DNA of 54,443 bases, taken from IMG/VR virus record IMGVR_UViG_2579778982_000031. The stretch is one strand, 5' to 3'. Positions 1 to 54,443 of the stretch are shown in pieces. A model generated the notes under the pieces. It ran no database searches, was not told the origin of the DNA, and saw only the letters and a list, made by a program, of their open reading frames with translations. The stretch is from a virus. Its lineage: Duplodnaviria; Heunggongvirae; Uroviricota; Caudoviricetes. The position numbers and the translations under genes are program-made. Within the stretch, counting starts at the first letter, position 1, and every line of letters begins with the position of its first letter.

Positions 1-198
1 GCAGAAGGAGACAGTCCTTTGCGACAAGTTAACCGCTGGTTCAAAGATCACTACGGAGTGCCCGTCAGAGTCATTCGTTGGGAGCCGGAAACACAACGTG
101 TTATCTACCTCCGCGAAGGCTATGAGCATGAGTGCTTCAGCCCGCTCGAACAGTTTCGTCGTAAATTCAGGGAAATAGAGGTCGGTCATGAGCACTAA
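1..198 (+). CDS. 3' end of an upstream gene, truncated by the window edge
   Basis: Open frame from position 1 to TAA at 196-198; overlaps the ATG of the next gene at 188, suggesting translational coupling. No recognisable motif. Confidence 0.3.
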
Positions 199-1129
199 AT
201 TAACCGGCTATGTATGGGATGGTTGCGCTGCATCAGGCATGAAATTATCCAGCGTGGCAATTATGGCCCGCCTGGCTGATTTCAGTAATGACGAAGGTGT
301 GTGCTGGCCATCAATTGAAACCATTGCCCGCCAGATTGGCGCGGGAATGAGTACCGTCAGAACGGCTATCGCACGGCTGGAAGCAGAAGGCTGGTTAACG
401 CGTAGGGCGCGTCGCCAGGGTAACCGCAATGCGTCGAATGTTTATCAGCTTAACGTTGCGAAGCTTCAGGCAGCGGCATTTTCTCAACTGTCAGATTCTG
501 ACCCGTCAAAATCTGACGCATCAAAATCTGACCCGTCAAAATTTGATGCGTCGAAATCTGGCAAAAAAGCGGGTTTTCACCCGTCAGAATCTGGCGGGGA
601 TCCGTCAGTAAAATCAAAACATGATCCGTCAGATAAAAAACCTTCTCGTCCGGACGCTTCGCAACCGGACACGCAGACGGATGAACAGGATTTTTTAACT
701 CGCCATCCTGATGCGGTTGTATTCAGCCCTAAAAAGCGCCAGTGGGGAACGCAGGATGATTTGACCTGCGCACAGTGGCTCTGGAAAAAAATCATCGCCC
801 TGTACGAGCAAGCCGCCGAATGTGACGGCGAGGTGGTTCGTCCCAAAGAACCGAACTGGACAGCCTGGGCAAACGAAATTCGCCTGATGTGTGTGCAGGA
901 TGGTCGTACTCACAAACAAATCTGCGAGATGTACAGCCGCGTCAGCCGCGATCCGTTCTGGTGCCGTAACGTGCTCAGCCCGTCGAAGTTGCGGGAAAAA
1001 TGGGATGAGCTTTCCCTGCGCTTATCACCGTCCGTTAGCACGTACACCGAAAAACGCGAAGACCCGTACTTCAAATCCAGTTACGACAACGTGGACTACA
1101 GCCAGATCCCGGCAGGATTCAGGGGGTGA
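188..1129 (+). CDS. Phage replication initiation protein (O-like, N-terminal HTH)
   Basis: N-terminal winged-helix/HTH-like segment, central DPSKS-type peptide repeats encoded by DNA iterons, position at the head of an early operon before rusA and Q. Confidence 0.6.
   Translation: MSTKLTGYVWDGCAASGMKLSSVAIMARLADFSNDEGVCWPSIETIARQIGAGMSTVRTAIARLEAEGWLTRRARRQGNRNASNVYQLNVAKLQAAAFSQLSDSDPSKSDASKSDPSKFDASKSGKKAGFHPSESGGDPSVKSKHDPSDKKPSRPDASQPDTQTDEQDFLTRHPDAVVFSPKKRQWGTQDDLTCAQWLWKKIIALYEQAAECDGEVVRPKEPNWTAWANEIRLMCVQDGRTHKQICEMYSRVSRDPFWCRNVLSPSKLREKWDELSLRLSPSVSTYTEKREDPYFKSSYDNVDYSQIPAGFRG
489..640. repeat. Iteron-like 15-bp direct repeats inside the replication gene (candidate ori)
   Basis: Four tandem copies of ~CCGTCAAAATCTGAC at 503, 518, 533 and 548, then degenerate copies near 581, 601 and 625 followed by A-rich sequence; the same layout as ori-lambda inside O. 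Confidence 0.5.
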
Positions 1130-1131
1130 TC

Positions 1132-1620
1132 ATGAGTCTTTTGAATGAAGTTCAGAAATTCATTGAAGCCCATCCGGGATGTACTTCCGGAGACATTGCG
1201 GATGCTTTTGCAGGTTACTCACGGCAGCGCGTTCTGCAGTCAGCAAGCAAGTTACGTCAGAGTGGGCGTGTGGCTCACCGTTGTGAAGGAGATACACGCA
1301 GACATTTCCCGCGCCTGACTGAGAGAGCGCAGGAACCGGAACCACAACCAGTTCGAGAAACCAGACCTGTGCGCAATTTCTATGTCGGCACTAACGATCC
1401 CCAGGTGATTTTGTGCCTGACCCGCCAGGCTGAAGAACTGGAGTCCAGGGGCTTATACCGTCGTGCTGCAACCGTGTGGATGGCGGCATTCCGTGAAAGC
1501 CACTCCCAGCCAGAACGAAACAATTTTCTGGCGCGTCGTGAACGGTGTTTACGGAAAAGCAGTAAGCAGGCTGCATCAGGTGAAGAGTGGTATCTCTCAG
1601 GGAATTACGTGGGGGCTTAA
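1132..1620 (+). CDS. PerC/ANR-family regulator-like protein
   Basis: C-terminal motif AEELESRGLYRRAATVWMAAF typical of the PerC/ANR family; ATG at 1132 preceded by AGGGGG; GTG at 1126 is an alternative start. Confidence 0.55.
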   Translation: MSLLNEVQKFIEAHPGCTSGDIADAFAGYSRQRVLQSASKLRQSGRVAHRCEGDTRRHFPRLTERAQEPEPQPVRETRPVRNFYVGTNDPQVILCLTRQAEELESRGLYRRAATVWMAAFRESHSQPERNNFLARRERCLRKSSKQAASGEEWYLSGNYVGA

Positions 1621-2273
1621 TGAGTAATAAATATTGCCAGGCGCTGGCGGAACTGCGGAACAAACCAGCCCATGAACTGAAGGAAGTGGGCGATCAGTGG
1701 CGCACGCCGGACAACATTTTCTGGGGAATTAACACCCTGTTTGGCCCGTTTGTTCTGGATCTGTTCACTGACGGTGATAACGCCAAATGTGCTGCGTATT
1801 ACACGGCGGAAGACAACGCGCTGGCGCATGACTGGTCAGAACGCCTTGCGGAGCTTAAAGGTGCTGCCTTTGGTAATCCCCCATACAGCCGCGCCAGTCA
1901 GCATGAGGGGCAATACATCACCGGCATGCGTTACATCATGAAGCATGCCAGTGCCATGCGTGATAAAGGCGGGCGCTATGTTTTCCTGATCAAAGCTGCC
2001 ACCAGCGAAGTGTGGTGGCCGGAAGATGCAGATCATATTGCTTTTATTCGCGGGCGTATTGGTTTTGAACTGCCTGCCTGGTTTATCCCGAAGGATGAGA
2101 AGCAGGTGCCGACAGGCGCTTTCTTCGCTGGTGCTATTGCTGTTTTCGACAAGACCTGGAAGGGACCGGCAATCAGCTACATCGGGCGCGATGAACTTGA
2201 GGCATGTGGTGAGGCCTTTCTGGCGCAGGTTCGCCAGCAGGCAGAAAAACTGGTCAGGGAGATGGCGGCATGA
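1620..2273 (+). CDS. Phage N6-adenine DNA methyltransferase (Dam-like)
   Basis: NPPY catalytic motif (FGNPPYS) and WRTPDNIF N-terminal motif; start overlaps the previous stop (TAATG). Confidence 0.65.
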   Translation: MSNKYCQALAELRNKPAHELKEVGDQWRTPDNIFWGINTLFGPFVLDLFTDGDNAKCAAYYTAEDNALAHDWSERLAELKGAAFGNPPYSRASQHEGQYITGMRYIMKHASAMRDKGGRYVFLIKAATSEVWWPEDADHIAFIRGRIGFELPAWFIPKDEKQVPTGAFFAGAIAVFDKTWKGPAISYIGRDELEACGEAFLAQVRQQAEKLVREMAA

Positions 2274-2596
2274 CGACGTTAACTCAATGCCAGCAGCAGG
2301 TGCTGGATATGCTGATTTCTTATCAGAAAGAACGTGGCTTCCCGCCAACCAATCAGGAGGTGGCAACCATGCTGGGATACCGTTCAGTGAATGCAGCGGT
2401 GGAGCATCTTCGCGCACTGGAGAAAAAAGGCGTCATCACGATAAAGCGTGGCGTGGCCCGGGGCATCACGCTTCATACCGCGGTGAAGGACGACGACAGC
2501 GAGGCGGTCGGGATTATCCGCTCACTGCTTGCCGGTGAGGAAAACGCCAGGCTGCGTGCAGCCCACTGGTTACATGAGAGGGGCCTGAAAGTATGA
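2270..2596 (+). CDS. LexA-like DNA-binding domain protein
   Basis: Resembles the LexA N-terminal winged-helix domain (ERGFPPTNQEVA...AAVEHLRALEKKGVI); no peptidase domain; ATGA overlap with the upstream gene. Confidence 0.5.
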   Translation: MTTLTQCQQQVLDMLISYQKERGFPPTNQEVATMLGYRSVNAAVEHLRALEKKGVITIKRGVARGITLHTAVKDDDSEAVGIIRSLLAGEENARLRAAHWLHERGLKV

Positions 2597-2982
2597 AGTT
2601 GATCCTTCCTTTCCCGCCCAGCGTGAACACGTACTGGCGACACCCCAACAAAGGGGCATTTGCTGGTAAGAGCCTGATAAGCGCGGCGGGGCGAAAATTT
2701 CAGAGCGCGGCGTGTGCAGCAATAGTTGAGCAGTTACGTCGTCTGCCAAAACCAACGTCGGCACCTGCTTCAGTGGAGATCGTGTTGTTTCCTCCGGATA
2801 ACCGGATCCGCGATCTGGACAACTATAACAAGGCACTGTTTGACGCCCTGACCCACGCGGGTGTGTGGGAAGACGACAGCCAGGTGAAAAGAATGCTGGT
2901 GGAGTGGGGACCGGTTATCCCGGAAGGGAAGGTCGAGATCACTATCAGTAAGTACGAGAAAACGGCGGGTGCAGCCGCCTGA
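2593..2982 (+). CDS. rusA: Holliday-junction resolvase RusA
   Basis: Classic RusA motifs: PPSVNTYW near the N-terminus and RDLDNYNKALFDAL with the catalytic Asp cluster; ~129 aa. Confidence 0.85.
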   Translation: MKLILPFPPSVNTYWRHPNKGAFAGKSLISAAGRKFQSAACAAIVEQLRRLPKPTSAPASVEIVLFPPDNRIRDLDNYNKALFDALTHAGVWEDDSQVKRMLVEWGPVIPEGKVEITISKYEKTAGAAA

Positions 2983-3001
2983 TCAAGAGGAGAAACGAAG
3001 T

Positions 3002-3799
3002 ATGAATAATCTGATGGTCATTGATGGTATTGAAGTTCGTCGTGATGCTTATGGACGTTACAGCCTGAACGATCTGCACAGGGCTGCCGGTTCTCTGGAT
3101 AAGCATAAGCCTGCATTCTGGCTCCGCAATGAGCAAACTGAACGTTTAATAAGCGAGTTGCAGATTTGCAACTCGGTCAATATAGAGCCAGTTAACGTTA
3201 TTCGTGGCGGAAATAACCAGGGGACGTATGTCTGCAAAGAACTGGTGTATGCCTATGCAATGTGGATCAGCCCGTCATTCCATCTGAAGGTGATCCGTAC
3301 TTTCGACATGGTAACCAGCACACCGGAAAAATTATCCGGACAGGCTGCTGACAAGATGCAGGCTGGTGTGATTCTGCTGGACTTTATGCGCCGGGAATTA
3401 AACCTGTCTAACTCATCAGTGCTTGGTGCCTGTCAGAAACTCCAGGAGGCTGTTGGCTTACCGAATCTGGCACCGCGCTATGCCATTGATGCTCCTGCTG
3501 ACGCGCCTGATGGCTCAAGCCGCCCCACGCTGTCACTGAGTGCACTGCTGAGGCAGTATGGTATCCGCCTGACAGCTAATCAGGCATATCACCAGATGGC
3601 GAAGCTGGGGATCGTTGAACAACGCGAACGATACAGCCGTACCGCGATTAACAACATCAAAAAATTCTGGTCGCTGACGGCGAAAGGCTGCATGTTCGGC
3701 AAGAACATTACCAGTCCTGCAAATCCGCGCGAGACGCAGCCGCATTTCTTCGAATCCCGATTCCCTGAGCTGTTAAAGCTGCTCGATACCGTTCATTGA
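3002..3799 (+). CDS. KilA-N domain protein
   Basis: N-terminal KilA-N-like segment (MVIDGIEVRRDAYGRYSLNDLHRAAG); ATG at 3002 chosen over the upstream in-frame start. Confidence 0.55.
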   Translation: MNNLMVIDGIEVRRDAYGRYSLNDLHRAAGSLDKHKPAFWLRNEQTERLISELQICNSVNIEPVNVIRGGNNQGTYVCKELVYAYAMWISPSFHLKVIRTFDMVTSTPEKLSGQAADKMQAGVILLDFMRRELNLSNSSVLGACQKLQEAVGLPNLAPRYAIDAPADAPDGSSRPTLSLSALLRQYGIRLTANQAYHQMAKLGIVEQRERYSRTAINNIKKFWSLTAKGCMFGKNITSPANPRETQPHFFESRFPELLKLLDTVH

Positions 3800-3800
3800 G

Positions 3801-4796
3801 GTGACCGTGAGAGCACTACTGACCCCTGAAATTGCCCCGCGTATGGGGATCGTATTATTCAGGCCTGGTTCAGAGCTGATGCCCCTGTTTATGCAGGGGC
3901 GTGTCCTGCTGGAGCCTGAGCCGGAACGTTATTCATCTTTTGCCAGTGGTGCCGTTCCGGCGGCATCACAACCACTGGCGGATGATCCTGCCGTTCGGGC
4001 CGTGTTCCGTAATGAGGCAGTGATCCGTCGTGCTGGTGGCGTGGAATGTCTTGAAAGCTGGTTACTTCGTGAAAAAGGCTGTCAGTGGCCTCATTCCGAC
4101 TGGCACAGCGAGAACATGACCACAATGCGACACGCTCCGGGCGCAATCCGTCTGTGCTGGCACTGCGATAACCAGCTGCGCGATCAGTTCACGGAACGGC
4201 TGGAATCAATGGCAACGGATAACTGTGCCCGCTGGGTGTTGTCTGTCGTGCGTCGGGATCTCGGTTTTGATGACAGTCACGTTGTGACAATGCCGGAACT
4301 GTGCTGGTGGCTGGTTCGTAATGACCTGGCGGATGCCTTACCGGAAAGCGCAGCCCGTAAGGCACTGAGATTACCGAAGCCTGTTGTGCCGTCTGTCACC
4401 CGGGAAAGTGACCTTGTGCCTTCGGTTCCTGCCACCAGCATCATCCAGGATAAAGCGAAAAAGGTGCTGGCGCTGAAAGTGGATCCGGAGTCGCCGGAGT
4501 CTTTTATGTTACGTCCCAAACGTCGCCGCTGGGTTAACGAAAAGTACACGCGCTGGGTTAAGACGCAGCCGTGTGCATGTTGTGGAAAGCCTGCAGATGA
4601 TCCCCACCACCTGATAGGCCACGGTCAGGGTGGAATGGGTACAAAAGCGCATGACCTCTTCGTGCTGCCTTTGTGCAGAAAGCATCACGACGAGCTGCAT
4701 GCGGATACCGTGGTATTTGAAGAAAAGTATGGCTCTCAGTTGGAGCTGATATTTCGTTTTATCGATCGTGCGCTGGCAATTGGCGTGCTGGCCTGA
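3801..4796 (+). CDS. DUF968 protein (YdfU-like) with C-terminal Cys/His cluster
   Basis: C-terminal CxCCGKP...HHLIGHG...CRKHHDELH cluster; sits just upstream of Q as ydfU does in Qin-type prophages. GTG start at 3801 is uncertain. Confidence 0.55.
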   Translation: MTVRALLTPEIAPRMGIVLFRPGSELMPLFMQGRVLLEPEPERYSSFASGAVPAASQPLADDPAVRAVFRNEAVIRRAGGVECLESWLLREKGCQWPHSDWHSENMTTMRHAPGAIRLCWHCDNQLRDQFTERLESMATDNCARWVLSVVRRDLGFDDSHVVTMPELCWWLVRNDLADALPESAARKALRLPKPVVPSVTRESDLVPSVPATSIIQDKAKKVLALKVDPESPESFMLRPKRRRWVNEKYTRWVKTQPCACCGKPADDPHHLIGHGQGGMGTKAHDLFVLPLCRKHHDELHADTVVFEEKYGSQLELIFRFIDRALAIGVLA

Positions 4797-4813
4797 TTTT
4801 GTGGAGAAAGTTG

Positions 4814-5191
4814 ATGCGTGATATTCAAATGGTTCTGGATCGTTGGGGAGCATGGGCGGCGAGTGATAGTTCAGGAGTAGACTATTCTCCTATAGCTGCT
4901 GGGTTTAAAGGGCTTCTTCCCTATACAAGCAAAACACGTCAGGCATGTTCAGATAGTGATGCATTAATTATTGAAGGTTGTCTTGCTCGTCTAAGGCAAA
5001 AAAGGCCGGACGAACATTCGCTTCTTGTTGCCCATTACCTATACGGTATCTCTAAAAGAAAGCTCGCCAAGGCTCGTAAAAAGGATGAGAAACTAATACG
5101 CATTGAGATACAGATGGCTGAGGGGTTTATTGATGGCTGCCTATCGATGCTGGAAATTAGTCTAGAGATGGACCCCGAAATTAAAGATTGA
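4814..5191 (+). CDS. Late-gene antiterminator Q
   Basis: N-terminus MRDIQMVLDRWGAWAA typical of Q proteins; last early gene before the lysis region; GGAG RBS before the ATG at 4814. Confidence 0.6.
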   Translation: MRDIQMVLDRWGAWAASDSSGVDYSPIAAGFKGLLPYTSKTRQACSDSDALIIEGCLARLRQKRPDEHSLLVAHYLYGISKRKLAKARKKDEKLIRIEIQMAEGFIDGCLSMLEISLEMDPEIKD

Positions 5192-5197
5192 TTATTG

Positions 5198-5224
5198 AAG
5201 CCCGATTACTCGGGCTTTTGTTCC
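5198..5224 (+). terminator. Rho-independent terminator between convergent genes
   Basis: 7-bp stem AAGCCCG/CGGGCTT with loop ATTACT, followed by TTTGTT; lies between the Q stop and the stop of the reverse-strand gene. Confidence 0.5.
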
Positions 5225-6225
5225 ACATCTCGAACATAGAGAATTACTGCTGACTTAATGTCACCATCGACGTGTTTTGCGTTAATGCTCAAATGTACAG
5301 GCTTTCTTTCCCACTCAGCTCGCTGCAATGCTTCTTTGTTTCCGGATTCATCAAGGAAAACATCCTGAACTACGCAGGTTAGACGTTGGTCGGTATCTAC
5401 GCGTCGGACCTTAACTTTGAAACTCTCTGGGTCAGTATTATTGACTTCTTCAATTCGGTAAATACCATCAATCCTCATTTCTGATGAACGTCTACGAGCA
5501 TTCGTAACCAACTCTTTCGCCATTTCAGAATCAATAGTAACGCCATCAATTTGAGCGTTATCTGAACGCACAAAGGATTTGACCATTTGGGTTTTAGCGT
5601 CATACGACATACGGTCCATGTTATCGAGAAGTGGTTTTTCCGCAATCATTTCTGAAATAACCCGCAGGCGTTTAGTTTCTTGCTCGCTCATGATCTGCAT
5701 AGTCCGGAGATGTTCTTTCTCTCCATCCTTAGCAATTTCTGCAAGGCGAATATCTTTACGGTTGTCCAAGAACCGTTTAAATACTGTTACTCCGCCCCAG
5801 ATGACTGCTGCGCCGAGAACAGTAAACATGATCTCAGTTGCGTTCATTTTACCAACAAGTTCCTGTGTGAGTTTGGTTAAAAAGCCATCAATGTTGATTT
5901 CTACTATTGAAGAACCCTGTTCTACCGTAACTTCTATTTCTAGGGCATCAAGTTCTTCTTTGGTCAGTTTGCGGACGTCAGGGACACCGTACTTGGCAAG
6001 GGCATATGATTTGTTGATTTGAGCTTGCATTTCAACAAATCCCTTCATAACTGAAGGTGTTAGCGATCTGTTGAATTTTTCACCGGTTAATCTGATGGTA
6101 AGGTTTGGCCATCCGTTGAAACTTAAACTGTCAGGTAAACCATAACCATCAAGATAGCTTTCAAGCAAATCGAAGGCTTGCTGCTCAGATTCAATGTCTA
6201 CATGAATCTCATCAAACTTATCCAA
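5206..6225 (-). CDS. Hypothetical single-pass membrane protein (moron)
   Basis: 339-aa ORF opposite to all phage genes; one central hydrophobic helix (IMFTVLGAAVIWGGVTVF); charged coiled-coil-like C-terminal half; no recognisable catalytic motif. Confidence 0.5.
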   Translation of the reverse strand: MDKFDEIHVDIESEQQAFDLLESYLDGYGLPDSLSFNGWPNLTIRLTGEKFNRSLTPSVMKGFVEMQAQINKSYALAKYGVPDVRKLTKEELDALEIEVTVEQGSSIVEINIDGFLTKLTQELVGKMNATEIMFTVLGAAVIWGGVTVFKRFLDNRKDIRLAEIAKDGEKEHLRTMQIMSEQETKRLRVISEMIAEKPLLDNMDRMSYDAKTQMVKSFVRSDNAQIDGVTIDSEMAKELVTNARRRSSEMRIDGIYRIEEVNNTDPESFKVKVRRVDTDQRLTCVVQDVFLDESGNKEALQRAEWERKPVHLSINAKHVDGDIKSAVILYVRDVEQKPE

Positions 6226-6400
6226 AAATATGTCCTCATTCTAAGCCAACTGTCACCGTGAGGTTTGGCAACGCCTGCTTTATTTTTCGTTTTAAGCTGT
6301 GTGGCAAAAAAATAATGGAAAAACAGATAAAAATCACTAACGCGGTCCGCATTTTCTAGATTACTGTGTTAAGAGTGGTTACTTCGCCACACAACTTAAA

Positions 6401-6422
6401 CCCGCCGCTGAGCGGTTTTTTT
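6401..6422 (+). terminator. Putative rho-independent terminator (tR'-like) upstream of the late genes
   Basis: GC stem CCGC-TGA-GCGG followed by T7 (CCCGCCGCTGAGCGGTTTTTTT); sits between Q and the lysis genes where lambdoid phages place tR'. Confidence 0.4.
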
Positions 6423-6520
6423 GTACCTGTAAACTTGGTGCAGCACAGTAAACACGCTGGTGGTCGTGAATACTGACTTTTTATCTTGCTGGCTTTTTAG
6501 ACAAGAGTTATTGGTATGTC

Positions 6521-6748
6521 ATGTTAACCAGAAGGGAAAAAGACATGCTAAAACAGCAAGATATGACAGAAACCGCCGCCGCAGTCCTTCATTTCTTACC
6601 TGCTGACAAGTGGGTAACGCCACGCATGATGACGAGAACTACCGGAGTAAGCGAAGCCCGGTGCCAGTTAATACTGACTCAGTTAGTTCTGGCGGGTCTG
6701 GCGAAGGATAACGGCGGGTACGGGAATAAATTCAGACGCTGCCAGTAA
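6521..6748 (+). CDS. Hypothetical small protein
   Basis: 75-aa ORF between the putative tR' and the methylase; no motif recognised. Confidence 0.35.
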   Translation: MLTRREKDMLKQQDMTETAAAVLHFLPADKWVTPRMMTRTTGVSEARCQLILTQLVLAGLAKDNGGYGNKFRRCQ

Positions 6749-6898
6749 TGGCGGTTTCCTGCTGTGAAAATGGGCGGCTGGTGGGTGTTGGTAGCACCTG
6801 CCAGCCATTCGCTCATGCCTACTGGTCACAAGCGAACCACGGCCCACTGCTTTAGCGCAAAAGCAGAGTGAGCCTACCAGAGTTACGCTTACTGATCC

Positions 6899-7951
6899 AT
6901 GAAAAATACTGTAAAAATAAACAGTGTTGATTTAATCAACGCTGATTGCCTGCATTTTATTCAGTCCCTGCCTGATGATTCCATTGACCTGATTGTTACC
7001 GATCCGCCTTACTTCAAGGTGAAACCCAACGGCTGGGACAATCAGTGGAAAGGGGACGAAGATTACCTTAAGTGGCTGGACCACTGTCTGGCCCAGTTCT
7101 GGCGGGTGTTGAAACCTGCCGGAAGCCTTTACCTGTTCTGTGGGCATCGCCTGGCATCTGATATTGAGATCATGATGCGTGAACGTTTCAACGTGCTTAA
7201 CCATATCATCTGGGCGAAGCCGTCCGGACGTTGGAATGGGTGTAATAAAGAAAGTCTGCGCGCATATTTTCCTGCCACAGAGCGCGTTCTGTTTGCTGAA
7301 CATTACCAGGGGCCATATCGCGGCAAAAGTGACGGCTATGCGGCAAAAGAAAGGGAACTCAAACAGCACATAATGGCACCGCTGATATCGTATTTCAGGG
7401 ATGCTCGTGCCGAACTGGGTATAACGGCAAAACAGATTGCCGAAGCCACTGGTAAGAAAAATATGGTTTCCCACTGGTTTGGTGCCAGTCAGTGGCAGTT
7501 GCCGAATGAGGCTGACTACCGGAAGTTGCAGGCACTGTTTTCCCGTATAGCGGCAGAGAAGTTTCAGGAACAACAACTGGAACAACCACACCACCAGCTG
7601 GTGGCATCTTATGATTCACTGAATCGCAAATATTATGAATTGCTGGATGAGTTTAAAACTCTCCGGCGCTATTTCTCCGTATCAGTTTCCGTGCCTTATA
7701 CCGACGTCTGGACGCATAAACCCGTTCAGTTCTACCCGGGTAAACATCCGTGTGAGAAGCCTGCGGATATGCTCCGGCAAATAATCAGTGCCAGTAGTCG
7801 ACAAGGCGATCTGGTTGCTGATTTCTTTATGGGATCCGGTTCCACAATAAAAGCGGCAATGGCGCTGGGGCGTCGGGCGTTAGGTGTTGAACTTGAGTCA
7901 GAGCGGTTTAATCAGACGGTGAAAGAGGTAAGTGAACTGGTGGGGAAATAA
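6899..7951 (+). CDS. DNA methyltransferase (N4/N6 type)
   Basis: Motif IV DLIVTDPPY near the N-terminus and motif I FFMGSGST near the C-terminus (beta-class order); sits between Q and the lysis genes. Confidence 0.75.
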   Translation: MKNTVKINSVDLINADCLHFIQSLPDDSIDLIVTDPPYFKVKPNGWDNQWKGDEDYLKWLDHCLAQFWRVLKPAGSLYLFCGHRLASDIEIMMRERFNVLNHIIWAKPSGRWNGCNKESLRAYFPATERVLFAEHYQGPYRGKSDGYAAKERELKQHIMAPLISYFRDARAELGITAKQIAEATGKKNMVSHWFGASQWQLPNEADYRKLQALFSRIAAEKFQEQQLEQPHHQLVASYDSLNRKYYELLDEFKTLRRYFSVSVSVPYTDVWTHKPVQFYPGKHPCEKPADMLRQIISASSRQGDLVADFFMGSGSTIKAAMALGRRALGVELESERFNQTVKEVSELVGK

Positions 7952-8027
7952 TTCTGGTGGCCACGTTGCGTGGCCTTTTTATTTCCAACACAGCACCCGC
8001 AAATATCGCGAGGTGAGAGATGACGAA

Positions 8028-8363
8028 ATGCCTCATAACCCAAATACCTGGCCAGACTGGCTGGAGTTGTTTCAGAGCTGGTGGCGTGGAGATACGCCAC
8101 TGGGCGCAGTGATTATGTCGATCGTTATGGCTGGCTTGCGCATTGCCTATTTTGGCAGTGGTGGTGGCTGGAAGCGAAAAACGCTCGAGATCTTGCTCTG
8201 TGGTGCTCTGACGCTGACCTTTGCATCCGCTCTTGAGTATGTCGGATGGCCTAAATCGCTTTCTGTTGCCATTGGTGGCGGCGTTGGGCTGATCGGTGTC
8301 GATGCTATTCGTGGGGCTGCAATGCGAGTAATCGGTAACAAATTTGGTAGTTCTAAGGAGTAA
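8028..8363 (+). CDS. Putative holin (three predicted TM helices)
   Basis: Three hydrophobic segments and a charged C-terminal tail (KFGSSKE); immediately upstream of the endolysin; GAGG RBS before the ATG at 8028. Confidence 0.6.
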   Translation: MPHNPNTWPDWLELFQSWWRGDTPLGAVIMSIVMAGLRIAYFGSGGGWKRKTLEILLCGALTLTFASALEYVGWPKSLSVAIGGGVGLIGVDAIRGAAMRVIGNKFGSSKE

Positions 8364-8366
8364 TTT

Positions 8367-8843
8367 ATGCAGGCACTAAATCCCCAGCGTAAAGCTTTCC
8401 TTGATATGGTGGCATGGTCAGAAGGAACGGATAACGGGCGACAACCGACACGTAACCACGGTTATGATGTTATTGTTGGTGGCGAACTGTTCACTGATTA
8501 CTCCGATCACCCTCGCAAACTTGTCAAGCTAAACTCCAAACTCAAATCAACAGCCGCCGGACGTTACCAGCTTCTTTCCCGTTGGTGGGATGCTTACCGT
8601 AAACAGCTTGGTTTGAAAGACTTCTCCCCCAAAAGCCAGGACGCAGTGGCATTGCAGCAGATTAAAGAGCGTGGCGCTTTACCTATGATTGATAGCGGCG
8701 ATATTCGTCAGGCAATCGACCGTTGCAGCAATATATGGGCTTCATTACCCGGTGCAGGTTACGGTCAGTATGAACATAAAATCGGTGACCTGATTGCCCG
8801 ATTTAAAGAGGCTGGTGGGGTGGTAAATGAAGTTGAGTTATAA
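8367..8843 (+). CDS. R: Endolysin, lambda R-like lytic transglycosylase
   Basis: Near-identical from memory to lambda R over most of its length (NPQRKAFLDMVAWSEGTDNGRQPTRNHGYDVIVGGELFTDYSDHPRK...). Confidence 0.9.
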   Translation: MQALNPQRKAFLDMVAWSEGTDNGRQPTRNHGYDVIVGGELFTDYSDHPRKLVKLNSKLKSTAAGRYQLLSRWWDAYRKQLGLKDFSPKSQDAVALQQIKERGALPMIDSGDIRQAIDRCSNIWASLPGAGYGQYEHKIGDLIARFKEAGGVVNEVEL

Positions 8844-9219
8844 GCTGACTATCTCTGCTTTCTTCTTTAGTGTTATTGGCTCTTTCATCTGGTCAGCGAA
8901 TCACTACTACAGCAAATATCAGCACGAAAAGAAACGTGCTGATGAGGCTGTACAAAATGCCAAATCGGCAACTGCCATTACCAATAACGTCCTGCAATCA
9001 CTGCAAATCGTCAATACAGTACTGGAGGCTAACCAGCATGCAAAACAGCAGATCGCACTGGAGTCACAGAGAACCCAGGAAGATATCAAAATGGCTGTTG
9101 CGGATGATGATTGTGCTTCACGTGCTGTGCCTGCTGCCGCTGCTGACCGGTTGCGGAAGTACGCGGACAGTTTACGTGAGCGTTCCGGTGGCACCACTGC
9201 CACCCAGCCTGACTTCTGA
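8827..9219 (+). CDS. Rz-like i-spanin
   Basis: N-terminal TM anchor (LTISAFFFSVIGSFIWSANHYY) then coiled-coil periplasmic domain; directly after the endolysin. Confidence 0.7.
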   Translation: MKLSYKLTISAFFFSVIGSFIWSANHYYSKYQHEKKRADEAVQNAKSATAITNNVLQSLQIVNTVLEANQHAKQQIALESQRTQEDIKMAVADDDCASRAVPAAAADRLRKYADSLRERSGGTTATQPDF

Positions 9220-9361
9220 TACTCCTGTACCGTTTATACCTAATCCGCTGACGTATGGTGCCAGTCTGGAGCTGAATGTGAGTCTGTTGTCTGCGCTGGC
9301 TAACTGCAATCGGGATAAAGCTGATATTCGTAAAATAGATGCAGAGAGAACTAACCATTAA
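9104..9361 (+). CDS. Rz1-like o-spanin lipoprotein (overlapped frame)
   Basis: Starts inside Rz in another frame; signal peptide with lipobox LLTGC, proline-rich mature part; runs past the Rz stop (overlapped architecture). Confidence 0.7.
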   Translation: MMIVLHVLCLLPLLTGCGSTRTVYVSVPVAPLPPSLTSDTPVPFIPNPLTYGASLELNVSLLSALANCNRDKADIRKIDAERTNH

Positions 9362-9382
9362 GCAATAAAATTGTCAAATTAA

Positions 9383-10009
9383 TCAGTTGTCAAATGAATA
9401 TACGTTAAAGGTATATGTCGACATAATTTCACCAAGTACCTCAATACATACACTTTTTTTATGAAAATTACTGGGAAATGAACTTAGCTCCTCAAGACAT
9501 TGCACATAAGTGCTGATATCACTTGCATCACGTTCAAGGAATTTCACTTGACCAAAAGAAGGAGTTTTAATCTTGGTTCTTTGCTGGAGTATATGGATAA
9601 AGTGTGTAGTTGGTGAAACTATTACTCTTGAAATATCGGAAATGATGTCTTCTTGAACTTGCCGATAAAGTAAATCCTTTGGGTAATGGTGTTTAATCTC
9701 GATGGTTGCAACATTGCCATTATGTTCAGACGTTAATATCGACTGGTTATAAAGTGATATGTCAACAGCGCCGATACCGAGTTTTGGATGCTCACTTAAA
9801 GCAGTTAGTGTGCTGATTTGATTGAGTATAACAACTAACTCATCACGTATTTGTGTTTCATGTTTGCGATTGTAGAAGTAGCCATTCAGTTCATTTAACT
9901 TTTTATGCATCCTATCGTGACTAATTGCTTCGATCAGTAAATCCTGAATCATACTTTTCTCTAGGTAATCCGAACGGTTGTAAGTGACAGTATTGTGCTG
10001 GCATGTCAT
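9383..10009 (-). CDS. Hypothetical protein (moron, gene 2 of a reverse-strand pair)
   Basis: 208-aa ORF in an AT-rich block between Rz1 and the packaging genes; no motif recognised. Confidence 0.45.
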   Translation of the reverse strand: MTCQHNTVTYNRSDYLEKSMIQDLLIEAISHDRMHKKLNELNGYFYNRKHETQIRDELVVILNQISTLTALSEHPKLGIGAVDISLYNQSILTSEHNGNVATIEIKHHYPKDLLYRQVQEDIISDISRVIVSPTTHFIHILQQRTKIKTPSFGQVKFLERDASDISTYVQCLEELSSFPSNFHKKSVCIEVLGEIMSTYTFNVYSFDN

Positions 10010-10052
10010 TAATATGTAAAGGTATTGTGAATGCCAGAAAGATAACGAAGTA

Positions 10053-10406
10053 TCATCGATAGAAAAACTTTACAGCCCACTCGTAAACAGCTTTGTAAAT
10101 CGGTTCATGGTAAATACTATCGATACTATTCAGATGTGCGATCATCGCCTCCACAGTTGTAGTGGTTGTTTCTAATATTTCGATTATTGCAGGGCGGTCA
10201 TCATCTTCATCGAAGTATTCGAACAGCAGTACAGGTTTACCATGCAATTCAGCATCTGAGACTCTAAGGTTACAACTACCGCTCAACTCAAAGTGAATTT
10301 TGTAATTACCTTCTACAGAATGGCCTACGGGGAAAAAGTATAGGGTGTCATCTTTGTTCAAAAGCCATTCCCATTCATAACTATTCATTTGTGAACTCCT
10401 GTTCAT
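10053..10406 (-). CDS. Hypothetical small acidic protein (moron, gene 1 of the pair)
   Basis: 117-aa ORF 43 bp upstream of the 208-aa gene on the same strand; acidic DEDDD patch. Confidence 0.45.
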   Translation of the reverse strand: MNRSSQMNSYEWEWLLNKDDTLYFFPVGHSVEGNYKIHFELSGSCNLRVSDAELHGKPVLLFEYFDEDDDRPAIIEILETTTTTVEAMIAHLNSIDSIYHEPIYKAVYEWAVKFFYR

Positions 10407-10538
10407 TGAGTTTCAACAACTATCAACTACATCCAGCGAAGCATAAAAGATCGTTTATGGCAAAACCGGAATGGAGTGCGATTCGATTCTGAGAAGGGTG
10501 CCACGTATCGTACGCGAACCATCCAAGAGGATTATGCA

Positions 10539-10889
10539 ATGCCCCTACGAACCCCAAAAGCCTGCCGCGTTCGCGGCTGCCGTAATACTACTACAGACCC
10601 GTCAGGCTACTGCGAAAGCCACAAAAACGAAGGCTGGAAACAATACAAGCCGGGGCAATCTCGTCATCAGCGCGGTTATGGTTCGAAGTGGGACAGTATC
10701 CGCGCGCGTGTGCTGAAGCGTGACAAAGGTTTATGTCAATTATGTCTGCATGCTGGTGTGGTGGGTGAGGCGAAAACCGTTGACCACATCATTCCCAAAG
10801 CGCATGGCGGCACCGATGCCGACAGTAACCTGCAGAGTCTGTGCTGGCCGTGTCATAAGGCGAAGACGGCCCGTGAACGGCTGAAGTAA
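10539..10889 (+). CDS. HNH endonuclease (packaging-associated)
   Basis: HNH/zinc-ribbon motifs (CxxC...DHIIPKAHGG...N...CWPCH); directly upstream of terS as in HK97-like cos phages. ATG at 10539 chosen. Confidence 0.75.
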   Translation: MPLRTPKACRVRGCRNTTTDPSGYCESHKNEGWKQYKPGQSRHQRGYGSKWDSIRARVLKRDKGLCQLCLHAGVVGEAKTVDHIIPKAHGGTDADSNLQSLCWPCHKAKTARERLK

Positions 10890-11014
10890 GAACCAGTTCC
10901 CATTGCCAGAGGGGAGGGGCGGGTCAAATCCCTGTGACCTGACGTCTTCCGGACTGCCCGCCCCATCGTTTTTTTATACCCGCGAAAAATGAAATTTAAC
11001 CAGGAGTGCCGCAT

Positions 11015-11509
11015 ATGGCTGGAACGGCGGGGCGTTCCGGGCGTCGCCCCAAGCCAACGGCGCGCAAGGCGCTGGCCGGAAACCCCGGCAAGCGAGCCCT
11101 GAATAAAGATGAACCTGTTTTTACGCCCATCAAAGGTGTTGAGCCACCGGAGTGGTTCGCTGAAGAAGATCTCCCTCTCGCCACGATCATGTGGCAATTG
11201 ACAACTAAAGAACTTTGCGGTCAGGGCCTGCTGTGCGTGACTGACCTCGCGGTGCTTGAGCGGTGGTGTGTGGCCTATGAGTTCTGGCGACGTGCCGTGA
11301 AAAATATTGCCAGACAGGGCAACACCATCACCGGTGCAATGGGCGGTATGGTCAAAAATCCTGAGCTGACCGCCAAAAAAGAACAGGAGTCCGAGATGAG
11401 CAGCACGGGGGCAATGCTCGGACTCGACCCCAGCAGCCGCCAGCGTCTGATTGGCCTGGCGGGGCAGAAGAAAGCTACTAACCCGTTTCTGAAAATCATC
11501 GAATCATGA
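11015..11509 (+). CDS. Terminase small subunit (P27-family-like)
   Basis: Basic N-terminus and position immediately before terL; ATG at 11015 with CAGGAG RBS. Confidence 0.65.
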
Positions 11510-13239
11510 GCCGGAAATCTTACCCCAACGTAAATGCTGCCAATCAGTATGCCCGGGATGTCGTTCGCGGAAAGATTGTGGCCTGCCAGTTTGTGATTCA
11601 GGCCTGCCAGCGCCATCTTGATGACCTGATGGCGGAAAAAAGTAAGTCGTTTCGTTACCGCTTCGACAAGGACCTGGCTGAACGGGCCGCCAAATTTATT
11701 CAGCTGTTGCCGCACACCAAGGGTGAGTGGGCATTCAAGAGGATGCCCATCACGCTGGAGCCGTGGCAGCTATTTGTGGTCTGCTGTGCGTTTGGCTGGG
11801 TCAATAAAGGGTCCCGGCTGCGCCGCTTCCGGGAGGTGTATACCGAAATCCCCCGTAAGAACGGCAAATCGGCAATCTCTGCCGGTGTTGCCCTGTATTG
11901 TTTTGCCTGTGATAACGAGTTTGGCGCGGAAGTGTATTCCGGTGCCACGACAGAGAAACAGGCGTGGGAAGTCTTTCGCCCGGCGCGACTGATGTGTAAA
12001 CGCACGCCCATGCTGACGGAAGCGTTCGGGATTGAGGTTAACGCCTCAAACATGAACCGTCCGGAGGATGGCGCGCGGTTTGAACCGCTGATCGGTAACC
12101 CCGGTGATGGATCATCACCCCACTGTGCGGTGGTGGATGAATATCACGAGCACGCCACCGATGCGCTTTACACCACGATGCTTACCGGGATGGGGGCGCG
12201 ACGTCAGCCACTGATGTGGGCCATTACTACTGCCGGGTACAACATTGAGGGGCCGTGCTACGACAAGCGGCGGGAAGTCATCGAGATGCTCAACGGCTCG
12301 GTGCCCAACGATGAACTGTTCGGGATCATCTATACCGTTGATGAAGGTGACGACTGGACCGACCCGCAGGTGCTGGAAAAAGCCAATCCAAATATTGGCG
12401 TGTCGGTTTATCGCGAATTTTTGTTAAGTCAGCAGCAGCGTGCGAAAAATAACGCCCGTCTGGCAAACGTCTTTAAAACAAAACACCTCAATATCTGGGT
12501 GTCGGCGCGTTCGGCGTATTTCAACCTGGTGAGCTGGCAGAGCTGCGAGGATAAATCACTGACCCTTGAGCAGTTCGAGGGGCAGCCGTGCATTCTGGCC
12601 TTTGACCTGGCGCGTAAGCTGGATATGAACAGCATGGCGCGACTTTATACCCGCGAGATTGACGGTAAAACGCATTACTACAGTGTGGCCCCGCGTTTCT
12701 GGGTACCGTATGACACGGTGTACAGCGTCGAGAAAAATGAAGATCGCCGGACAGCCGAACGCTTTCAGAAATGGGTGGAAATGGGCGTCCTGACCGTTAC
12801 CGATGGTGCAGAGGTGGATTATCGCTACATCCTCGAAGAGGCCAAAGCAGCGAACAAAATCAGCCCGGTCAGCGAGTCACCCATCGACCCCTTCGGGGCG
12901 ACCGGGCTGTCACATGACCTTGCTGATGAAGACCTGAATCCCATCACCATCATTCAGAACTACACCAACATGTCCGACCCGATGAAAGAGCTGGAAGCGG
13001 CAATTGAATCGGGGCGCTTTCATCATGACGGCAATCCCATCATGACCTGGTGTATCGGCAACGTGGTCGGCAAAACCATTCCGGGTAACGATGATGTGGT
13101 GAAGCCCGTCAAAGAGCAGGCGGAAAACAAAATCGATGGTGCAGTTGCGCTGATTATGGCGGTTGGCAGAGCCATGCTGTATGAGAAAGAAGACACGCTG
13201 TCCGACCACATTGAGTCCTACGGGATCCGCTCGCTTTAA
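11506..13239 (+). CDS. Terminase large subunit
   Basis: 577 aa; ATPase Walker-type segment ([11 protein letters not shown]) and C-terminal nuclease-like region; ATGA overlap with terS. Confidence 0.85.
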
Positions 13240-13250
13240 CTGAGGTAATT

Positions 13251-13433
13251 ATGATCATGCTGATTCTCGCGCCTCTGGTGGGCGTGCTGGGGGTGCTTTT
13301 GCTGGCGTATGGTGCCTGGCTGATTTATCCCCCGGCGGGGTTTGTTGTTGCCGGGGCGTTGTGCCTGTTCTGGTCGTGGCTGGTAGCGCGATATCTCGAC
13401 CGTACACAGATGTCTGTTGGTGGAGGTAAATAG
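13251..13433 (+). CDS. Hypothetical small membrane protein
   Basis: 60-aa ORF with two hydrophobic helices between terL and portal. Confidence 0.35.
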
Positions 13434-14674
13434 TGTTCTTTTCGGGATTATTTCAACGAAAAAGTGACGCACCGGTGACCACGCCAGCAGAGCTGGTGGA
13501 TGCTATCGGGCTGTCATACGACACCTATACCGGAAAGCAGATCAGCAGCCAGAGGGCCATGCGACTGACGGCGGTTTTTTCCTGCGTCAGGGTGCTGGCG
13601 GAGTCGGTCGGGATGTTGCCCTGCAACCTGTATCACCTGAACGGCAGCCTGAAGCAGAGAGCCACTGGCGAACGTCTGCATAAGCTGATCTCCACGCATC
13701 CCAATGGCTATATGACGCCGCAGGAGTTCTGGGAGCTGGTGGTCACCTGTCTGTGCCTGCGGGGAAACTTTTACGCCTACAAAGTGAAAGCATTTGGCGA
13801 AGTGGCTGAACTGCTGCCCGTCGATCCCGGCTGTGTGGTACCGAAGCTTAACAGTAGCTGGGAGCCGGTCTATCAGGTCACATTCCCGGATGGCTCCACG
13901 GATGTACTGAGCCAGGAGGATATCTGGCATGTGCGCACGCTGACGCTGGACGGACTGGTGGGGCTGAATCCCATCGCCTATGCCCGCGAGGCAATATCGC
14001 TGGCGGCAGCGACCGAAGAGCACGGGGCCAGACTGTTCAGCAATGGCGCGGTGACGTCGGGTGTGTTGCGTACAGAGCAGACGCTGTCAGATCAGGCTTA
14101 CGAGCGCCTGAAGAAAGATTTTGAGGAGCGTCACACCGGGCTTGGCAATGCTCACCGCCCGATGATCCTTGAGATGGGGCTGGACTGGAAGTCGATGGCG
14201 CTGAACGCCGAGGACAGCCAGTTCCTGGAAACCCGCAAGTTTCAACTTGAAGAAATCTGTCGTCTGTTCCGGGTACCGTTGCACATGGTGCAGAACACCG
14301 ATCGCGCCACCTTCAACAATATCGAAGAACTGGGGCTTGGATTTATCAACTATTCACTGGTGCCGTATCTGACCCGCATCGAACAGCGGATCAACACCGG
14401 ACTGGTACGAAAAAGTAAGCAGGGCGTTTATTACGCCAAATTTAACGCCGGGGCGTTACTGCGCGGGGATATGAAGTCCCGTTTTGAAGCCTACGCCACC
14501 GGGATTAACTGGGGAATTTACTCTCCCAATGACTGCCGCGACCTGGAAGATATGAATCCGCGTCCCGGTGGTGATGTCTATCTCACACCGATGAACATGA
14601 CCACGAAACCCTCCGATGGCAGTAAAGCCGGTAAGCAGAAGGATAACGCCAATGCAGACGAAACAACGTCTTGA
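13433..14674 (+). CDS. Portal protein (HK97 family)
   Basis: ~413 aa, follows terL; GTG start after a GGAGG RBS. Confidence 0.8.
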   Translation: MFFSGLFQRKSDAPVTTPAELVDAIGLSYDTYTGKQISSQRAMRLTAVFSCVRVLAESVGMLPCNLYHLNGSLKQRATGERLHKLISTHPNGYMTPQEFWELVVTCLCLRGNFYAYKVKAFGEVAELLPVDPGCVVPKLNSSWEPVYQVTFPDGSTDVLSQEDIWHVRTLTLDGLVGLNPIAYAREAISLAAATEEHGARLFSNGAVTSGVLRTEQTLSDQAYERLKKDFEERHTGLGNAHRPMILEMGLDWKSMALNAEDSQFLETRKFQLEEICRLFRVPLHMVQNTDRATFNNIEELGLGFINYSLVPYLTRIEQRINTGLVRKSKQGVYYAKFNAGALLRGDMKSRFEAYATGINWGIYSPNDCRDLEDMNPRPGGDVYLTPMNMTTKPSDGSKAGKQKDNANADETTS

Positions 14675-15302
14675 TGTACCGCTGAGTCTGAAATCTGTCA
14701 GTGACTCCGGTGAGTTTGAAGGGTATGGCTCCGTCTTTGGTGTAAAGGACAGCCACGATGATGTGGTGATGTCCGGGGCATTTGCTGCTTCCCTGCGGGC
14801 GTGGAGTGACAGAAAAGCGTTACCTGCGCTGCTCTGGCAGCACCGCATGGATGAACCCATCGGTGTTTACACCGAAATGAAGGAAGACGATGTCGGGCTT
14901 TACGTCAGGGGACGGTTGCTTATTGATGATGATCCCCTCGCAAAACGCGCACATGCACACATGAAGGCCGGTTCGTTAACCGGCCTTTCTATTGGGTACG
15001 TCCTGAAAGACTGGGAATACGACCGGAGCAAAGAAGCCTTTCTGCTGAAAGAAATCGACCTCTGGGAAGTCAGCCTGGTGACGTTCCCGTCTAACGACGA
15101 GGCGCGGATCAGCGACGTCAAGAACGCACTGGCCCGCGGGGAAATCCCCGAACAGAAAAAAATCGAAAGAGTCCTGCGTGATGTCGGACTCTCCCGTACC
15201 CAGGCCAAAGCATTCATGGCCGGGGGCTATGGCGCACTGTCCCTGCGCGACGCTGAGGATGTGGGCTCTGCACTGAATGCACTGAAAAATCTGAACTTCT
15301 AA
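14652..15302 (+). CDS. Prohead protease (HK97 family)
   Basis: Follows portal and precedes capsid; N-terminus resembles HK97-type prohead proteases; ATG at 14652 overlaps the portal end. Confidence 0.75.
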   Translation: MQTKQRLDVPLSLKSVSDSGEFEGYGSVFGVKDSHDDVVMSGAFAASLRAWSDRKALPALLWQHRMDEPIGVYTEMKEDDVGLYVRGRLLIDDDPLAKRAHAHMKAGSLTGLSIGYVLKDWEYDRSKEAFLLKEIDLWEVSLVTFPSNDEARISDVKNALARGEIPEQKKIERVLRDVGLSRTQAKAFMAGGYGALSLRDAEDVGSALNALKNLNF

Positions 15303-15316
15303 TCAGGAGAAATACG

Positions 15317-16522
15317 ATGGCGGTTGATATTAAAGATGTCGAACAGGTCGCGCAGGAGCTGCAGCAGAAGTTTGACGACTTCAAAGCAAAGAACGACAAG
15401 CGCGTGGATGCGATTGAGCAGGAAAAAGGCAAGCTTGCCGGGCAGGTGGAAACCCTGAACGGGAAACTCAGCGAGCTGGAAAACCTCAAAAGCGATCTTG
15501 AAAAAGAGCTGCTTGAGCTGAAACGTCCGGCAGGTGGTGCGCAAAATAAACTGGCCACCGAGCATAAAGAAGCGTTTGTGGGCTTCCTGCGTAAAGGCCG
15601 TGAAGATGGTCTGCGCGATCTGGAGCGCAAGGCATTACAGGTGGGCACCGATGAAGACGGCGGCTATGCCGTGCCGGAAGCACTGGATCGCAACATTCTC
15701 ACCCTGCTGAAAGATGAAGTGGTGATGCGCCAGGAAGCCACGGTGATCACCGTTGGTGGTTCCGACTACAAAAAACTGGTGAATCTGGGCGGCACGGCTT
15801 CCGGATGGGTTGGCGAGACTGACGCGCGCTCCCAGACTGCCACCTCAAAACTGGGCCTGATTGAACCTTTCATGGGGGAAATCTACGGTAACCCGCAGGC
15901 CACCCAGAAAATGCTGGATGATGCCTTTTTCAACGTGGAAGCATGGATCAACAGCGAGCTGGCAACCGAATTTGCCGAACAGGAAGAAATTGCCTTTACC
16001 ACCGGCGATGGTACCAAGAAGCCGAAAGGGTTCCTGGCGTATGAATCCACGGATGAAACCGATAAGGTCCGGGCGTTCGGCAAACTTCAGCATATTGTAT
16101 CCGGCGACGCGACGGCGGTGACCGCAGACGCCATTATCAAACTGATTTACACGCTGCGTAAGGCACACCGCACCGGCGCGAAGTTCATGATGAACAACAA
16201 TAGCCTGTTTGCCATCCGTCTGCTGAAAGACAGCGAGGGTAACTATCTGTGGCGTCCGGGGCTGGAGCTGGGGCAGCCGTCCTCTCTGGCGGGTTACGGT
16301 ATCGCTGAAAACGAACAGATGCCGGATATCGCCGCTGATGCGAAAGCCATTGCATTTGGTAACTTCAAACGGGGTTACACCATCGTTGACCGTATCGGCA
16401 CCCGCATTCTGCGTGACCCGTACACCAATAAACCGTTTGTCGGTTTTTATACCACCAAGCGCACCGGCGGGATGCTGGTCGATTCGCAGGCCATCAAACT
16501 GCTGAAGATTGCAGCGGCGTAA
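15317..16522 (+). CDS. Major capsid protein (HK97 fold, with N-terminal delta/scaffold-like domain)
   Basis: 401 aa; coiled-coil N-terminal ~100 aa then capsid-like body; canonical position after the protease. Confidence 0.85.
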   Translation: MAVDIKDVEQVAQELQQKFDDFKAKNDKRVDAIEQEKGKLAGQVETLNGKLSELENLKSDLEKELLELKRPAGGAQNKLATEHKEAFVGFLRKGREDGLRDLERKALQVGTDEDGGYAVPEALDRNILTLLKDEVVMRQEATVITVGGSDYKKLVNLGGTASGWVGETDARSQTATSKLGLIEPFMGEIYGNPQATQKMLDDAFFNVEAWINSELATEFAEQEEIAFTTGDGTKKPKGFLAYESTDETDKVRAFGKLQHIVSGDATAVTADAIIKLIYTLRKAHRTGAKFMMNNNSLFAIRLLKDSEGNYLWRPGLELGQPSSLAGYGIAENEQMPDIAADAKAIAFGNFKRGYTIVDRIGTRILRDPYTNKPFVGFYTTKRTGGMLVDSQAIKLLKIAAA

Positions 16523-16571
16523 TCACTCAGGGGCGCGGAACCGCGCCCCCTGTTCTGACGGGTGAAGAATC

Positions 16572-16772
16572 ATGATCCTGAAACAAGATCTGAAATGGTC
16601 ACCGGACGGTATGCGTGTTGAGGTCATTCGGGCCGGTGAGTATGACGACGGGGCGCTTCCTGCCCGGGTGCAGGAGATTGCACTTCAGGCCGGGTTAGCA
16701 GAGCGCGGAATCAGTGCAAAAAGCAGTAAAGCGGCAAAAGAGAAAAAAGCCACGACCAGTAAAGAGGGCTGA
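16572..16772 (+). CDS. Hypothetical head-associated small protein
   Basis: 66-aa ORF between capsid and connector genes; Ala/Lys-rich C-terminus. Confidence 0.4.
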   Translation: MILKQDLKWSPDGMRVEVIRAGEYDDGALPARVQEIALQAGLAERGISAKSSKAAKEKKATTSKEG

Positions 16773-16774
16773 GT

Positions 16775-17098
16775 ATGCTTCTGACAATGGAAGAGATTAA
16801 AGCCCAACTCCGGCTGGATGAGGATTTCGATGCTGATGACCGCCATCTGCAACTGCTGGCCTGTGCGGCGCAAAAGCGGACGGAAACGTATCTGAACCGG
16901 AAGCTCTATGCACCGGATGAAACCATTCCGGACAGCGATCCAGACGGGCTGCACCTGCCGGATGATATTCGCCTGGGGATGCTGATGCTTATCAGCCATT
17001 TTTACGAAAACCGCTCGTCGGTTACGGAAGTGGAGAAACTCGACATGCCGCAGAGTTTTGGCTGGCTTGTCGGCCCGTACAGGTACTTTCCGCAATGA
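16775..17098 (+). CDS. Head-tail connector (gp6-like)
   Basis: N-terminus MEEIKAQLRLDEDFDADD typical of gp6-family connector proteins; position after capsid. Confidence 0.7.
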   Translation: MLLTMEEIKAQLRLDEDFDADDRHLQLLACAAQKRTETYLNRKLYAPDETIPDSDPDGLHLPDDIRLGMLMLISHFYENRSSVTEVEKLDMPQSFGWLVGPYRYFPQ

Positions 17099-17505
17099 AA
17101 ATTCGTCAGGCGCAGACCAGCGCAACCTACATTCTGCCGGACCCCGGTGAACTGAATAAACGCGTCCTGATCCGCCAGCGGGTGGATATGCCCGCGGATA
17201 ACTTTGGTGTGGAGTCTCAATACCCGGTTACGTTCCGGACATGGGCGAAGGTTATCCAGACCAGTGCCACCACCTGGCAGGAAACCGCGCAGACCGGGGA
17301 CGCCATCACCCATTACATCACCATTCGCTACCGCCGGGGGATCACTGCTGATTATGAGGTGGTCTGTGATGACAGTGTGTACCGGGTGAAACGTCAGCGC
17401 GATCTGAACGGGGCGCGGCGCTTTCTGCTGCTGGAGTGTACGGAGCTGGGCGAATATAGGCAGAGTCATGGAGGCAACAATGACGACTTCCTTTTTGCAC
17501 GTTGA
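17095..17505 (+). CDS. Head closure / head-tail adaptor protein
   Basis: 136 aa, ATGA-coupled to the connector gene; size and position fit. Confidence 0.55.
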   Translation: MKIRQAQTSATYILPDPGELNKRVLIRQRVDMPADNFGVESQYPVTFRTWAKVIQTSATTWQETAQTGDAITHYITIRYRRGITADYEVVCDDSVYRVKRQRDLNGARRFLLLECTELGEYRQSHGGNNDDFLFAR

Positions 17506-17986
17506 TTTTCAGCAGCCCGCGGAGATGCGCTTTAACCGCGCCCGTGTCCGGCGGGCGTTTGTCACGATTGGTCAGCGTCATATGCGTGATGCCCGTCGGC
17601 TGGTGATGCGCCGTGCGCGGTCGGCACCGGGTGAAAACCCCGGTTATCAGACCGGACGCCTGGCACGTTCGATTGGGTATATGGTACCCAGAGCCAGTAA
17701 ACATCGCCCTGGTTTTATGGCACGTATAGCCCCTAACCAGCGTAATGGAGAGGGAAACCGCCGTATCACCGGTGATTTTTATCCGGCTTTTTTGTTCTAT
17801 GGCGTGAGGCGAGGGGCAAAGCGTCGTCGCAGCCATCATCGTGGTGCATCCGGTGGCAGCGGCTGGCGACTGGCTCCACGTAATAACTTCATGGTGGAAA
17901 CGCTTGAAAAGAACCGCAGCTGGACACGCTATTTTCTGGCGCGGGAATTGCGTAAATCACTGAAGCCGGAGCGACGACACAGATGA
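17468..17986 (+). CDS. HK97 gp10-like neck/tail protein
   Basis: Position and basic composition only. Confidence 0.45.
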   Translation: MEATMTTSFLHVDFQQPAEMRFNRARVRRAFVTIGQRHMRDARRLVMRRARSAPGENPGYQTGRLARSIGYMVPRASKHRPGFMARIAPNQRNGEGNRRITGDFYPAFLFYGVRRGAKRRRSHHRGASGGSGWRLAPRNNFMVETLEKNRSWTRYFLARELRKSLKPERRHR

Positions 17987-18543
17987 AACTGACGCCTGTT
18001 ATTGCTGCACTGCGTGCCCGTTGTCCGTATTTTGAAAACCGGGTTGCAGGCGCGGCCCAGTTCAAAAATCTGCCGGAGGTCGGAAAGCTGAAACTCCCGG
18101 CGGCATATGTTGTACCGGGTGATGATTCTCCGGGAGAAAACAAAAGCCAGACCGACTACTGGCAGGAGCTGAAAGAGGGCTTCTCCGTGGTTGTCATACT
18201 GAGTAACGGGCGTGATGAGCGCGGTCAGTTTGCCTCGTATGATGTGGTGGACGATGTCCGGCAGATGCTCTTTAAGGCCATGCTGGGCTGGAACCCGGAA
18301 GCGTGCGGTAACCCGATTACTTATGACGGCGGCACGCTGCTGGATCTGAATCGTCATGAGCTGATTTATCAGTTCGATTTTTCGGTCATCAGCGAGCTGA
18401 CCGAAGACGATACCCGCCAGCAGGATGACCTGAACAGTCTGGATGAACTGCGAACGCTGGCGATTGATGTTGATTATCTCGATCCCGGTAACGGGCCTGA
18501 CGGCGATATCGAACATCACACCGAAATAACCCTTCCTTCCTGA
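17983..18543 (+). CDS. Tail completion / tail terminator-like protein
   Basis: 186 aa immediately before the sheath cluster; call from position only. Confidence 0.45.
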   Translation: MKLTPVIAALRARCPYFENRVAGAAQFKNLPEVGKLKLPAAYVVPGDDSPGENKSQTDYWQELKEGFSVVVILSNGRDERGQFASYDVVDDVRQMLFKAMLGWNPEACGNPITYDGGTLLDLNRHELIYQFDFSVISELTEDDTRQQDDLNSLDELRTLAIDVDYLDPGNGPDGDIEHHTEITLPS

Positions 18544-18550
18544 GAATCTT

Positions 18551-18706
18551 CATGTTTGTGAAACCTGTTAAAGGGCGGTCAGTTCCTGACCCTGCCCGCG
18601 GCGACCTTTTGCCCGCCGAGGGGCGAAATGTTGATGAGAACAACTACTGGCTGCGCCGTGAAGCAGCGGGTGATATCCGGCGCGTGAATAAAAAGGTGAA
18701 TACCGA
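18551..18706 (+). CDS. Small conserved tail-module protein (DUF2635-like)
   Basis: 51-aa ORF absent from the supplied track (below its length cut-off); MFVKPVKGRSVPDPARGDLLPAEGRNV...YWLRR pattern recalled from Mu-like tail modules; ends at the sheath start. Confidence 0.4.
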
Positions 18707-20202
18707 TGACGATAAGCTTTAACACCATTCCGTCGAATACGCTGGTTCCGATTTTTTATGCGGAAATGGATAACTCGGCGGCGAATACTGCACAGGACAG
18801 CGGAGCATCGCTGCTGATTGGTCATGCCAATAACGGTGCAGAGATTGTTGCCAACAGTCTGGTGCTGATGCCATCGGCAGACTATGCACGCCAGATTTGT
18901 GGTGCGGGAAGTCAGCTGGCGCGTATGGTCGAGGCTTATCGCCAGACCGACCCGTTTGGTGAACTGTATGTAATTGCCGTTCCTGAATCCACGGGCGCGG
19001 CGGCAACGGTTACGCTGACGGTGACCGGGGCGGCAACCGAAACCGGCACGGTGAATGTTTATGTGGGACGTACCCGCGTGCAGGCACCGGTGACCAACGG
19101 CGATAACGTCACGACGATTGCCAGCAGTATCAAAGATGCCATTAATGCCGTTCCGGCCCTGCCGTTTACGGCCTCATCTTCGGCAGGCGTGGTCACGCTG
19201 ACCGCGCGTCATAAGGGGCTTTGCGGGAATGAAATTCCTGTCAGCCTCAATTACTACGGCTTTGGTGGGGGCGAAGTGCTGCCAGCGGGCGTACAGATTG
19301 CTGTGGCGACGGGGAGCGCCGGAACGGGCGCTCCGGTTCTCACCGGCGCGGTGGCTGCAATGGCGGATGAGCCGTTTGATTATATTGGCCTGCCGTTCAA
19401 CGACACGGCCTCCGTTAACACGCTGGTGACAGAGATGAACGATACCAGCGGTCGCTGGAGCTATGCGCGTCAGCTGTATGGTCATGTGTATACGGCAAAG
19501 ATCGGCACGCTGTCAGAACTGGTGAACGCAGGTGACCAGTTTAACCAGCAGCACATTACCCTGGCGGGATACGAAAAAGAGACCCAGACGCCTGCCGACG
19601 AGCTGGCGGCAAGCCGTACCGCCCGCGCAGCGGTGTTTATTCGCAACGATCCGGCACGTCCCACGCAGACCGGTGAGCTGGTGGGTATGCTGCCTGCGCC
19701 GAAGGGGAAACGGTTCACGATGACCGAACAACAGACCCTGCTGTCTCATGGCGTGGCAACGGCGTATGTCGAAAGCGGGGTGCTGCGCATTCAGCGTGAT
19801 GTCACCACGTACAGGAAAAACGCTTACGGTGTTGCGGATAACAGCTACCTCGACAGCGAGACGCTGCATACCAGCGCGTATGTGCTGCGCAAACTGAAAT
19901 CCGTCATTACCAGTAAGTACGGGCGTCACAAGCTTGCCAGCGACGGTACCCGCTTTGGTCCCGGTCAGGCGATTGTCACACCGGCGGTGATCAAAGGGGA
20001 ACTGCTGGCAACCTACCGTCAGCTTGAGCGTGCGGGGATCGTGGAAAACTACGAACTGTTTAAGCAGTACCTGGTTGTGGAGCGTGATGCCAGCGATCCG
20101 AACCGCCTGAACACGCTGTTCCCGCCTGACTATGTTAACCAGTTGCGTGTCTTTGCCGTGGTTAACCAGTTCCGTCTTCAGTATTCAGAGGAGTCTGCAT
20201 AA
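18706..20202 (+). CDS. Contractile tail sheath protein (Mu L-like)
   Basis: 498 aa at the head of the tail module, followed by a tube-sized gene. Confidence 0.8.
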   Translation: MTISFNTIPSNTLVPIFYAEMDNSAANTAQDSGASLLIGHANNGAEIVANSLVLMPSADYARQICGAGSQLARMVEAYRQTDPFGELYVIAVPESTGAAATVTLTVTGAATETGTVNVYVGRTRVQAPVTNGDNVTTIASSIKDAINAVPALPFTASSSAGVVTLTARHKGLCGNEIPVSLNYYGFGGGEVLPAGVQIAVATGSAGTGAPVLTGAVAAMADEPFDYIGLPFNDTASVNTLVTEMNDTSGRWSYARQLYGHVYTAKIGTLSELVNAGDQFNQQHITLAGYEKETQTPADELAASRTARAAVFIRNDPARPTQTGELVGMLPAPKGKRFTMTEQQTLLSHGVATAYVESGVLRIQRDVTTYRKNAYGVADNSYLDSETLHTSAYVLRKLKSVITSKYGRHKLASDGTRFGPGQAIVTPAVIKGELLATYRQLERAGIVENYELFKQYLVVERDASDPNRLNTLFPPDYVNQLRVFAVVNQFRLQYSEESA

Positions 20203-20558
20203 TGGCCCGTATCGGGGGAACCTGTTATTTCAAAATTGACGGTCAGCAGCTATCGCTGACCGGCGGCATTGAGGTGCCCATGAACAGGACGGTCAATGAT
20301 GACATCATCGGCCTGGACGGTTCAGTGGACCGCAAGGAAACTCACCGTGCGCCTTATGTCAAAGGGACCTTCAAGGTGCCGAAGAATTTTCCGGTGAGCA
20401 AAATCACCTCGTCTGATGAGATGACCATCACTGCCGAGCTGGCAAACGGTCAGGTCTATGTACTGTCGTCTGCCTGGCTGCACGGCGAAGCGAACCATAA
20501 TGCCGAAGAAGGCACGGTCGATCTTGAGTTCCACGGTGAAGAAGGGGATTACCAGTAA
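20202..20558 (+). CDS. Tail tube protein (Mu M-like)
   Basis: 118 aa directly after the sheath with ATGA-type coupling. Confidence 0.7.
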   Translation: MARIGGTCYFKIDGQQLSLTGGIEVPMNRTVNDDIIGLDGSVDRKETHRAPYVKGTFKVPKNFPVSKITSSDEMTITAELANGQVYVLSSAWLHGEANHNAEEGTVDLEFHGEEGDYQ

Positions 20559-20827
20559 TGAAAGAGCTTGAGTTAAAGAAACCGATTACCGCTCATGGCG
20601 AGACACTCTCCGTACTGGAGTTTGATGAGCCCACCGGGAAAGATGTCCGCGAGCTGGGATATCCCTACCAGATGAATCAGGATGAGTCCGTCAGACTTCT
20701 GGCGCATGTGGTATCGAAATACATCGTGCGGCTGGCGAAAGTGCCGCAAAGCTCTGTCGACCAGATGTCTCCGGCAGACCTGAATGCAGCGGCGTGGCTT
20801 GTGGCCGGTTTTTTCCTCCAGGCCTGA
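20558..20827 (+). CDS. Tail assembly chaperone (0-frame product)
   Basis: 89-aa ORF between tube and tape measure; ends just after a T TTT TTC slippery heptamer. Confidence 0.6.
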   Translation: MKELELKKPITAHGETLSVLEFDEPTGKDVRELGYPYQMNQDESVRLLAHVVSKYIVRLAKVPQSSVDQMSPADLNAAAWLVAGFFLQA

Positions 20828-20976
20828 CGGCTGAATACCTCACTGATCGCTTCTTTGACTGCGCCAGTTACTGGCGCATTAATCCCTTCGAATTGCTGAA
20901 TATGCCGATCAGTGAAATTCCCTTGCTGGTCAGTCAGGCAAACAGGATAGAGCAGGAGAAACGCACACATGGCTGA
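20794..20976 (+). CDS. Tail assembly chaperone, -1 frameshift extension
   Basis: ORF in the -1 frame overlapping the chaperone 3' end and reaching the tape-measure start; slippery site at 20809-20815. Confidence 0.45.
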   Translation: MACGRFFPPGLTAEYLTDRFFDCASYWRINPFELLNMPISEIPLLVSQANRIEQEKRTHG

Positions 20977-22804
20977 ATTTGAGCTTAAGGCGTTGATCAC
21001 CGGTGTCGACAGGCTTTCTCCCGCGCTGTCGAAAATGCAAAAGAAAATCCGGGGATTTAAACGCCAGGCGGAAGAAGCGTCACAGGGTGGGCTGGCGCTT
21101 GGTGGCGGACTGGCAGCGGGTCTGACGCTTTCCCTGAAATCTTATGCCGATCAGGAAAACGCCGCCACCGGGCTGAAAGTCGCCATGATGGATGCGAACG
21201 GCGAGGTTGGAAAGAGCTTTCAGGACATCAATAAACTGGCTATTGGCCTGGGTAACCAGCTACCCGGTACAACGGCTGATTTCCAGAACATGATGCAGAT
21301 GCTGGTGCGTCAGGGGATCCCGGCAGAAAACATTCTTGGTGGTGTGGGTAAAGCGACAGCTTATCTTGCGGTACAACTGAAAAAAACACCGGAAGCGGCT
21401 GCTGAGTTTGCTGCAAAGATGCAGGATGCTACCGGAACGGCGTCAGAAGACATGATGGGGCTGTTCGACACTATCCAGAAGGCGTTTTATCTGGGCGTTG
21501 ATGATACCAACATGTTGTCCTTCTTCACTAAAACCAGTTCTGTTCTGAAAATGGTGAATAAGGACGGTCTTCAGGCTGCACAGAGTCTTGCCCCCATCAG
21601 TGTCATGATGGATCAGATGGGGATGAACGGGGAGTCGGCAGGTAATGCCCTGCGAAAAGTTATCCAGTCCGGATTAAGCGTTAAGAAAATCAGGGACGTC
21701 AATAAAATCATGGCCCGCCAGAAACTCGGGGTACAGCTCGATTTTACTGATGGCAAAGGGAGTTTTGGCGGTCTTGATAACATGTTCAGGCAACTGGCAA
21801 AGCTGCGAAAACTGACCGACGTTAAGCGAACCGGTGTACTTAAGGCAATATTTGGTGATGATGCCGAAACCCTTCAGGTGGTCAATGCGCTGATCGATAA
21901 AGGAAAGGATGGCTACGATCAGATCCAGCAGAAGATGAATAAACAGGCCAGCCTGAATAAACGTGTTCAGGCTCAGCTTGGTACGCTGTCCAACCTGTGG
22001 GAGGCAATGACGGGGACCGCAACTAACGGCCTTGCGGCTATTGGCGGCGCATTTTCTGGTGACGCTAAAAATATCACGCAATGGCTGGGGGAGTTAGGGG
22101 AAAAATTCACGAAGTTTGCGGATGAAAATCCCCGGGTTATTCGCGGCGTCGTCGGGCTTGCTGCCGGTCTTGCGATTCTGAAACTGGGATTGATGGGCGT
22201 TGGCGGTGCCATCAGTATTGTCAGCAGGATCATGTCGATGACGCCGATTGGCATGATTGCGACGGCGATAGCCCTCGCTGCGGGATTAATTATCACTAAC
22301 TGGGATGTTGTCGGACCTTATTTTAAGAAACTCTGGGAAACCATTGGTCCTTATTTTGAGACTGGCTGGGAACTTCTTAAGAAGGTTTTTGCCTGGTCGC
22401 CGCTGGGGATGGTGATCAATAACTGGGGACCGGTTGTTAAGTGGTTTCAGGATATGTGGGACAAGCTGAAGCCAATTATTGAGTGGTTTACCGACAGTTC
22501 CGGTGACACGGTCGATGCCATTAACTCTGCGCAGTGGGGCGCGGGTGCTTATGATGCTTATGGGACGGGAATACCGGCGCGGGGATACACACCTTATCCG
22601 GCGGTAGATCCGGCTCAGTCAAACAACGCCTCCGGTGCCACAGGCCTGAATCCCTTCATGATTAACAAAGCTTCTGCGCCAAAAGTTGATGGTGAGATCA
22701 AGGTCTCTTTTGTGAATTCGCCTCCGGGTATGCGGGTTATGGAAACGCGATCCAGCGGTTTTGATGTCAGCCATGATGTTGGCTATACGCGCTTTGGCAG
22801 GTAA
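20969..22804 (+). CDS. Tail tape measure protein
   Basis: 611 aa, alpha-helical and Ala/Gly-rich with a hydrophobic central segment; canonical position. Confidence 0.8.
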   Translation: MAEFELKALITGVDRLSPALSKMQKKIRGFKRQAEEASQGGLALGGGLAAGLTLSLKSYADQENAATGLKVAMMDANGEVGKSFQDINKLAIGLGNQLPGTTADFQNMMQMLVRQGIPAENILGGVGKATAYLAVQLKKTPEAAAEFAAKMQDATGTASEDMMGLFDTIQKAFYLGVDDTNMLSFFTKTSSVLKMVNKDGLQAAQSLAPISVMMDQMGMNGESAGNALRKVIQSGLSVKKIRDVNKIMARQKLGVQLDFTDGKGSFGGLDNMFRQLAKLRKLTDVKRTGVLKAIFGDDAETLQVVNALIDKGKDGYDQIQQKMNKQASLNKRVQAQLGTLSNLWEAMTGTATNGLAAIGGAFSGDAKNITQWLGELGEKFTKFADENPRVIRGVVGLAAGLAILKLGLMGVGGAISIVSRIMSMTPIGMIATAIALAAGLIITNWDVVGPYFKKLWETIGPYFETGWELLKKVFAWSPLGMVINNWGPVVKWFQDMWDKLKPIIEWFTDSSGDTVDAINSAQWGAGAYDAYGTGIPARGYTPYPAVDPAQSNNASGATGLNPFMINKASAPKVDGEIKVSFVNSPPGMRVMETRSSGFDVSHDVGYTRFGR

Positions 22805-22864
22805 TGAAAAATTAATCTGTTAATGAGTCCCACTCCGGTGGGATTTTTTATGTACGGAGTTTAT

Positions 22865-24193
22865 ATGACGTGGAAAGACAGACTTCAGGACGCGTCATTT
22901 CGCGGTGTGCCGTTTAAGGTTGAAGAAGAAAGTGCGGGAACCGGTCGTCGTGTGGAAACGCACGAATACCCGAACCGCGACAAACCCTATACCGAAGACC
23001 TGGGGAAAATCACTTTCCGCCCGTCCATCACGGCTTATGTGGTGGGAGATGACTGCTTTGACCAGCGCGATCGCCTGATTGACGCGCTGAATAAACCCGG
23101 TCCCGGCACGCTTGTCCATCCGACTTACGGTGAGCTGAAAGTCTGTGTTGACGGAGAGGTTCGGGTCAGCACATCGAAGAGTGAAGGGCGTATTGTCCGC
23201 TTTGACCTGAAGTTTGTCGAAGCGGGAGAACTCTCTTACCCCACATCAGGTGCGGCGACGGCGCAGACGCTGATGTCATCCTGTTCTGCACTGGATGACT
23301 GCATCAGTGACAGTTTCAGTAGTTTCAGTATCGATGGCGTGGCAGATTTTGTGCAGAACGACGTCGTCGGTAATGCCAGCACAATGCTTGGGTATGTTTC
23401 TGATGCGATGAAAGTGGTGGATTCTGCCGTATCGGATGCCGCCAGGCTGTTGCAGGGGGATATCTCGGTACTTCTGCCGCCGCCATCGTCAGGCAAAAAT
23501 TTCGTTGAGCAGGTGCAGAAAATGTGGCGTACCGGGAAACGCCTTTATGGTAACGCCAGCGACCTGGTCACCATGATCAAAACGCTTTCCGGTGTCAGCC
23601 TCGGCAGCGATCTGCAACCGCGCGGCGTCTGGAAAACGGACAGTAAAACCACCGCCACGGCTACGCAGCAGCGTAACGTGGTTGCCAGCACCCTTCGTAC
23701 GACCGCAATCAGCGAAGCGGCGTATGCCGTCACCCGATTGCCTACGCCAACAACTTCCGCGGTGATGCAGAATGCCGCAGTGGGGCAGGCAACAACACCT
23801 GCGCAGAGCACTGGCTGGCCTTCCGTCACGCATCCGGCACTGAACAATGCACCGGCGGTGAAAAACACAGTTGACCTGCCGACGTGGGAAGAACTGACTG
23901 ACATTCGCGACACACTGAATACGGCAATTGATAAGGAGTTGTCCCGTACAACCAGTGATGCGCTGTTTCTGGCGCTGCGCCGGGTGAAAGCAGATCTGAA
24001 TGCGGATATCAACACGCGCCTTGAACAGTCTGCACGGATCATTCAGCGCACGCCGGATGAGGTTTTACCCGCGCTGGTGCTGGCGGCGACCTGGTTTGAT
24101 AACGCGGCGCGTGACGCGGACATTATCCGGCGTAATGCCATTACGCATCCCGGCTTTGTGCCGGTGATCCCTCTGAAGGTGCCAGTGCAATGA
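22865..24193 (+). CDS. DNA circularisation protein (Mu N-like)
   Basis: N-terminal WKDRLQDASFRGVPF...HEYPNRDKPYTEDLG pattern of Mu gpN-family proteins; ATG at 22865 chosen. Confidence 0.7.
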   Translation: MTWKDRLQDASFRGVPFKVEEESAGTGRRVETHEYPNRDKPYTEDLGKITFRPSITAYVVGDDCFDQRDRLIDALNKPGPGTLVHPTYGELKVCVDGEVRVSTSKSEGRIVRFDLKFVEAGELSYPTSGAATAQTLMSSCSALDDCISDSFSSFSIDGVADFVQNDVVGNASTMLGYVSDAMKVVDSAVSDAARLLQGDISVLLPPPSSGKNFVEQVQKMWRTGKRLYGNASDLVTMIKTLSGVSLGSDLQPRGVWKTDSKTTATATQQRNVVASTLRTTAISEAAYAVTRLPTPTTSAVMQNAAVGQATTPAQSTGWPSVTHPALNNAPAVKNTVDLPTWEELTDIRDTLNTAIDKELSRTTSDALFLALRRVKADLNADINTRLEQSARIIQRTPDEVLPALVLAATWFDNAARDADIIRRNAITHPGFVPVIPLKVPVQ

Positions 24194-25269
24194 ACGATAA
24201 CGTCACGCTACGGGTAAATGGCCGGGAGTGGAATGGCTGGACATCGGTGCGCATCGGTGCCGGTATTGAACGGCTGGCGCGGGATTTCAGTGTGGAGATC
24301 ACCCGCCAGTGGCCGGGAGATGAGGGTATCACCACGCTTCAGCCGCGCATTAAAAACGGTTCAAAAGTGGAAGTGCTGATTGGTGATGAGCTGGTGATCA
24401 CCGGCTGGGTGGAGGCGACGCCCGTTCGGTACGATGCCCGTTCGGTCAGCACCGGTATTGCCGGACGTAGTCTGACGGCTGACCTGATTGACTGTGCAGC
24501 CGAACCGACACAGTTTAACGGACGCTCGCTGGTGCAGATTGCGCAGGCGCTTGCTGCGCCTTTCGGTATTGAGGTGGTGAACAGCGGTGCGCCGTCGGGT
24601 GTTATTCCTGATGTTCAGCCTGATCACGGTGAAACGGTGATTGAGGTAATCAACAAAATACTCGGTCAGCAGCAGGCGCTGGCTTACGACGACCCGCACG
24701 GCAGGCTGGTGATTGGCGGTATTGGCTCAACGCGGGCACATACCGCGCTGGTACTTGGGGAAAACATCCTTTCCTGTGATACGGAGAAGAGTATCCGGGA
24801 GCGGTTTTCTGTTTACCAGGTGGCGGGGCAGCGTGCCGGAAACGACGATGATTTCGGTGAGGCCACCACCACCGCGCTGCGGGCCCGCACAGAGGACGCA
24901 TTTATTGCCCGTTACCGTCCGATGTATATCAGGCAGACAGGGCAGGCTACGGGGGCAGGCTGTATTGCGCGTGCTGACTTTGAAGCCCGGCAACGGGCGG
25001 CGCGGACGGATGAAACCACCTATGTGGTGCAGGGCTGGCGACAGGGTAACGGTACGCTGTGGCAACCCAACCAGCGGGTGATTGTCTTTGATCCGGTCTG
25101 TGGTTTTGACAATACCGAACTGCTTGTTTCGGAAGTCACGTTTACTCAGGACCAGAACGGCACCCTGACGGAAATCCGTGTCGGCCCGCCTGATGCTTAT
25201 CTGCCTGAACCTGAAGCCCCCGGCGCGCGGAAAAAGAAAAAAGCCAGAGTACAGGAGGACCCGTTCTGA
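24190..25269 (+). CDS. Baseplate hub / tail protein (Mu P-like)
   Basis: 359 aa, position after the N-like gene, ATGA overlap. Confidence 0.65.
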   Translation: MNDNVTLRVNGREWNGWTSVRIGAGIERLARDFSVEITRQWPGDEGITTLQPRIKNGSKVEVLIGDELVITGWVEATPVRYDARSVSTGIAGRSLTADLIDCAAEPTQFNGRSLVQIAQALAAPFGIEVVNSGAPSGVIPDVQPDHGETVIEVINKILGQQQALAYDDPHGRLVIGGIGSTRAHTALVLGENILSCDTEKSIRERFSVYQVAGQRAGNDDDFGEATTTALRARTEDAFIARYRPMYIRQTGQATGAGCIARADFEARQRAARTDETTYVVQGWRQGNGTLWQPNQRVIVFDPVCGFDNTELLVSEVTFTQDQNGTLTEIRVGPPDAYLPEPEAPGARKKKKARVQEDPF

Positions 25270-25817
25270 TGAGGACGATTGAAGCCATGCAGCGACAACT
25301 TCTCGGCCTGATTGGGCGGGCAGTGGTGAAAAGCATCAGTGCCGCCACGAAATGTCAGACCGTGGATGTGTCCCTGATTGCCGGTGAACCCAAAGCCGGG
25401 GTTGAACATCTTGAACCCTACGGTTTTACCGCAAGGGCAAACAGCGGTGCGGAAGCGGTGGTGTTGTTTCCGGATGGCGACCGTTCTCATGCGGTGGTTG
25501 TTACGGTGTCGGACCGGCGCTACCGCCTGAAAGGGCTGCAGACGGGTGAGGTGGCTGTCTATGACGATCAGGGGCAGTCTGTGACGCTGACCCGGGAGGG
25601 GATCGTGGTGGACGGTGCAGGTAAAACGATCACGTTTCGCAATGCGCCCAGAGCACGTTTTGAAATGGACCTGGAAGTGACCGGACAGGTGAAAGACCTG
25701 TGCGACTCCGGCGGCACCACCATGTCAGCGATGCGGCTTGCCTATAACGGCCATTGTCACAGAGAGAACGGTCAGGGCAGTAACACCGACAAACCGGATA
25801 AAGCGATGGAGGCATGA
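25269..25817 (+). CDS. Baseplate assembly protein V-like (spike)
   Basis: 182 aa with an OB-fold-like N-terminal region; position. Confidence 0.65.
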   Translation: MRTIEAMQRQLLGLIGRAVVKSISAATKCQTVDVSLIAGEPKAGVEHLEPYGFTARANSGAEAVVLFPDGDRSHAVVVTVSDRRYRLKGLQTGEVAVYDDQGQSVTLTREGIVVDGAGKTITFRNAPRARFEMDLEVTGQVKDLCDSGGTTMSAMRLAYNGHCHRENGQGSNTDKPDKAMEA

Positions 25818-26242
25818 TGGAACTGTGGCTGACGGTGAACGGTAAACGCACCTGCGCCAGCGCACCGCTGGATCCGCTGACCCGCGCCGTGGTGATTTCC
25901 CTGTTTACCTGGCGGCGGGCGGAGCCTGATGACAATGCCGACGTCCCGATGGGATGGTGGGGGGATACCTGGCCTGCGGTACAGAATGACCGTTACGGCT
26001 CCCGGCTGTGGCTGCTTCAGCGCGGCAAACTGACCAATCAGCTGGTGCAGACGGTAAGGGGGTATATCCGCGAATGCCTGCAATGGATGATTGATGACGG
26101 TGTGGTGTCCCGTATTGATCTGGATATCCGCCGCACCGGGATTAATGAACTGGGTAACAGTATCACTCTCTGGCGTCGTGACGGACCGGTAATGATTTCT
26201 TTTGATGATCTGTGGAGTGCGATAACGCATGGCGGACAGTGA
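25814..26242 (+). CDS. Baseplate protein (Mu gp46 / gp25-W-like)
   Basis: 142 aa between the V-like and J-like genes. Confidence 0.6.
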   Translation: MMELWLTVNGKRTCASAPLDPLTRAVVISLFTWRRAEPDDNADVPMGWWGDTWPAVQNDRYGSRLWLLQRGKLTNQLVQTVRGYIRECLQWMIDDGVVSRIDLDIRRTGINELGNSITLWRRDGPVMISFDDLWSAITHGGQ

Positions 26243-27287
26243 ATTTCAGCGCCCGACGCTGGCAGAAAATATCAGTATGCTCCGTAACGATTTATTCGCC
26301 AGGCTGGACGTCAGCGACACGCTCCGGCGCATGGATGAAGACGTGCGGGCAAAGGTGTATGCGGCGGCGCTGCATACGGTTTACGGTTACATCGATTATC
26401 TGGCAATGAACATGCTGCCTGACCTGTGCGATGAGTCCTGGCTGGCGCGACATGCTGCGATGAAACGGTGTCCGCGCAAGGGGGCCACGTCTGCCAGCGG
26501 GTATATGCGCTGGGAAGGTGTCAGCGATGGCCTGAAGGTGACCGCCGGGAGTGTTATTCAGCGCGATGACCTGGTTCAGTACACGGCAACTTCTGATGCA
26601 ACCAGCTCAGGTGGAGTCCTGCGCGTGCCGATCGCCTGCTCAACTGCAGGCGCGGTCGGTAACGCTGACGACGGTACGGCATTAATCCTGGTCACGCCGG
26701 TGAATGGTCTGCCGTCTTCCGGTGTGGCAGATACCCTGACTGGCGGATTCGATACTGAAGATCTGGAAACGTGGCGCGCCCGCGTCATTGAGCGGTATTA
26801 CTGGACGCCGCAGGGCGGGGCTGACGGGGACTATGTCGTCTGGGCTAAAGAAGTGCCCGGCATTACCCGCGCATGGACATACCGTCACTGGATGGGAACG
26901 GGGACTGTCGGTGTGATGATTGCCGGCAGTGACCTGATTAATCCCATTCCGGAAGAATCAACGGAAACGGCGGCAAGACAACATATCGGGCCACTGGCCC
27001 CGGTGGCAGGCTCTGATTTGTATGTGTTCAGGCCGGCGGCGCATACGGTGGATTTTCATATCCGCGTGACGCCGGACACACCAGAAATACGGGCTGCCAT
27101 TACCGCGGAGTTGCGTTCGTTCCTGCTGCGTGATGGTTATCCGCAGGGAGAACTGAAGGTATCGCGTATCAGTGAGGCGATTTCCGGTGCGAACGGGGAA
27201 TACAGCCATCAATTGCTTGCACCGGCGGACAATATCTCCATTGCAAAAAATGAACTGGCGGTTCTGGGGACGATTTCATGGACGTGA
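26229..27287 (+). CDS. Baseplate J-like protein
   Basis: 352 aa; canonical baseplate wedge position and size. Confidence 0.75.
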
Positions 27288-27862
27288 CAAACGATGATTA
27301 CATCCGTCTGTTGTCGGCACTGCTGCCGCCCGGTCCGGCGTGGTCAGCCAGCGATCCGGCGATTGCCGGTACGGCACCGTCATTAACCCGTGTTCATCAG
27401 CGTGCGGATGCCCTGATGCGGGAGCTGGATCCGCGCACCACCACCGAACTGATAAACCGCTGGGAGCGTCTGTGCGGCCTGCCGGATGAATGTATTCCTA
27501 CAGGGACACAGACCCTTCGCCAGCGCCAGCAACGGCTGGATGCGAAGGTTAACCTGTCGGGTGGCATCAACGAGGATTTTTATCTTGCACAGCTTGCTGC
27601 CCTGGGCAGACCAGATGCTACCATCACGCGATACGACAAAAGCACGTTCACCTGCTCATCGGCCTGTACTGACGCGGTGAATGCGCCGGAATGGCGGTAT
27701 TACTGGCAGATCAACATGCCAGCCGCCACCAACACCACCTGGATGACATGTGGCGATCCCTGTGATTCCGCACTGCGTATCTGGGGCGACACCGTTGTCG
27801 AATGTGTGCTTAACAAACTCTGCCCGTCGCATACCTACGTAATTTTTAAATATCCGGAGTAA
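27278..27862 (+). CDS. Tail protein, YmfQ-like (Mu gp48 family)
   Basis: 194 aa directly upstream of the tail fibre gene, as ymfQ is in e14. Confidence 0.65.
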
Positions 27863-27865
27863 TCC

Positions 27866-28504
27866 ATGCATCGTATAGACACGAAAACCGCGCAGAAGGA
27901 TAAGTTCGGCGCGGGTAAGAACGGTTTTACCCGTGGTAACCCCCAGACTGGCACGCCTGCCACCGATCTGGATGATGACTACTTTGATATGTTGCAGGAA
28001 GAACTCTGCAGCGTGGTGGAGGCATCCGGTGCCAGCCTGGAGAAGGCGCGGCACGACCAGTTGCTTACCGCGCTTCGTGCGCTGCTGTTAAGCCGCAAGA
28101 ATCCGTTTGGCGATATCAAATCGGATGGCACGGTGAAAACGGCTCTCGAAAACCTTGGTTTGGGAGAAGCGGCAAAACGGAATGTGGGAACAGGGGAAAA
28201 TCAGATACCAGATATGTCTGCATTTCCATCTGGCAAAAACTGGTTTCAGTTACCAAGTGGTCATATTGTCCAAATGTTTTCGATGAATGTTTATGGGGCG
28301 GACACTAACGGAACTACAGGTAATTTCCCTATTGCATTTCCTTCAGGCGCACTGGCTGTTAGTGCCTTATGGTCAGATGGCACATTAACGGCTGCTCCGA
28401 CCTTTAAACTTATGGGGTACACGACAACAAGGACATCAGTAACCTTAAAAGTATCAGCCGGAAATGGTTTGTATGGAACTATGATTATCGCAATAGGAAG
28501 ATAA
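27866..28504 (+). CDS. Tail fibre protein (constant N-terminus plus variable C-terminus in current orientation)
   Basis: Spans the left crossover repeat at ~28150; the part upstream of the repeat is shared with the alternative C-terminus encoded on the opposite strand. Confidence 0.7.
28150..28168. repeat. Left crossover site of the invertible tail-fibre segment (hix/gix-like)
   Basis: TTGGTTTGGGAGAAG with an AAAACC-TTGGTTT palindromic core inside the fibre gene; inverted copy at 30046-30064. Confidence 0.6.
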
Positions 28505-28505
28505 T

Positions 28506-28949
28506 ATGAATCAATATATTTATTCCCCTTCGGAAAATGCTTTTTATGCTGTTAATTTAAAAAACACTTATGAAGTAAATGGAACATGGCCTGCTGATGC
28601 ATTAGATATTCCTGATGACATTTCTGTAAAATATATGGCGGAACCGCCACAAGGGAAAATCCGAGTTGCAGGGGAAAATGGTTTTCCCACATGGGCTGAA
28701 ATACCTCCACCATCACATGAGGAACTTATTGAACAGGCCGAATCAGAGAGGCAATTATTGATTAACCAGGCCAACGAATACATGAACAGTAAACAATGGC
28801 CCGGTAAAGCCGCTATTGGTCGTCTGAAAGGCGAGGAACTGGCACAATATAATTCGTGGCTGGATTATCTGGACGCACTGGAACTGGTCGATACTTCCGG
28901 GGCGCCAGATATTGAATGGCCTACGCCTCCGGCAGTTCAGGCCAGATGA
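28506..28949 (+). CDS. Tail fibre assembly protein (Tfa)
   Basis: 147 aa after the fibre gene; conserved C-terminal PDIEWPTPP motif. Confidence 0.7.
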   Translation: MNQYIYSPSENAFYAVNLKNTYEVNGTWPADALDIPDDISVKYMAEPPQGKIRVAGENGFPTWAEIPPPSHEELIEQAESERQLLINQANEYMNSKQWPGKAAIGRLKGEELAQYNSWLDYLDALELVDTSGAPDIEWPTPPAVQAR

Positions 28950-29526
28950 CATCCGGCGCGGTGCTGGTATCTGTTGCCGTCACCGCGTCAATGTAATCCA
29001 GCACAGCGTTAAGGCGGGTTGTTTCTGCCTGCGTCAGTTTACGTCCGGCCTGTAATTTCAGCTGAATCAGACTGATGGAGGCCATTGCAGTATCAATCAG
29101 TGACTGGCGCTGTGCTTCTGCCGTGTCTACTGCGACGCTATGCTGTGCCTCAGTATCGGTCACCCATTTCTCACCATCCCATTTATCGTATGGTGTTAAC
29201 GGGGCGATAGTTGTGGTATTTTCAGGGTAATCACCCGGAGCTGTGATTTCTTTTGACTCTCCCGTTTTGGTGCTATAGACGATTTCACCGCGATGGTCTG
29301 GCACATATTCCCATGAGTTAAAATTTGCAGAACGACAGATAGCATAACCCACCTTATATGTGCCAGGAGCATCTAAACAGGAATATGCGGGGATACCGAC
29401 ACCCACAGCAAGATATTCAATTGATGCAGAAATATACTCCCGTGTCTCACTGTCATAGTTATAAACGGTAATCTCTCCTGCCTTTGTGGCAATAAATTTA
29501 TTATTTAAGATGGCGTTATACATCAT
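28921..29526 (-). CDS. Alternative tail fibre assembly protein (inverted copy)
   Basis: 201 aa on the opposite strand inside the invertible segment; ends with the Tfa-type motif PDVIWPELPEA. Confidence 0.7.
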   Translation of the reverse strand: MMYNAILNNKFIATKAGEITVYNYDSETREYISASIEYLAVGVGIPAYSCLDAPGTYKVGYAICRSANFNSWEYVPDHRGEIVYSTKTGESKEITAPGDYPENTTTIAPLTPYDKWDGEKWVTDTEAQHSVAVDTAEAQRQSLIDTAMASISLIQLKLQAGRKLTQAETTRLNAVLDYIDAVTATDTSTAPDVIWPELPEA

Positions 29527-30101
29527 GCAGCCCTCACAATGTAATTAAATGAAATATTACGTGGGCGTGTCTCTGCTGCACCGACAATACTGGTGCTCAA
29601 CCCCGTTGCCGTTCGTTTGTTATTTTTATTTCCTTCAATCAGACAGTTGTAATCATCATTACCAATTAACGAATTGGTGGCATCAATACTGTCCGGGGAC
29701 AAGGCATTAGTAGTGGAACTTAAAGTCAGCATCTCGTCTGAACTTGGAAGATTTTTTAATGGTGTTTCATTGCGTGAAATACCCGCGTAAAAAAAGGACT
29801 CATGCCTGTGAGCTTCAAAAGAGTCATCCTGAAGACTTAGCAAGGCTCGCCCCGCATCCACTCCACGTCCATCATCCCAGCCACGAATAAATTCACCGCG
29901 TAAATCAGGCAATTTATTGGTCGGGTAAGCCTTTGCCAGTTCCGGGTATTCTTCAGCAGAAAAAGCCGCACCATTGCATTTCAGCCAGCCTGTTGGCGGA
30001 GTGGCTGAAGGCCACGGAACAGGCACCCCAACCGGTAATGCAGAGCCTTCTCCCAAACCAACGTTTATGAAAATGCAGAAATAACGAGCAAATGGCATCA
30101 T
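29523..30101 (-). CDS. Alternative tail fibre C-terminal segment (silent in this orientation)
   Basis: Contains GWLKCNGAAFSAEEYPELAKAY...LPDLRGEFIRGWDDGRG, typical of Mu S/P2 H-type receptor-binding C-termini; 5' end crosses the right crossover repeat. Confidence 0.65.
   Translation of the reverse strand: MMPFARYFCIFINVGLGEGSALPVGVPVPWPSATPPTGWLKCNGAAFSAEEYPELAKAYPTNKLPDLRGEFIRGWDDGRGVDAGRALLSLQDDSFEAHRHESFFYAGISRNETPLKNLPSSDEMLTLSSTTNALSPDSIDATNSLIGNDDYNCLIEGNKNNKRTATGLSTSIVGAAETRPRNISFNYIVRAA
30046..30064. repeat. Right crossover site of the invertible tail-fibre segment
   Basis: Reverse complement of the 28150-28168 repeat (≥15 bp identical), just upstream of the invertase gene. Confidence 0.6.
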
Positions 30102-30127
30102 TCCTGCTTTTGTCAGGGAGATCTACC

Positions 30128-30682
30128 ATGCTTATTGGCTATGTACGTGTGTCAACAAATGACCAGAACACAGATCTACAACGTAATGCGCTGAACTGTG
30201 CAGGATGCGAGCTGATTTTTGAAGACAAGGTAAGCGGTACAAAGTCCGAAAGGCCGGGACTGAAAAAACTGCTCAGGACATTATCGGCAGGTGACACTCT
30301 GGTTGTCTGGAAGCTGGATCGGCTGGGACGTAGTATGCGGCATCTGGTCATTCTGGTTGAGGAGTTGCGCGAACGTGGCGTTAATTTTCGCAGCCTGACG
30401 GATGCTATTGATACCAGCACACCGATGGGGCGTTTTTTCTTTCATGTGATGGGTGCCCTGGCTGAAATGGAACGAGAACTGATTGTTGAACGAACAAAAG
30501 CTGGACTGGAAGCTGCTCGCGCACAGGGACGAATTGGTGGACGTCGTCCCAAACTTACACCAGAACAATGGGCGCAGGCCGGGCGATTAATTGCATCAGG
30601 CGTTCCTCGCCAGAAGGTGGCTATTATCTATGATGTTGGTGTGTCAACTTTGTATAAGAGGTTTCCAGCCAGGGTTATATAA
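30128..30682 (+). CDS. pin: Serine DNA invertase (Pin/Gin/Hin family)
   Basis: MLIGYVRVSTNDQNTDLQRNAL...VVWKLDRLGRSM...; catalytic Ser in the VRVST motif and C-terminal HTH; close from memory to e14 Pin. Confidence 0.9.
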   Translation: MLIGYVRVSTNDQNTDLQRNALNCAGCELIFEDKVSGTKSERPGLKKLLRTLSAGDTLVVWKLDRLGRSMRHLVILVEELRERGVNFRSLTDAIDTSTPMGRFFFHVMGALAEMERELIVERTKAGLEAARAQGRIGGRRPKLTPEQWAQAGRLIASGVPRQKVAIIYDVGVSTLYKRFPARVI

Positions 30683-31024
30683 AACCGCAGACATGTCGTA
30701 TGCAGGAGGTGTCGCGGTTGGCTGGTGAACTTTTGATAGTGCGAGTATTGAATGATTTCCAGCCGTTACTGATTTTACGCATTTTTGTATGAGAGGGTTT
30801 GCACCTCCTTCCACCGATTCTCCATGACTTTACGCCACTGTCTCTAGAACTGCTATGTGCCAACAGCAGACATTCATAGCACACAGTTTTGTTAACAACT
30901 AGAAATAAGTTTAGGAATAGTCGCGATATATCTATTAAAGATACAATCATTCAAATAAATGAGACATTTTCGGCATGCTGGGAAAAGTAATTAAAAATGG
31001 TGAAAGCCAATTATTTTTTATTAA

Positions 31025-31531
31025 TCAACTTTTAAACCATAAGTCATCTCGATAGAGTAGACTAATTTTCGTTGCATCTTTTGATGCTAGAGTCGTACAC
31101 TCTCCTTTATCAAACTCATCTAGACTCACAAATGTAAATTCGTCACCATTTTTTTCTTTCGGAAACACCATAAAGACTACTTCGAAAGTACAATCACTAT
31201 ACACATTTTTTAAGAATTGCTGAAGTGCTCTATACTTTCCTATTTCACAATCAGTAAGTGTAAAGGAGGTACACCCATCTGTTGAGTGATACTTCGCATC
31301 TAAAAGAATATAAGAGGATTCGTCAGCGTCAATAATGAAATCGGGGCGTTTCCCCCCATATGATTTCAAGTTTGCAGATAAAGTATTTATTCCTTGCTCA
31401 ACATGTTCAAATTTCCACTTGGATTTTTCCAGCCATCTACTAGCATATTTCTCACCATCTTGACCAGCCGTTATAGAGTATTGTTTTCTTAATGCGCTGC
31501 ACATTTCGTCTAAATTTAACATAAATTCCAT
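31025..31531 (-). CDS. Hypothetical protein with PD-(D/E)xK nuclease-like motif
   Basis: AT-rich ORF; putative motif ...E...RPDFIIDADESSYILLDAKY (PD...D-A-K spacing). ATG chosen at MEFML. Motif assignment is by eye only. Confidence 0.4.
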   Translation of the reverse strand: MEFMLNLDEMCSALRKQYSITAGQDGEKYASRWLEKSKWKFEHVEQGINTLSANLKSYGGKRPDFIIDADESSYILLDAKYHSTDGCTSFTLTDCEIGKYRALQQFLKNVYSDCTFEVVFMVFPKEKNGDEFTFVSLDEFDKGECTTLASKDATKISLLYRDDLWFKS

Positions 31532-31799
31532 GTTCCTTTTTTTTAGTATAATTATTAACATCGGCAGTATTTAATAATTCTTTAAAAATAAATTTTCAGG
31601 CTCATACCAATTATATCTTCAAGCATTATTATCAAGCATATTCGAGACCTCTGCAATTCGCTCACAGCGGATCTCGCCTAGCGAGCAGGTCTGCTCAGTG
31701 CCATAATTAGTCTCATCAGCAGACTATAGTTGTGCTCAATCGGAGACATGTGGCAAACATGAGGAACATTATGTCCGTCAAAGAGTTTTCGTAGCTTAG

Positions 31800-32015
31800 G
31801 CATTTCGATGCTGGCAACGGGTCAGTGTAACGCTTACTATATCGGTCCACTTTAGTCTTAAGGGTTCAATATGGCGTTGCACCTATTGTCCGCTGACCAA
31901 GAATCTTCGGGTGATTCAACTTCTGTTGGGTCATAAGAAACTGGAAAGCACATTCCGTTATCTGGGCATTGAAGTCGATGATGCGTTAGAGATCTCTGAA
32001 TCGATTGAAGTCTAA
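31800..32015 (+). pseudogene. Tyrosine-recombinase (lambda Int-like) C-terminal remnant
   Basis: Frame ending at TAA 32013-32015 encodes ...VIQLLLGHKKLESTFRYLGIEVDD..., matching the LLGHK-x6-RY catalytic-Tyr box of lambda-type integrases; in-frame stop at 31797 and no N-terminal domain. Confidence 0.35.
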
Positions 32016-32121
32016 GGTTGTCAGGGCTGCAACAGCAGCCCTGTGCCAGGAGCAGACGTTAACGACCAAGCATTGGCGGCAATTGAGCTCAGCGCAATTG
32101 CCGTTCAAGTGCAACTCCGTT

Positions 32122-34875
32122 CTATTTGATTGCTGCATTGATTCGTTTATATCTTTGGGTAAAGGCCTCTTTGCCACCTTCCATCACTCGGCATATCTCA
32201 TCGCGTATGGAAGGTTCTTGAAGACCCCCTTGCGCCACAATTCTGGTTTGACCAGACCGAATATCAAGGGCAATGACGTTTTCCGCGTCACCATTCACGA
32301 CGATGTTAGCGTTGTGCGTGACTACTAAAACCTGCCGTTTTTGTTTGATCTCACGCAATTGCGTCACGATAAGATCATAGATTAAGTGGTTATCAAGATC
32401 ATCCTCAGGCTGATCAAGTATAAGAGGCTCATTGCCATATGAAAGGATAAATGCAAGGAGAGCCGCCGTTTTTTGCCCCGGAGATCCTTGCTCTACGGGT
32501 TTGAAACTCTCGCCGTTCTTGAGGCTATATCTGATATCCAGAGAATCGCCTGGAAACCAGCACTGAATTCGATCTATCTGTTCCGGAGTTAGCCCCTGAA
32601 TGAGGGATACAAAACGTCGATCTTTGCAGGATTCCACCGCCATAGTATCGTTTTCATGGATTGCAAGTAGCGATGATTTTATTTTCTCAATTTTATCATC
32701 CATAGTATTGGATTGGTCTTGCGTTAAATAAGCCAGCAAGCCCTCATCCCCGTCAACAACTCCAATGTCGCGGTCAAATCCGCCACCACTGCGGCCGATC
32801 AGGTTACGGAATTCTTCCTCAACCGTAATCTTGTTTCCAAACGGAATGACATTGATCTGTACATATGAATTGCCGACGAGAGTATCCTTGAGAAAGTCCT
32901 CACGAAGTTTGGTTATCAATGCTCGATGCTCATGGAGTTTGACCAAGTATTCTTCCGCGCTCTTCTGATGCTGCGCAAGAGTTTCTCTCTTTTTGTCGAA
33001 TCCCTTGAGCTTATCTTCGAAATCTTGTCGCTGCTTAACCAGAACACCATATGCAGATGGATCACCTGCGTCTGCTGCGCTGAGTTGACCGAGGAGGGCG
33101 TTGTATTCATGGCTCGCCGCTGTAATTCTTTTCGATATTCCCAAGTCTGATCGAGTTTGATTCCATGAGTTCTTCACATCATCAATCCGCTGCGCGATCG
33201 AGTTCATCTCTGTCTGAAGCTTCTCAAACGTCGCACGGATGTCCTTGATGGTATCGAAGAGTTCTTTGTCATCCGCATTCCCAATGTCGAAATATTGTAA
33301 ATCCAATTCTGCTGGCAGTAGGCTTCCAGAAATATCTCGGACCTGTTCGGCGGAATCCTCCCAAGTCGTTACCCAGGAGTCCATAGCCTTACTCTGGTTC
33401 TGTCTGAGTTGGTAAGCCTTAAGGACATCCGCGTGGCCCGCCTTTTCAAAAACATCGAGTTTGCGTTTGACGTCTTCAAGCTGACCTTTGGTTACCGATT
33501 CTTCCTGAAGCCCAGCCTGAACTTCACGCTCTTGGGCGCGAAGCGAGAGATATTTGGAAACCAGTTCATCCCACTTAAGCTGCCAATCACGATGATTGAC
33601 CTCCGGGGCATCATCGACAACCTGCAAGAGTGCTTGGGGATGCTTTGCCAATTCGAATATCTGTTTCTGGCTGTAAATCCTGACAGGAAATCGTTGTGCT
33701 ATGTCTCCCTCGGAATCACACCAGACTCCGGGAGCGGTCTCTTCCTCGATGCTGTATATGTCGTCGGTATTAGACCAGGTGATTCGGAAACGGCCACCGT
33801 CTTTTCGAAAGCCTACAGTTATTTTCGTGGAATCTTTTAACAGCCCTTCATCTTGGCGGTCTTTCGAAGTTTGACTGTATTTGGTAAATTCCTTTTCAAG
33901 GCTCTTGGGGATTTCTCCCTTTCGTTTAAGAGCAATCCGCAGGAATTCCAACGAAGTCGATTTCCCAGTGCCTCGTCCACCAATGATAGTGTTGAGCCAG
34001 GGGTTCAGTTGACAAGTTAAAGATTGCCCTCGTCCTAAGTACTTCGCATCATCAACCACGATACTTTCGATGGCAAGTTGTCCATGGATATTTGGGTCAC
34101 CAGTGAAGTTGTCCGACCGCTTCAGTGAAAGAGCCCCATCAACGAGCGCCAGCCGTAATCCGTCATAAGATGGCTCCGACATTTTTACCCAAGTGAAATG
34201 GCTACCCGGGTAGCGTTGATTTCCGGTACCGGACGGATGATGGGAATCGGTTCCAAGAATCTCTGCCCAATTCAAATTCTTGCCAATATAGAGCTGCGGT
34301 TTTGCTTTAGCAAGGTCCGTTACCTCCATAGCAAAAACACATTTGTTGTCAAGCACCTGCTCTAGTGTGTTGCCCGTACAGACCGTAAAAAGTCCGCTAG
34401 CCTGATCTACATGAGCAGGTATTGCAAGTCCTCCTGACCTAGCAATTTCGTCGATCACCTCAACTGCTGAGCATTCAGAGCAGCCGTCGCTCTTTCCTTT
34501 GGTGCCGCGATACCTGACCGCACCAAGCAGTGAGTCGATATCAGAGGTTGTCTTGTCTTCGCCGAAAATGGCCAGAATATGGATATTCCCCTGAACAGTA
34601 AGCTCAACACCTGGGAATAAGTAGAGTGGTCGATAATCTTCATGACTCTCAGATGCCAGTTCCTTGAGTGCCTGCTTGAGCGGATCAATCCAAGCGCCTG
34701 AATTATGGTCCGTGACAGCGACACAATCGATGCCTTGTCGCATGTAGTTGAGCAGCCAATCTTTATGAGTGATCTGCATATACTGGGCCTGATTAGGGCC
34801 TTTTCCATAATCGTCCGATGCCGGAGTGTGATTATGGAAGTCGAATTTCCACCACCGAGAACCAATCCAGTTCAT
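32122..34875 (-). CDS. PHP-domain phosphoesterase fused to SMC/ABC-like ATPase (Ppl-like candidate anti-phage protein)
   Basis: N-terminal PHP motifs (FDFHNHTPASDDYG, AVTDHNS, IPAHVD); Walker A GGRGTGKSTSLEFL; long coiled-coil region; Walker B/D-loop LILDQPEDDLD and H-loop VVTHNANIV. 917 aa. Confidence 0.6.
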   Translation of the reverse strand: MNWIGSRWWKFDFHNHTPASDDYGKGPNQAQYMQITHKDWLLNYMRQGIDCVAVTDHNSGAWIDPLKQALKELASESHEDYRPLYLFPGVELTVQGNIHILAIFGEDKTTSDIDSLLGAVRYRGTKGKSDGCSECSAVEVIDEIARSGGLAIPAHVDQASGLFTVCTGNTLEQVLDNKCVFAMEVTDLAKAKPQLYIGKNLNWAEILGTDSHHPSGTGNQRYPGSHFTWVKMSEPSYDGLRLALVDGALSLKRSDNFTGDPNIHGQLAIESIVVDDAKYLGRGQSLTCQLNPWLNTIIGGRGTGKSTSLEFLRIALKRKGEIPKSLEKEFTKYSQTSKDRQDEGLLKDSTKITVGFRKDGGRFRITWSNTDDIYSIEEETAPGVWCDSEGDIAQRFPVRIYSQKQIFELAKHPQALLQVVDDAPEVNHRDWQLKWDELVSKYLSLRAQEREVQAGLQEESVTKGQLEDVKRKLDVFEKAGHADVLKAYQLRQNQSKAMDSWVTTWEDSAEQVRDISGSLLPAELDLQYFDIGNADDKELFDTIKDIRATFEKLQTEMNSIAQRIDDVKNSWNQTRSDLGISKRITAASHEYNALLGQLSAADAGDPSAYGVLVKQRQDFEDKLKGFDKKRETLAQHQKSAEEYLVKLHEHRALITKLREDFLKDTLVGNSYVQINVIPFGNKITVEEEFRNLIGRSGGGFDRDIGVVDGDEGLLAYLTQDQSNTMDDKIEKIKSSLLAIHENDTMAVESCKDRRFVSLIQGLTPEQIDRIQCWFPGDSLDIRYSLKNGESFKPVEQGSPGQKTAALLAFILSYGNEPLILDQPEDDLDNHLIYDLIVTQLREIKQKRQVLVVTHNANIVVNGDAENVIALDIRSGQTRIVAQGGLQEPSIRDEICRVMEGGKEAFTQRYKRINAAIK

Positions 34876-35237
34876 TTGTACCGTTCCTATTCTTTTTATT
34901 AGTGCGTCTGCGCGAGGTCGCTAACTTTGCAAACTAGATTACCTTGTAAGGTTGGAAAGTCCAACGTCCGCTGTTCGTCATAGCAGACATTCACTACAGT
35001 TATGGCAGAAAGGTATGCATGTTGAGGTGGGAAAGTCGTGAAAGAAAAGAAAACTGCTGCGCTGTTTGTCGTCACGTTTATCTTCATTGGCTATGCAAGT
35101 CATAATACAAGGTGGGACAAAACTGAGACACATAAGGCCTCACAATGGCTTGCAAGGCTTTACATGTTTTGATGTGGTGGGACGTGTGAGCGCAGTGTTG
35201 ATGGGGTAATGCTTTGAATTAGAAGCGGATTCTTATA

Positions 35238-35283
35238 ATTCGTAATGCGAAGGTCGTAGGTTCGACTCCTATTATCGGCACCA
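35238..35283 (+). tRNA. 3' fragment of tRNA-Thr(CGU) (thrW-like), candidate att site; not an intact tRNA
   Basis: ATTCGTAATGCGAAGGTCGTAGGTTCGACTCCTATTATCGGCACCA matches the anticodon-loop-to-CCA half of enterobacterial tRNA-Thr(CGU) as recalled; the 5' half is absent upstream. Confidence 0.6.
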
Positions 35284-35300
35284 TTCAAACATCTCCCCAA

Positions 35301-35385
35301 GTCTACTAAAGTCTTTCAAAACCCCTTATAATCCGCGTATTAAAGCCCCGTTCGTCTTTTGACGTCTACTAAAGTCCCTCAAAAT
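35301..35385. repeat. Two ~22-bp direct repeats between the att fragment and the integrase gene
   Basis: GTCTACTAAAGTCTTTCAAAAC (35301-35322) and GTCTACTAAAGTCCCTCAAAAT (35364-35385), 20 of 22 identical; candidate integrase arm-type sites or operator repeats. Confidence 0.4.
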
Positions 35386-35448
35386 CTACGGTCAGATGGG
35401 GGTACTTATGGGGGTATTTGCTGTTCGGTTTAGTGGAGGTACCCCCAA

Positions 35449-36663
35449 GTGAAACTCAATGCCCGTCAAATAGACACAGCCAAGCCAAAAGAGAAGGCTT
35501 ACAAGCTGACCGATGGTGGCGGTTTGTATCTCTTGGTAAAACCTAATGGAGGTAAATACTGGCGACTTAAATATCGTGTAGCTGGTAAAGAGAAGCTATT
35601 GGCACTAGGTGTGTATCCTGAGGTTACTCTAGCCGATGCTCGGGCAAAACGTGAAGATGCGAAAAGAGGTATCGCTGGTGGTATCGATCCGATGGAAGCG
35701 AAACGAGAGGAAAAGATTGCCCGGGAAACGCAGTTAAACAACACCTTCAAAGATATTGCCCTTGAGTGGCACAGCAGCAAATTAAAAAAATGGTCTGATG
35801 GTTATGCTTCAGACATCCTCGAAGCCTTCAACAAAGATGTGTTCCCTTACATTGGCAAAAAACCCATCGCCGAAATCAAACCACTTGAACTTCTGAATGT
35901 GCTGCGTCGCATCGAGGGGCGCGGTGCTACAGAAAAAGCCAAAAAAGTGAGGCAACGGTGCGGGGAAGTTTTCCGCTATGCAATAGTCACTGGTCGCGCA
36001 GAGTATAACCCTGCACCAGACCTTACTAGCGCGATGCAAGGCCATGAATCTAATCATTACCCTTTCCTTACAGCCAAAGAATTACCTGATTTTTTCAAGG
36101 CATTGTCCAGTTACTCAGGAAGCGCATTGGTTGTTATGGCGGCTCGTCTACTGATTATCACCGGCTTGCGGACTGGCGAACTACGTGGCGCATTATGGGA
36201 TGAAATTGATTTCAACAAGGCTATCTGGGAGATACCCGCTTCACGTATGAAAATGCGGCGGCCTCATATTGTGCCATTGTCTGAGCAGGCTCTTTCGCTT
36301 ATTGGGAAGATTAGAGAAATAACAGGCAATTACCCTCTTATGTTTCCCGGGCGCAATGATCCAAGGAAAACAATGAGCGAGGCCAGCATAAACCAAGTGT
36401 TTAAGCGCATTGGCTACGCTGGACGTGTAACTGGTCATGGGTTCCGGCACACTATGAGTACGATTTTGCATGAGCAGGGCTATAACACCGCGTGGATAGA
36501 AACGCAGCTCGCTCACGTTGATAAGAACTCAATTCGTGGCACATACAACCATGCGCAATATCTGGATGGAAGGCGGGAGATGCTTCAATGGTATGCCGAC
36601 TATATGGATTCTCTCGAGCATGGCGGAAATGTGGTGCATATGGTGTTTGAAAAACACGCATGA
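35449..36663 (+). CDS. int: Tyrosine integrase, P4-like
   Basis: N-terminal DUF4102-type arm-binding region (LTDGGGLYLLVKPNGGKYWRLKYR); catalytic box GHGFRHT...; next to a tRNA 3' fragment; GTG start after GGAGGT. Confidence 0.85.
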   Translation: MKLNARQIDTAKPKEKAYKLTDGGGLYLLVKPNGGKYWRLKYRVAGKEKLLALGVYPEVTLADARAKREDAKRGIAGGIDPMEAKREEKIARETQLNNTFKDIALEWHSSKLKKWSDGYASDILEAFNKDVFPYIGKKPIAEIKPLELLNVLRRIEGRGATEKAKKVRQRCGEVFRYAIVTGRAEYNPAPDLTSAMQGHESNHYPFLTAKELPDFFKALSSYSGSALVVMAARLLIITGLRTGELRGALWDEIDFNKAIWEIPASRMKMRRPHIVPLSEQALSLIGKIREITGNYPLMFPGRNDPRKTMSEASINQVFKRIGYAGRVTGHGFRHTMSTILHEQGYNTAWIETQLAHVDKNSIRGTYNHAQYLDGRREMLQWYADYMDSLEHGGNVVHMVFEKHA

Positions 36664-37054
36664 AACAACTGGACAAGTATACAGAGGTTTACTAAAGTAT
36701 AGGGGAGTAGATTGATAAAAACTCACAGAGGATTGCTATTTAACAGTTAGCCCTGGAGAAGGGCAATCGCTCTTTTATAAACGAAGGTGTATTGAGCCTT
36801 CTACGTCGCTGACAAAGCGGAATGTTCTTTAAAACTACTGGATGTCACGCCTAATAGCGTGATCCTGCCGAAATGCAGGGTAGCTCTACCCTTGTGGAGC
36901 AAACAAACCAAAACAATCTGACTATCTTTTATAAAAGACCGCAATATGTTTTTCATATTGTGGTCTTTGGCGTATTCGACATTTGACGCAAATAAAACTC
37001 TCGCCATTCGTTGCAGGAGGGGGTTATTGCGTCATTAGTACAGGATATTAATAA

Positions 37055-37258
37055 ATGGCTAATTACAATTCATTAATTCGTCTCTCTGAAGTTCAAAGGC
37101 GAACTGGTTATAGCAAAGCATGGATTTATCGTCTTATTAGTCAGGGGAGGTTCCCTAAACAGGTAAAAATTGGAAGTCGGGCAATTGCTTTTGTTGAGTC
37201 TGAAATAGATGAATGGATTGAGAAGTGTATATTAGAATCTAGAGACGAGGTGGCCTGA
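37055..37258 (+). CDS. alpA: AlpA-family transcriptional regulator / excisionase-like
   Basis: 67 aa; LSEVQRRTGYSKAWIYRLISQGRFPKQVKIGSRAIAFVESEIDEWI is a typical AlpA/Vis HTH. Confidence 0.75.
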   Translation: MANYNSLIRLSEVQRRTGYSKAWIYRLISQGRFPKQVKIGSRAIAFVESEIDEWIEKCILESRDEVA

Positions 37259-37689
37259 TGGAAAAGAAAAACCGCCCATTACAGGCGGCTAATTCAGATA
37301 TTCGTGTATCTGATGTTACGCCCCTTACAAAATCCCTTCAAGCACCAAAGCGTACACCGAAAAAGCATCGTGCCAGAGTCTATATGCTGCGTACTGGTAT
37401 AGAGGGATGGACAGAAAATGACATTCTTCGCTACTGCCGTCTGTCTTCTGGTCGTAACTATGCAACAGAGTTAGAACGCCAGCTTGGAATCACTCTGGAG
37501 CGTATCGACGAAAAGAATCCTGATGGTATCGGAACACACCTTCGCTACCGTTTCTCCTGCCGTGGTGATGTTCTGAAAGTGATCACTCATATTAACCATC
37601 TTGCGAACATAAATGATCACAACGGACTTTCTCAGCAGGAAATTGCCGACATTCTGAAACTCTACCCGGACGCGTTTAACGCCGCCTAA
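37258..37689 (+). CDS. Hypothetical protein
   Basis: 143-aa ORF, ATGA-coupled to alpA. Confidence 0.4.
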   Translation: MEKKNRPLQAANSDIRVSDVTPLTKSLQAPKRTPKKHRARVYMLRTGIEGWTENDILRYCRLSSGRNYATELERQLGITLERIDEKNPDGIGTHLRYRFSCRGDVLKVITHINHLANINDHNGLSQQEIADILKLYPDAFNAA

Positions 37690-37701
37690 CGGAGACTGAA
37701 A

Positions 37702-38535
37702 ATGAACATCGAAAAAAGCAGATTAATTTCTGAGGCTGCCCCTCATCTGAACGCCTCTCTGGGCACAATTAACGGTAATGAATTTGCCGCAATTGTCCCG
37801 GTTATTCCTGGTCATATCGGTGGGCGTGAAACCAATATTGTTAGCGCAAAAGCGTTACACAAAGCGTTGGGCGTGGGAAAAGACTTCTCTACATGGATCA
37901 CTGATCGCATCTCTGAATATGACTTCACCATTGGGCACGATTACTCAGTCCATAAAACAATTTCCCCAAATTTGGGGAAAAGCCCGAATGGCGCGGCTTA
38001 CAGCAAGATTAAGCAGTCTGGCAGACCCGGCAAAGACTATCTGTTAAGTGTCGGAATGGCGAAAGAACTGGCAATGATCGAACGCAATGATCAGGGTCGC
38101 GCTATCCGTCGTTATTTCATCCAGTGCGAGGAAGAATTACAGCGTAGCGTGCCTGAAATCGCCGCCCGCTATCGTCGCCAGCTAAAAGCCCGTATTAGTG
38201 CCGCAAACAACTTTAAGCCAATGTGCGATGCGCTGAATATGGCCCGTGCCGAGCAGGGGAAAACGACGCAGCAACACCACTACACAAACGAGAGCAATAT
38301 GATTTCTCGTATCGTTCTTGGTGGGCTAACTGCTAAGCAGTGGGCGCGGATAAATGGCTATTCTGGCGAACCTCGCGACCATATGAACGCAGAACAGCTT
38401 GAGCACCTCTCATATCTCGAAAGCACCAATATCACGTTAATTGATATGGGCATGGAATATGAGCAGCGCAAAGGAGAACTCACCCGCCTGTCGCAACGCT
38501 GGCTCGCCAAGCGTCTGGAGGCGGTCCATGTTTAA
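37702..38535 (+). CDS. Phage antirepressor-like protein (AntA/KilAC-like)
   Basis: N-terminal region resembles AntA-type antirepressor domains (NGNEFAAIVPVIPGHIGG...VSAKALHKALGV); assignment tentative. Confidence 0.45.
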   Translation: MNIEKSRLISEAAPHLNASLGTINGNEFAAIVPVIPGHIGGRETNIVSAKALHKALGVGKDFSTWITDRISEYDFTIGHDYSVHKTISPNLGKSPNGAAYSKIKQSGRPGKDYLLSVGMAKELAMIERNDQGRAIRRYFIQCEEELQRSVPEIAARYRRQLKARISAANNFKPMCDALNMARAEQGKTTQQHHYTNESNMISRIVLGGLTAKQWARINGYSGEPRDHMNAEQLEHLSYLESTNITLIDMGMEYEQRKGELTRLSQRWLAKRLEAVHV

Positions 38536-38703
38536 GCCGACAGGAACACCACAACCCCAAAAACGCTACAAAGATGCCCACGGAGCACTCGTTACTGTCG
38601 AAAGCGTGTCTCACAACCGAGTGACGTTTTATCGCGACGGGTATCAATCGCCATGCGTACAACTGCTGGCGCGCTTCATGAAGGAGTTCGCGGAGGTTAA
38701 CAA

Positions 38704-39771
38704 ATGCTAACCGTCCAGAAGAAGATATTTTCACTGGCTGGTATGTCGCCAAAATCCAGCAATATGACAGCAAAGTCTGGCATTAATACAGCATATACAA
38801 GCAAAGTTTATCATTTTCTGGTGGTAGGAGCGGATGCCTTAACTATGTCAGAAATTACGGTCGATGGTGTTAGCGTTGAGAAGGTCGGCGGCTGCGCCAG
38901 AGAATTTCTGGTCGTAGATGGCTTTCTCTGCTCGCGTAGTGACTCCACAAAAACCTTCGTCCACACGCGCGACGTTAACGAAATGAGCGCGATGTATTGT
39001 GCATCTGGTGCTTCCAATAGTGAGTTTTCGGAGTCCATAAAAAAGAGCTTGCCGTTATGCGGCAACACGGTTTATGGTTATAAGGCACCTCATAAAACGG
39101 GTGCCGGGATTGGCGTCCTGAAAATTCTGAAGGCGACATATGACGCGCCGAGCGTCTTTTTTTATGTCGTAGGTCTGACTCACCCATTTTTTGGGCGTTG
39201 GTGTATAATCCAGCGCCTTTGTCAATCAATGGTGGCTCAGGCGGGGGCTTCTTCGGAAGCGCCGGTATCCTTCAGAGCCGGTTACGCCAACCCTGTCTGG
39301 GCTACCACCAGCGAAATTGGCGTTTCCGGTGGTAGCGTAACCTGCTATCTGAAGGAGGCTGCCACATGCTGGCTACTACCCCTACCCAAAAACCGCAATT
39401 TATCTGGATTATCGCCGCAGTTCGCCGCGATTGCCCGACAATTACCGCCAAAATTCATCATATTGCTGCCGAGTCTGAACGCGATGCTCGCCGTTCTCTG
39501 GTGCGCGATCACGTCTGCTTTTTTGCTGGTCGTATCCGCATGGAGGTGGCACATGATTAAAACCTACGATGTGCATATGGATCCCCTCGAACGCACAAGC
39601 CAGATCATCACACTGACAGAAGTGATTAACGACATTCTGGTGAGCAACTCTCCCTCACGAGACGAAAGACTGAAGGCGTTACTCGCGATATTGGATCTCG
39701 CCGTTCGTGACGTTCATTTCCTGCTGGAAGGTGGCGAAATGCCAGGAAAAACGGGGGCAACCAATGAATAA
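38704..39771 (+). CDS. Hypothetical protein; gene structure ambiguous
   Basis: 355-aa ORF whose middle looks non-protein-like; a 64-aa ORF (39366-39560, RBS AGGAGG) in another frame and a 72-aa in-frame C-terminal ORF from 39553 (RBS GGAGGT) may be the real genes. Confidence 0.3.
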
Positions 39772-39958
39772 CTCAATTAATGCCCCTCGACTTACGTCCG
39801 CACTTCAATTAATCGAGCAAGCAGCGGCTGTCCTGGTTGCTGTCAGTCTTTCGGCTGAAGAAATGGACGCTGCTGATGTCGTGGATGCGATTAAAGCGTG
39901 CTCATCTTTGGTTAACGATGCCCGTGCAGAGCTGGTAATTCTTGGGGGTGAAAAATGA
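39764..39958 (+). CDS. Hypothetical small protein
   Basis: 64-aa ORF from an internal ATG; part of a run of coupled small genes. Confidence 0.35.
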   Translation: MNNSINAPRLTSALQLIEQAAAVLVAVSLSAEEMDAADVVDAIKACSSLVNDARAELVILGGEK

Positions 39959-40218
39959 ATATCAACTTAATTTATCGTCATCCGTGTGAGCTGGAAATTG
40001 AATCATTGCTGGGGCGTGAAGAGCCATATCCAGACACATTCACTCCCGCAGATTGCGCGACTGAACGGCTTACCAGAGCGCGCACAGGTCTGGTTCATGT
40101 GATGAATGAGATTATTCCCTCGGTGGGAGGGGAACAGGCGACAGTAATCAATAGCTGGCTACAAAAAGTTACCTCCCTGATAGATATCAGTTTAATCGAT
40201 GTGGAGAGTGCGAAATGA
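39955..40218 (+). CDS. Hypothetical small protein
   Basis: 87-aa ORF, ATGA-coupled. Confidence 0.4.
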   Translation: MNINLIYRHPCELEIESLLGREEPYPDTFTPADCATERLTRARTGLVHVMNEIIPSVGGEQATVINSWLQKVTSLIDISLIDVESAK

Positions 40219-40436
40219 CCAACATCCAGCTCATTGAAGCGCAATGTCGCATCGAACAGGTTCAGACTGTTTTAGGGTTCTGGCTTGAAGGGGCCAGCCC
40301 CAGCAACAGAGACAAGTTAATGATTGGCGCGGTTATGTCACTGCTCAATGGCGTACCAGAAGCTATTCAGGAAGCAGACGAATTGTTGGGCAAATATGAG
40401 TTACAGAATCATTCAGGCGAGGCGAAACATGAATAA
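40215..40436 (+). CDS. Hypothetical small protein
   Basis: 73-aa ORF, ATGA-coupled. Confidence 0.4.
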   Translation: MTNIQLIEAQCRIEQVQTVLGFWLEGASPSNRDKLMIGAVMSLLNGVPEAIQEADELLGKYELQNHSGEAKHE

Positions 40437-41031
40437 TTTCTTAACCTTCCATGCAGAAGCAACGCCTGACGGCGTAAACATCATGTACCGCAGCAACGAT
40501 GGCATGACAGAACGCGTTGAGGCCGTTTCATATATTGATGCCGTAAATCGTCTGGATGCCGGGGATTATGACGATAAACCAGATGAAGGTATGTCAATAC
40601 ATCTTGCTATTGCCGATGGCGGCAACCAGGGATATTTCGATTACACATCACAGCATAACGTCATTATGTGGAGATGGCTGATCGCAACAGTATTCATGCT
40701 GGAAATGAGAGAGGAAAACGGCACTGTCAGCATCATTGATGATACTGGCAATCCTTCCGAAGTGGCTGTTTATTCCAACGGCATCGTCGCCATGCCGCTG
40801 TATCCAGTAGCAGAGCGCCTCGCTATGGCAAACAACATTGAGGGCGCGATGATAGAACGTTTTGGCATCGAGTCTGGCACAGAACGCGCCATCATTTTCT
40901 ACAGAGCCATGATGGATGTGGAACAAGGAGCACTGACTCCATTTGGTCGTGAAACGCTTGCTGAACTTCACAACAGCTTTATAGCTGAACTGAATGAAAA
41001 CGGCATGCCAGCGGAACCAGTGACGCACTGA
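40429..41031 (+). CDS. Hypothetical protein
   Basis: 200 aa from the ATG at 40429, overlapping the previous stop. Confidence 0.45.
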   Translation: MNNFLTFHAEATPDGVNIMYRSNDGMTERVEAVSYIDAVNRLDAGDYDDKPDEGMSIHLAIADGGNQGYFDYTSQHNVIMWRWLIATVFMLEMREENGTVSIIDDTGNPSEVAVYSNGIVAMPLYPVAERLAMANNIEGAMIERFGIESGTERAIIFYRAMMDVEQGALTPFGRETLAELHNSFIAELNENGMPAEPVTH

Positions 41032-41041
41032 GGATGGAGCC

Positions 41042-41383
41042 ATGATTACTAAAAATTTCCGACTGAATGCGCTGGCAAATAAGTATGCGTCGGCACTGTA
41101 TAACCACATTACCTCCACCAGCGGCGGGGACTATTTCATGGTTCATGCGGACGACAAGGCCGTACGTGTGGAAATCGTCAATGGAGTAAAAGGCGTTCGC
41201 AGCCTGATCGATAGCTACACACTGGCTGCCATGAAAGTGTTCTACCCGCAGTGGGAAACCGTGGGGATCGAGCTTCTTGATCGTTGCGTCACTAAGGACG
41301 GATTGACTGACGTCGGGCGTGAGATATGGCAAAGCATGGTTAATGACATGGGCGCAACTGTAGCGGGAGGTTCTCATGCGTGA
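41042..41383 (+). CDS. Hypothetical protein
   Basis: 113-aa ORF in the small-gene operon before the primase. Confidence 0.45.
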   Translation: MITKNFRLNALANKYASALYNHITSTSGGDYFMVHADDKAVRVEIVNGVKGVRSLIDSYTLAAMKVFYPQWETVGIELLDRCVTKDGLTDVGREIWQSMVNDMGATVAGGSHA

Positions 41384-41747
41384 AAATGCAGAAATGGCGC
41401 TTAGCTCCGCAATCGGAGAGCAGGTGGCAAAGATTGCTGGTGCTGTGTGGATTCATAACCTTCATTCTACTGGTGAAGAGAAAATGGCAATTCAGACGCC
41501 AGAGGGACGCACCATTACTACATCTCTGAAGCCGTCAGATGTTTGTGATCTGATTTGCGCATTCATGTACCCAGCAATGAGGACTGTCCACGGCGATAAG
41601 TGGAAACTTGCGACAACCGCTGAATTTGATATGTGGCTAAACAATGATGGCATGCTGACTGATTACGGAATAACCAAGTGGCAGATGCTGGTTAGCCATA
41701 TCGCAAACGCTATAGACCACGTGGGGTACGGTGATGCGAAACATTGA
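41376..41747 (+). CDS. Hypothetical protein
   Basis: 123-aa ORF overlapping the primase start. Confidence 0.45.
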   Translation: MRENAEMALSSAIGEQVAKIAGAVWIHNLHSTGEEKMAIQTPEGRTITTSLKPSDVCDLICAFMYPAMRTVHGDKWKLATTAEFDMWLNNDGMLTDYGITKWQMLVSHIANAIDHVGYGDAKH

Positions 41748-44490
41748 TCTTATCCGTCAGGTTATCAGTGCGTCTGAAAACAACTGGCCTCATGTGCTGG
41801 GCTGCCTGAACATAAATGTCCCTGACTCTCCGCGCCGTCATGCTCCCTGCCCTGCATGTGGGGGCAAAGATCGATTCCGGTTCGATGACAACGGGCGCGG
41901 TAGCTTCATCTGTAATCAGTGCGGCGCTGGTGATGGGCTGGATTTAATTAAACGCGTAAATAACTGCGACACAACAGAGGCGGCGCTTCTTGCCGCTGAT
42001 GTTCTGGGTATTGATTACCGGACAACGGAAACACCAGAAGCCACCAGCCAGAAACGGGAACAACTGGAAACCGAGCGCCAGCGACGCGAACAGGAGCGCC
42101 TGAAAAGGGCAGAGAAGGACGAACAACAAAGACGGGATACGTTTTCCCGTCAGTTTGATGACATGCGCAGAAAGGCTGTAAACGGCAAATCTGATTATCT
42201 GGTTGCGAAAGGGGTAGGTGATTTTACATTCCCCGTGTTGCCCGATGGATCTCTGTTGCTGGCGCTGGTGGATAAATCCGGCGCAGTCACAGCAGCACAG
42301 ACTATTACCTCACATGGTGAAAAAAGACTCCTGACAGGTTCAGCAAAGCGGGGGGCATATCACGCCATAAACGCACCAGAAACAACACAGAGCATCTTAA
42401 TCGCAGAAGGGCTGGCAACGGCATTATCTGCCCATTTAATTCGTCCAGAGGCGCTGACAGTGGCGGCGATTGATGCCGGGAACCTGTTATATGTCGCCCA
42501 GGTACTGCGGGATAAATATCCATCAGCACAAATCATCATTGCTGCGGATAACGACCACAGCGAAGGAAGACAAAACACGGGGAGAATAGCAGCAGAAAAA
42601 GCAGCTTTATCTGTTTCTGGATGGGTGGCATTACCCCCGACAGATCACAAAGCAGACTGGAATGATTACCACCAAAAACACGGCATTAAATGCGCCACAG
42701 AAGCGTTCAATAAGTCAATGTACCAACCACAGGGTAATGGCGTGAAACAGGAGCCACAGACCATTGAGGGAAGCGATTTTAAGGTTATGGATACCGACCC
42801 ACTGAAACCAAGAATAGAAAGCCGCGAGGATGGTATTTATTGGGTATCTCCGAGAGCTGACAGCCAGAGTGGAGAAATCATCAATAACGAAAGCTGGTTA
42901 TGTTCTCCGTTAAGCGTTATCGGTACTGGCAGAGACGATAAAGACCAGTATCTCATTCTTCGCTGGCTGTCGTTTGGTTCTGAAACGCCGACAACCGCTG
43001 CCATTCCACTGGCTGATATTGGTGAACGTGAAGGATGGCGCACACTTAAAGCTGGTGGGGTAAATGTCACGACCAAAAGCAGCCTCAGAGCAATACTGGC
43101 AGACTGGCTACAACGCAGTGGCTCTCGTGAATTGTGGCGTGTTGCTCATGCCACTGGCTGGCAATGCGGAGCGTACATCATGCCTGATGGGGAAATCATC
43201 GGAACACCTGAAAATCCTGTGCTGTTCAGCGGGAGAAGCTCAGCCGCAGCCGGATATACCGTCTCAGGGAGCGCGAAAAGCTGGCGTGATAACGTGGCGC
43301 GTCTGGCCTTTGGTAACTATTCAATGATGACCGGGATCGGCGCAGCACTGGCAGCGCCATTGATTGGGCTGGTGGGCGCTGACGGGTTCGGCATTCATTT
43401 CTATGAGCAGTCGAGCGCAGGTAAGACCACCACGGCAAACGTGGCGAGCAGCTTATACGGCAACCCTGATTTACTGCGGCTGACGTGGTACGGAACCGCG
43501 CTGGGGCTGGCAAATGAAGCCGCCGCCCACAATGACGGACTAATGCCGCTTGATGAAGTTGGTCAGGGCGCTGATCCTGTCAGTGTTTCACAGTCTGCCT
43601 ATGCGTTATTTAACGGTGTAGGGAAACTGCAAGGCGCTAAAGATGGTGGAAACCGGGATCTAAAACGCTGGCGTACAGTGGCAATCAGCACTGGAGAAAT
43701 GGATTTAGAAACATTTATCGCTACTTCCGGGCGAAAAACCAAAGCCGGGCAACTGGTGCGACTGCTGAATATTCCGTTGAGTAAAGCAGTACGCTTTCAC
43801 GATTACCAGAACGGAAAACAGCACGCAGACGCACTGAAAGACGCTTACCAGCATCACCACGGCGCAGCCGGGCGTGAGTGGATTAAATGGCTGGCAGACC
43901 ACCAGCAACAGGCAATTAAAACTGTTCGTGACTGCGAAAGCAGATGGAGAAGTCTGATCCCATCCGATTATGGTGAGCAGGTTCACCGTGTAGCCGCGCG
44001 ATTTGCCATTCTGGAGGCCGCATTGCTGTTAGGCGAGGTTGTAACAGGCTGGGATGCTCAGACATGCCGTGATGCGATACAGCACAGCTATAACGCATGG
44101 TTGCGCGAGTTCGGCACAGGTAACAAAGAACATCAGCAGATTATTGAACAAACGGAGGCATTTCTTAATGCCTATGGGCTTAGCCGTTTTGCACCATTTC
44201 CATACAGCCCGGCAGATTTGCCCATCAAAGATTTGGCCGGATACCGTCAGCGTGGAGAACATGACGAAAGCCCAATGATTTTCTACACATTCCCGGCCAC
44301 ATTTGAAAAGGAGATCGCATGTGGTTTCAACGCAAAACAGTTTGCTGAAGTGTTGAAAAAAGCCGGGATGCTAACCCCACCAAACAGCGGTCGTGGATAC
44401 CAAAGAAAATCACCACGTATTCAGGGACGACAAATAAACGTTTATGTACTCAATTACCAGCCAGGAGATTATAACTCATCTGAAGAATGA
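41734..44490 (+). CDS. Primase-helicase (P4 alpha-like; zinc ribbon + TOPRIM + P-loop NTPase)
   Basis: Zinc ribbon CPACGG...CNQCG; TOPRIM-like ILIAEGLATA and AADNDH; Walker A GIHFYEQSSAGKTTTAN; followed directly by an iteron array. Confidence 0.8.
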   Translation: MRNIDLIRQVISASENNWPHVLGCLNINVPDSPRRHAPCPACGGKDRFRFDDNGRGSFICNQCGAGDGLDLIKRVNNCDTTEAALLAADVLGIDYRTTETPEATSQKREQLETERQRREQERLKRAEKDEQQRRDTFSRQFDDMRRKAVNGKSDYLVAKGVGDFTFPVLPDGSLLLALVDKSGAVTAAQTITSHGEKRLLTGSAKRGAYHAINAPETTQSILIAEGLATALSAHLIRPEALTVAAIDAGNLLYVAQVLRDKYPSAQIIIAADNDHSEGRQNTGRIAAEKAALSVSGWVALPPTDHKADWNDYHQKHGIKCATEAFNKSMYQPQGNGVKQEPQTIEGSDFKVMDTDPLKPRIESREDGIYWVSPRADSQSGEIINNESWLCSPLSVIGTGRDDKDQYLILRWLSFGSETPTTAAIPLADIGEREGWRTLKAGGVNVTTKSSLRAILADWLQRSGSRELWRVAHATGWQCGAYIMPDGEIIGTPENPVLFSGRSSAAAGYTVSGSAKSWRDNVARLAFGNYSMMTGIGAALAAPLIGLVGADGFGIHFYEQSSAGKTTTANVASSLYGNPDLLRLTWYGTALGLANEAAAHNDGLMPLDEVGQGADPVSVSQSAYALFNGVGKLQGAKDGGNRDLKRWRTVAISTGEMDLETFIATSGRKTKAGQLVRLLNIPLSKAVRFHDYQNGKQHADALKDAYQHHHGAAGREWIKWLADHQQQAIKTVRDCESRWRSLIPSDYGEQVHRVAARFAILEAALLLGEVVTGWDAQTCRDAIQHSYNAWLREFGTGNKEHQQIIEQTEAFLNAYGLSRFAPFPYSPADLPIKDLAGYRQRGEHDESPMIFYTFPATFEKEIACGFNAKQFAEVLKKAGMLTPPNSGRGYQRKSPRIQGRQINVYVLNYQPGDYNSSEE

Positions 44491-44513
44491 GCTTCTTCAT
44501 GTGCGTAGAAAAG

Positions 44514-44640
44514 GTGTTGGTTCAGTTGGTTCAGTTGGTTCAGTTGGTTCAATTTGTAAAGAGTATTGTTTTATAAGGATTTTATTCTTTTTATTGAACC
44601 AACACTGAACCAACAACACGGTATTTTGAACCAACACAAT
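44514..44640. repeat. Iteron array, candidate replication origin of the satellite-like element
   Basis: Four tandem GTTGGTTCA, an AT-rich spacer, then three inverted TGAACCAAC copies; immediately downstream of the primase-helicase. Confidence 0.6.
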
Positions 44641-44955
44641 GTGACTGAATTGATGCGCACAACACCTGGCTGGCATCAGAGAGTGTTTTACGAGACTTTC
44701 GTAAAATCCTGTGTACAAGGGCGTGACGTTTTTGAAAGTGAGCACTACGAAATTTTCGTAGTTCAAAAAACAGCCTCTGAGAAGTTGTTATGCCTGTTCA
44801 GCAAACCATCCGCATAGCTGATCGCGAATCAAATTACCAATGGAGCCAGAAGCAAGGGCAGAACTGAAAAGTGCCTGCCGTGAAGAGTAATGCGACACCA
44901 TAAATATAGTTTTTAGAGTCCATAAAAAACCAGTCAAAACCTGACACACAGAACG

Positions 44956-44988
44956 ATGCCACCAGCTACTGAGCGGTGGCATTTTTTT
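44956..44988 (+). terminator. Rho-independent terminator
   Basis: 8-bp stem ATGCCACC/GGTGGCAT with ~10-nt loop followed by TTTTTTT. Confidence 0.5.
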
Positions 44989-45083
44989 GTGCTATTTGTT
45001 TCATATTTTGCAATTACGATGATGAATATTGCGATTTATGAAACTATAATAACTGTTGTTTTATACAGTTCTAAGGGGGCGTT

Positions 45084-45245
45084 ATGGCTATTTCAGTAAA
45101 GCCGGTATTGATAAGTGAGAAGCAAATGGAAGCGATAAAGAAAATTCAGGAAGAGCAGCGTAAAAAATCAGGAATTGGAGTAGCGCCAACTCTGCATGAA
45201 ATTGCTCGAGGGTTAATAGATAAGGCGCTGGCAGGCTGTATGTGA
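45084..45245 (+). CDS. Small putative DNA-binding protein
   Basis: 53-aa ORF not in the supplied track; AAGGGGG RBS 5 nt before the ATG; lysine-rich helical composition. Speculative. Confidence 0.3.
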   Translation: MAISVKPVLISEKQMEAIKKIQEEQRKKSGIGVAPTLHEIARGLIDKALAGCM

Positions 45246-45261
45246 AAATGGATGGCATCGC

Positions 45262-45723
45262 ATGGAACTAAAATTTATTGATAACCCTGTGCGATTACAG
45301 GCCTTTCTTAACGATCCTGGCAATACCGAAAATATTGTTGAGCCGGGGCACACGTACTACATCAAGCCTGATGCGGTATATCTCGGCATCTACGAAGGAT
45401 TGGTGCTGGCTGGCGTTCATGAAGTGCGTAACTTCTGGCATAGCGTTGTTGAATGCCATGCGGTGTATGACCCCGGATTCCGTGGTGAATATGCACTGCA
45501 AGGGCATCGACTATTCTGCAAATGGCTTCTCGAAAACTCACCATTCCTTAACAGCATCACTATGGTTCCTGACACCACGAAATACGGACGGGCAATTATC
45601 CGTTTGCTTGGCGCTACCCGTGTTGGTCACCTTGATGATGCTTATATCAGATGTGGTAAACCCGTCGGCGTAACGCTTTATCAGTTAACTCGGCAACAAT
45701 ATAAGGAATTCAGCGAATGTTAA
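45262..45723 (+). CDS. Hypothetical protein (first gene of cargo cassette)
   Basis: 153 aa, start overlapped by the next gene; no motif recognised. Confidence 0.45.
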   Translation: MELKFIDNPVRLQAFLNDPGNTENIVEPGHTYYIKPDAVYLGIYEGLVLAGVHEVRNFWHSVVECHAVYDPGFRGEYALQGHRLFCKWLLENSPFLNSITMVPDTTKYGRAIIRLLGATRVGHLDDAYIRCGKPVGVTLYQLTRQQYKEFSEC

Positions 45724-46394
45724 TTACCCATATAGCTCATAAACATCTCAATCGTGCCGTATACGAAAAAGGCGGTGATGGTGGTGCCTCTAAAGCTCAG
45801 GCGAAGGCCCAGCAGCAGGCAATTGATTTGCAGCGCGAGCAGTGGAATACGGTGATGAATAATCTCAAGCCGTATGCAGAAGTCGGATTGCCTGCTTTAC
45901 AACAACTACAAGGACTGATGACTCTGGAAGGGCAGAATAAAGCCGCGAATGATTTCTTTGGTTCTGGTTTATATAAAACACAGGCAGATCAGGCCCGTTA
46001 TCAGAACCTTGTCTCAGCAGAAGCTACCGGGGGGCTTGGCTCAACAGCTACCAGTAACCAGTTATCTTCCATTGCGCCCATGCTTTATAACAATTGGCTT
46101 AGTGGGCAAATGCAAAATTATGGAAACCTGCTAAATGTCGGGATGAATGCGGCATCAGGGCAGGCAACGGCAGGGCAAAACTACGCCAATAATACCGGAC
46201 AACTCTTGCAGGGGCTTGGCGCTATTCGTGCAGGTCAGGCGCAGCAGCCATCCAGTCTTGCGCGTGGTATTGGTGGGGCAGCATCAGGCGCTTTAGCGGG
46301 TGCGCAACTTGGTTCCGTTGTTCCTGGAATAGGTACTGCGGCAGGCGCTATTGGTGGTGGGCTTATTGGTCTTGTTGGGGGGCTTGGATTCTAA
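45717..46394 (+). CDS. Hypothetical Gly/Ala/Gln-rich protein with hydrophobic glycine-zipper C-terminus
   Basis: 225 aa; C-terminal GIGTAAGAIGGGLIGLVGGLGF; coupled to flanking genes. Confidence 0.45.
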   Translation: MLITHIAHKHLNRAVYEKGGDGGASKAQAKAQQQAIDLQREQWNTVMNNLKPYAEVGLPALQQLQGLMTLEGQNKAANDFFGSGLYKTQADQARYQNLVSAEATGGLGSTATSNQLSSIAPMLYNNWLSGQMQNYGNLLNVGMNAASGQATAGQNYANNTGQLLQGLGAIRAGQAQQPSSLARGIGGAASGALAGAQLGSVVPGIGTAAGAIGGGLIGLVGGLGF

Positions 46395-47713
46395 TGGCGA
46401 CATGGCAACTTGGCGGGCTGCCTAGCATGGCACCGCAAAATGATAATGCTCCTCGTTCTTCCGTTCCTCAGCCTGTGCAGTATCAGCAGCAGCCAAACGT
46501 AGGTTTAATGGCGCTACAGGGGCTAAGAGGCGTTGCTGAGATTAATCAGCAGGCGCAAATTTCCCAGCAGCTAAAAGAATATCAGGCACAGTTGGGTAGT
46601 GCGGTAGCTAATAATGATCGTGTTGGCGTGCAGAAGTTAATGGCCCAGTATCCCCAGTTTATGGCTGATTCTCAAAAACAGATGGGATTCATTGATGCTG
46701 AGCAAAATCGGCAGACCGCTGACGCTGCCATGAATCTGCGTCTTGCGTCACAAACTGGAGATCCACTGACCATGCAGAAGGCCATTCAGCAGGCAAATCC
46801 AGTATTACAGCGATTTGGTCTTCCTGCTGAAGAGGTTTATCAGTCTTGGCAGAATGACCCACAGGAATTCAACAGAATCACTGACCTCATCCACCTCCAT
46901 GCTGATCCAAATAGTTACTTTAGTGTTCAAGAGAAGCAGCAAGGGCAGAGTATTGCACAGCAGAACGCAGATACATCTGCATATAATGCTCAGGTTAATG
47001 CGGAACAGGGTAATCGGCGTCTCGATATGGAGCAGTTCAAAGTCCTATCCGATAACCAGCTACGCACGAGAGAAATGGTTCTGAAAGCACGACTTGGACG
47101 TGCTCAAAATGACATCGAGAGAGACAAGCTCAATGCTGAACTGAGCAAGGTACAGCAGGCGAAAGTGGAGAAGATGAACGATAAAATTAATACTGTTGCA
47201 GGTAACATCGACTCCTTGAACTCTGCGCTTGAAGTGGGTCATGAACTGGCGGGAATTGTAGGGAAACATCCTTCGGCCGTTACCCGTTCGCAGAACTATA
47301 ACCCCCTGACGCTGGGGTTTGGATTCCTTCCTGATGTAGCAGAAGACACACGAAGCCTACGCGCCAAAGCTGATGAATACAACCTAAAGGTTATTCTGCC
47401 TAGCCTCAAAGGGACTTTTGGCTCTAACCCAACCGAAGGGGAAAGGGCTGCCCTTATGCAATCTCAAAATGGCATTAAGTCAGCAACCAGCAATGAGGCA
47501 TTTTTGCGAGAGTTGAATAAAGCGCAGGACGTAATTATTCGAATGCAGAAACGACAGATTGCCGGGCTCGGTATTCCTGTAACCAAATCTAAGGACGAAG
47601 AAACTGATACTAAAATGCTGTTGCAGGATCCTTCTCTGGTTAAGGATTATGTGACCGCACATGGCTATCTGCCGGAAAGTTACTATCAGGCAAAACTTAA
47701 GGGATGGCAATGA
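46394..47713 (+). CDS. Hypothetical Gln-rich coiled-coil protein
   Basis: 439 aa, strongly helical and Gln/Ala-rich; ATG overlaps the previous stop. Confidence 0.45.
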   Translation: MATWQLGGLPSMAPQNDNAPRSSVPQPVQYQQQPNVGLMALQGLRGVAEINQQAQISQQLKEYQAQLGSAVANNDRVGVQKLMAQYPQFMADSQKQMGFIDAEQNRQTADAAMNLRLASQTGDPLTMQKAIQQANPVLQRFGLPAEEVYQSWQNDPQEFNRITDLIHLHADPNSYFSVQEKQQGQSIAQQNADTSAYNAQVNAEQGNRRLDMEQFKVLSDNQLRTREMVLKARLGRAQNDIERDKLNAELSKVQQAKVEKMNDKINTVAGNIDSLNSALEVGHELAGIVGKHPSAVTRSQNYNPLTLGFGFLPDVAEDTRSLRAKADEYNLKVILPSLKGTFGSNPTEGERAALMQSQNGIKSATSNEAFLRELNKAQDVIIRMQKRQIAGLGIPVTKSKDEETDTKMLLQDPSLVKDYVTAHGYLPESYYQAKLKGWQ

Positions 47714-50430
47714 TGGCACAACTGACAGAAAAACAGAAAGCCTATTCCCGTCATCTCGATGAAAAATATGGTTTCCCATCAGGGACGATGGAAACATTAG
47801 TTGGCAATGAATCTAGTGGTAACGGAAGTGCCGAGTCACCGAAAGGAGCTAGAGGATTTGCTCAACTGATGCCCTCAGTAATGAGTGATGCTGGTTATCG
47901 TGGAACAGATCCGCGCTCACTGCCATTTGAAAAGCAAATGGATATCGCAGCAAACCATCTCAATAAAGGAATGAAGCGATTTGGTGATATAGGTATGGCA
48001 TTGGCTGGGTATAATTCTGGCTATGCTCGTATTAATGCCGTAAGAAACGGTAAATCTACACTGCCAGATGAAACGGCTAATTACGTAAGTAAATTTGCAG
48101 ATGCCGGAATAATCCCTGATGACAGTGAAATCTTGCAGTTTGCACAAACCAGTCAACATCGCAATCTTCAGCAGCCTGACTACTCAGAGCTTGATAAAGA
48201 AATCTCTCAGGTGGGAGATATTTCTGCATGGGAAGCAAAACGTCAGCAATTTAAGAACATAGAAGCAGGACTACCAACAGCCAGTTCATGGGAGCAGAAA
48301 AGAGCTCATTTTCTCGCCGATGAAAATGCCGGGGAACCGCAGCAGCAAGTAGCCAAGTCTAACCTTAATCCTGAGATGGAATATCTTTCGCCAGGACTGA
48401 AAGCTGCGCCAGAGCAGATGGCCAGAGGGATTGCTAATATACCGTTTGATGTAATGGACGCAGGCGTGGGGGTAGTCAATGCGGCGCAATCAGCCGGAGC
48501 ATGGGCAGCTCAGAAGCTTGGTGTGGGTGATGGTACATACACGCCCATATCACCTGTCTTTCGCCCAGTAGACCAACCTACAGATCCATACGCGCAGGCT
48601 GGTGAGCAGCTAGCACCTTACCTTATTACAGGATTAGGTGCAGGAAAGGCAGCTACCGCAGCTTCTTCAGTTGCCAACGCTCCACGTGCTGAACGTGCGG
48701 CCACAAAGGTGGCTAGTATGTTGGCAGAAAACCTGCCAGGTACATTGGTGAACGCCCAAAAGAACGGGCAGATCAGCCCAGAAGACCTAGCAAAAGAGAC
48801 AGGTATTGGCCTAGCAGGATCGCTAGGAGCACGCGCTTTAATAAAGAGCGGACAGACAGCCAGTGACGTAATGCGAGATGTATTGCGGAGTAATACAAAT
48901 CAATCAAGCTATGTGTTAGGGGCAGCAAATACTCTGGAAACCGCCAATGATGTATCGAAAGCAGCGCGTTCTGCCGTAGGCCGAGAGCATATCGCATCGC
49001 AGGCATCAAACGTCAGAGATGATGTCGCTAAGGCGGCGAAAATCACTGGTATTAATATCAACACCCTGACGCCTGGAATGCGCTCAGGTAGTCGTGGAAT
49101 TGCCCAAGCAGAAGGTGTTCTGGCATCAACTCCTGGGAATGTTCAGGATGCTCACCTTACGGCCTTCAATGAAATATCCTCAAAGTTGAATAAGCAGTTG
49201 TCTGATTTCGGTGCTGAGTCTGGAAGCGCATCAGAAAAAAGCGCAGCAATTAAAGAGCGCATTATCGCGAGCCTCAGTGATATGAAAACAGCAGAGAATA
49301 TGGCATGGGCAGAACTGCGAAGCACGATGCCACGCGAAAGGATGAAAATGAGTAATGGGATGGCTGTCGTCCAAGCAGAAAAAGCAGCCAATGTTCCACT
49401 CAGCCCGGAGATGAAACAGTTTCAGGCTGCCAATAACCAAGGTGGCGGCATAACCTTCGACGGGATGAAGGCATGGCGTGCTAAGTTTGCTGATGCTGAA
49501 CAAGCAAACACCCGGGCAGGTAAGGCCAATGCCGCCCGGGTTGCCGGAGAAATGCGCAGAGCTATCACTGATGACATGCGCATCATGGCTGAAAAAGGAA
49601 ACTTCCTCACAGAATGGCAGAAAGCTAACGATCTCTCTAAAAGTTACATTATCGCCAAACAAAATGCCGAATCTGTTTTTGGTCGAGATCTCGCATCAGA
49701 CGCTATGGTAAGAAAAGGTGCCGATACGCTTAAGGCATCCGCAAACACTGGAACGGGAGCTTTTCACCGTCTTATCTCCGCGCTGCCGGAAGCAGAACGC
49801 CAACCAGCAATAGCATCTATTCTTCAGCATGCTGTGGCGCAGGGAGAGAAGGGAGGAATCGGTGAAGAGTCTGGTATCCAGTATTTTGCCAAGCTCATGA
49901 CCCAGCAGAATGTAAACGCCATCAGTCGTCATGCGCCAGATCTCGGTAGAATGATGAAAGAGTTCGGTGTACTCGCTAAAGCCAGCACCAGACCGCAGCG
50001 ATACGTAGAGCGCACGGGAAGAACAACTGAGGCTCTCAAAACGCTCGATTCAGGCCTTCCAAAGATCGTCGGCGTGATTATGAACGGAGTTCAACAGTCA
50101 GGTGCGATCGCTGGAGGCTTTGGCGGTGGTGTAATTGGTTCGATTAGTGGTTTGGTTGCTGGTGGCGCGCTGAGAAATACTGTGGCTAAGATTGGGGCGA
50201 CAAGAAGTGGTCGATATGCGATAGAGAAAGCCGTTCAGGAAGCTACAAAAGCAGTGCGCGCAGGGGCATCACCAGCAGCGATCGCCGCAGCAGAGAAACG
50301 ATTTTCGGCCAATAAAATTGCCATGAAAGCAATTCGTGATGCCGTTGGGGCTGAAGAATTCGTGAAACTGACAAGGGCCGGGATTGTAGCTACCCTCAGT
50401 GGCATGAAAGATGTTAGCGAATGGGAATAG
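47704..50430 (+). CDS. Large protein with N-terminal soluble lytic transglycosylase (SLT) domain
   Basis: SLT motifs ESSGNGSAESPKGARGFAQLMP and AGYNSGYARIN in the first ~130 aa; the remaining ~780 aa are Ala-rich helical with a Gly-rich hydrophobic patch near the C-terminus. Confidence 0.6.
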   Translation: MAMMAQLTEKQKAYSRHLDEKYGFPSGTMETLVGNESSGNGSAESPKGARGFAQLMPSVMSDAGYRGTDPRSLPFEKQMDIAANHLNKGMKRFGDIGMALAGYNSGYARINAVRNGKSTLPDETANYVSKFADAGIIPDDSEILQFAQTSQHRNLQQPDYSELDKEISQVGDISAWEAKRQQFKNIEAGLPTASSWEQKRAHFLADENAGEPQQQVAKSNLNPEMEYLSPGLKAAPEQMARGIANIPFDVMDAGVGVVNAAQSAGAWAAQKLGVGDGTYTPISPVFRPVDQPTDPYAQAGEQLAPYLITGLGAGKAATAASSVANAPRAERAATKVASMLAENLPGTLVNAQKNGQISPEDLAKETGIGLAGSLGARALIKSGQTASDVMRDVLRSNTNQSSYVLGAANTLETANDVSKAARSAVGREHIASQASNVRDDVAKAAKITGININTLTPGMRSGSRGIAQAEGVLASTPGNVQDAHLTAFNEISSKLNKQLSDFGAESGSASEKSAAIKERIIASLSDMKTAENMAWAELRSTMPRERMKMSNGMAVVQAEKAANVPLSPEMKQFQAANNQGGGITFDGMKAWRAKFADAEQANTRAGKANAARVAGEMRRAITDDMRIMAEKGNFLTEWQKANDLSKSYIIAKQNAESVFGRDLASDAMVRKGADTLKASANTGTGAFHRLISALPEAERQPAIASILQHAVAQGEKGGIGEESGIQYFAKLMTQQNVNAISRHAPDLGRMMKEFGVLAKASTRPQRYVERTGRTTEALKTLDSGLPKIVGVIMNGVQQSGAIAGGFGGGVIGSISGLVAGGALRNTVAKIGATRSGRYAIEKAVQEATKAVRAGASPAAIAAAEKRFSANKIAMKAIRDAVGAEEFVKLTRAGIVATLSGMKDVSEWE

Positions 50431-50580
50431 ACGCTCTAACTAACAAAACCATAATAGCCAAGGACGGCATACTGATATTGAGCCAACTATCAAAATTCCA
50501 TATCACATTACGAGCCTGTGGCTTACATTCGCTTACAGTGATGATAATTTATAACCACGCAATTCTTAGGTGAGATTATC

Positions 50581-51279
50581 ATGATTAAAAATCTTCTTTT
50601 AATATTATCCCTGTCATTATTGGCTGGATGCGTACAAAAACCGTTAGTAACGGTCAATGCTTTATCTTCCGGGCAATCTGTCGGTAAGAAGTTCTTGATC
50701 ATCCCCGCAAGCCAAGAACTTTGGAACACCAAACAGATTGAATACACTCAAATAGCTACGGTAGTAGCCGCCAGTTTATCAAGCCAAGGATATACACAAG
50801 TTAAAGATGAAAAATTGGCTGACCAGGTAATTCTCTTGAACTTTTTGAGAAGCGGGGCCATTTCAAATACTCGTAATGTAACCATCCCAATATACGGGCA
50901 AACTGGTGTGAGCTCAGCAACAACGTACGGAAACTCGAACACCACGTTCAATAGTTATGGTGGTGGCTACGGTACAGCTAATACCACTGGAACGGCAACA
51001 ACAGTTTATACGCCTACTTATGGAATTACTGGCGCGTATAACACAACTGTGACGGACACGTTCTACGGCGCAGGGGTGATACTCCAGTCGTTTGATGCCA
51101 AGGCCTATCTCAATAATAGGCAGATTAATATGTTATGGAAAGTTGGTAGCTCAGTCGTCTCGCAACAGTCTGATGGAATTGCTGATTACAAGGGGTTGGC
51201 GAGAATAGCCGCTAGCTATGCCGGGAAAAATACAGAAGGTGATATAACTTTTAATGTTGACCCTAAAGCACCAAATTAA
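50581..51279 (+). CDS. Lipoprotein, Thr/Gly/Tyr-rich
   Basis: Signal peptide with lipobox LLAGC; low GC; central Thr/Gly/Tyr-rich repeats. Confidence 0.6.
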   Translation: MIKNLLLILSLSLLAGCVQKPLVTVNALSSGQSVGKKFLIIPASQELWNTKQIEYTQIATVVAASLSSQGYTQVKDEKLADQVILLNFLRSGAISNTRNVTIPIYGQTGVSSATTYGNSNTTFNSYGGGYGTANTTGTATTVYTPTYGITGAYNTTVTDTFYGAGVILQSFDAKAYLNNRQINMLWKVGSSVVSQQSDGIADYKGLARIAASYAGKNTEGDITFNVDPKAPN

Positions 51280-52138
51280 CTAATAAGCCCGGTACGCCGG
51301 GCATTTTGCCCCCTATTATTCATGAATCGCTTTTTCTAGAAGGTATGCGACAAACGTTAAGTGACATTGCCTACACATTCGGGGCGGGATTTCAAATCCG
51401 CTCCCAGTTGATGGGGCCGTTACAGTACGCGCATATCCGCTTTATGTGAAACAGGAAGATTTTTCTGATATCACTGCCACAGCAAAACACCAATTTCGAG
51501 ACAAGTACGCGCGCGAGGGGTATCAGTTGCAAAAAATTTTGCAACTACGTCCGACCAATACACACACGATGGCGGGGGATACCATAAAACTGTTCTCTAC
51601 ATGAGACAGAGTGGTGGTGATGTGTTGATTATCGGCCTATATGCGCACAGGACGCGCTATGACAATGTTTTATGCGGGTACACCAATCACATGTATCTGG
51701 TGTGATAAATCGCGTTACATGACCTCTCATGTTGTGCTGGTGGTTATCACGACGTTCTGAATCTGGCTTTTGTCTGATATTTTGCGACAAGTACGCGCGC
51801 GTAACATCGAAATTATCGGATGGCGTATGTTGCTGGCAAGATAAAGTCGGCGTAATACAAAGGCGTTACTTGATAGCAGCAAGATTACAACAATGGTTGT
51901 TGAATTTGAGCGATGTAAGGAATTGATTTAGGGAGGCGCTGATGGCTAAAAAGTTCCACTACCAGCGGATGAATGCGCCAGCGATGGCCGTTTGGTAGTA
52001 AAAGAGGAGCCATTCCTCAATCAGTTGAATACATTATGCCAACTAAATGGGTGGGGGCACTGTGTGGGTATTCAGCGGTGACGGTATTTTTTAAGCCAAG
52101 GACTATCCGTAGCAGGGGGACTCATTTTGAAATATTTA

Positions 52139-52576
52139 TCATATGTAACTTATTATTTTAGATAAAGATTTCCAGTTAAAGAAAAAAGTTATCATTGATA
52201 TAATCAAATATGCCCCTGCGAGTAGCAGGGCATAATAATCCAGAGGCAGATTGCTGACAACAGGGGCAAACATCGAGATCATTGCTAATAGGCAGGCTGT
52301 GATCAGCGTAGTTCCTGTATCAAAAAGCCCCTCAATAATGCCTTTTAGTACTCCGTTACTTTTTAGAGCGCCTACAATTCCCTTTGAACTATCAAAGCTA
52401 CTTAGCATGGTGACTGATGCCAAAACAAAACCAAAGAGAACTCCAGAAATAGTTGAAAGAGCACCAGCAGCCGAAATGACAGCATTGTGATCTAGGTCGT
52501 GTAAAAAATGGGCACCAGCAATAGCCATAGCTAGAGCAAACAATGACTTGGCAGCAAACAATTTCCGAGAACTCAT
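52139..52576 (-). CDS. Small four-TM membrane protein (RexB-like architecture)
   Basis: 145 aa with four hydrophobic helices; 12 bp downstream of the 361-aa gene on the same strand. Confidence 0.5.
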   Translation of the reverse strand: MSSRKLFAAKSLFALAMAIAGAHFLHDLDHNAVISAAGALSTISGVLFGFVLASVTMLSSFDSSKGIVGALKSNGVLKGIIEGLFDTGTTLITACLLAMISMFAPVVSNLPLDYYALLLAGAYLIISMITFFFNWKSLSKIISYI

Positions 52577-52588
52577 AATGTATTCCTG

Positions 52589-53674
52589 TTACGTTTGACT
52601 AACCAAATAGTACTGGGTTAGATACCTAAGGTTGTCATTCTTTGCTTGTAGCATAGCATTTTTAACGTCAGTATCGGTCGGGTACCCATCTGCTTGGATA
52701 GGCACCATCTTCTTTACCGTAAGAACTTCGTCTACAAGACTTTTCTTCTTTTTATCGCCCTGAGCAACAACATTTGCTTTCTCAAAAGTTAAACGACCAT
52801 CACCACCAGGGAACTTTTCTAGCATCTCCTTAAGGCTTTTTTTAACGTCATCCTCAAGCCATCCCTTTGCTTTTCTTTTTAATGGAGCATGTCCGCGTAA
52901 CGAAATAGTCAGGTGGCTTGAACTGGTGCCTCTGATCATCTCAATCATCTGATTCGCGAACATTCCATCGAGTTGATACTGTGCGGCATTGAAGTTTCTT
53001 GGGATGGCCACAGAAATCTCGCAGCTTCTTAGATTGGATCCAGTTTCGAGTAGTTCTTTGATGCTTTCTTCTTTCCAAATGGCTTCAAAAGAAACAGGGA
53101 CTCCGCGATCACTGGAGTTGAAAAGAAGGAAGGCTAAGTCACTATGGCGTGGACCTAAATGATTTAAAGACAATACTAGAATGTCTGTCTGAGGATAATA
53201 AATAAAGTATGTACGTTCTGAAAGAGTCTTTGCCCCGGCTAGAGGGATTTTCTCTTCCACCCACTCTTTATCTGTAATATATGCCAGTGTTGCGCTTTTT
53301 CTTCTTCGAGACATGAATCCGAAGTAGGAGCCATCCTCGGGTGAGATGTCTAGAAAATGAATTTTAAGTTCTCTTTCACCAAAGTCTGCATAGTGGGTCA
53401 TCTTGAAGTCTTTAGAACACCGATCATAGAGATTTTTAAAGGCCTCTGCGGTTAACCCCTTGTTACTAGTGCGAATATTCTCAGAGCTTGTGTAAAAGCC
53501 CACCCTTACAGATTTCAAACTTTGATCTTTTGGTGCCACAGTCATTTGAGCTCCATTGTACTCTGCGATAGTTTTTGCACACCTTGAAATCAAAATCTCC
53601 ATGTCAGTCACGAGAAAATAACTATGGATGAAACCCATCAAAGGCATTGAATACAGGTGGCTTTTGAGAATCAT
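52589..53674 (-). CDS. Hypothetical cytoplasmic protein (RexA-like position)
   Basis: 361 aa, AT-rich codon usage, no TM segment, no motif recognised; first gene of a two-gene reverse-strand operon. Confidence 0.5.
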   Translation of the reverse strand: MILKSHLYSMPLMGFIHSYFLVTDMEILISRCAKTIAEYNGAQMTVAPKDQSLKSVRVGFYTSSENIRTSNKGLTAEAFKNLYDRCSKDFKMTHYADFGERELKIHFLDISPEDGSYFGFMSRRRKSATLAYITDKEWVEEKIPLAGAKTLSERTYFIYYPQTDILVLSLNHLGPRHSDLAFLLFNSSDRGVPVSFEAIWKEESIKELLETGSNLRSCEISVAIPRNFNAAQYQLDGMFANQMIEMIRGTSSSHLTISLRGHAPLKRKAKGWLEDDVKKSLKEMLEKFPGGDGRLTFEKANVVAQGDKKKKSLVDEVLTVKKMVPIQADGYPTDTDVKNAMLQAKNDNLRYLTQYYLVSQT

Positions 53675-54019
53675 CCTAACCTGGTGACGGTGGTTCGCAT
53701 ATCCTGATGGATGATCAGTGATTAATCAATGCGCCAAGCAGATGTGTCTATGTGTTTGTTAATCATTGCATGACAGTAGATCGACATGGGAGATCACGTT
53801 ATATAGTTGAATTGTTAGGATATCCATGCACCGATCAACTGACTAGGCTGATGTGCTTTTTAGCAGGTGCCATATAGTAGTTAGGCGGTTCTGTGAAATG
53901 ATTACTGTTCCAGCATAACTGCGGCATAAAGCGGTGCTATATAAGCTATTTGCTGGCGGATTTAGTCTTCACCGTTCATATATGTAGTGACTATTTGACA
54001 GAGTGTTAGTTCACGGACA

Positions 54020-54130
54020 CTTTTTGTTGGTTCAAAATGAGTTGATGTTGGTTCAATATTTTAGAAAAAACACAATAAAAACAACGCTCTTTACAAATTG
54101 AACCAACTGAACCAACTGAACCAACACCTT
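54020..54130. repeat. Inverted second copy of the iteron/ori module
   Basis: Reverse complement of the 44514-44640 module with one fewer repeat per arm; shared flanks GCAAAAAGGTGTTGG and CAATTTGTAAAGAG. Confidence 0.55.
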
Positions 54131-54161
54131 TTTGCTTATCTATATAATCTGAGAGGCAGAA

Positions 54162-54443
54162 ATGATAAGGGACAGGAAAGCTGAAGAGCTGGAGTCAAAA
54201 GGGCTATACCGGAGAGCTGCCGCACGATGGATGGAAGTCATGCTGTTATGCAGCGAGGACGATGATCGGGAATGGATAAAGCGCCGCCGTGAAACGTGTC
54301 TGGAGAACGTGAAGCGCCCGCCCGTGAAGGTTGAGGAATTTGGCGACCTGCATAAAGCTGTTACCGAAACGCAACACCGCATGGGGATAGCGCAACCGAA
54401 CGGTAACGCCTTCCGGTTAAATGGCGGCAAGAGGCAAAGGTAG
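54162..54443 (+). CDS. PerC/ANR-family regulator-like protein
   Basis: AEELESKGLYRRAAARWMEVM motif, paralogous to the gene at 1132-1620; ends in TAG at the window edge. Confidence 0.55.
   Translation: MIRDRKAEELESKGLYRRAAARWMEVMLLCSEDDDREWIKRRRETCLENVKRPPVKVEEFGDLHKAVTETQHRMGIAQPNGNAFRLNGGKRQR

Follow-up and report, generated by a model that had tools for sequence, protein, structure and literature searches.

The stretch of DNA analysed here (the window, 54,443 nucleotides) contains a gap of 859 nt, 51280-52138, between a gene that ends at 51279 on the + strand and another that ends at 52139 on the - strand. No gene is evident in this gap, and it holds a repeated GC-rich box and a perfect palindrome, which raises the question of what such sequences are kept for. 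The original prediction, made from the letters of the DNA, had proposed a regulatory region, an sRNA locus or a recombination site. We characterized the repeats, the element that carries them and their counterparts in related elements and phages, and we propose a different function, the recognition of DNA for packaging.

Repeats, palindrome and coding content of the stretch

The box GACAAGTACGCGCGCG was present exactly twice, at 51500-51515 and 51786-51801, both on the + strand, as had been predicted. Elsewhere in the 54-kb window, a search with up to 3 mismatches gave a single unrelated 3-mismatch match at 4539, and three matches to GACAAGTACGCGCGCG were reached in 0 of 100 dinucleotide shuffles of the window. 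The repeat extends to 23 nt with 91% identity (51493-51515 and 51779-51801), and a second short repeat, TTTTTCTGATAT / TTTGTCTGATAT, is located 22-33 nt upstream of each box. The inverted repeat next to the first box is indeed perfect, and its arms are 10 nt long and 100% complementary (51525-51546), one nucleotide longer than first described. The surroundings had been called AT-rich, which is only mildly true (GC of the region about 45%). The absence of a convincing ORF was confirmed, as the largest ORFs in 51280-52138 encode 34-65 aa and the homologous copies carry 1-bp indels inside them. The features of the stretch are the following:

51287..51302, + strand: GC hairpin GCCCGGTACGCCGGGC followed by ATTTTG (terminator scan), outside the conserved block
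51381..51810, + strand: conserved non-coding block, proposed packaging-signal region, 95-99% identity among elements with differing flanks
51415..51437, + strand: degenerate Sf6-type unit GCCGTTACAGTACGCGCATATCC (regex AC[AC]A?GTACGCG), kept in all copies of the block
51455..51484, + strand: P22-type pac-like unit GAAGATTTTTCTGATATCACTGCCACAGCA (similarity to P22 pac)
51491..51517, + strand: Sf6-type unit "box 1", CAATTTCGAGACAAGTACGCGCGCGAG, containing the first 16-mer (51500-51515)
51525..51546, no strand: inverted repeat AGTTGCAAAA-aa-TTTTGCAACT, 10+10 bp with a 2-nt centre, 9 nt after box 1
51769..51803, + strand: half-unit TTTGTCTGATAT fused to the Sf6-type unit "box 2", ATTTTGCGACAAGTACGCGCGCGTA, containing the second 16-mer (51786-51801) and a 12-bp palindrome, TACGCGCGCGTA
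51811..52138, no strand: variable right part of the intergenic stretch, found only in a subset of genomes

The hairpin at 51287..51302 probably serves the lipoprotein gene 50581-51279 as its intrinsic terminator, and the terminator scan also gave terminator-like hairpins for the convergent cargo genes on the - strand (52018-52004 and 51969-51955). The palindrome at 51525-51546 was confined to copies of the block 51381-51810 (23 instances), in which the arms are conserved and the A/T centre is variable, both in its sequence and, by 1 nt, in its length; lying beside box 1, it may serve DNA bending or the binding of an accessory protein. At its left edge the block has GGGATTTCAAATCC, for which a tRNA-like or att identity was considered; no tRNA was found in the window.

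The element that carries the stretch

The window is E. coli chromosome, in which a P4-like phage satellite is integrated at 35.4-54.4 kb. This satellite possesses an integrase, a C4/CI-type immunity RNA and a large primase-helicase, and the Pfam scan of 35.4-54.4 kb, which took every non-overlapping ORF of at least 100 aa, gave no capsid, tail or terminase genes. The main features are:

35449..36663, + strand: tyrosine integrase (Pfam Phage_integrase, Arm-DNA-bind_3, Phage_int_M; RefSeq annotation of the identical region)
39085..39162, + strand: isrK (Rfam at gathering threshold, 67.8 bits)
39225..39312, + strand: C4 antisense RNA (Rfam at gathering threshold, 79.9 bits)
41731..44490, + strand: primase-helicase with Zn-ribbon, Toprim and DUF927 (Pfam), a P4-alpha-like replication protein
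45262..50430, + strand: P22-type ejection module (Pfam and RefSeq names)
50581-51279, + strand: lipoprotein gene, directly left of the stretch
52139..53674, - strand: two cargo ORFs of 145 aa and 361 aa, in the variable slot beside the block
54162..54443, + strand: PerC-family regulator (Pfam PerC), conserved to the right of the variable slot

The isrK and C4 genes at 39085-39312 are the P4/P1-type RNA immunity region of the satellite. The ejection module consists of DUF2824 (gp14-like), P22_gp7, Inj_translocase (gp20) and, where gp16 would be expected, a 908-aa protein with an SLT domain. An AntA-like gene is also present in the element. The two cargo ORFs gave no match in Pfam or PADLOC. A third Sf6-type box is located about 50 nt past the stop codon of the PerC gene, just outside the end of the window (L001:21214). 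Since no ORF of the element had a Pfam match to sid, psu or delta, it is P4-like in immunity and replication only. The window encodes no TerS, and four sister satellites (L057, L058, L066, L074) encode their own Sf6-family TerS and have extra non-coding boxes. Our literature searches gave no description of satellites with P22-type ejection genes.

Conservation of the block 51381-51810

The stretch 51280-52138 is present at 100% identity in 8 complete E. coli genomes, with nothing annotated there, and matches to it were found in 545 of 5426 complete E. coli genomes (about 10%). PK8276-like and ABU 83972-like strains are examples of carriers of the whole satellite. The part common to these copies is query 102-531, that is 51381-51810 of the window, at 95-99% identity, while the left part (query positions 1-101) is missing from most of them. 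Homology of the core between elements stops 7-10 nt past box 2, and the homology end-points fall at query 531, 567 or 701. The left neighbour of the block is either a lipoprotein gene or a minus-strand ORF, and the right neighbour is an Abi, an ImmA/IrrE or an unknown gene. Because the flanking genes vary in this way and 1-bp indels within the short ORFs distinguish the copies, the core is a conserved non-coding block adjoining a cargo hotspot, and no conserved gene spans the stretch in the homologous elements. The functionally coherent unit is narrower than the 51280-52138 first noted. About 220 nt between the boxes and the palindrome are also conserved within E. coli, and in one E. coli genome (L017) the palindrome and the end of box 1 have been lost. 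An identical deletion junction at about 51693 was seen in two genomes.

A blastn search of the 859 nt against 50,697 phage genomes gave no match, the terS homology described below being too short for BLAST and detectable only by motif scans. In a plasmid collection one record matched, and this was a mislabelled chromosome.

Sf6-type boxes correspond to a segment of the small terminase gene

To characterize the box in related elements, we collected 80 satellite loci whose primases are related to the one in the window (52-100% identity). In many diverged satellites, whose flanks could not be aligned, the box recurs as part of a motif shared across the family, TTTYG-N-GACMAGTACGCG, and this motif is always on the strand of the primase gene; the TTTYG is invariant although it lies outside the search anchor. 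The sites in the relatives are located downstream of the ejection genes and also, as 1-3 tandem copies, 100-300 nt upstream of isrK/C4. Thus, the repeats are present in relatives, and the view that this is a non-coding stretch with meaningful cis-elements was borne out by their conservation. With thresholds of at most 3 mismatches in 21 for Sf6-type units and at most 6 in 26 for P22-type units, the 80 loci contained 34 Sf6-type units on the + strand and 0 on the - strand, and 17 P22-type units on the + strand and 6 on the - strand, with none of either type in shuffled controls. At least one unit was present in 28 of the 80 loci at these thresholds, many of the loci being incomplete.

When IMG/VR was scanned with the motif, we observed that in phage-sized contigs it is coding (...FRWLAKHEDFRDKYAKATEARAD... 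/ ...STVFRWLAKHEDFRDKYAKATEARADSIFEEIFEI...), and that its ORF is the Sf6 small terminase gp1 (PDB 4DYQ/3HEF, E = 9e-92; Pfam Sf6_terminase). [quoted passage not shown] For box 1 the similarity runs on upstream, where GCAAAACAC matches GCAAAGCAT of Sf6 gene 1. Compared with Sf6 gene 1, the satellite copies carry a (CG)n-AGG tail where the gene has AAGGCAAC, keep no consistent frame and are repeated. We then moved a 20-nt window along Sf6 gene 1 and counted, at each position, its matches in 77 satellites at up to 4 mismatches, a procedure chosen over blastn-short, which was too insensitive. A single peak was obtained, formed by the windows starting at nt 161-168, which had 21-37 matches (median of all windows, 1), and the other parts of Sf6 gene 1 were not represented in the 77 satellites.

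The boxes are read in different frames and are tandemly duplicated in relatives, and therefore selection acts on the DNA and not on a peptide. The copies upstream of isrK/C4 lie within a long "Ash-family protein" ORF (38704-39771 in the window), which was rejected as a real box-bearing gene: its Pfam match coincides precisely with the two RNA genes, isrK and C4, and the frame in which the boxes are read changes, so the conservation is at the DNA or RNA level. The pac site of Sf6 is reportedly located in the DNA-binding-domain portion of gene 1, and the segment corresponding to the Sf6-type box (gene 1 nt 166-183) is presumably the Sf6 pac. Judged by their sequence, the boxes are very probably homologous to pac-bearing terS segments. 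None of the three functions first proposed fits well, and a classical operator or a recombination site is not indicated; with this homology, the boxes point to a putative DNA-packaging recognition site, a kind of DNA-enzyme site that the original prediction had not meant.

P22-type units and a terS fragment

P22 pac lies inside terS (PMC9611059). The reference used here, NC_002371.2 nt 4-25 (GAAGATTTATCTGAAGTCGTTA, 22 bp), is annotated as pac inside gene 3 and is asymmetric. In the window, 51455-51472 (GAAGATTTTTCTGATATC) matches the P22 pac 18-mer at 15 of 18 positions and is the sole match in 54 kb at up to 3 mismatches (0.02 expected). The window units align to pac and its 3' flank; by hand alignment the unit at 51455 shares 25 of 37 positions with P22 pac and its flank, and it has 4 mismatches to the P-type consensus of the satellites. 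Compared with P22 pac, the satellite copies are non-coding, lie outside terminase genes, occur several times per element and differ at several positions (3/18 to 6/22 in the P22-type units), and no phage terS allele identical to the P22-type units was found.

A longer piece of terS was detected near the immunity region:

38851..38967, - strand: P22-type terS fragment of 39 codons, gp3 residues 87-125 (tblastn with gp3, E = 1e-11)

This fragment begins exactly at pac, nt 268 of terS, and matches nt 268-375 of terS in 126 P22-like phages with 68-78% aa identity. Its pac-like 30-mer, GAAGGTTTTTGTGGAGTCACTACGCGAGCA, at 38958-38929 on the - strand, shares 28 of 37 positions with P22 pac and its flank (hand alignment). 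This P22-type copy is therefore the one in the window that is inverted, while the units of the block are all on the + strand. In the related loci, P22-type and Sf6-type units are often interleaved, 26-36 nt apart. Both terS types are represented among P22-like phages, the Sf6 type for example in Sf6, HF4s and Huey and the P22 type in Dewey, Louie and IME10. A bipartite motif, GARGATTT and TACGCGA separated by 10-12 nt, is common to the pac regions of P22 and Sf6.

A putative packaging signal and the alternatives

We propose that the block 51381-51810 is most likely the packaging-signal region of the satellite, a putative one as read from its sequence. The block resembles an experimentally defined pac, it matches the pac-bearing segment of terS, and its units are asymmetric and consistently oriented. 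It would offer several co-oriented copies, each about 20-37 nt long, of the pac-containing terS segment of P22-like phages, one of them of P22 gene 3 type and two or three of Sf6 gene 1 type, the GC-rich boxes first noticed being the Sf6-type ones. We presume a P22-like helper because the only virion genes of the satellite are P22-type ejection proteins, and the element in the window would rely on the TerS of this helper because it has no TerS gene of its own. When such a helper is induced or infects the cell, the satellite would excise and replicate, the TerS ring of the helper would bind the units, TerL would cut nearby, and satellite concatemers would be packaged by the headful mode into helper capsids, together with the satellite-encoded ejection proteins. 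TerS binding, cleavage and packaging are what we infer for a block in which terS homology, conserved and co-oriented units, a non-coding state and a satellite context come together. That the boxes and units are pac-site mimics which recruit the terminase of a P22-like helper is, in our judgement, somewhat better than an even chance. Counted against it were the presence of units in only 28 of the 80 loci (many incomplete), the inverted P22-type copy, the differences of the P22-type units from P22 pac, the conservation of the 220 nt between boxes and palindrome, and the loss in L017.

Direct repeats at two loci form the ori and crr of P4, flanking its replication operon, and the arrays are placed in a similar way, lying in relatives upstream of isrK/C4 and downstream of the primase operon; with an A/T palindrome beside box 1, they could be iterons for the primase-helicase, that is a replication origin or cis-replication region. 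We regard this as rather improbable, as a 97% identical block accompanies primases with unrelated helicase/C-terminal parts (DUF927 vs DUF5906), which have only the N-terminal Zn-ribbon/Toprim in common, and the repeats are thus uncoupled from primase type. Moreover, unlike in P4, there was no type I iteron (TGTTCACC), and neither a DnaA box nor an AT-rich unwinding stretch was found (AT at most 65% in any 40-nt window), and derivation of the repeats from terS is not predicted by an iteron model. The units might instead bind helper TerS mainly for regulation at the immunity promoter or for titration of TerS, in other words as a sensor or decoy and not for packaging. Such a role, which would suit the 1-3 units upstream of the isrK/C4 promoter in relatives and a number of copies larger than a single pac site needs, seems unlikely to us as the main one, for the main array in the window is 12 kb from the immunity region and beside cargo genes, and no conserved promoter geometry exists downstream of the boxes; the two roles are compatible, and the present data do not separate them.

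Decaying scraps of terminase genes, left by recombination between satellite and helper, would be a further source of such repeats. The 117-nt terS fragment at 38851-38967 would agree with this, as would the tolerated partial loss of box 1 in L017 and the recombination-prone character of the region, with junctions in L015 and L016. Simple debris is nevertheless unlikely because only the pac segment was retained, it was duplicated, and its orientation is 34:0: the 20-37 nt homologous to pac were kept and the rest of Sf6 gene 1 was not, units were tandemly duplicated, and they persist in satellites whose flanks cannot be aligned and show almost no variation across hundreds of E. coli genomes. The least probable reading is that the block encodes a small RNA or a small protein, or that the boxes are C4 RNA targets like seqA/seqC of P4, an idea that draws on a conserved, non-annotated stretch in an element whose RNA-based immunity uses repeated target sites. 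The proposed sRNA locus is unsupported: a covariance-model scan gave no Rfam match in 50500-53000 at E <= 1 and, in the whole window, only isrK and C4, 12 kb away, and the folding energy was not unusual on either strand of the core (z = -1.8 and -1.3); the copies of the block are no more than 3-4% different, so that they offer too little variation to test for covariation. The 1-bp indels in the short ORFs speak against a small protein, and six-frame tblastn of the block matched only the block's own copies. The boxes were rejected as C4 targets, as the C4 loops vary between satellites together with the ribosome-binding region of the gene that follows (47 loci) and the boxes are constant.

Returning to packaging, we also considered that the arrays are dual-specificity signals, with units spaced about 26-36 nt apart, for P22-like helpers of either TerS type, that the copies upstream of the immunity promoter could add a TerS-sensing switch, and that the satellite footprint pins the Sf6-family pac to terS nt 161-187. 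This extended proposal is speculative, and we hold it to be doubtful.

Comparison with known packaging strategies of satellites

P4 shares cos with its helper P2, and the P4 defence hotspot abuts cos (PMC9122126). The present element is like P4 in its integrase, its C4/CI-type RNA immunity, its large primase-helicase and its variable cargo slot directly beside the putative packaging signal, and this signal would likewise be the only sequence that the satellite has in common with its helper. Unlike P4, it would use a pac-type (headful) signal and not cos, pac-like units being present at the position that corresponds to cos, it lacks sid, psu and delta, its presumed helper is P22-like and not P2-like, and it carries ejection-protein genes. 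In the PLE of Vibrio cholerae, a 14-bp mimic of the ICP1 pac is needed for transduction (Boyd & Seed 2024, bioRxiv 10.1101/2024.04.22.590561). A short copy of a helper pac sequence in a satellite is common to both systems; however, the satellite and helper families are unrelated, and PLE has one mimic and dedicated packaging proteins, whereas here we found two-flavour arrays and no packaging protein. There are also PICI/SaPI satellites with a small terminase gene of their own (PMC10085698), and the four sister elements with an Sf6-family TerS resemble them in this respect, unlike the element in the window, which has no TerS gene.

Significance

Taken together, an array of pac mimics is the best explanation for the boxes. 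Their carrier would be a so far undescribed satellite of P22-like phages, and the array a variant of the known packaging strategy of satellites. If the boxes are functional pac mimics, they would explain the spread of a common E. coli island (its conserved block is in about 10% of complete genomes), whose cargo varies and probably serves defence and which lacks packaging genes. There would then be a satellite lineage that parasitises P22-like podophages and has P4-type immunity and replication alongside ejection proteins of its own; we found no description of such satellites in the searchable literature. Specific DNA binding of Sf6-family small terminases has been hard to show in vitro (PMC9611059), and the boxes would provide a sequence handle on the poorly defined recognition site of these proteins. 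Further, with a packaging signal beside a cargo hotspot, what Rousset et al. observed for P2/P4 would extend to a second, unrelated packaging system.

Box, deletion and junction around the conserved block

A third Sf6-type box, ATTTCGGGACAAGTACGCGCGCGCGTAGCACC, one of the GC-rich units resembling codons F56-A61 of Sf6 gene 1, was present at L001:21214 of the loci compared, about 50 nt past the PerC stop; its equivalent in the window would fall at ~54,490, just outside the window end, and the box was seen in elements of the thrW locus and was missing in those of the dinD locus (L002-L004). In one E. coli genome, a 53-bp deletion (L017:8120-8140, corresponding to window 51510-51562) has eliminated the palindrome completely, together with the tail of box 1 beside it. 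Two further genomes carry a lambdoid prophage fused to the block at the identical position (L015:6001 and L016:6001, window ~51693, TATCTG|GTGATAAAT), and the prophages are truncated at different points, after a cro-like gene in one and within rusA in the other. Since the end-point is fixed while the partners differ, ~51693 may be a preferred site of breakage or recombination.

As a post hoc observation, we found that the pac region in P22 gene 3 (L214:1-40) and that in Sf6 gene 1 (L333:150-190) have a bipartite similarity in common, GARGATTT followed after 10-12 nt by TACGCGA, despite the two proteins sharing only about 12% identity.

Variable slots flanking the block

The block is flanked by two variable slots, occupied in the window as follows:

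52139-53674, minus strand, two cargo ORFs of 145 and 361 aa, slot adjoining the block
50581-51279, predicted lipoprotein of 232 aa, second slot, left of the block

The two cargo ORFs had no match in Pfam or PADLOC; because the same slot is filled by Abi or ImmA/IrrE genes in other elements, they may be considered candidates for an undescribed defence system. The predicted lipoprotein was likewise without any family match, and other elements have a minus-strand ORF of 130-146 aa in its place. In P22-like phages, the matching position, after the ejection genes, is held by superinfection-exclusion genes.

Gene content of the satellite and the rest of the window

The primases at window 41731-44490 and L002:2-2101 were 83% identical across the Zn-ribbon/Toprim part (aa 86-339) and unrelated beyond it (DUF927 vs DUF5906 helicase), a clean domain swap. 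Related satellites also encode the following terminase:

L058:15353-16096, Sf6-family small terminase, 247 aa

This protein is extended at its N-terminus by an additional HTH-like stretch of about 100 aa, and in satellites of this type the small terminase, an SLT protein and further virion-associated genes replace the P22-type ejection module gp14/7/20/16. The AntA-domain protein (window 37702-38535) additionally matches the PADLOC candidate family PDC-S22 (E = 1e-10).

Window 1-35000 is a tailed prophage distinct from the satellite, with a truncated invertase and genes for baseplate, tail fibre and tail-fibre assembly. In PK8276, a related genome, the tailed prophage is separated from the satellite by a DUF262 gene and an RT of the retron Ec67 type.

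RNA immunity region

The Pfam 'Phage_ASH' match (window 39073-39400) covers aa 124-232 of a 355-aa ORF at 38704-39771 and overlaps the Rfam isrK (39085-39162) and C4 (39225-39312) RNA genes exactly; the 'Ash protein' in this ORF is therefore probably translated RNA genes. Many 'Ash pseudogenes' were reported in P4-like satellites in a 2026 paper (PMC13586616), and these may have the same origin. When 47 loci were aligned (window 39225-39312 and ~60-90 nt downstream), the loop of C4 hairpin 2 and the single-stranded joint after it covaried with two sites immediately 5' of the start codon of the next gene (e.g. loop CCCGATAACG with AGTTATCGGAGG), which indicates many distinct immunity specificities within the satellite family, as is likewise the case for P1 c4.

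Follow-up and report, generated by a model that had tools for sequence, protein, structure and literature searches.

In phage lambda, rexA (279 aa) is followed after 15 nt by rexB (144 aa), and the two genes lie in the immunity region, where they are co-transcribed with cI. Lambda RexA (PDB 8TWQ; Pfam PF15969) has RdgC, CHL4, IML3 and CENP-N as known structural relatives (PMC11077077), and its residues R219 and K221 are needed for DNA binding. Other RexAB-type pairs, which are missed by the Pfam RexA/RexB models or by BLAST, have been shown to provide abortive-infection defence, with both genes needed (10.1101/2024.07.02.601686; PMC12894663; PMC6426596). One of them, Sucellos (SclA/SclB), comes from a chromosomal-integron cassette of V. 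cholerae; it is RexAB-like by predicted structure, is unmatched by the Pfam Rex domains, acts by abortive infection and requires both genes, and its homologues occur mostly in prophages, often those of Salmonella (10.1101/2024.07.02.601686). Another, RexABpp (PP_5643/PP_5644), is carried by prophage P1 of Pseudomonas putida, in an operon that is co-transcribed with the prophage repressor (PMC12894663). In actinobacteriophages, Sbash gp30/gp31 and CarolAnn gp44/gp43 combine a soluble RexA-like protein with a four-TM partner, and depolarisation has been proposed as the mechanism of such systems (PMC6426596, PMC6426606); in Sbash gp31 the substitutions R70A and D73A, both in the central cytoplasmic loop, abolish defence (PMC6426596). 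The layout of the RexAB type is a soluble protein of ~280-370 aa encoded directly upstream of a membrane protein of ~140-180 aa, and this is also the layout of the pair of genes that we describe here.

The pair lies in a 54,443-nt stretch of caudoviral DNA (the window; IMG/VR record IMGVR_UViG_2579778982_000031), on a thrW integrase/primase island that is a putative satellite. Gene A (52589..53545, minus strand; RefSeq WP_001528727.1) encodes a predicted cytoplasmic RexA-like protein of 318 aa that belongs, as a divergent member, to the DUF6731 superfamily, and gene B (52139..52576, minus strand; RefSeq WP_000098670.1) a predicted four-helix inner-membrane protein of 145 aa that resembles RexB. 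The order is that of lambda, with a spacing of 12 nt and with an A protein 39 aa longer than RexA. The first-pass annotation of this DNA had recognised both open reading frames, their strand and the gap between them correctly, and had given A a length of 361 aa, which is that of the longest possible frame (52589..53674, minus strand) and which most likely has to be shortened. We prefer a start at Met44 (ATG at 53545) because a GGAG (53551-53554, minus strand) lies 5 nt 5' of this codon, because the alignments of 31 out of 31 homologues begin in the Met44 region, because the PHROG profile spans aa 46-360 of the 361-aa frame, and because RefSeq also calls a protein of 318 aa; for the ATG at 53674 there is no properly spaced Shine-Dalgarno sequence. 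The 5' extension of the maximal frame (codons 1-43; 53546..53674, minus strand), which is outside all homologues and the PHROG profile, is probably an untranslated leader and not coding. The 12-nt spacer (52577..52588, minus strand) holds the ribosome-binding site of gene B, read from the sequence as AGGA (52584-52587, minus strand). So short a spacer would allow co-transcription and translational coupling; in the related pairs whose loci were measured, the spacing ranges from -38 to +37 nt.

The pair stands apart from its surroundings, as had been noticed at the outset. All the neighbouring genes of the island are on the plus strand, including the lipoprotein gene and perC that flank the pair, which itself sits on the reverse strand downstream of P22-like ejection-protein genes. 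It is also an AT-rich block: gene A has a GC content of 0.417 and gene B one of 0.400, whereas the remainder of the island has 0.481 and the window as a whole 0.50.

Curated family models do not identify the two proteins. Scans of A and B against Pfam, NCBIfam and PADLOC returned noise only (TubZ-like_C at E 0.026; DUF2649 at E 0.08); at E <= 1 the Pfam/PADLOC RexA (PF15969) models did not match A, nor did the Pfam/PADLOC RexB models match B, and in the positive controls lambda RexA matched the PADLOC RexA model at 9e-110 and lambda RexB the PADLOC RexB model at 8.6e-61. Searching PDB sequences with phmmer gave nothing, and no paper was found in a literature search on DUF6731, PF20505, WP_001528727.1 and WP_000098670.1. 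The earlier statement that neither protein shows a recognisable similarity thus stood as far as Pfam, NCBIfam and PADLOC are concerned, but it was too absolute, since both proteins fall in PHROGs (without assigned function) and since proteins related to A, at 43-50% identity, bear the annotation Pfam DUF6731 (PF20505). Protein A of the window itself has no match to PF20505 at E <= 1 and lies below the Pfam threshold.

The relationship with Rex appears when families are compared with families. Identity with the lambda system is only ~15%. A narrow profile of the subfamily of protein A (A1) retrieves 136 cluster representatives, and a broader alignment of 81 sequences (A3) was composed of the window protein and 80 full-length representatives, 70 of the 81 matching Pfam DUF6731. 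When A3 was compared by hhalign with an alignment of 25 members of the RexA family (A4), the match had a probability of 79.9% (P 1.4e-5) and extended over 254 collinear columns that cover both RexA domains, with a score of 43.9 against at most 21.3 for reversed and block-shuffled controls. Narrow hhalign comparisons, of the A1 profile or of single sequences with lambda RexA/RexB, were not significant; for both partners significance came with the wider family alignments, and the link between A and RexA needs the broader DUF6731 alignment. In a Foldseek search with protein A the top match was RexA (E 1.1e-6), a clear outlier among the structural matches, followed by RdgC; by this comparison, A is a soluble two-domain protein with a RexA/RdgC-like fold. 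With a pI of 8.9 the protein is basic, and its conserved Lys-rich patch (GDKKKK, 263-268) adjoins the stretch that hhalign aligns with RexA R219/K221.

For the membrane partner, hhalign of 13 B-like against 16 RexB-family proteins gave a probability of 95.6-95.9% (P 1.2e-8 to 2.8e-9), with a score of 54.2 against at most 20.4 for reversed and shuffled controls. The two families align collinearly and have in common a motif in TM2, (A/S)G(T)(L/M)(L/I)(G/A)(F/I)..(A), and a loop motif, [KR]x[KR]xxG[HY][FY], whose position matches that of Sbash gp31's central cytoplasmic loop (PMC6426596). In B itself, G45, F48 and G49 are conserved residues of TM2. The four transmembrane segments proposed by the first-pass annotation agree with the four peaks of the hydropathy profile (~6-24, 40-58, 89-107 and 115-133) and with the four long helices of an AF2 model of modest confidence (pLDDT 68.7), and the distribution of Lys and Arg (positive-inside) predicts that the N terminus, the C terminus and the central loop are cytoplasmic. 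A search of viral structures with this model gave nothing significant (best E 0.026); the second-best structural match, a 165-aa Sbash protein, is not significant either and is not equated with gp31. Judged from its sequence, B is a small membrane protein of four helices and a homologue of RexB. The likeness to RexA and RexB that had been proposed from size and topology has therefore held up, with lambda-like order, spacing and sizes and with remote homology for both partners in the profile searches that the same annotation had recommended.

The full 2.2-kb segment is present, at a coverage of at least 80%, in 41 of 5,426 complete E. coli genomes (~0.8%), the asymptomatic-bacteriuria strain ABU 83972 among them, and it is 99.8-99.9% identical in the E. 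coli genomes listed among these 41 carriers. Erosion of the island is seen in other strains, PK8276 having an internal deletion in it and ABU 83972 pseudogenes. Intact open reading frames for A and B are found in Klebsiella, Pantoea, Cronobacter, Citrobacter, Rahnella, Yersinia, Salmonella and Xenorhabdus, at identities down to 43% for A and 36% for B, with many residues invariant in both proteins. Since they have been kept intact across genera, A and B are more than chance ORFs. All the related loci examined (17/17) have an A-like gene followed by a membrane partner of 132-151 aa, and this linkage persists where A is only 17-30% identical; four hydrophobic segments could be detected in most partners and three in four of them (one of these being cut by a contig end). 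A scan of genome contigs with the narrow A1 profile yielded two loci.

The positions in which the cassette is found are classical moron or exclusion slots. It separates Q from the lysis genes in phage cdtI and in an E. coli prophage; in Rahnella it is found at a prophage end beside tail-fibre genes, and in Vibrio next to the integrase of a Vinavirales prophage. The family thus occupies late-region or terminal moron slots and a non-lambdoid island, whereas lambda rexAB belongs to the immunity region and is expressed with cI, and the pair described here is in neither of these two situations. It also differs in this respect from the RexABpp operon, with its repressor co-transcription, and RexBpp is longer than B, with mutations reported up to residue 181; this system was compared by description only (PMC12894663). 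Sucellos, likewise compared by description only, is an integron cassette and not an island gene pair, but its features (a RexAB-like predicted structure, no match to the Pfam Rex domains, two genes, homologues in prophages of Enterobacteria) are all found again here, and Salmonella, Vibrio and prophages are likewise represented in the present family. To judge from its primers, the Sucellos cassette may be VCA0367-0368. When members from V. cholerae were sought among the family representatives, all the names encountered were metagenomic or belonged to Yersinia, Aeromonas and Pseudoalteromonas. The pairs of Sbash and CarolAnn share with ours the soluble protein and the four-TM partner but are from phages of Gram-positive hosts and have larger A proteins (~370 aa), a comparison that is again by description (PMC6426596, PMC6426606). 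Experimental validation of divergent RexAB-type systems thus already exists for Vibrio, Pseudomonas and actinobacteriophages; the present pair adds another member and is not conceptually new, and to call it undescribed, as had been suggested, was too strong (10.1101/2024.07.02.601686; PMC12894663).

Around the pair, a repeat search revealed repeated and palindromic TTAATCA(A/T)TGC motifs (53716..53769, no strand assigned), 170-225 nt upstream of the start of gene A, which may represent a putative operator or promoter region. Repeats also occur upstream of the neighbouring regulator gene perC. A scan with the sigma-70 consensus upstream of gene A, including 53716..53769, gave no convincing promoter. 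On the other side, 120-185 nt downstream of gene B, there are two weak terminator-like hairpins (51955..52018, minus strand); such hairpins are not more numerous than expected from shuffled sequences, and their role as terminators is only suggestive.

We consider it probable that A and B are divergent homologues of the lambda RexA/RexB exclusion system and that the thrW-integrated integrase/primase island carries them as an accessory (moron) cassette with an orientation of its own. On the whole analysis, A and B are most likely a module for phage exclusion, a defence role that we infer from their sequences. By homology, A would be a dimeric sensor that binds DNA non-specifically; infection by a foreign phage would activate it, and it would then act on B through the cytoplasmic loop between TM2 and TM3. 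B would in turn open, as an oligomeric channel or pore for cations. Depolarisation of the membrane and a fall in ATP would follow, and the infection would abort with the loss of the infected cell, so that the clonal population and the island would be protected.

Other explanations have to be weighed against this one. We think it unlikely that the pair would be mainly a developmental modulator of its carrier, with A tuning how the island or prophage is induced or maintained, and not a host-defence system. The idea comes from lambda, in which RexA, a DNA-binding protein, tips the CI/Cro switch towards lytic growth and is antagonised by RexB (bioRxiv 10.1101/2021.04.19.439022; PMC11077077), and the basic charge of A, the position of its GDKKKK patch near the counterpart of R219/K221, and the repeats upstream of both A and perC speak in its favour. 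However, the cassette travels on unrelated carriers with different regulatory circuits, which is better explained by a self-contained function; no cI-like repressor adjoins it in the loci seen; RexApp is without effect on the repressor promoter of its own prophage (PMC12894663); and the strict conservation of the membrane partner would be hard to explain by regulation alone. An addiction or lysis-type module, in which B would be a holin-like toxin restrained by A and would stabilise the element without any sensing of phages, strikes us as very unlikely. It is true that B is a small multi-helix membrane protein, that the pair is carried by mobile elements, and that RexBpp suppresses growth of P. 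putida when the A:B ratio is disturbed (PMC12894663), but A is an activator of B, and not its neutraliser, in those Rex-type systems that have been tested, both genes being needed for defence (10.1101/2024.07.02.601686; PMC12894663). Moreover, the loci in which the pair stands beside a lysis cassette already own a holin, an endolysin and a spanin, and neither protein matched a holin or toxin-antitoxin family in the Pfam, NCBIfam, PADLOC and PHROG scans.

That A and B are decaying passengers, functionless at present in this strain, is highly improbable: the erosion of the island in PK8276 and ABU 83972 and the failure to detect a promoter would fit with decay, but both frames are intact, the segment is almost identical in the listed E. 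coli carriers, and many residues of the two proteins are invariant across genera. Kiwa is composed of a four-TM protein and a soluble protein of ~310 aa, and on this ground the pair could be taken for a Kiwa-like (KwaA/KwaB) or some other unrelated two-gene membrane defence system with a superficial resemblance to Rex, which we find barely credible. The first-pass annotation had recommended a structural comparison with both systems; in the structural search RexA stood at the top for protein A, and no Kiwa chain was among the top matches. There is no match to the PADLOC Kiwa models or to Pfam DUF4868 (the KwaB domain), the order of a soluble and then a membrane protein is that of rexAB and not of kwaAB, where the membrane gene comes first, and both partners have profile homology to RexA and RexB. 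A Kiwa identity, without model, structural or gene-order support, was rejected.

The interpretation of the pair as a RexAB-type exclusion module has its own difficulties, namely that no curated Rex model matches, that the model of B is modest, that no promoter was detected, and that the mechanism of RexAB is itself still debated. The pair also has no adjoining cI-type repressor, unlike lambda; this adjacency is missing in Sbash too (PMC6426596), and it is typical of the RexAB type without strictly defining it.

If this interpretation is correct, a functional hypothesis would become available for DUF6731, an orphan family of Pfam, and for the membrane partner, which has no name, and both families would be tied to the oldest known abortive-infection system, as a Rex branch that Pfam, the PADLOC v2 Rex models and NCBIfam all miss. 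Since the segment is present in ~0.8% of complete E. coli genomes and has relatives in many Enterobacterales, Rex-type systems would be under-counted in defence inventories. The conserved motif in the TM2-TM3 loop of B would also offer a target for asking how a channel of the RexB kind is gated by its RexA-like sensor, a question that is unsettled for lambda. More tentatively, and as a possibility that we regard with considerable doubt, the DUF6731 proteins and their obligate four-TM partners may constitute a large branch within the Rex superfamily that has so far gone unannotated and that is separate from lambda RexAB, and perhaps also from Sucellos and RexABpp, a branch which would move as a self-contained cassette among lambdoid Caudoviricetes, Vinavirales prophages and integrase/primase islands and which, on an island, might protect the island, and perhaps spare its helper, rather than the host.

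The two minus-strand ORFs of interest, 52589..53674 (A) and 52139..52576 (B), are separated by a 12-nt gap and are poorer in GC (0.417 and 0.400, respectively) than the rest of their island (0.481) and the whole window (0.50), and all neighbouring island genes are on the plus strand. The first-pass annotation had described this two-ORF arrangement correctly, but its length of 361 aa for A is that of the maximal ORF. We think that translation likely starts at Met44 (ATG at 53545), giving a protein of 318 aa, because several indications agree: a GGAG ribosome-binding site lies 5 nt 5' of this ATG (no properly spaced one was found for the ATG at 53674), 31/31 aligned homologues start at Met44, the PHROG profile matches residues 46-360 of the 361-aa ORF, and the RefSeq protein (WP_001528727.1) has 318 aa. 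Both A and B (145 aa, WP_000098670.1) are conserved, with their ORFs intact, in eight or more further genera of enterobacteria and are therefore real genes, not chance ORFs in AT-rich DNA.

Scanned directly against Pfam, NCBIfam and PADLOC, A has no match; in PHROGs it is assigned to phrog_7651, of unknown function. Pfam DUF6731 is present in A homologues of 43-50% identity. The A-family profile (from a 32-sequence alignment) retrieved 136 cluster representatives out of 1.84 billion proteins, and since 70 of the 81 aligned sequences (A of the window plus 80 full-length representatives) match DUF6731, A is, judged by sequence, a divergent member of this superfamily, on which we found no paper in the literature searched.

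When the AlphaFold model of A (pLDDT 80.7, pTM 0.75) was compared with solved structures by Foldseek, lambda RexA (8TWQ) came at rank 1 (E 1.1e-6, prob 1.0) and RdgC at rank 2, matching the structural neighbourhood published for RexA itself (PMC11077077). A broad DUF6731 alignment also matched a 25-member RexA-family alignment in hhalign (probability 80%, P 1.4e-5) over 254 collinear columns (A 14-314 vs RexA 1-270), with a score of 43.9 vs at most 21.3 for reversed and block-shuffled RexA alignments. The aligned region includes an invariant GPxxSDL motif (A 131-137; FGPTTSDL in RexA), and the basic patch GDKKKK (A 263-268) adjoins, in the alignment, the stretch holding RexA R219 and K221, both needed for DNA binding (PMC11077077).

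The four-TM character attributed to B is borne out by four hydrophobic segments and by four long helices in its AlphaFold model (pLDDT 68.7); its Lys/Arg distribution (positive-inside rule) would make the two termini and the central loop cytoplasmic. For the comparison with RexB, we used the ORFs directly 3' of RexA homologues in 19 viral contigs (16 distinct proteins, 138-155 aa) and those directly 3' of DUF6731-type genes at related loci (13 distinct proteins, 132-170 aa). The two sets match in profile-profile comparison with a probability of 95.6-95.9% (P 1.2e-8 to 2.8e-9). Because spurious scores are possible between membrane proteins, reversed, fully shuffled and within-block shuffled controls were run; none exceeded 20.4, and the real comparison reached 54.2. 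The joint alignment is collinear, with two motifs in common, one in TM2 (e.g. SGTILGFLIASLT in the RexB family and AGTLLGFVITALS in the partner family), the other in the loop that follows TM2 (e.g. KFKKYGYF vs KLKKHGYY and LRKTGHF). Against a viral structure library the B model had no significant match (rank 2 was a 165-aa Sbash protein at a non-significant E of 0.05, its identity with gp31 being unconfirmed).

The pairing of A with B is obligate. A membrane partner of 132-151 aa follows the A-like gene in 17/17 related loci examined, even where the A-like protein has only 17-30% identity to A of the window; most partners have four hydrophobic segments in a hydropathy scan and four have three (one of these is interrupted by a contig end). 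Spacing, where measured, ranges from -38 to +37 nt, and the divergence of B parallels that of A (36% identity for B at 44-46% for A). The cassette resides in moron or exclusion slots of different elements. In phage cdtI (orf54/orf53) and an E. coli prophage it occupies the opposite strand between Q and the DNA methylase/lysis genes; other copies lie beside a lysis cassette, at a prophage end adjoining tail-fibre genes in Rahnella, and in the thrW-associated island of the window. In L049 (PQ189356.1), a 14.6-kb Vinavirales (PM2-like) prophage of Vibrio cyclitrophicus, a DUF6731-type gene and its four-TM partner (1389-2896) directly follow the integrase; the cassette therefore crosses virus realms.

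A 339-aa minus-strand ORF in the window's own prophage (5206-6225), in a low-GC patch and opposite in strand, has no Pfam or PADLOC match. It sits between the Q antiterminator (4799-5191) and methylase/holin genes, and may be a further moron or defence candidate, since this is the slot of the RexAB-like pair in phage cdtI.

The plus-strand part of the island (35449-50430) encodes a tyrosine integrase, AntA-family and Ash-family proteins, a Zn-ribbon/TOPRIM/DUF927 primase, a DUF2824 protein and P22-like ejection proteins (gp7, an injectosome-translocase-domain protein and a 908-aa SLT protein), a gene mix unusual for a satellite-like element. It has no capsid, portal or terminase genes and could thus be either a satellite or a chimera in decay, which makes "satellite cargo" a plausible label for the pair. 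Deleted versions occur in other strains. The 2.2-kb segment with the pair is present in 41/5,426 complete E. coli genomes (coverage of at least 80%), with 99.8-99.9% identity among the matches listed, ABU 83972 included; megablast against deposited phage genomes gave no near-identical DNA match.

Directly after the ejection-protein genes, 50581-51279 (+) encodes a predicted lipoprotein of 232 aa, whose signal peptide has the lipobox LLAGC. It resembles TraT and DUF4136 only weakly (E about 0.06-0.09) and may serve in surface or entry exclusion. Five TGAACCAAC copies at 54025-54126, just 5' of a perC-family gene (54162 onward), may be iterons or operators: three are direct and 9-nt-spaced (54093-54125) and two inverted (54025-54057). 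The minus-strand stretch 31025-34875, flanked by the upstream prophage (its tail-fibre/invertase end) and by the island integrase, has a gene for a 917-aa protein (TrlF-family AAA-like ATPase in RefSeq) with an end-to-end match to the PADLOC Ppl defence model (E 2e-157) and, after it, a 178-aa ORF without family match. In strain PK8276 this slot is occupied by genes for a DUF262 protein and a retron Ec67 reverse transcriptase, which makes the junction look like a variable hotspot of defence genes. The upstream myovirus-like prophage has an invertible tail-fibre segment (28506-30682), in which a Hin/Gin-type serine invertase (30092-30682) adjoins oppositely oriented tail-fibre tip and assembly genes.

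These results demonstrate the fold and homology of A and the topology and homology of B, and the RexAB-like interpretation of the first-pass annotation now has independent structural (A) and profile (A and B) evidence behind it. We are highly confident that the pair is homologous to RexAB, and consider it fairly probable that it acts in RexAB-type phage exclusion. Given the homology to lambda RexAB and validated Rex-type systems, A would most likely be a dimeric, non-specifically DNA-binding sensor, switched on by infection; active A would gate B through its cytoplasmic loop, and B, presumably an oligomeric channel or pore, would open, collapsing membrane potential and ATP and aborting the infection. 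A switch-modulating role, like the second activity of RexA, seems unlikely to us, an addiction or lysis-type module distinctly more so, and decay more improbable again. A Kiwa-like pair, a comparison made earlier, is hardly credible, because there is no DUF4868 or PADLOC Kiwa match, the two genes come in the wrong order and the top structural matches include no Kiwa chain.

Phage exclusion of the RexAB type remains our preferred reading. The pair shares ancestry and, we infer, mode of action with lambda RexAB, but it lacks the immunity-region setting and fails the curated Rex sequence models, which lambda RexA and RexB pass in PADLOC at 9e-110 and 8.6e-61 (positive control). Divergent RexAB-type pairs are already established as defence systems (10.1101/2024.07.02.601686; PMC6426596): Sbash gp30/31 and CarolAnn gp44/43 (PMC6426596), and Sucellos (SclA/SclB) of a V. 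cholerae integron, which is RexAB-like by predicted structure, is missed by Pfam Rex domains, needs both genes and has an abortive infection phenotype, its homologues being "often in Salmonella" prophages (10.1101/2024.07.02.601686). Since the DUF6731-type family has Vibrio and Salmonella members, we put the chance that Sucellos belongs to this branch at even or slightly better. Divergent Rex-type systems are no longer surprising, and it is homology that suggests a defence role for the pair. DUF6731 and its unnamed partner can now be annotated as RexA-like and RexB-like, and the pair offers a clean candidate for testing, one that present detectors overlook.
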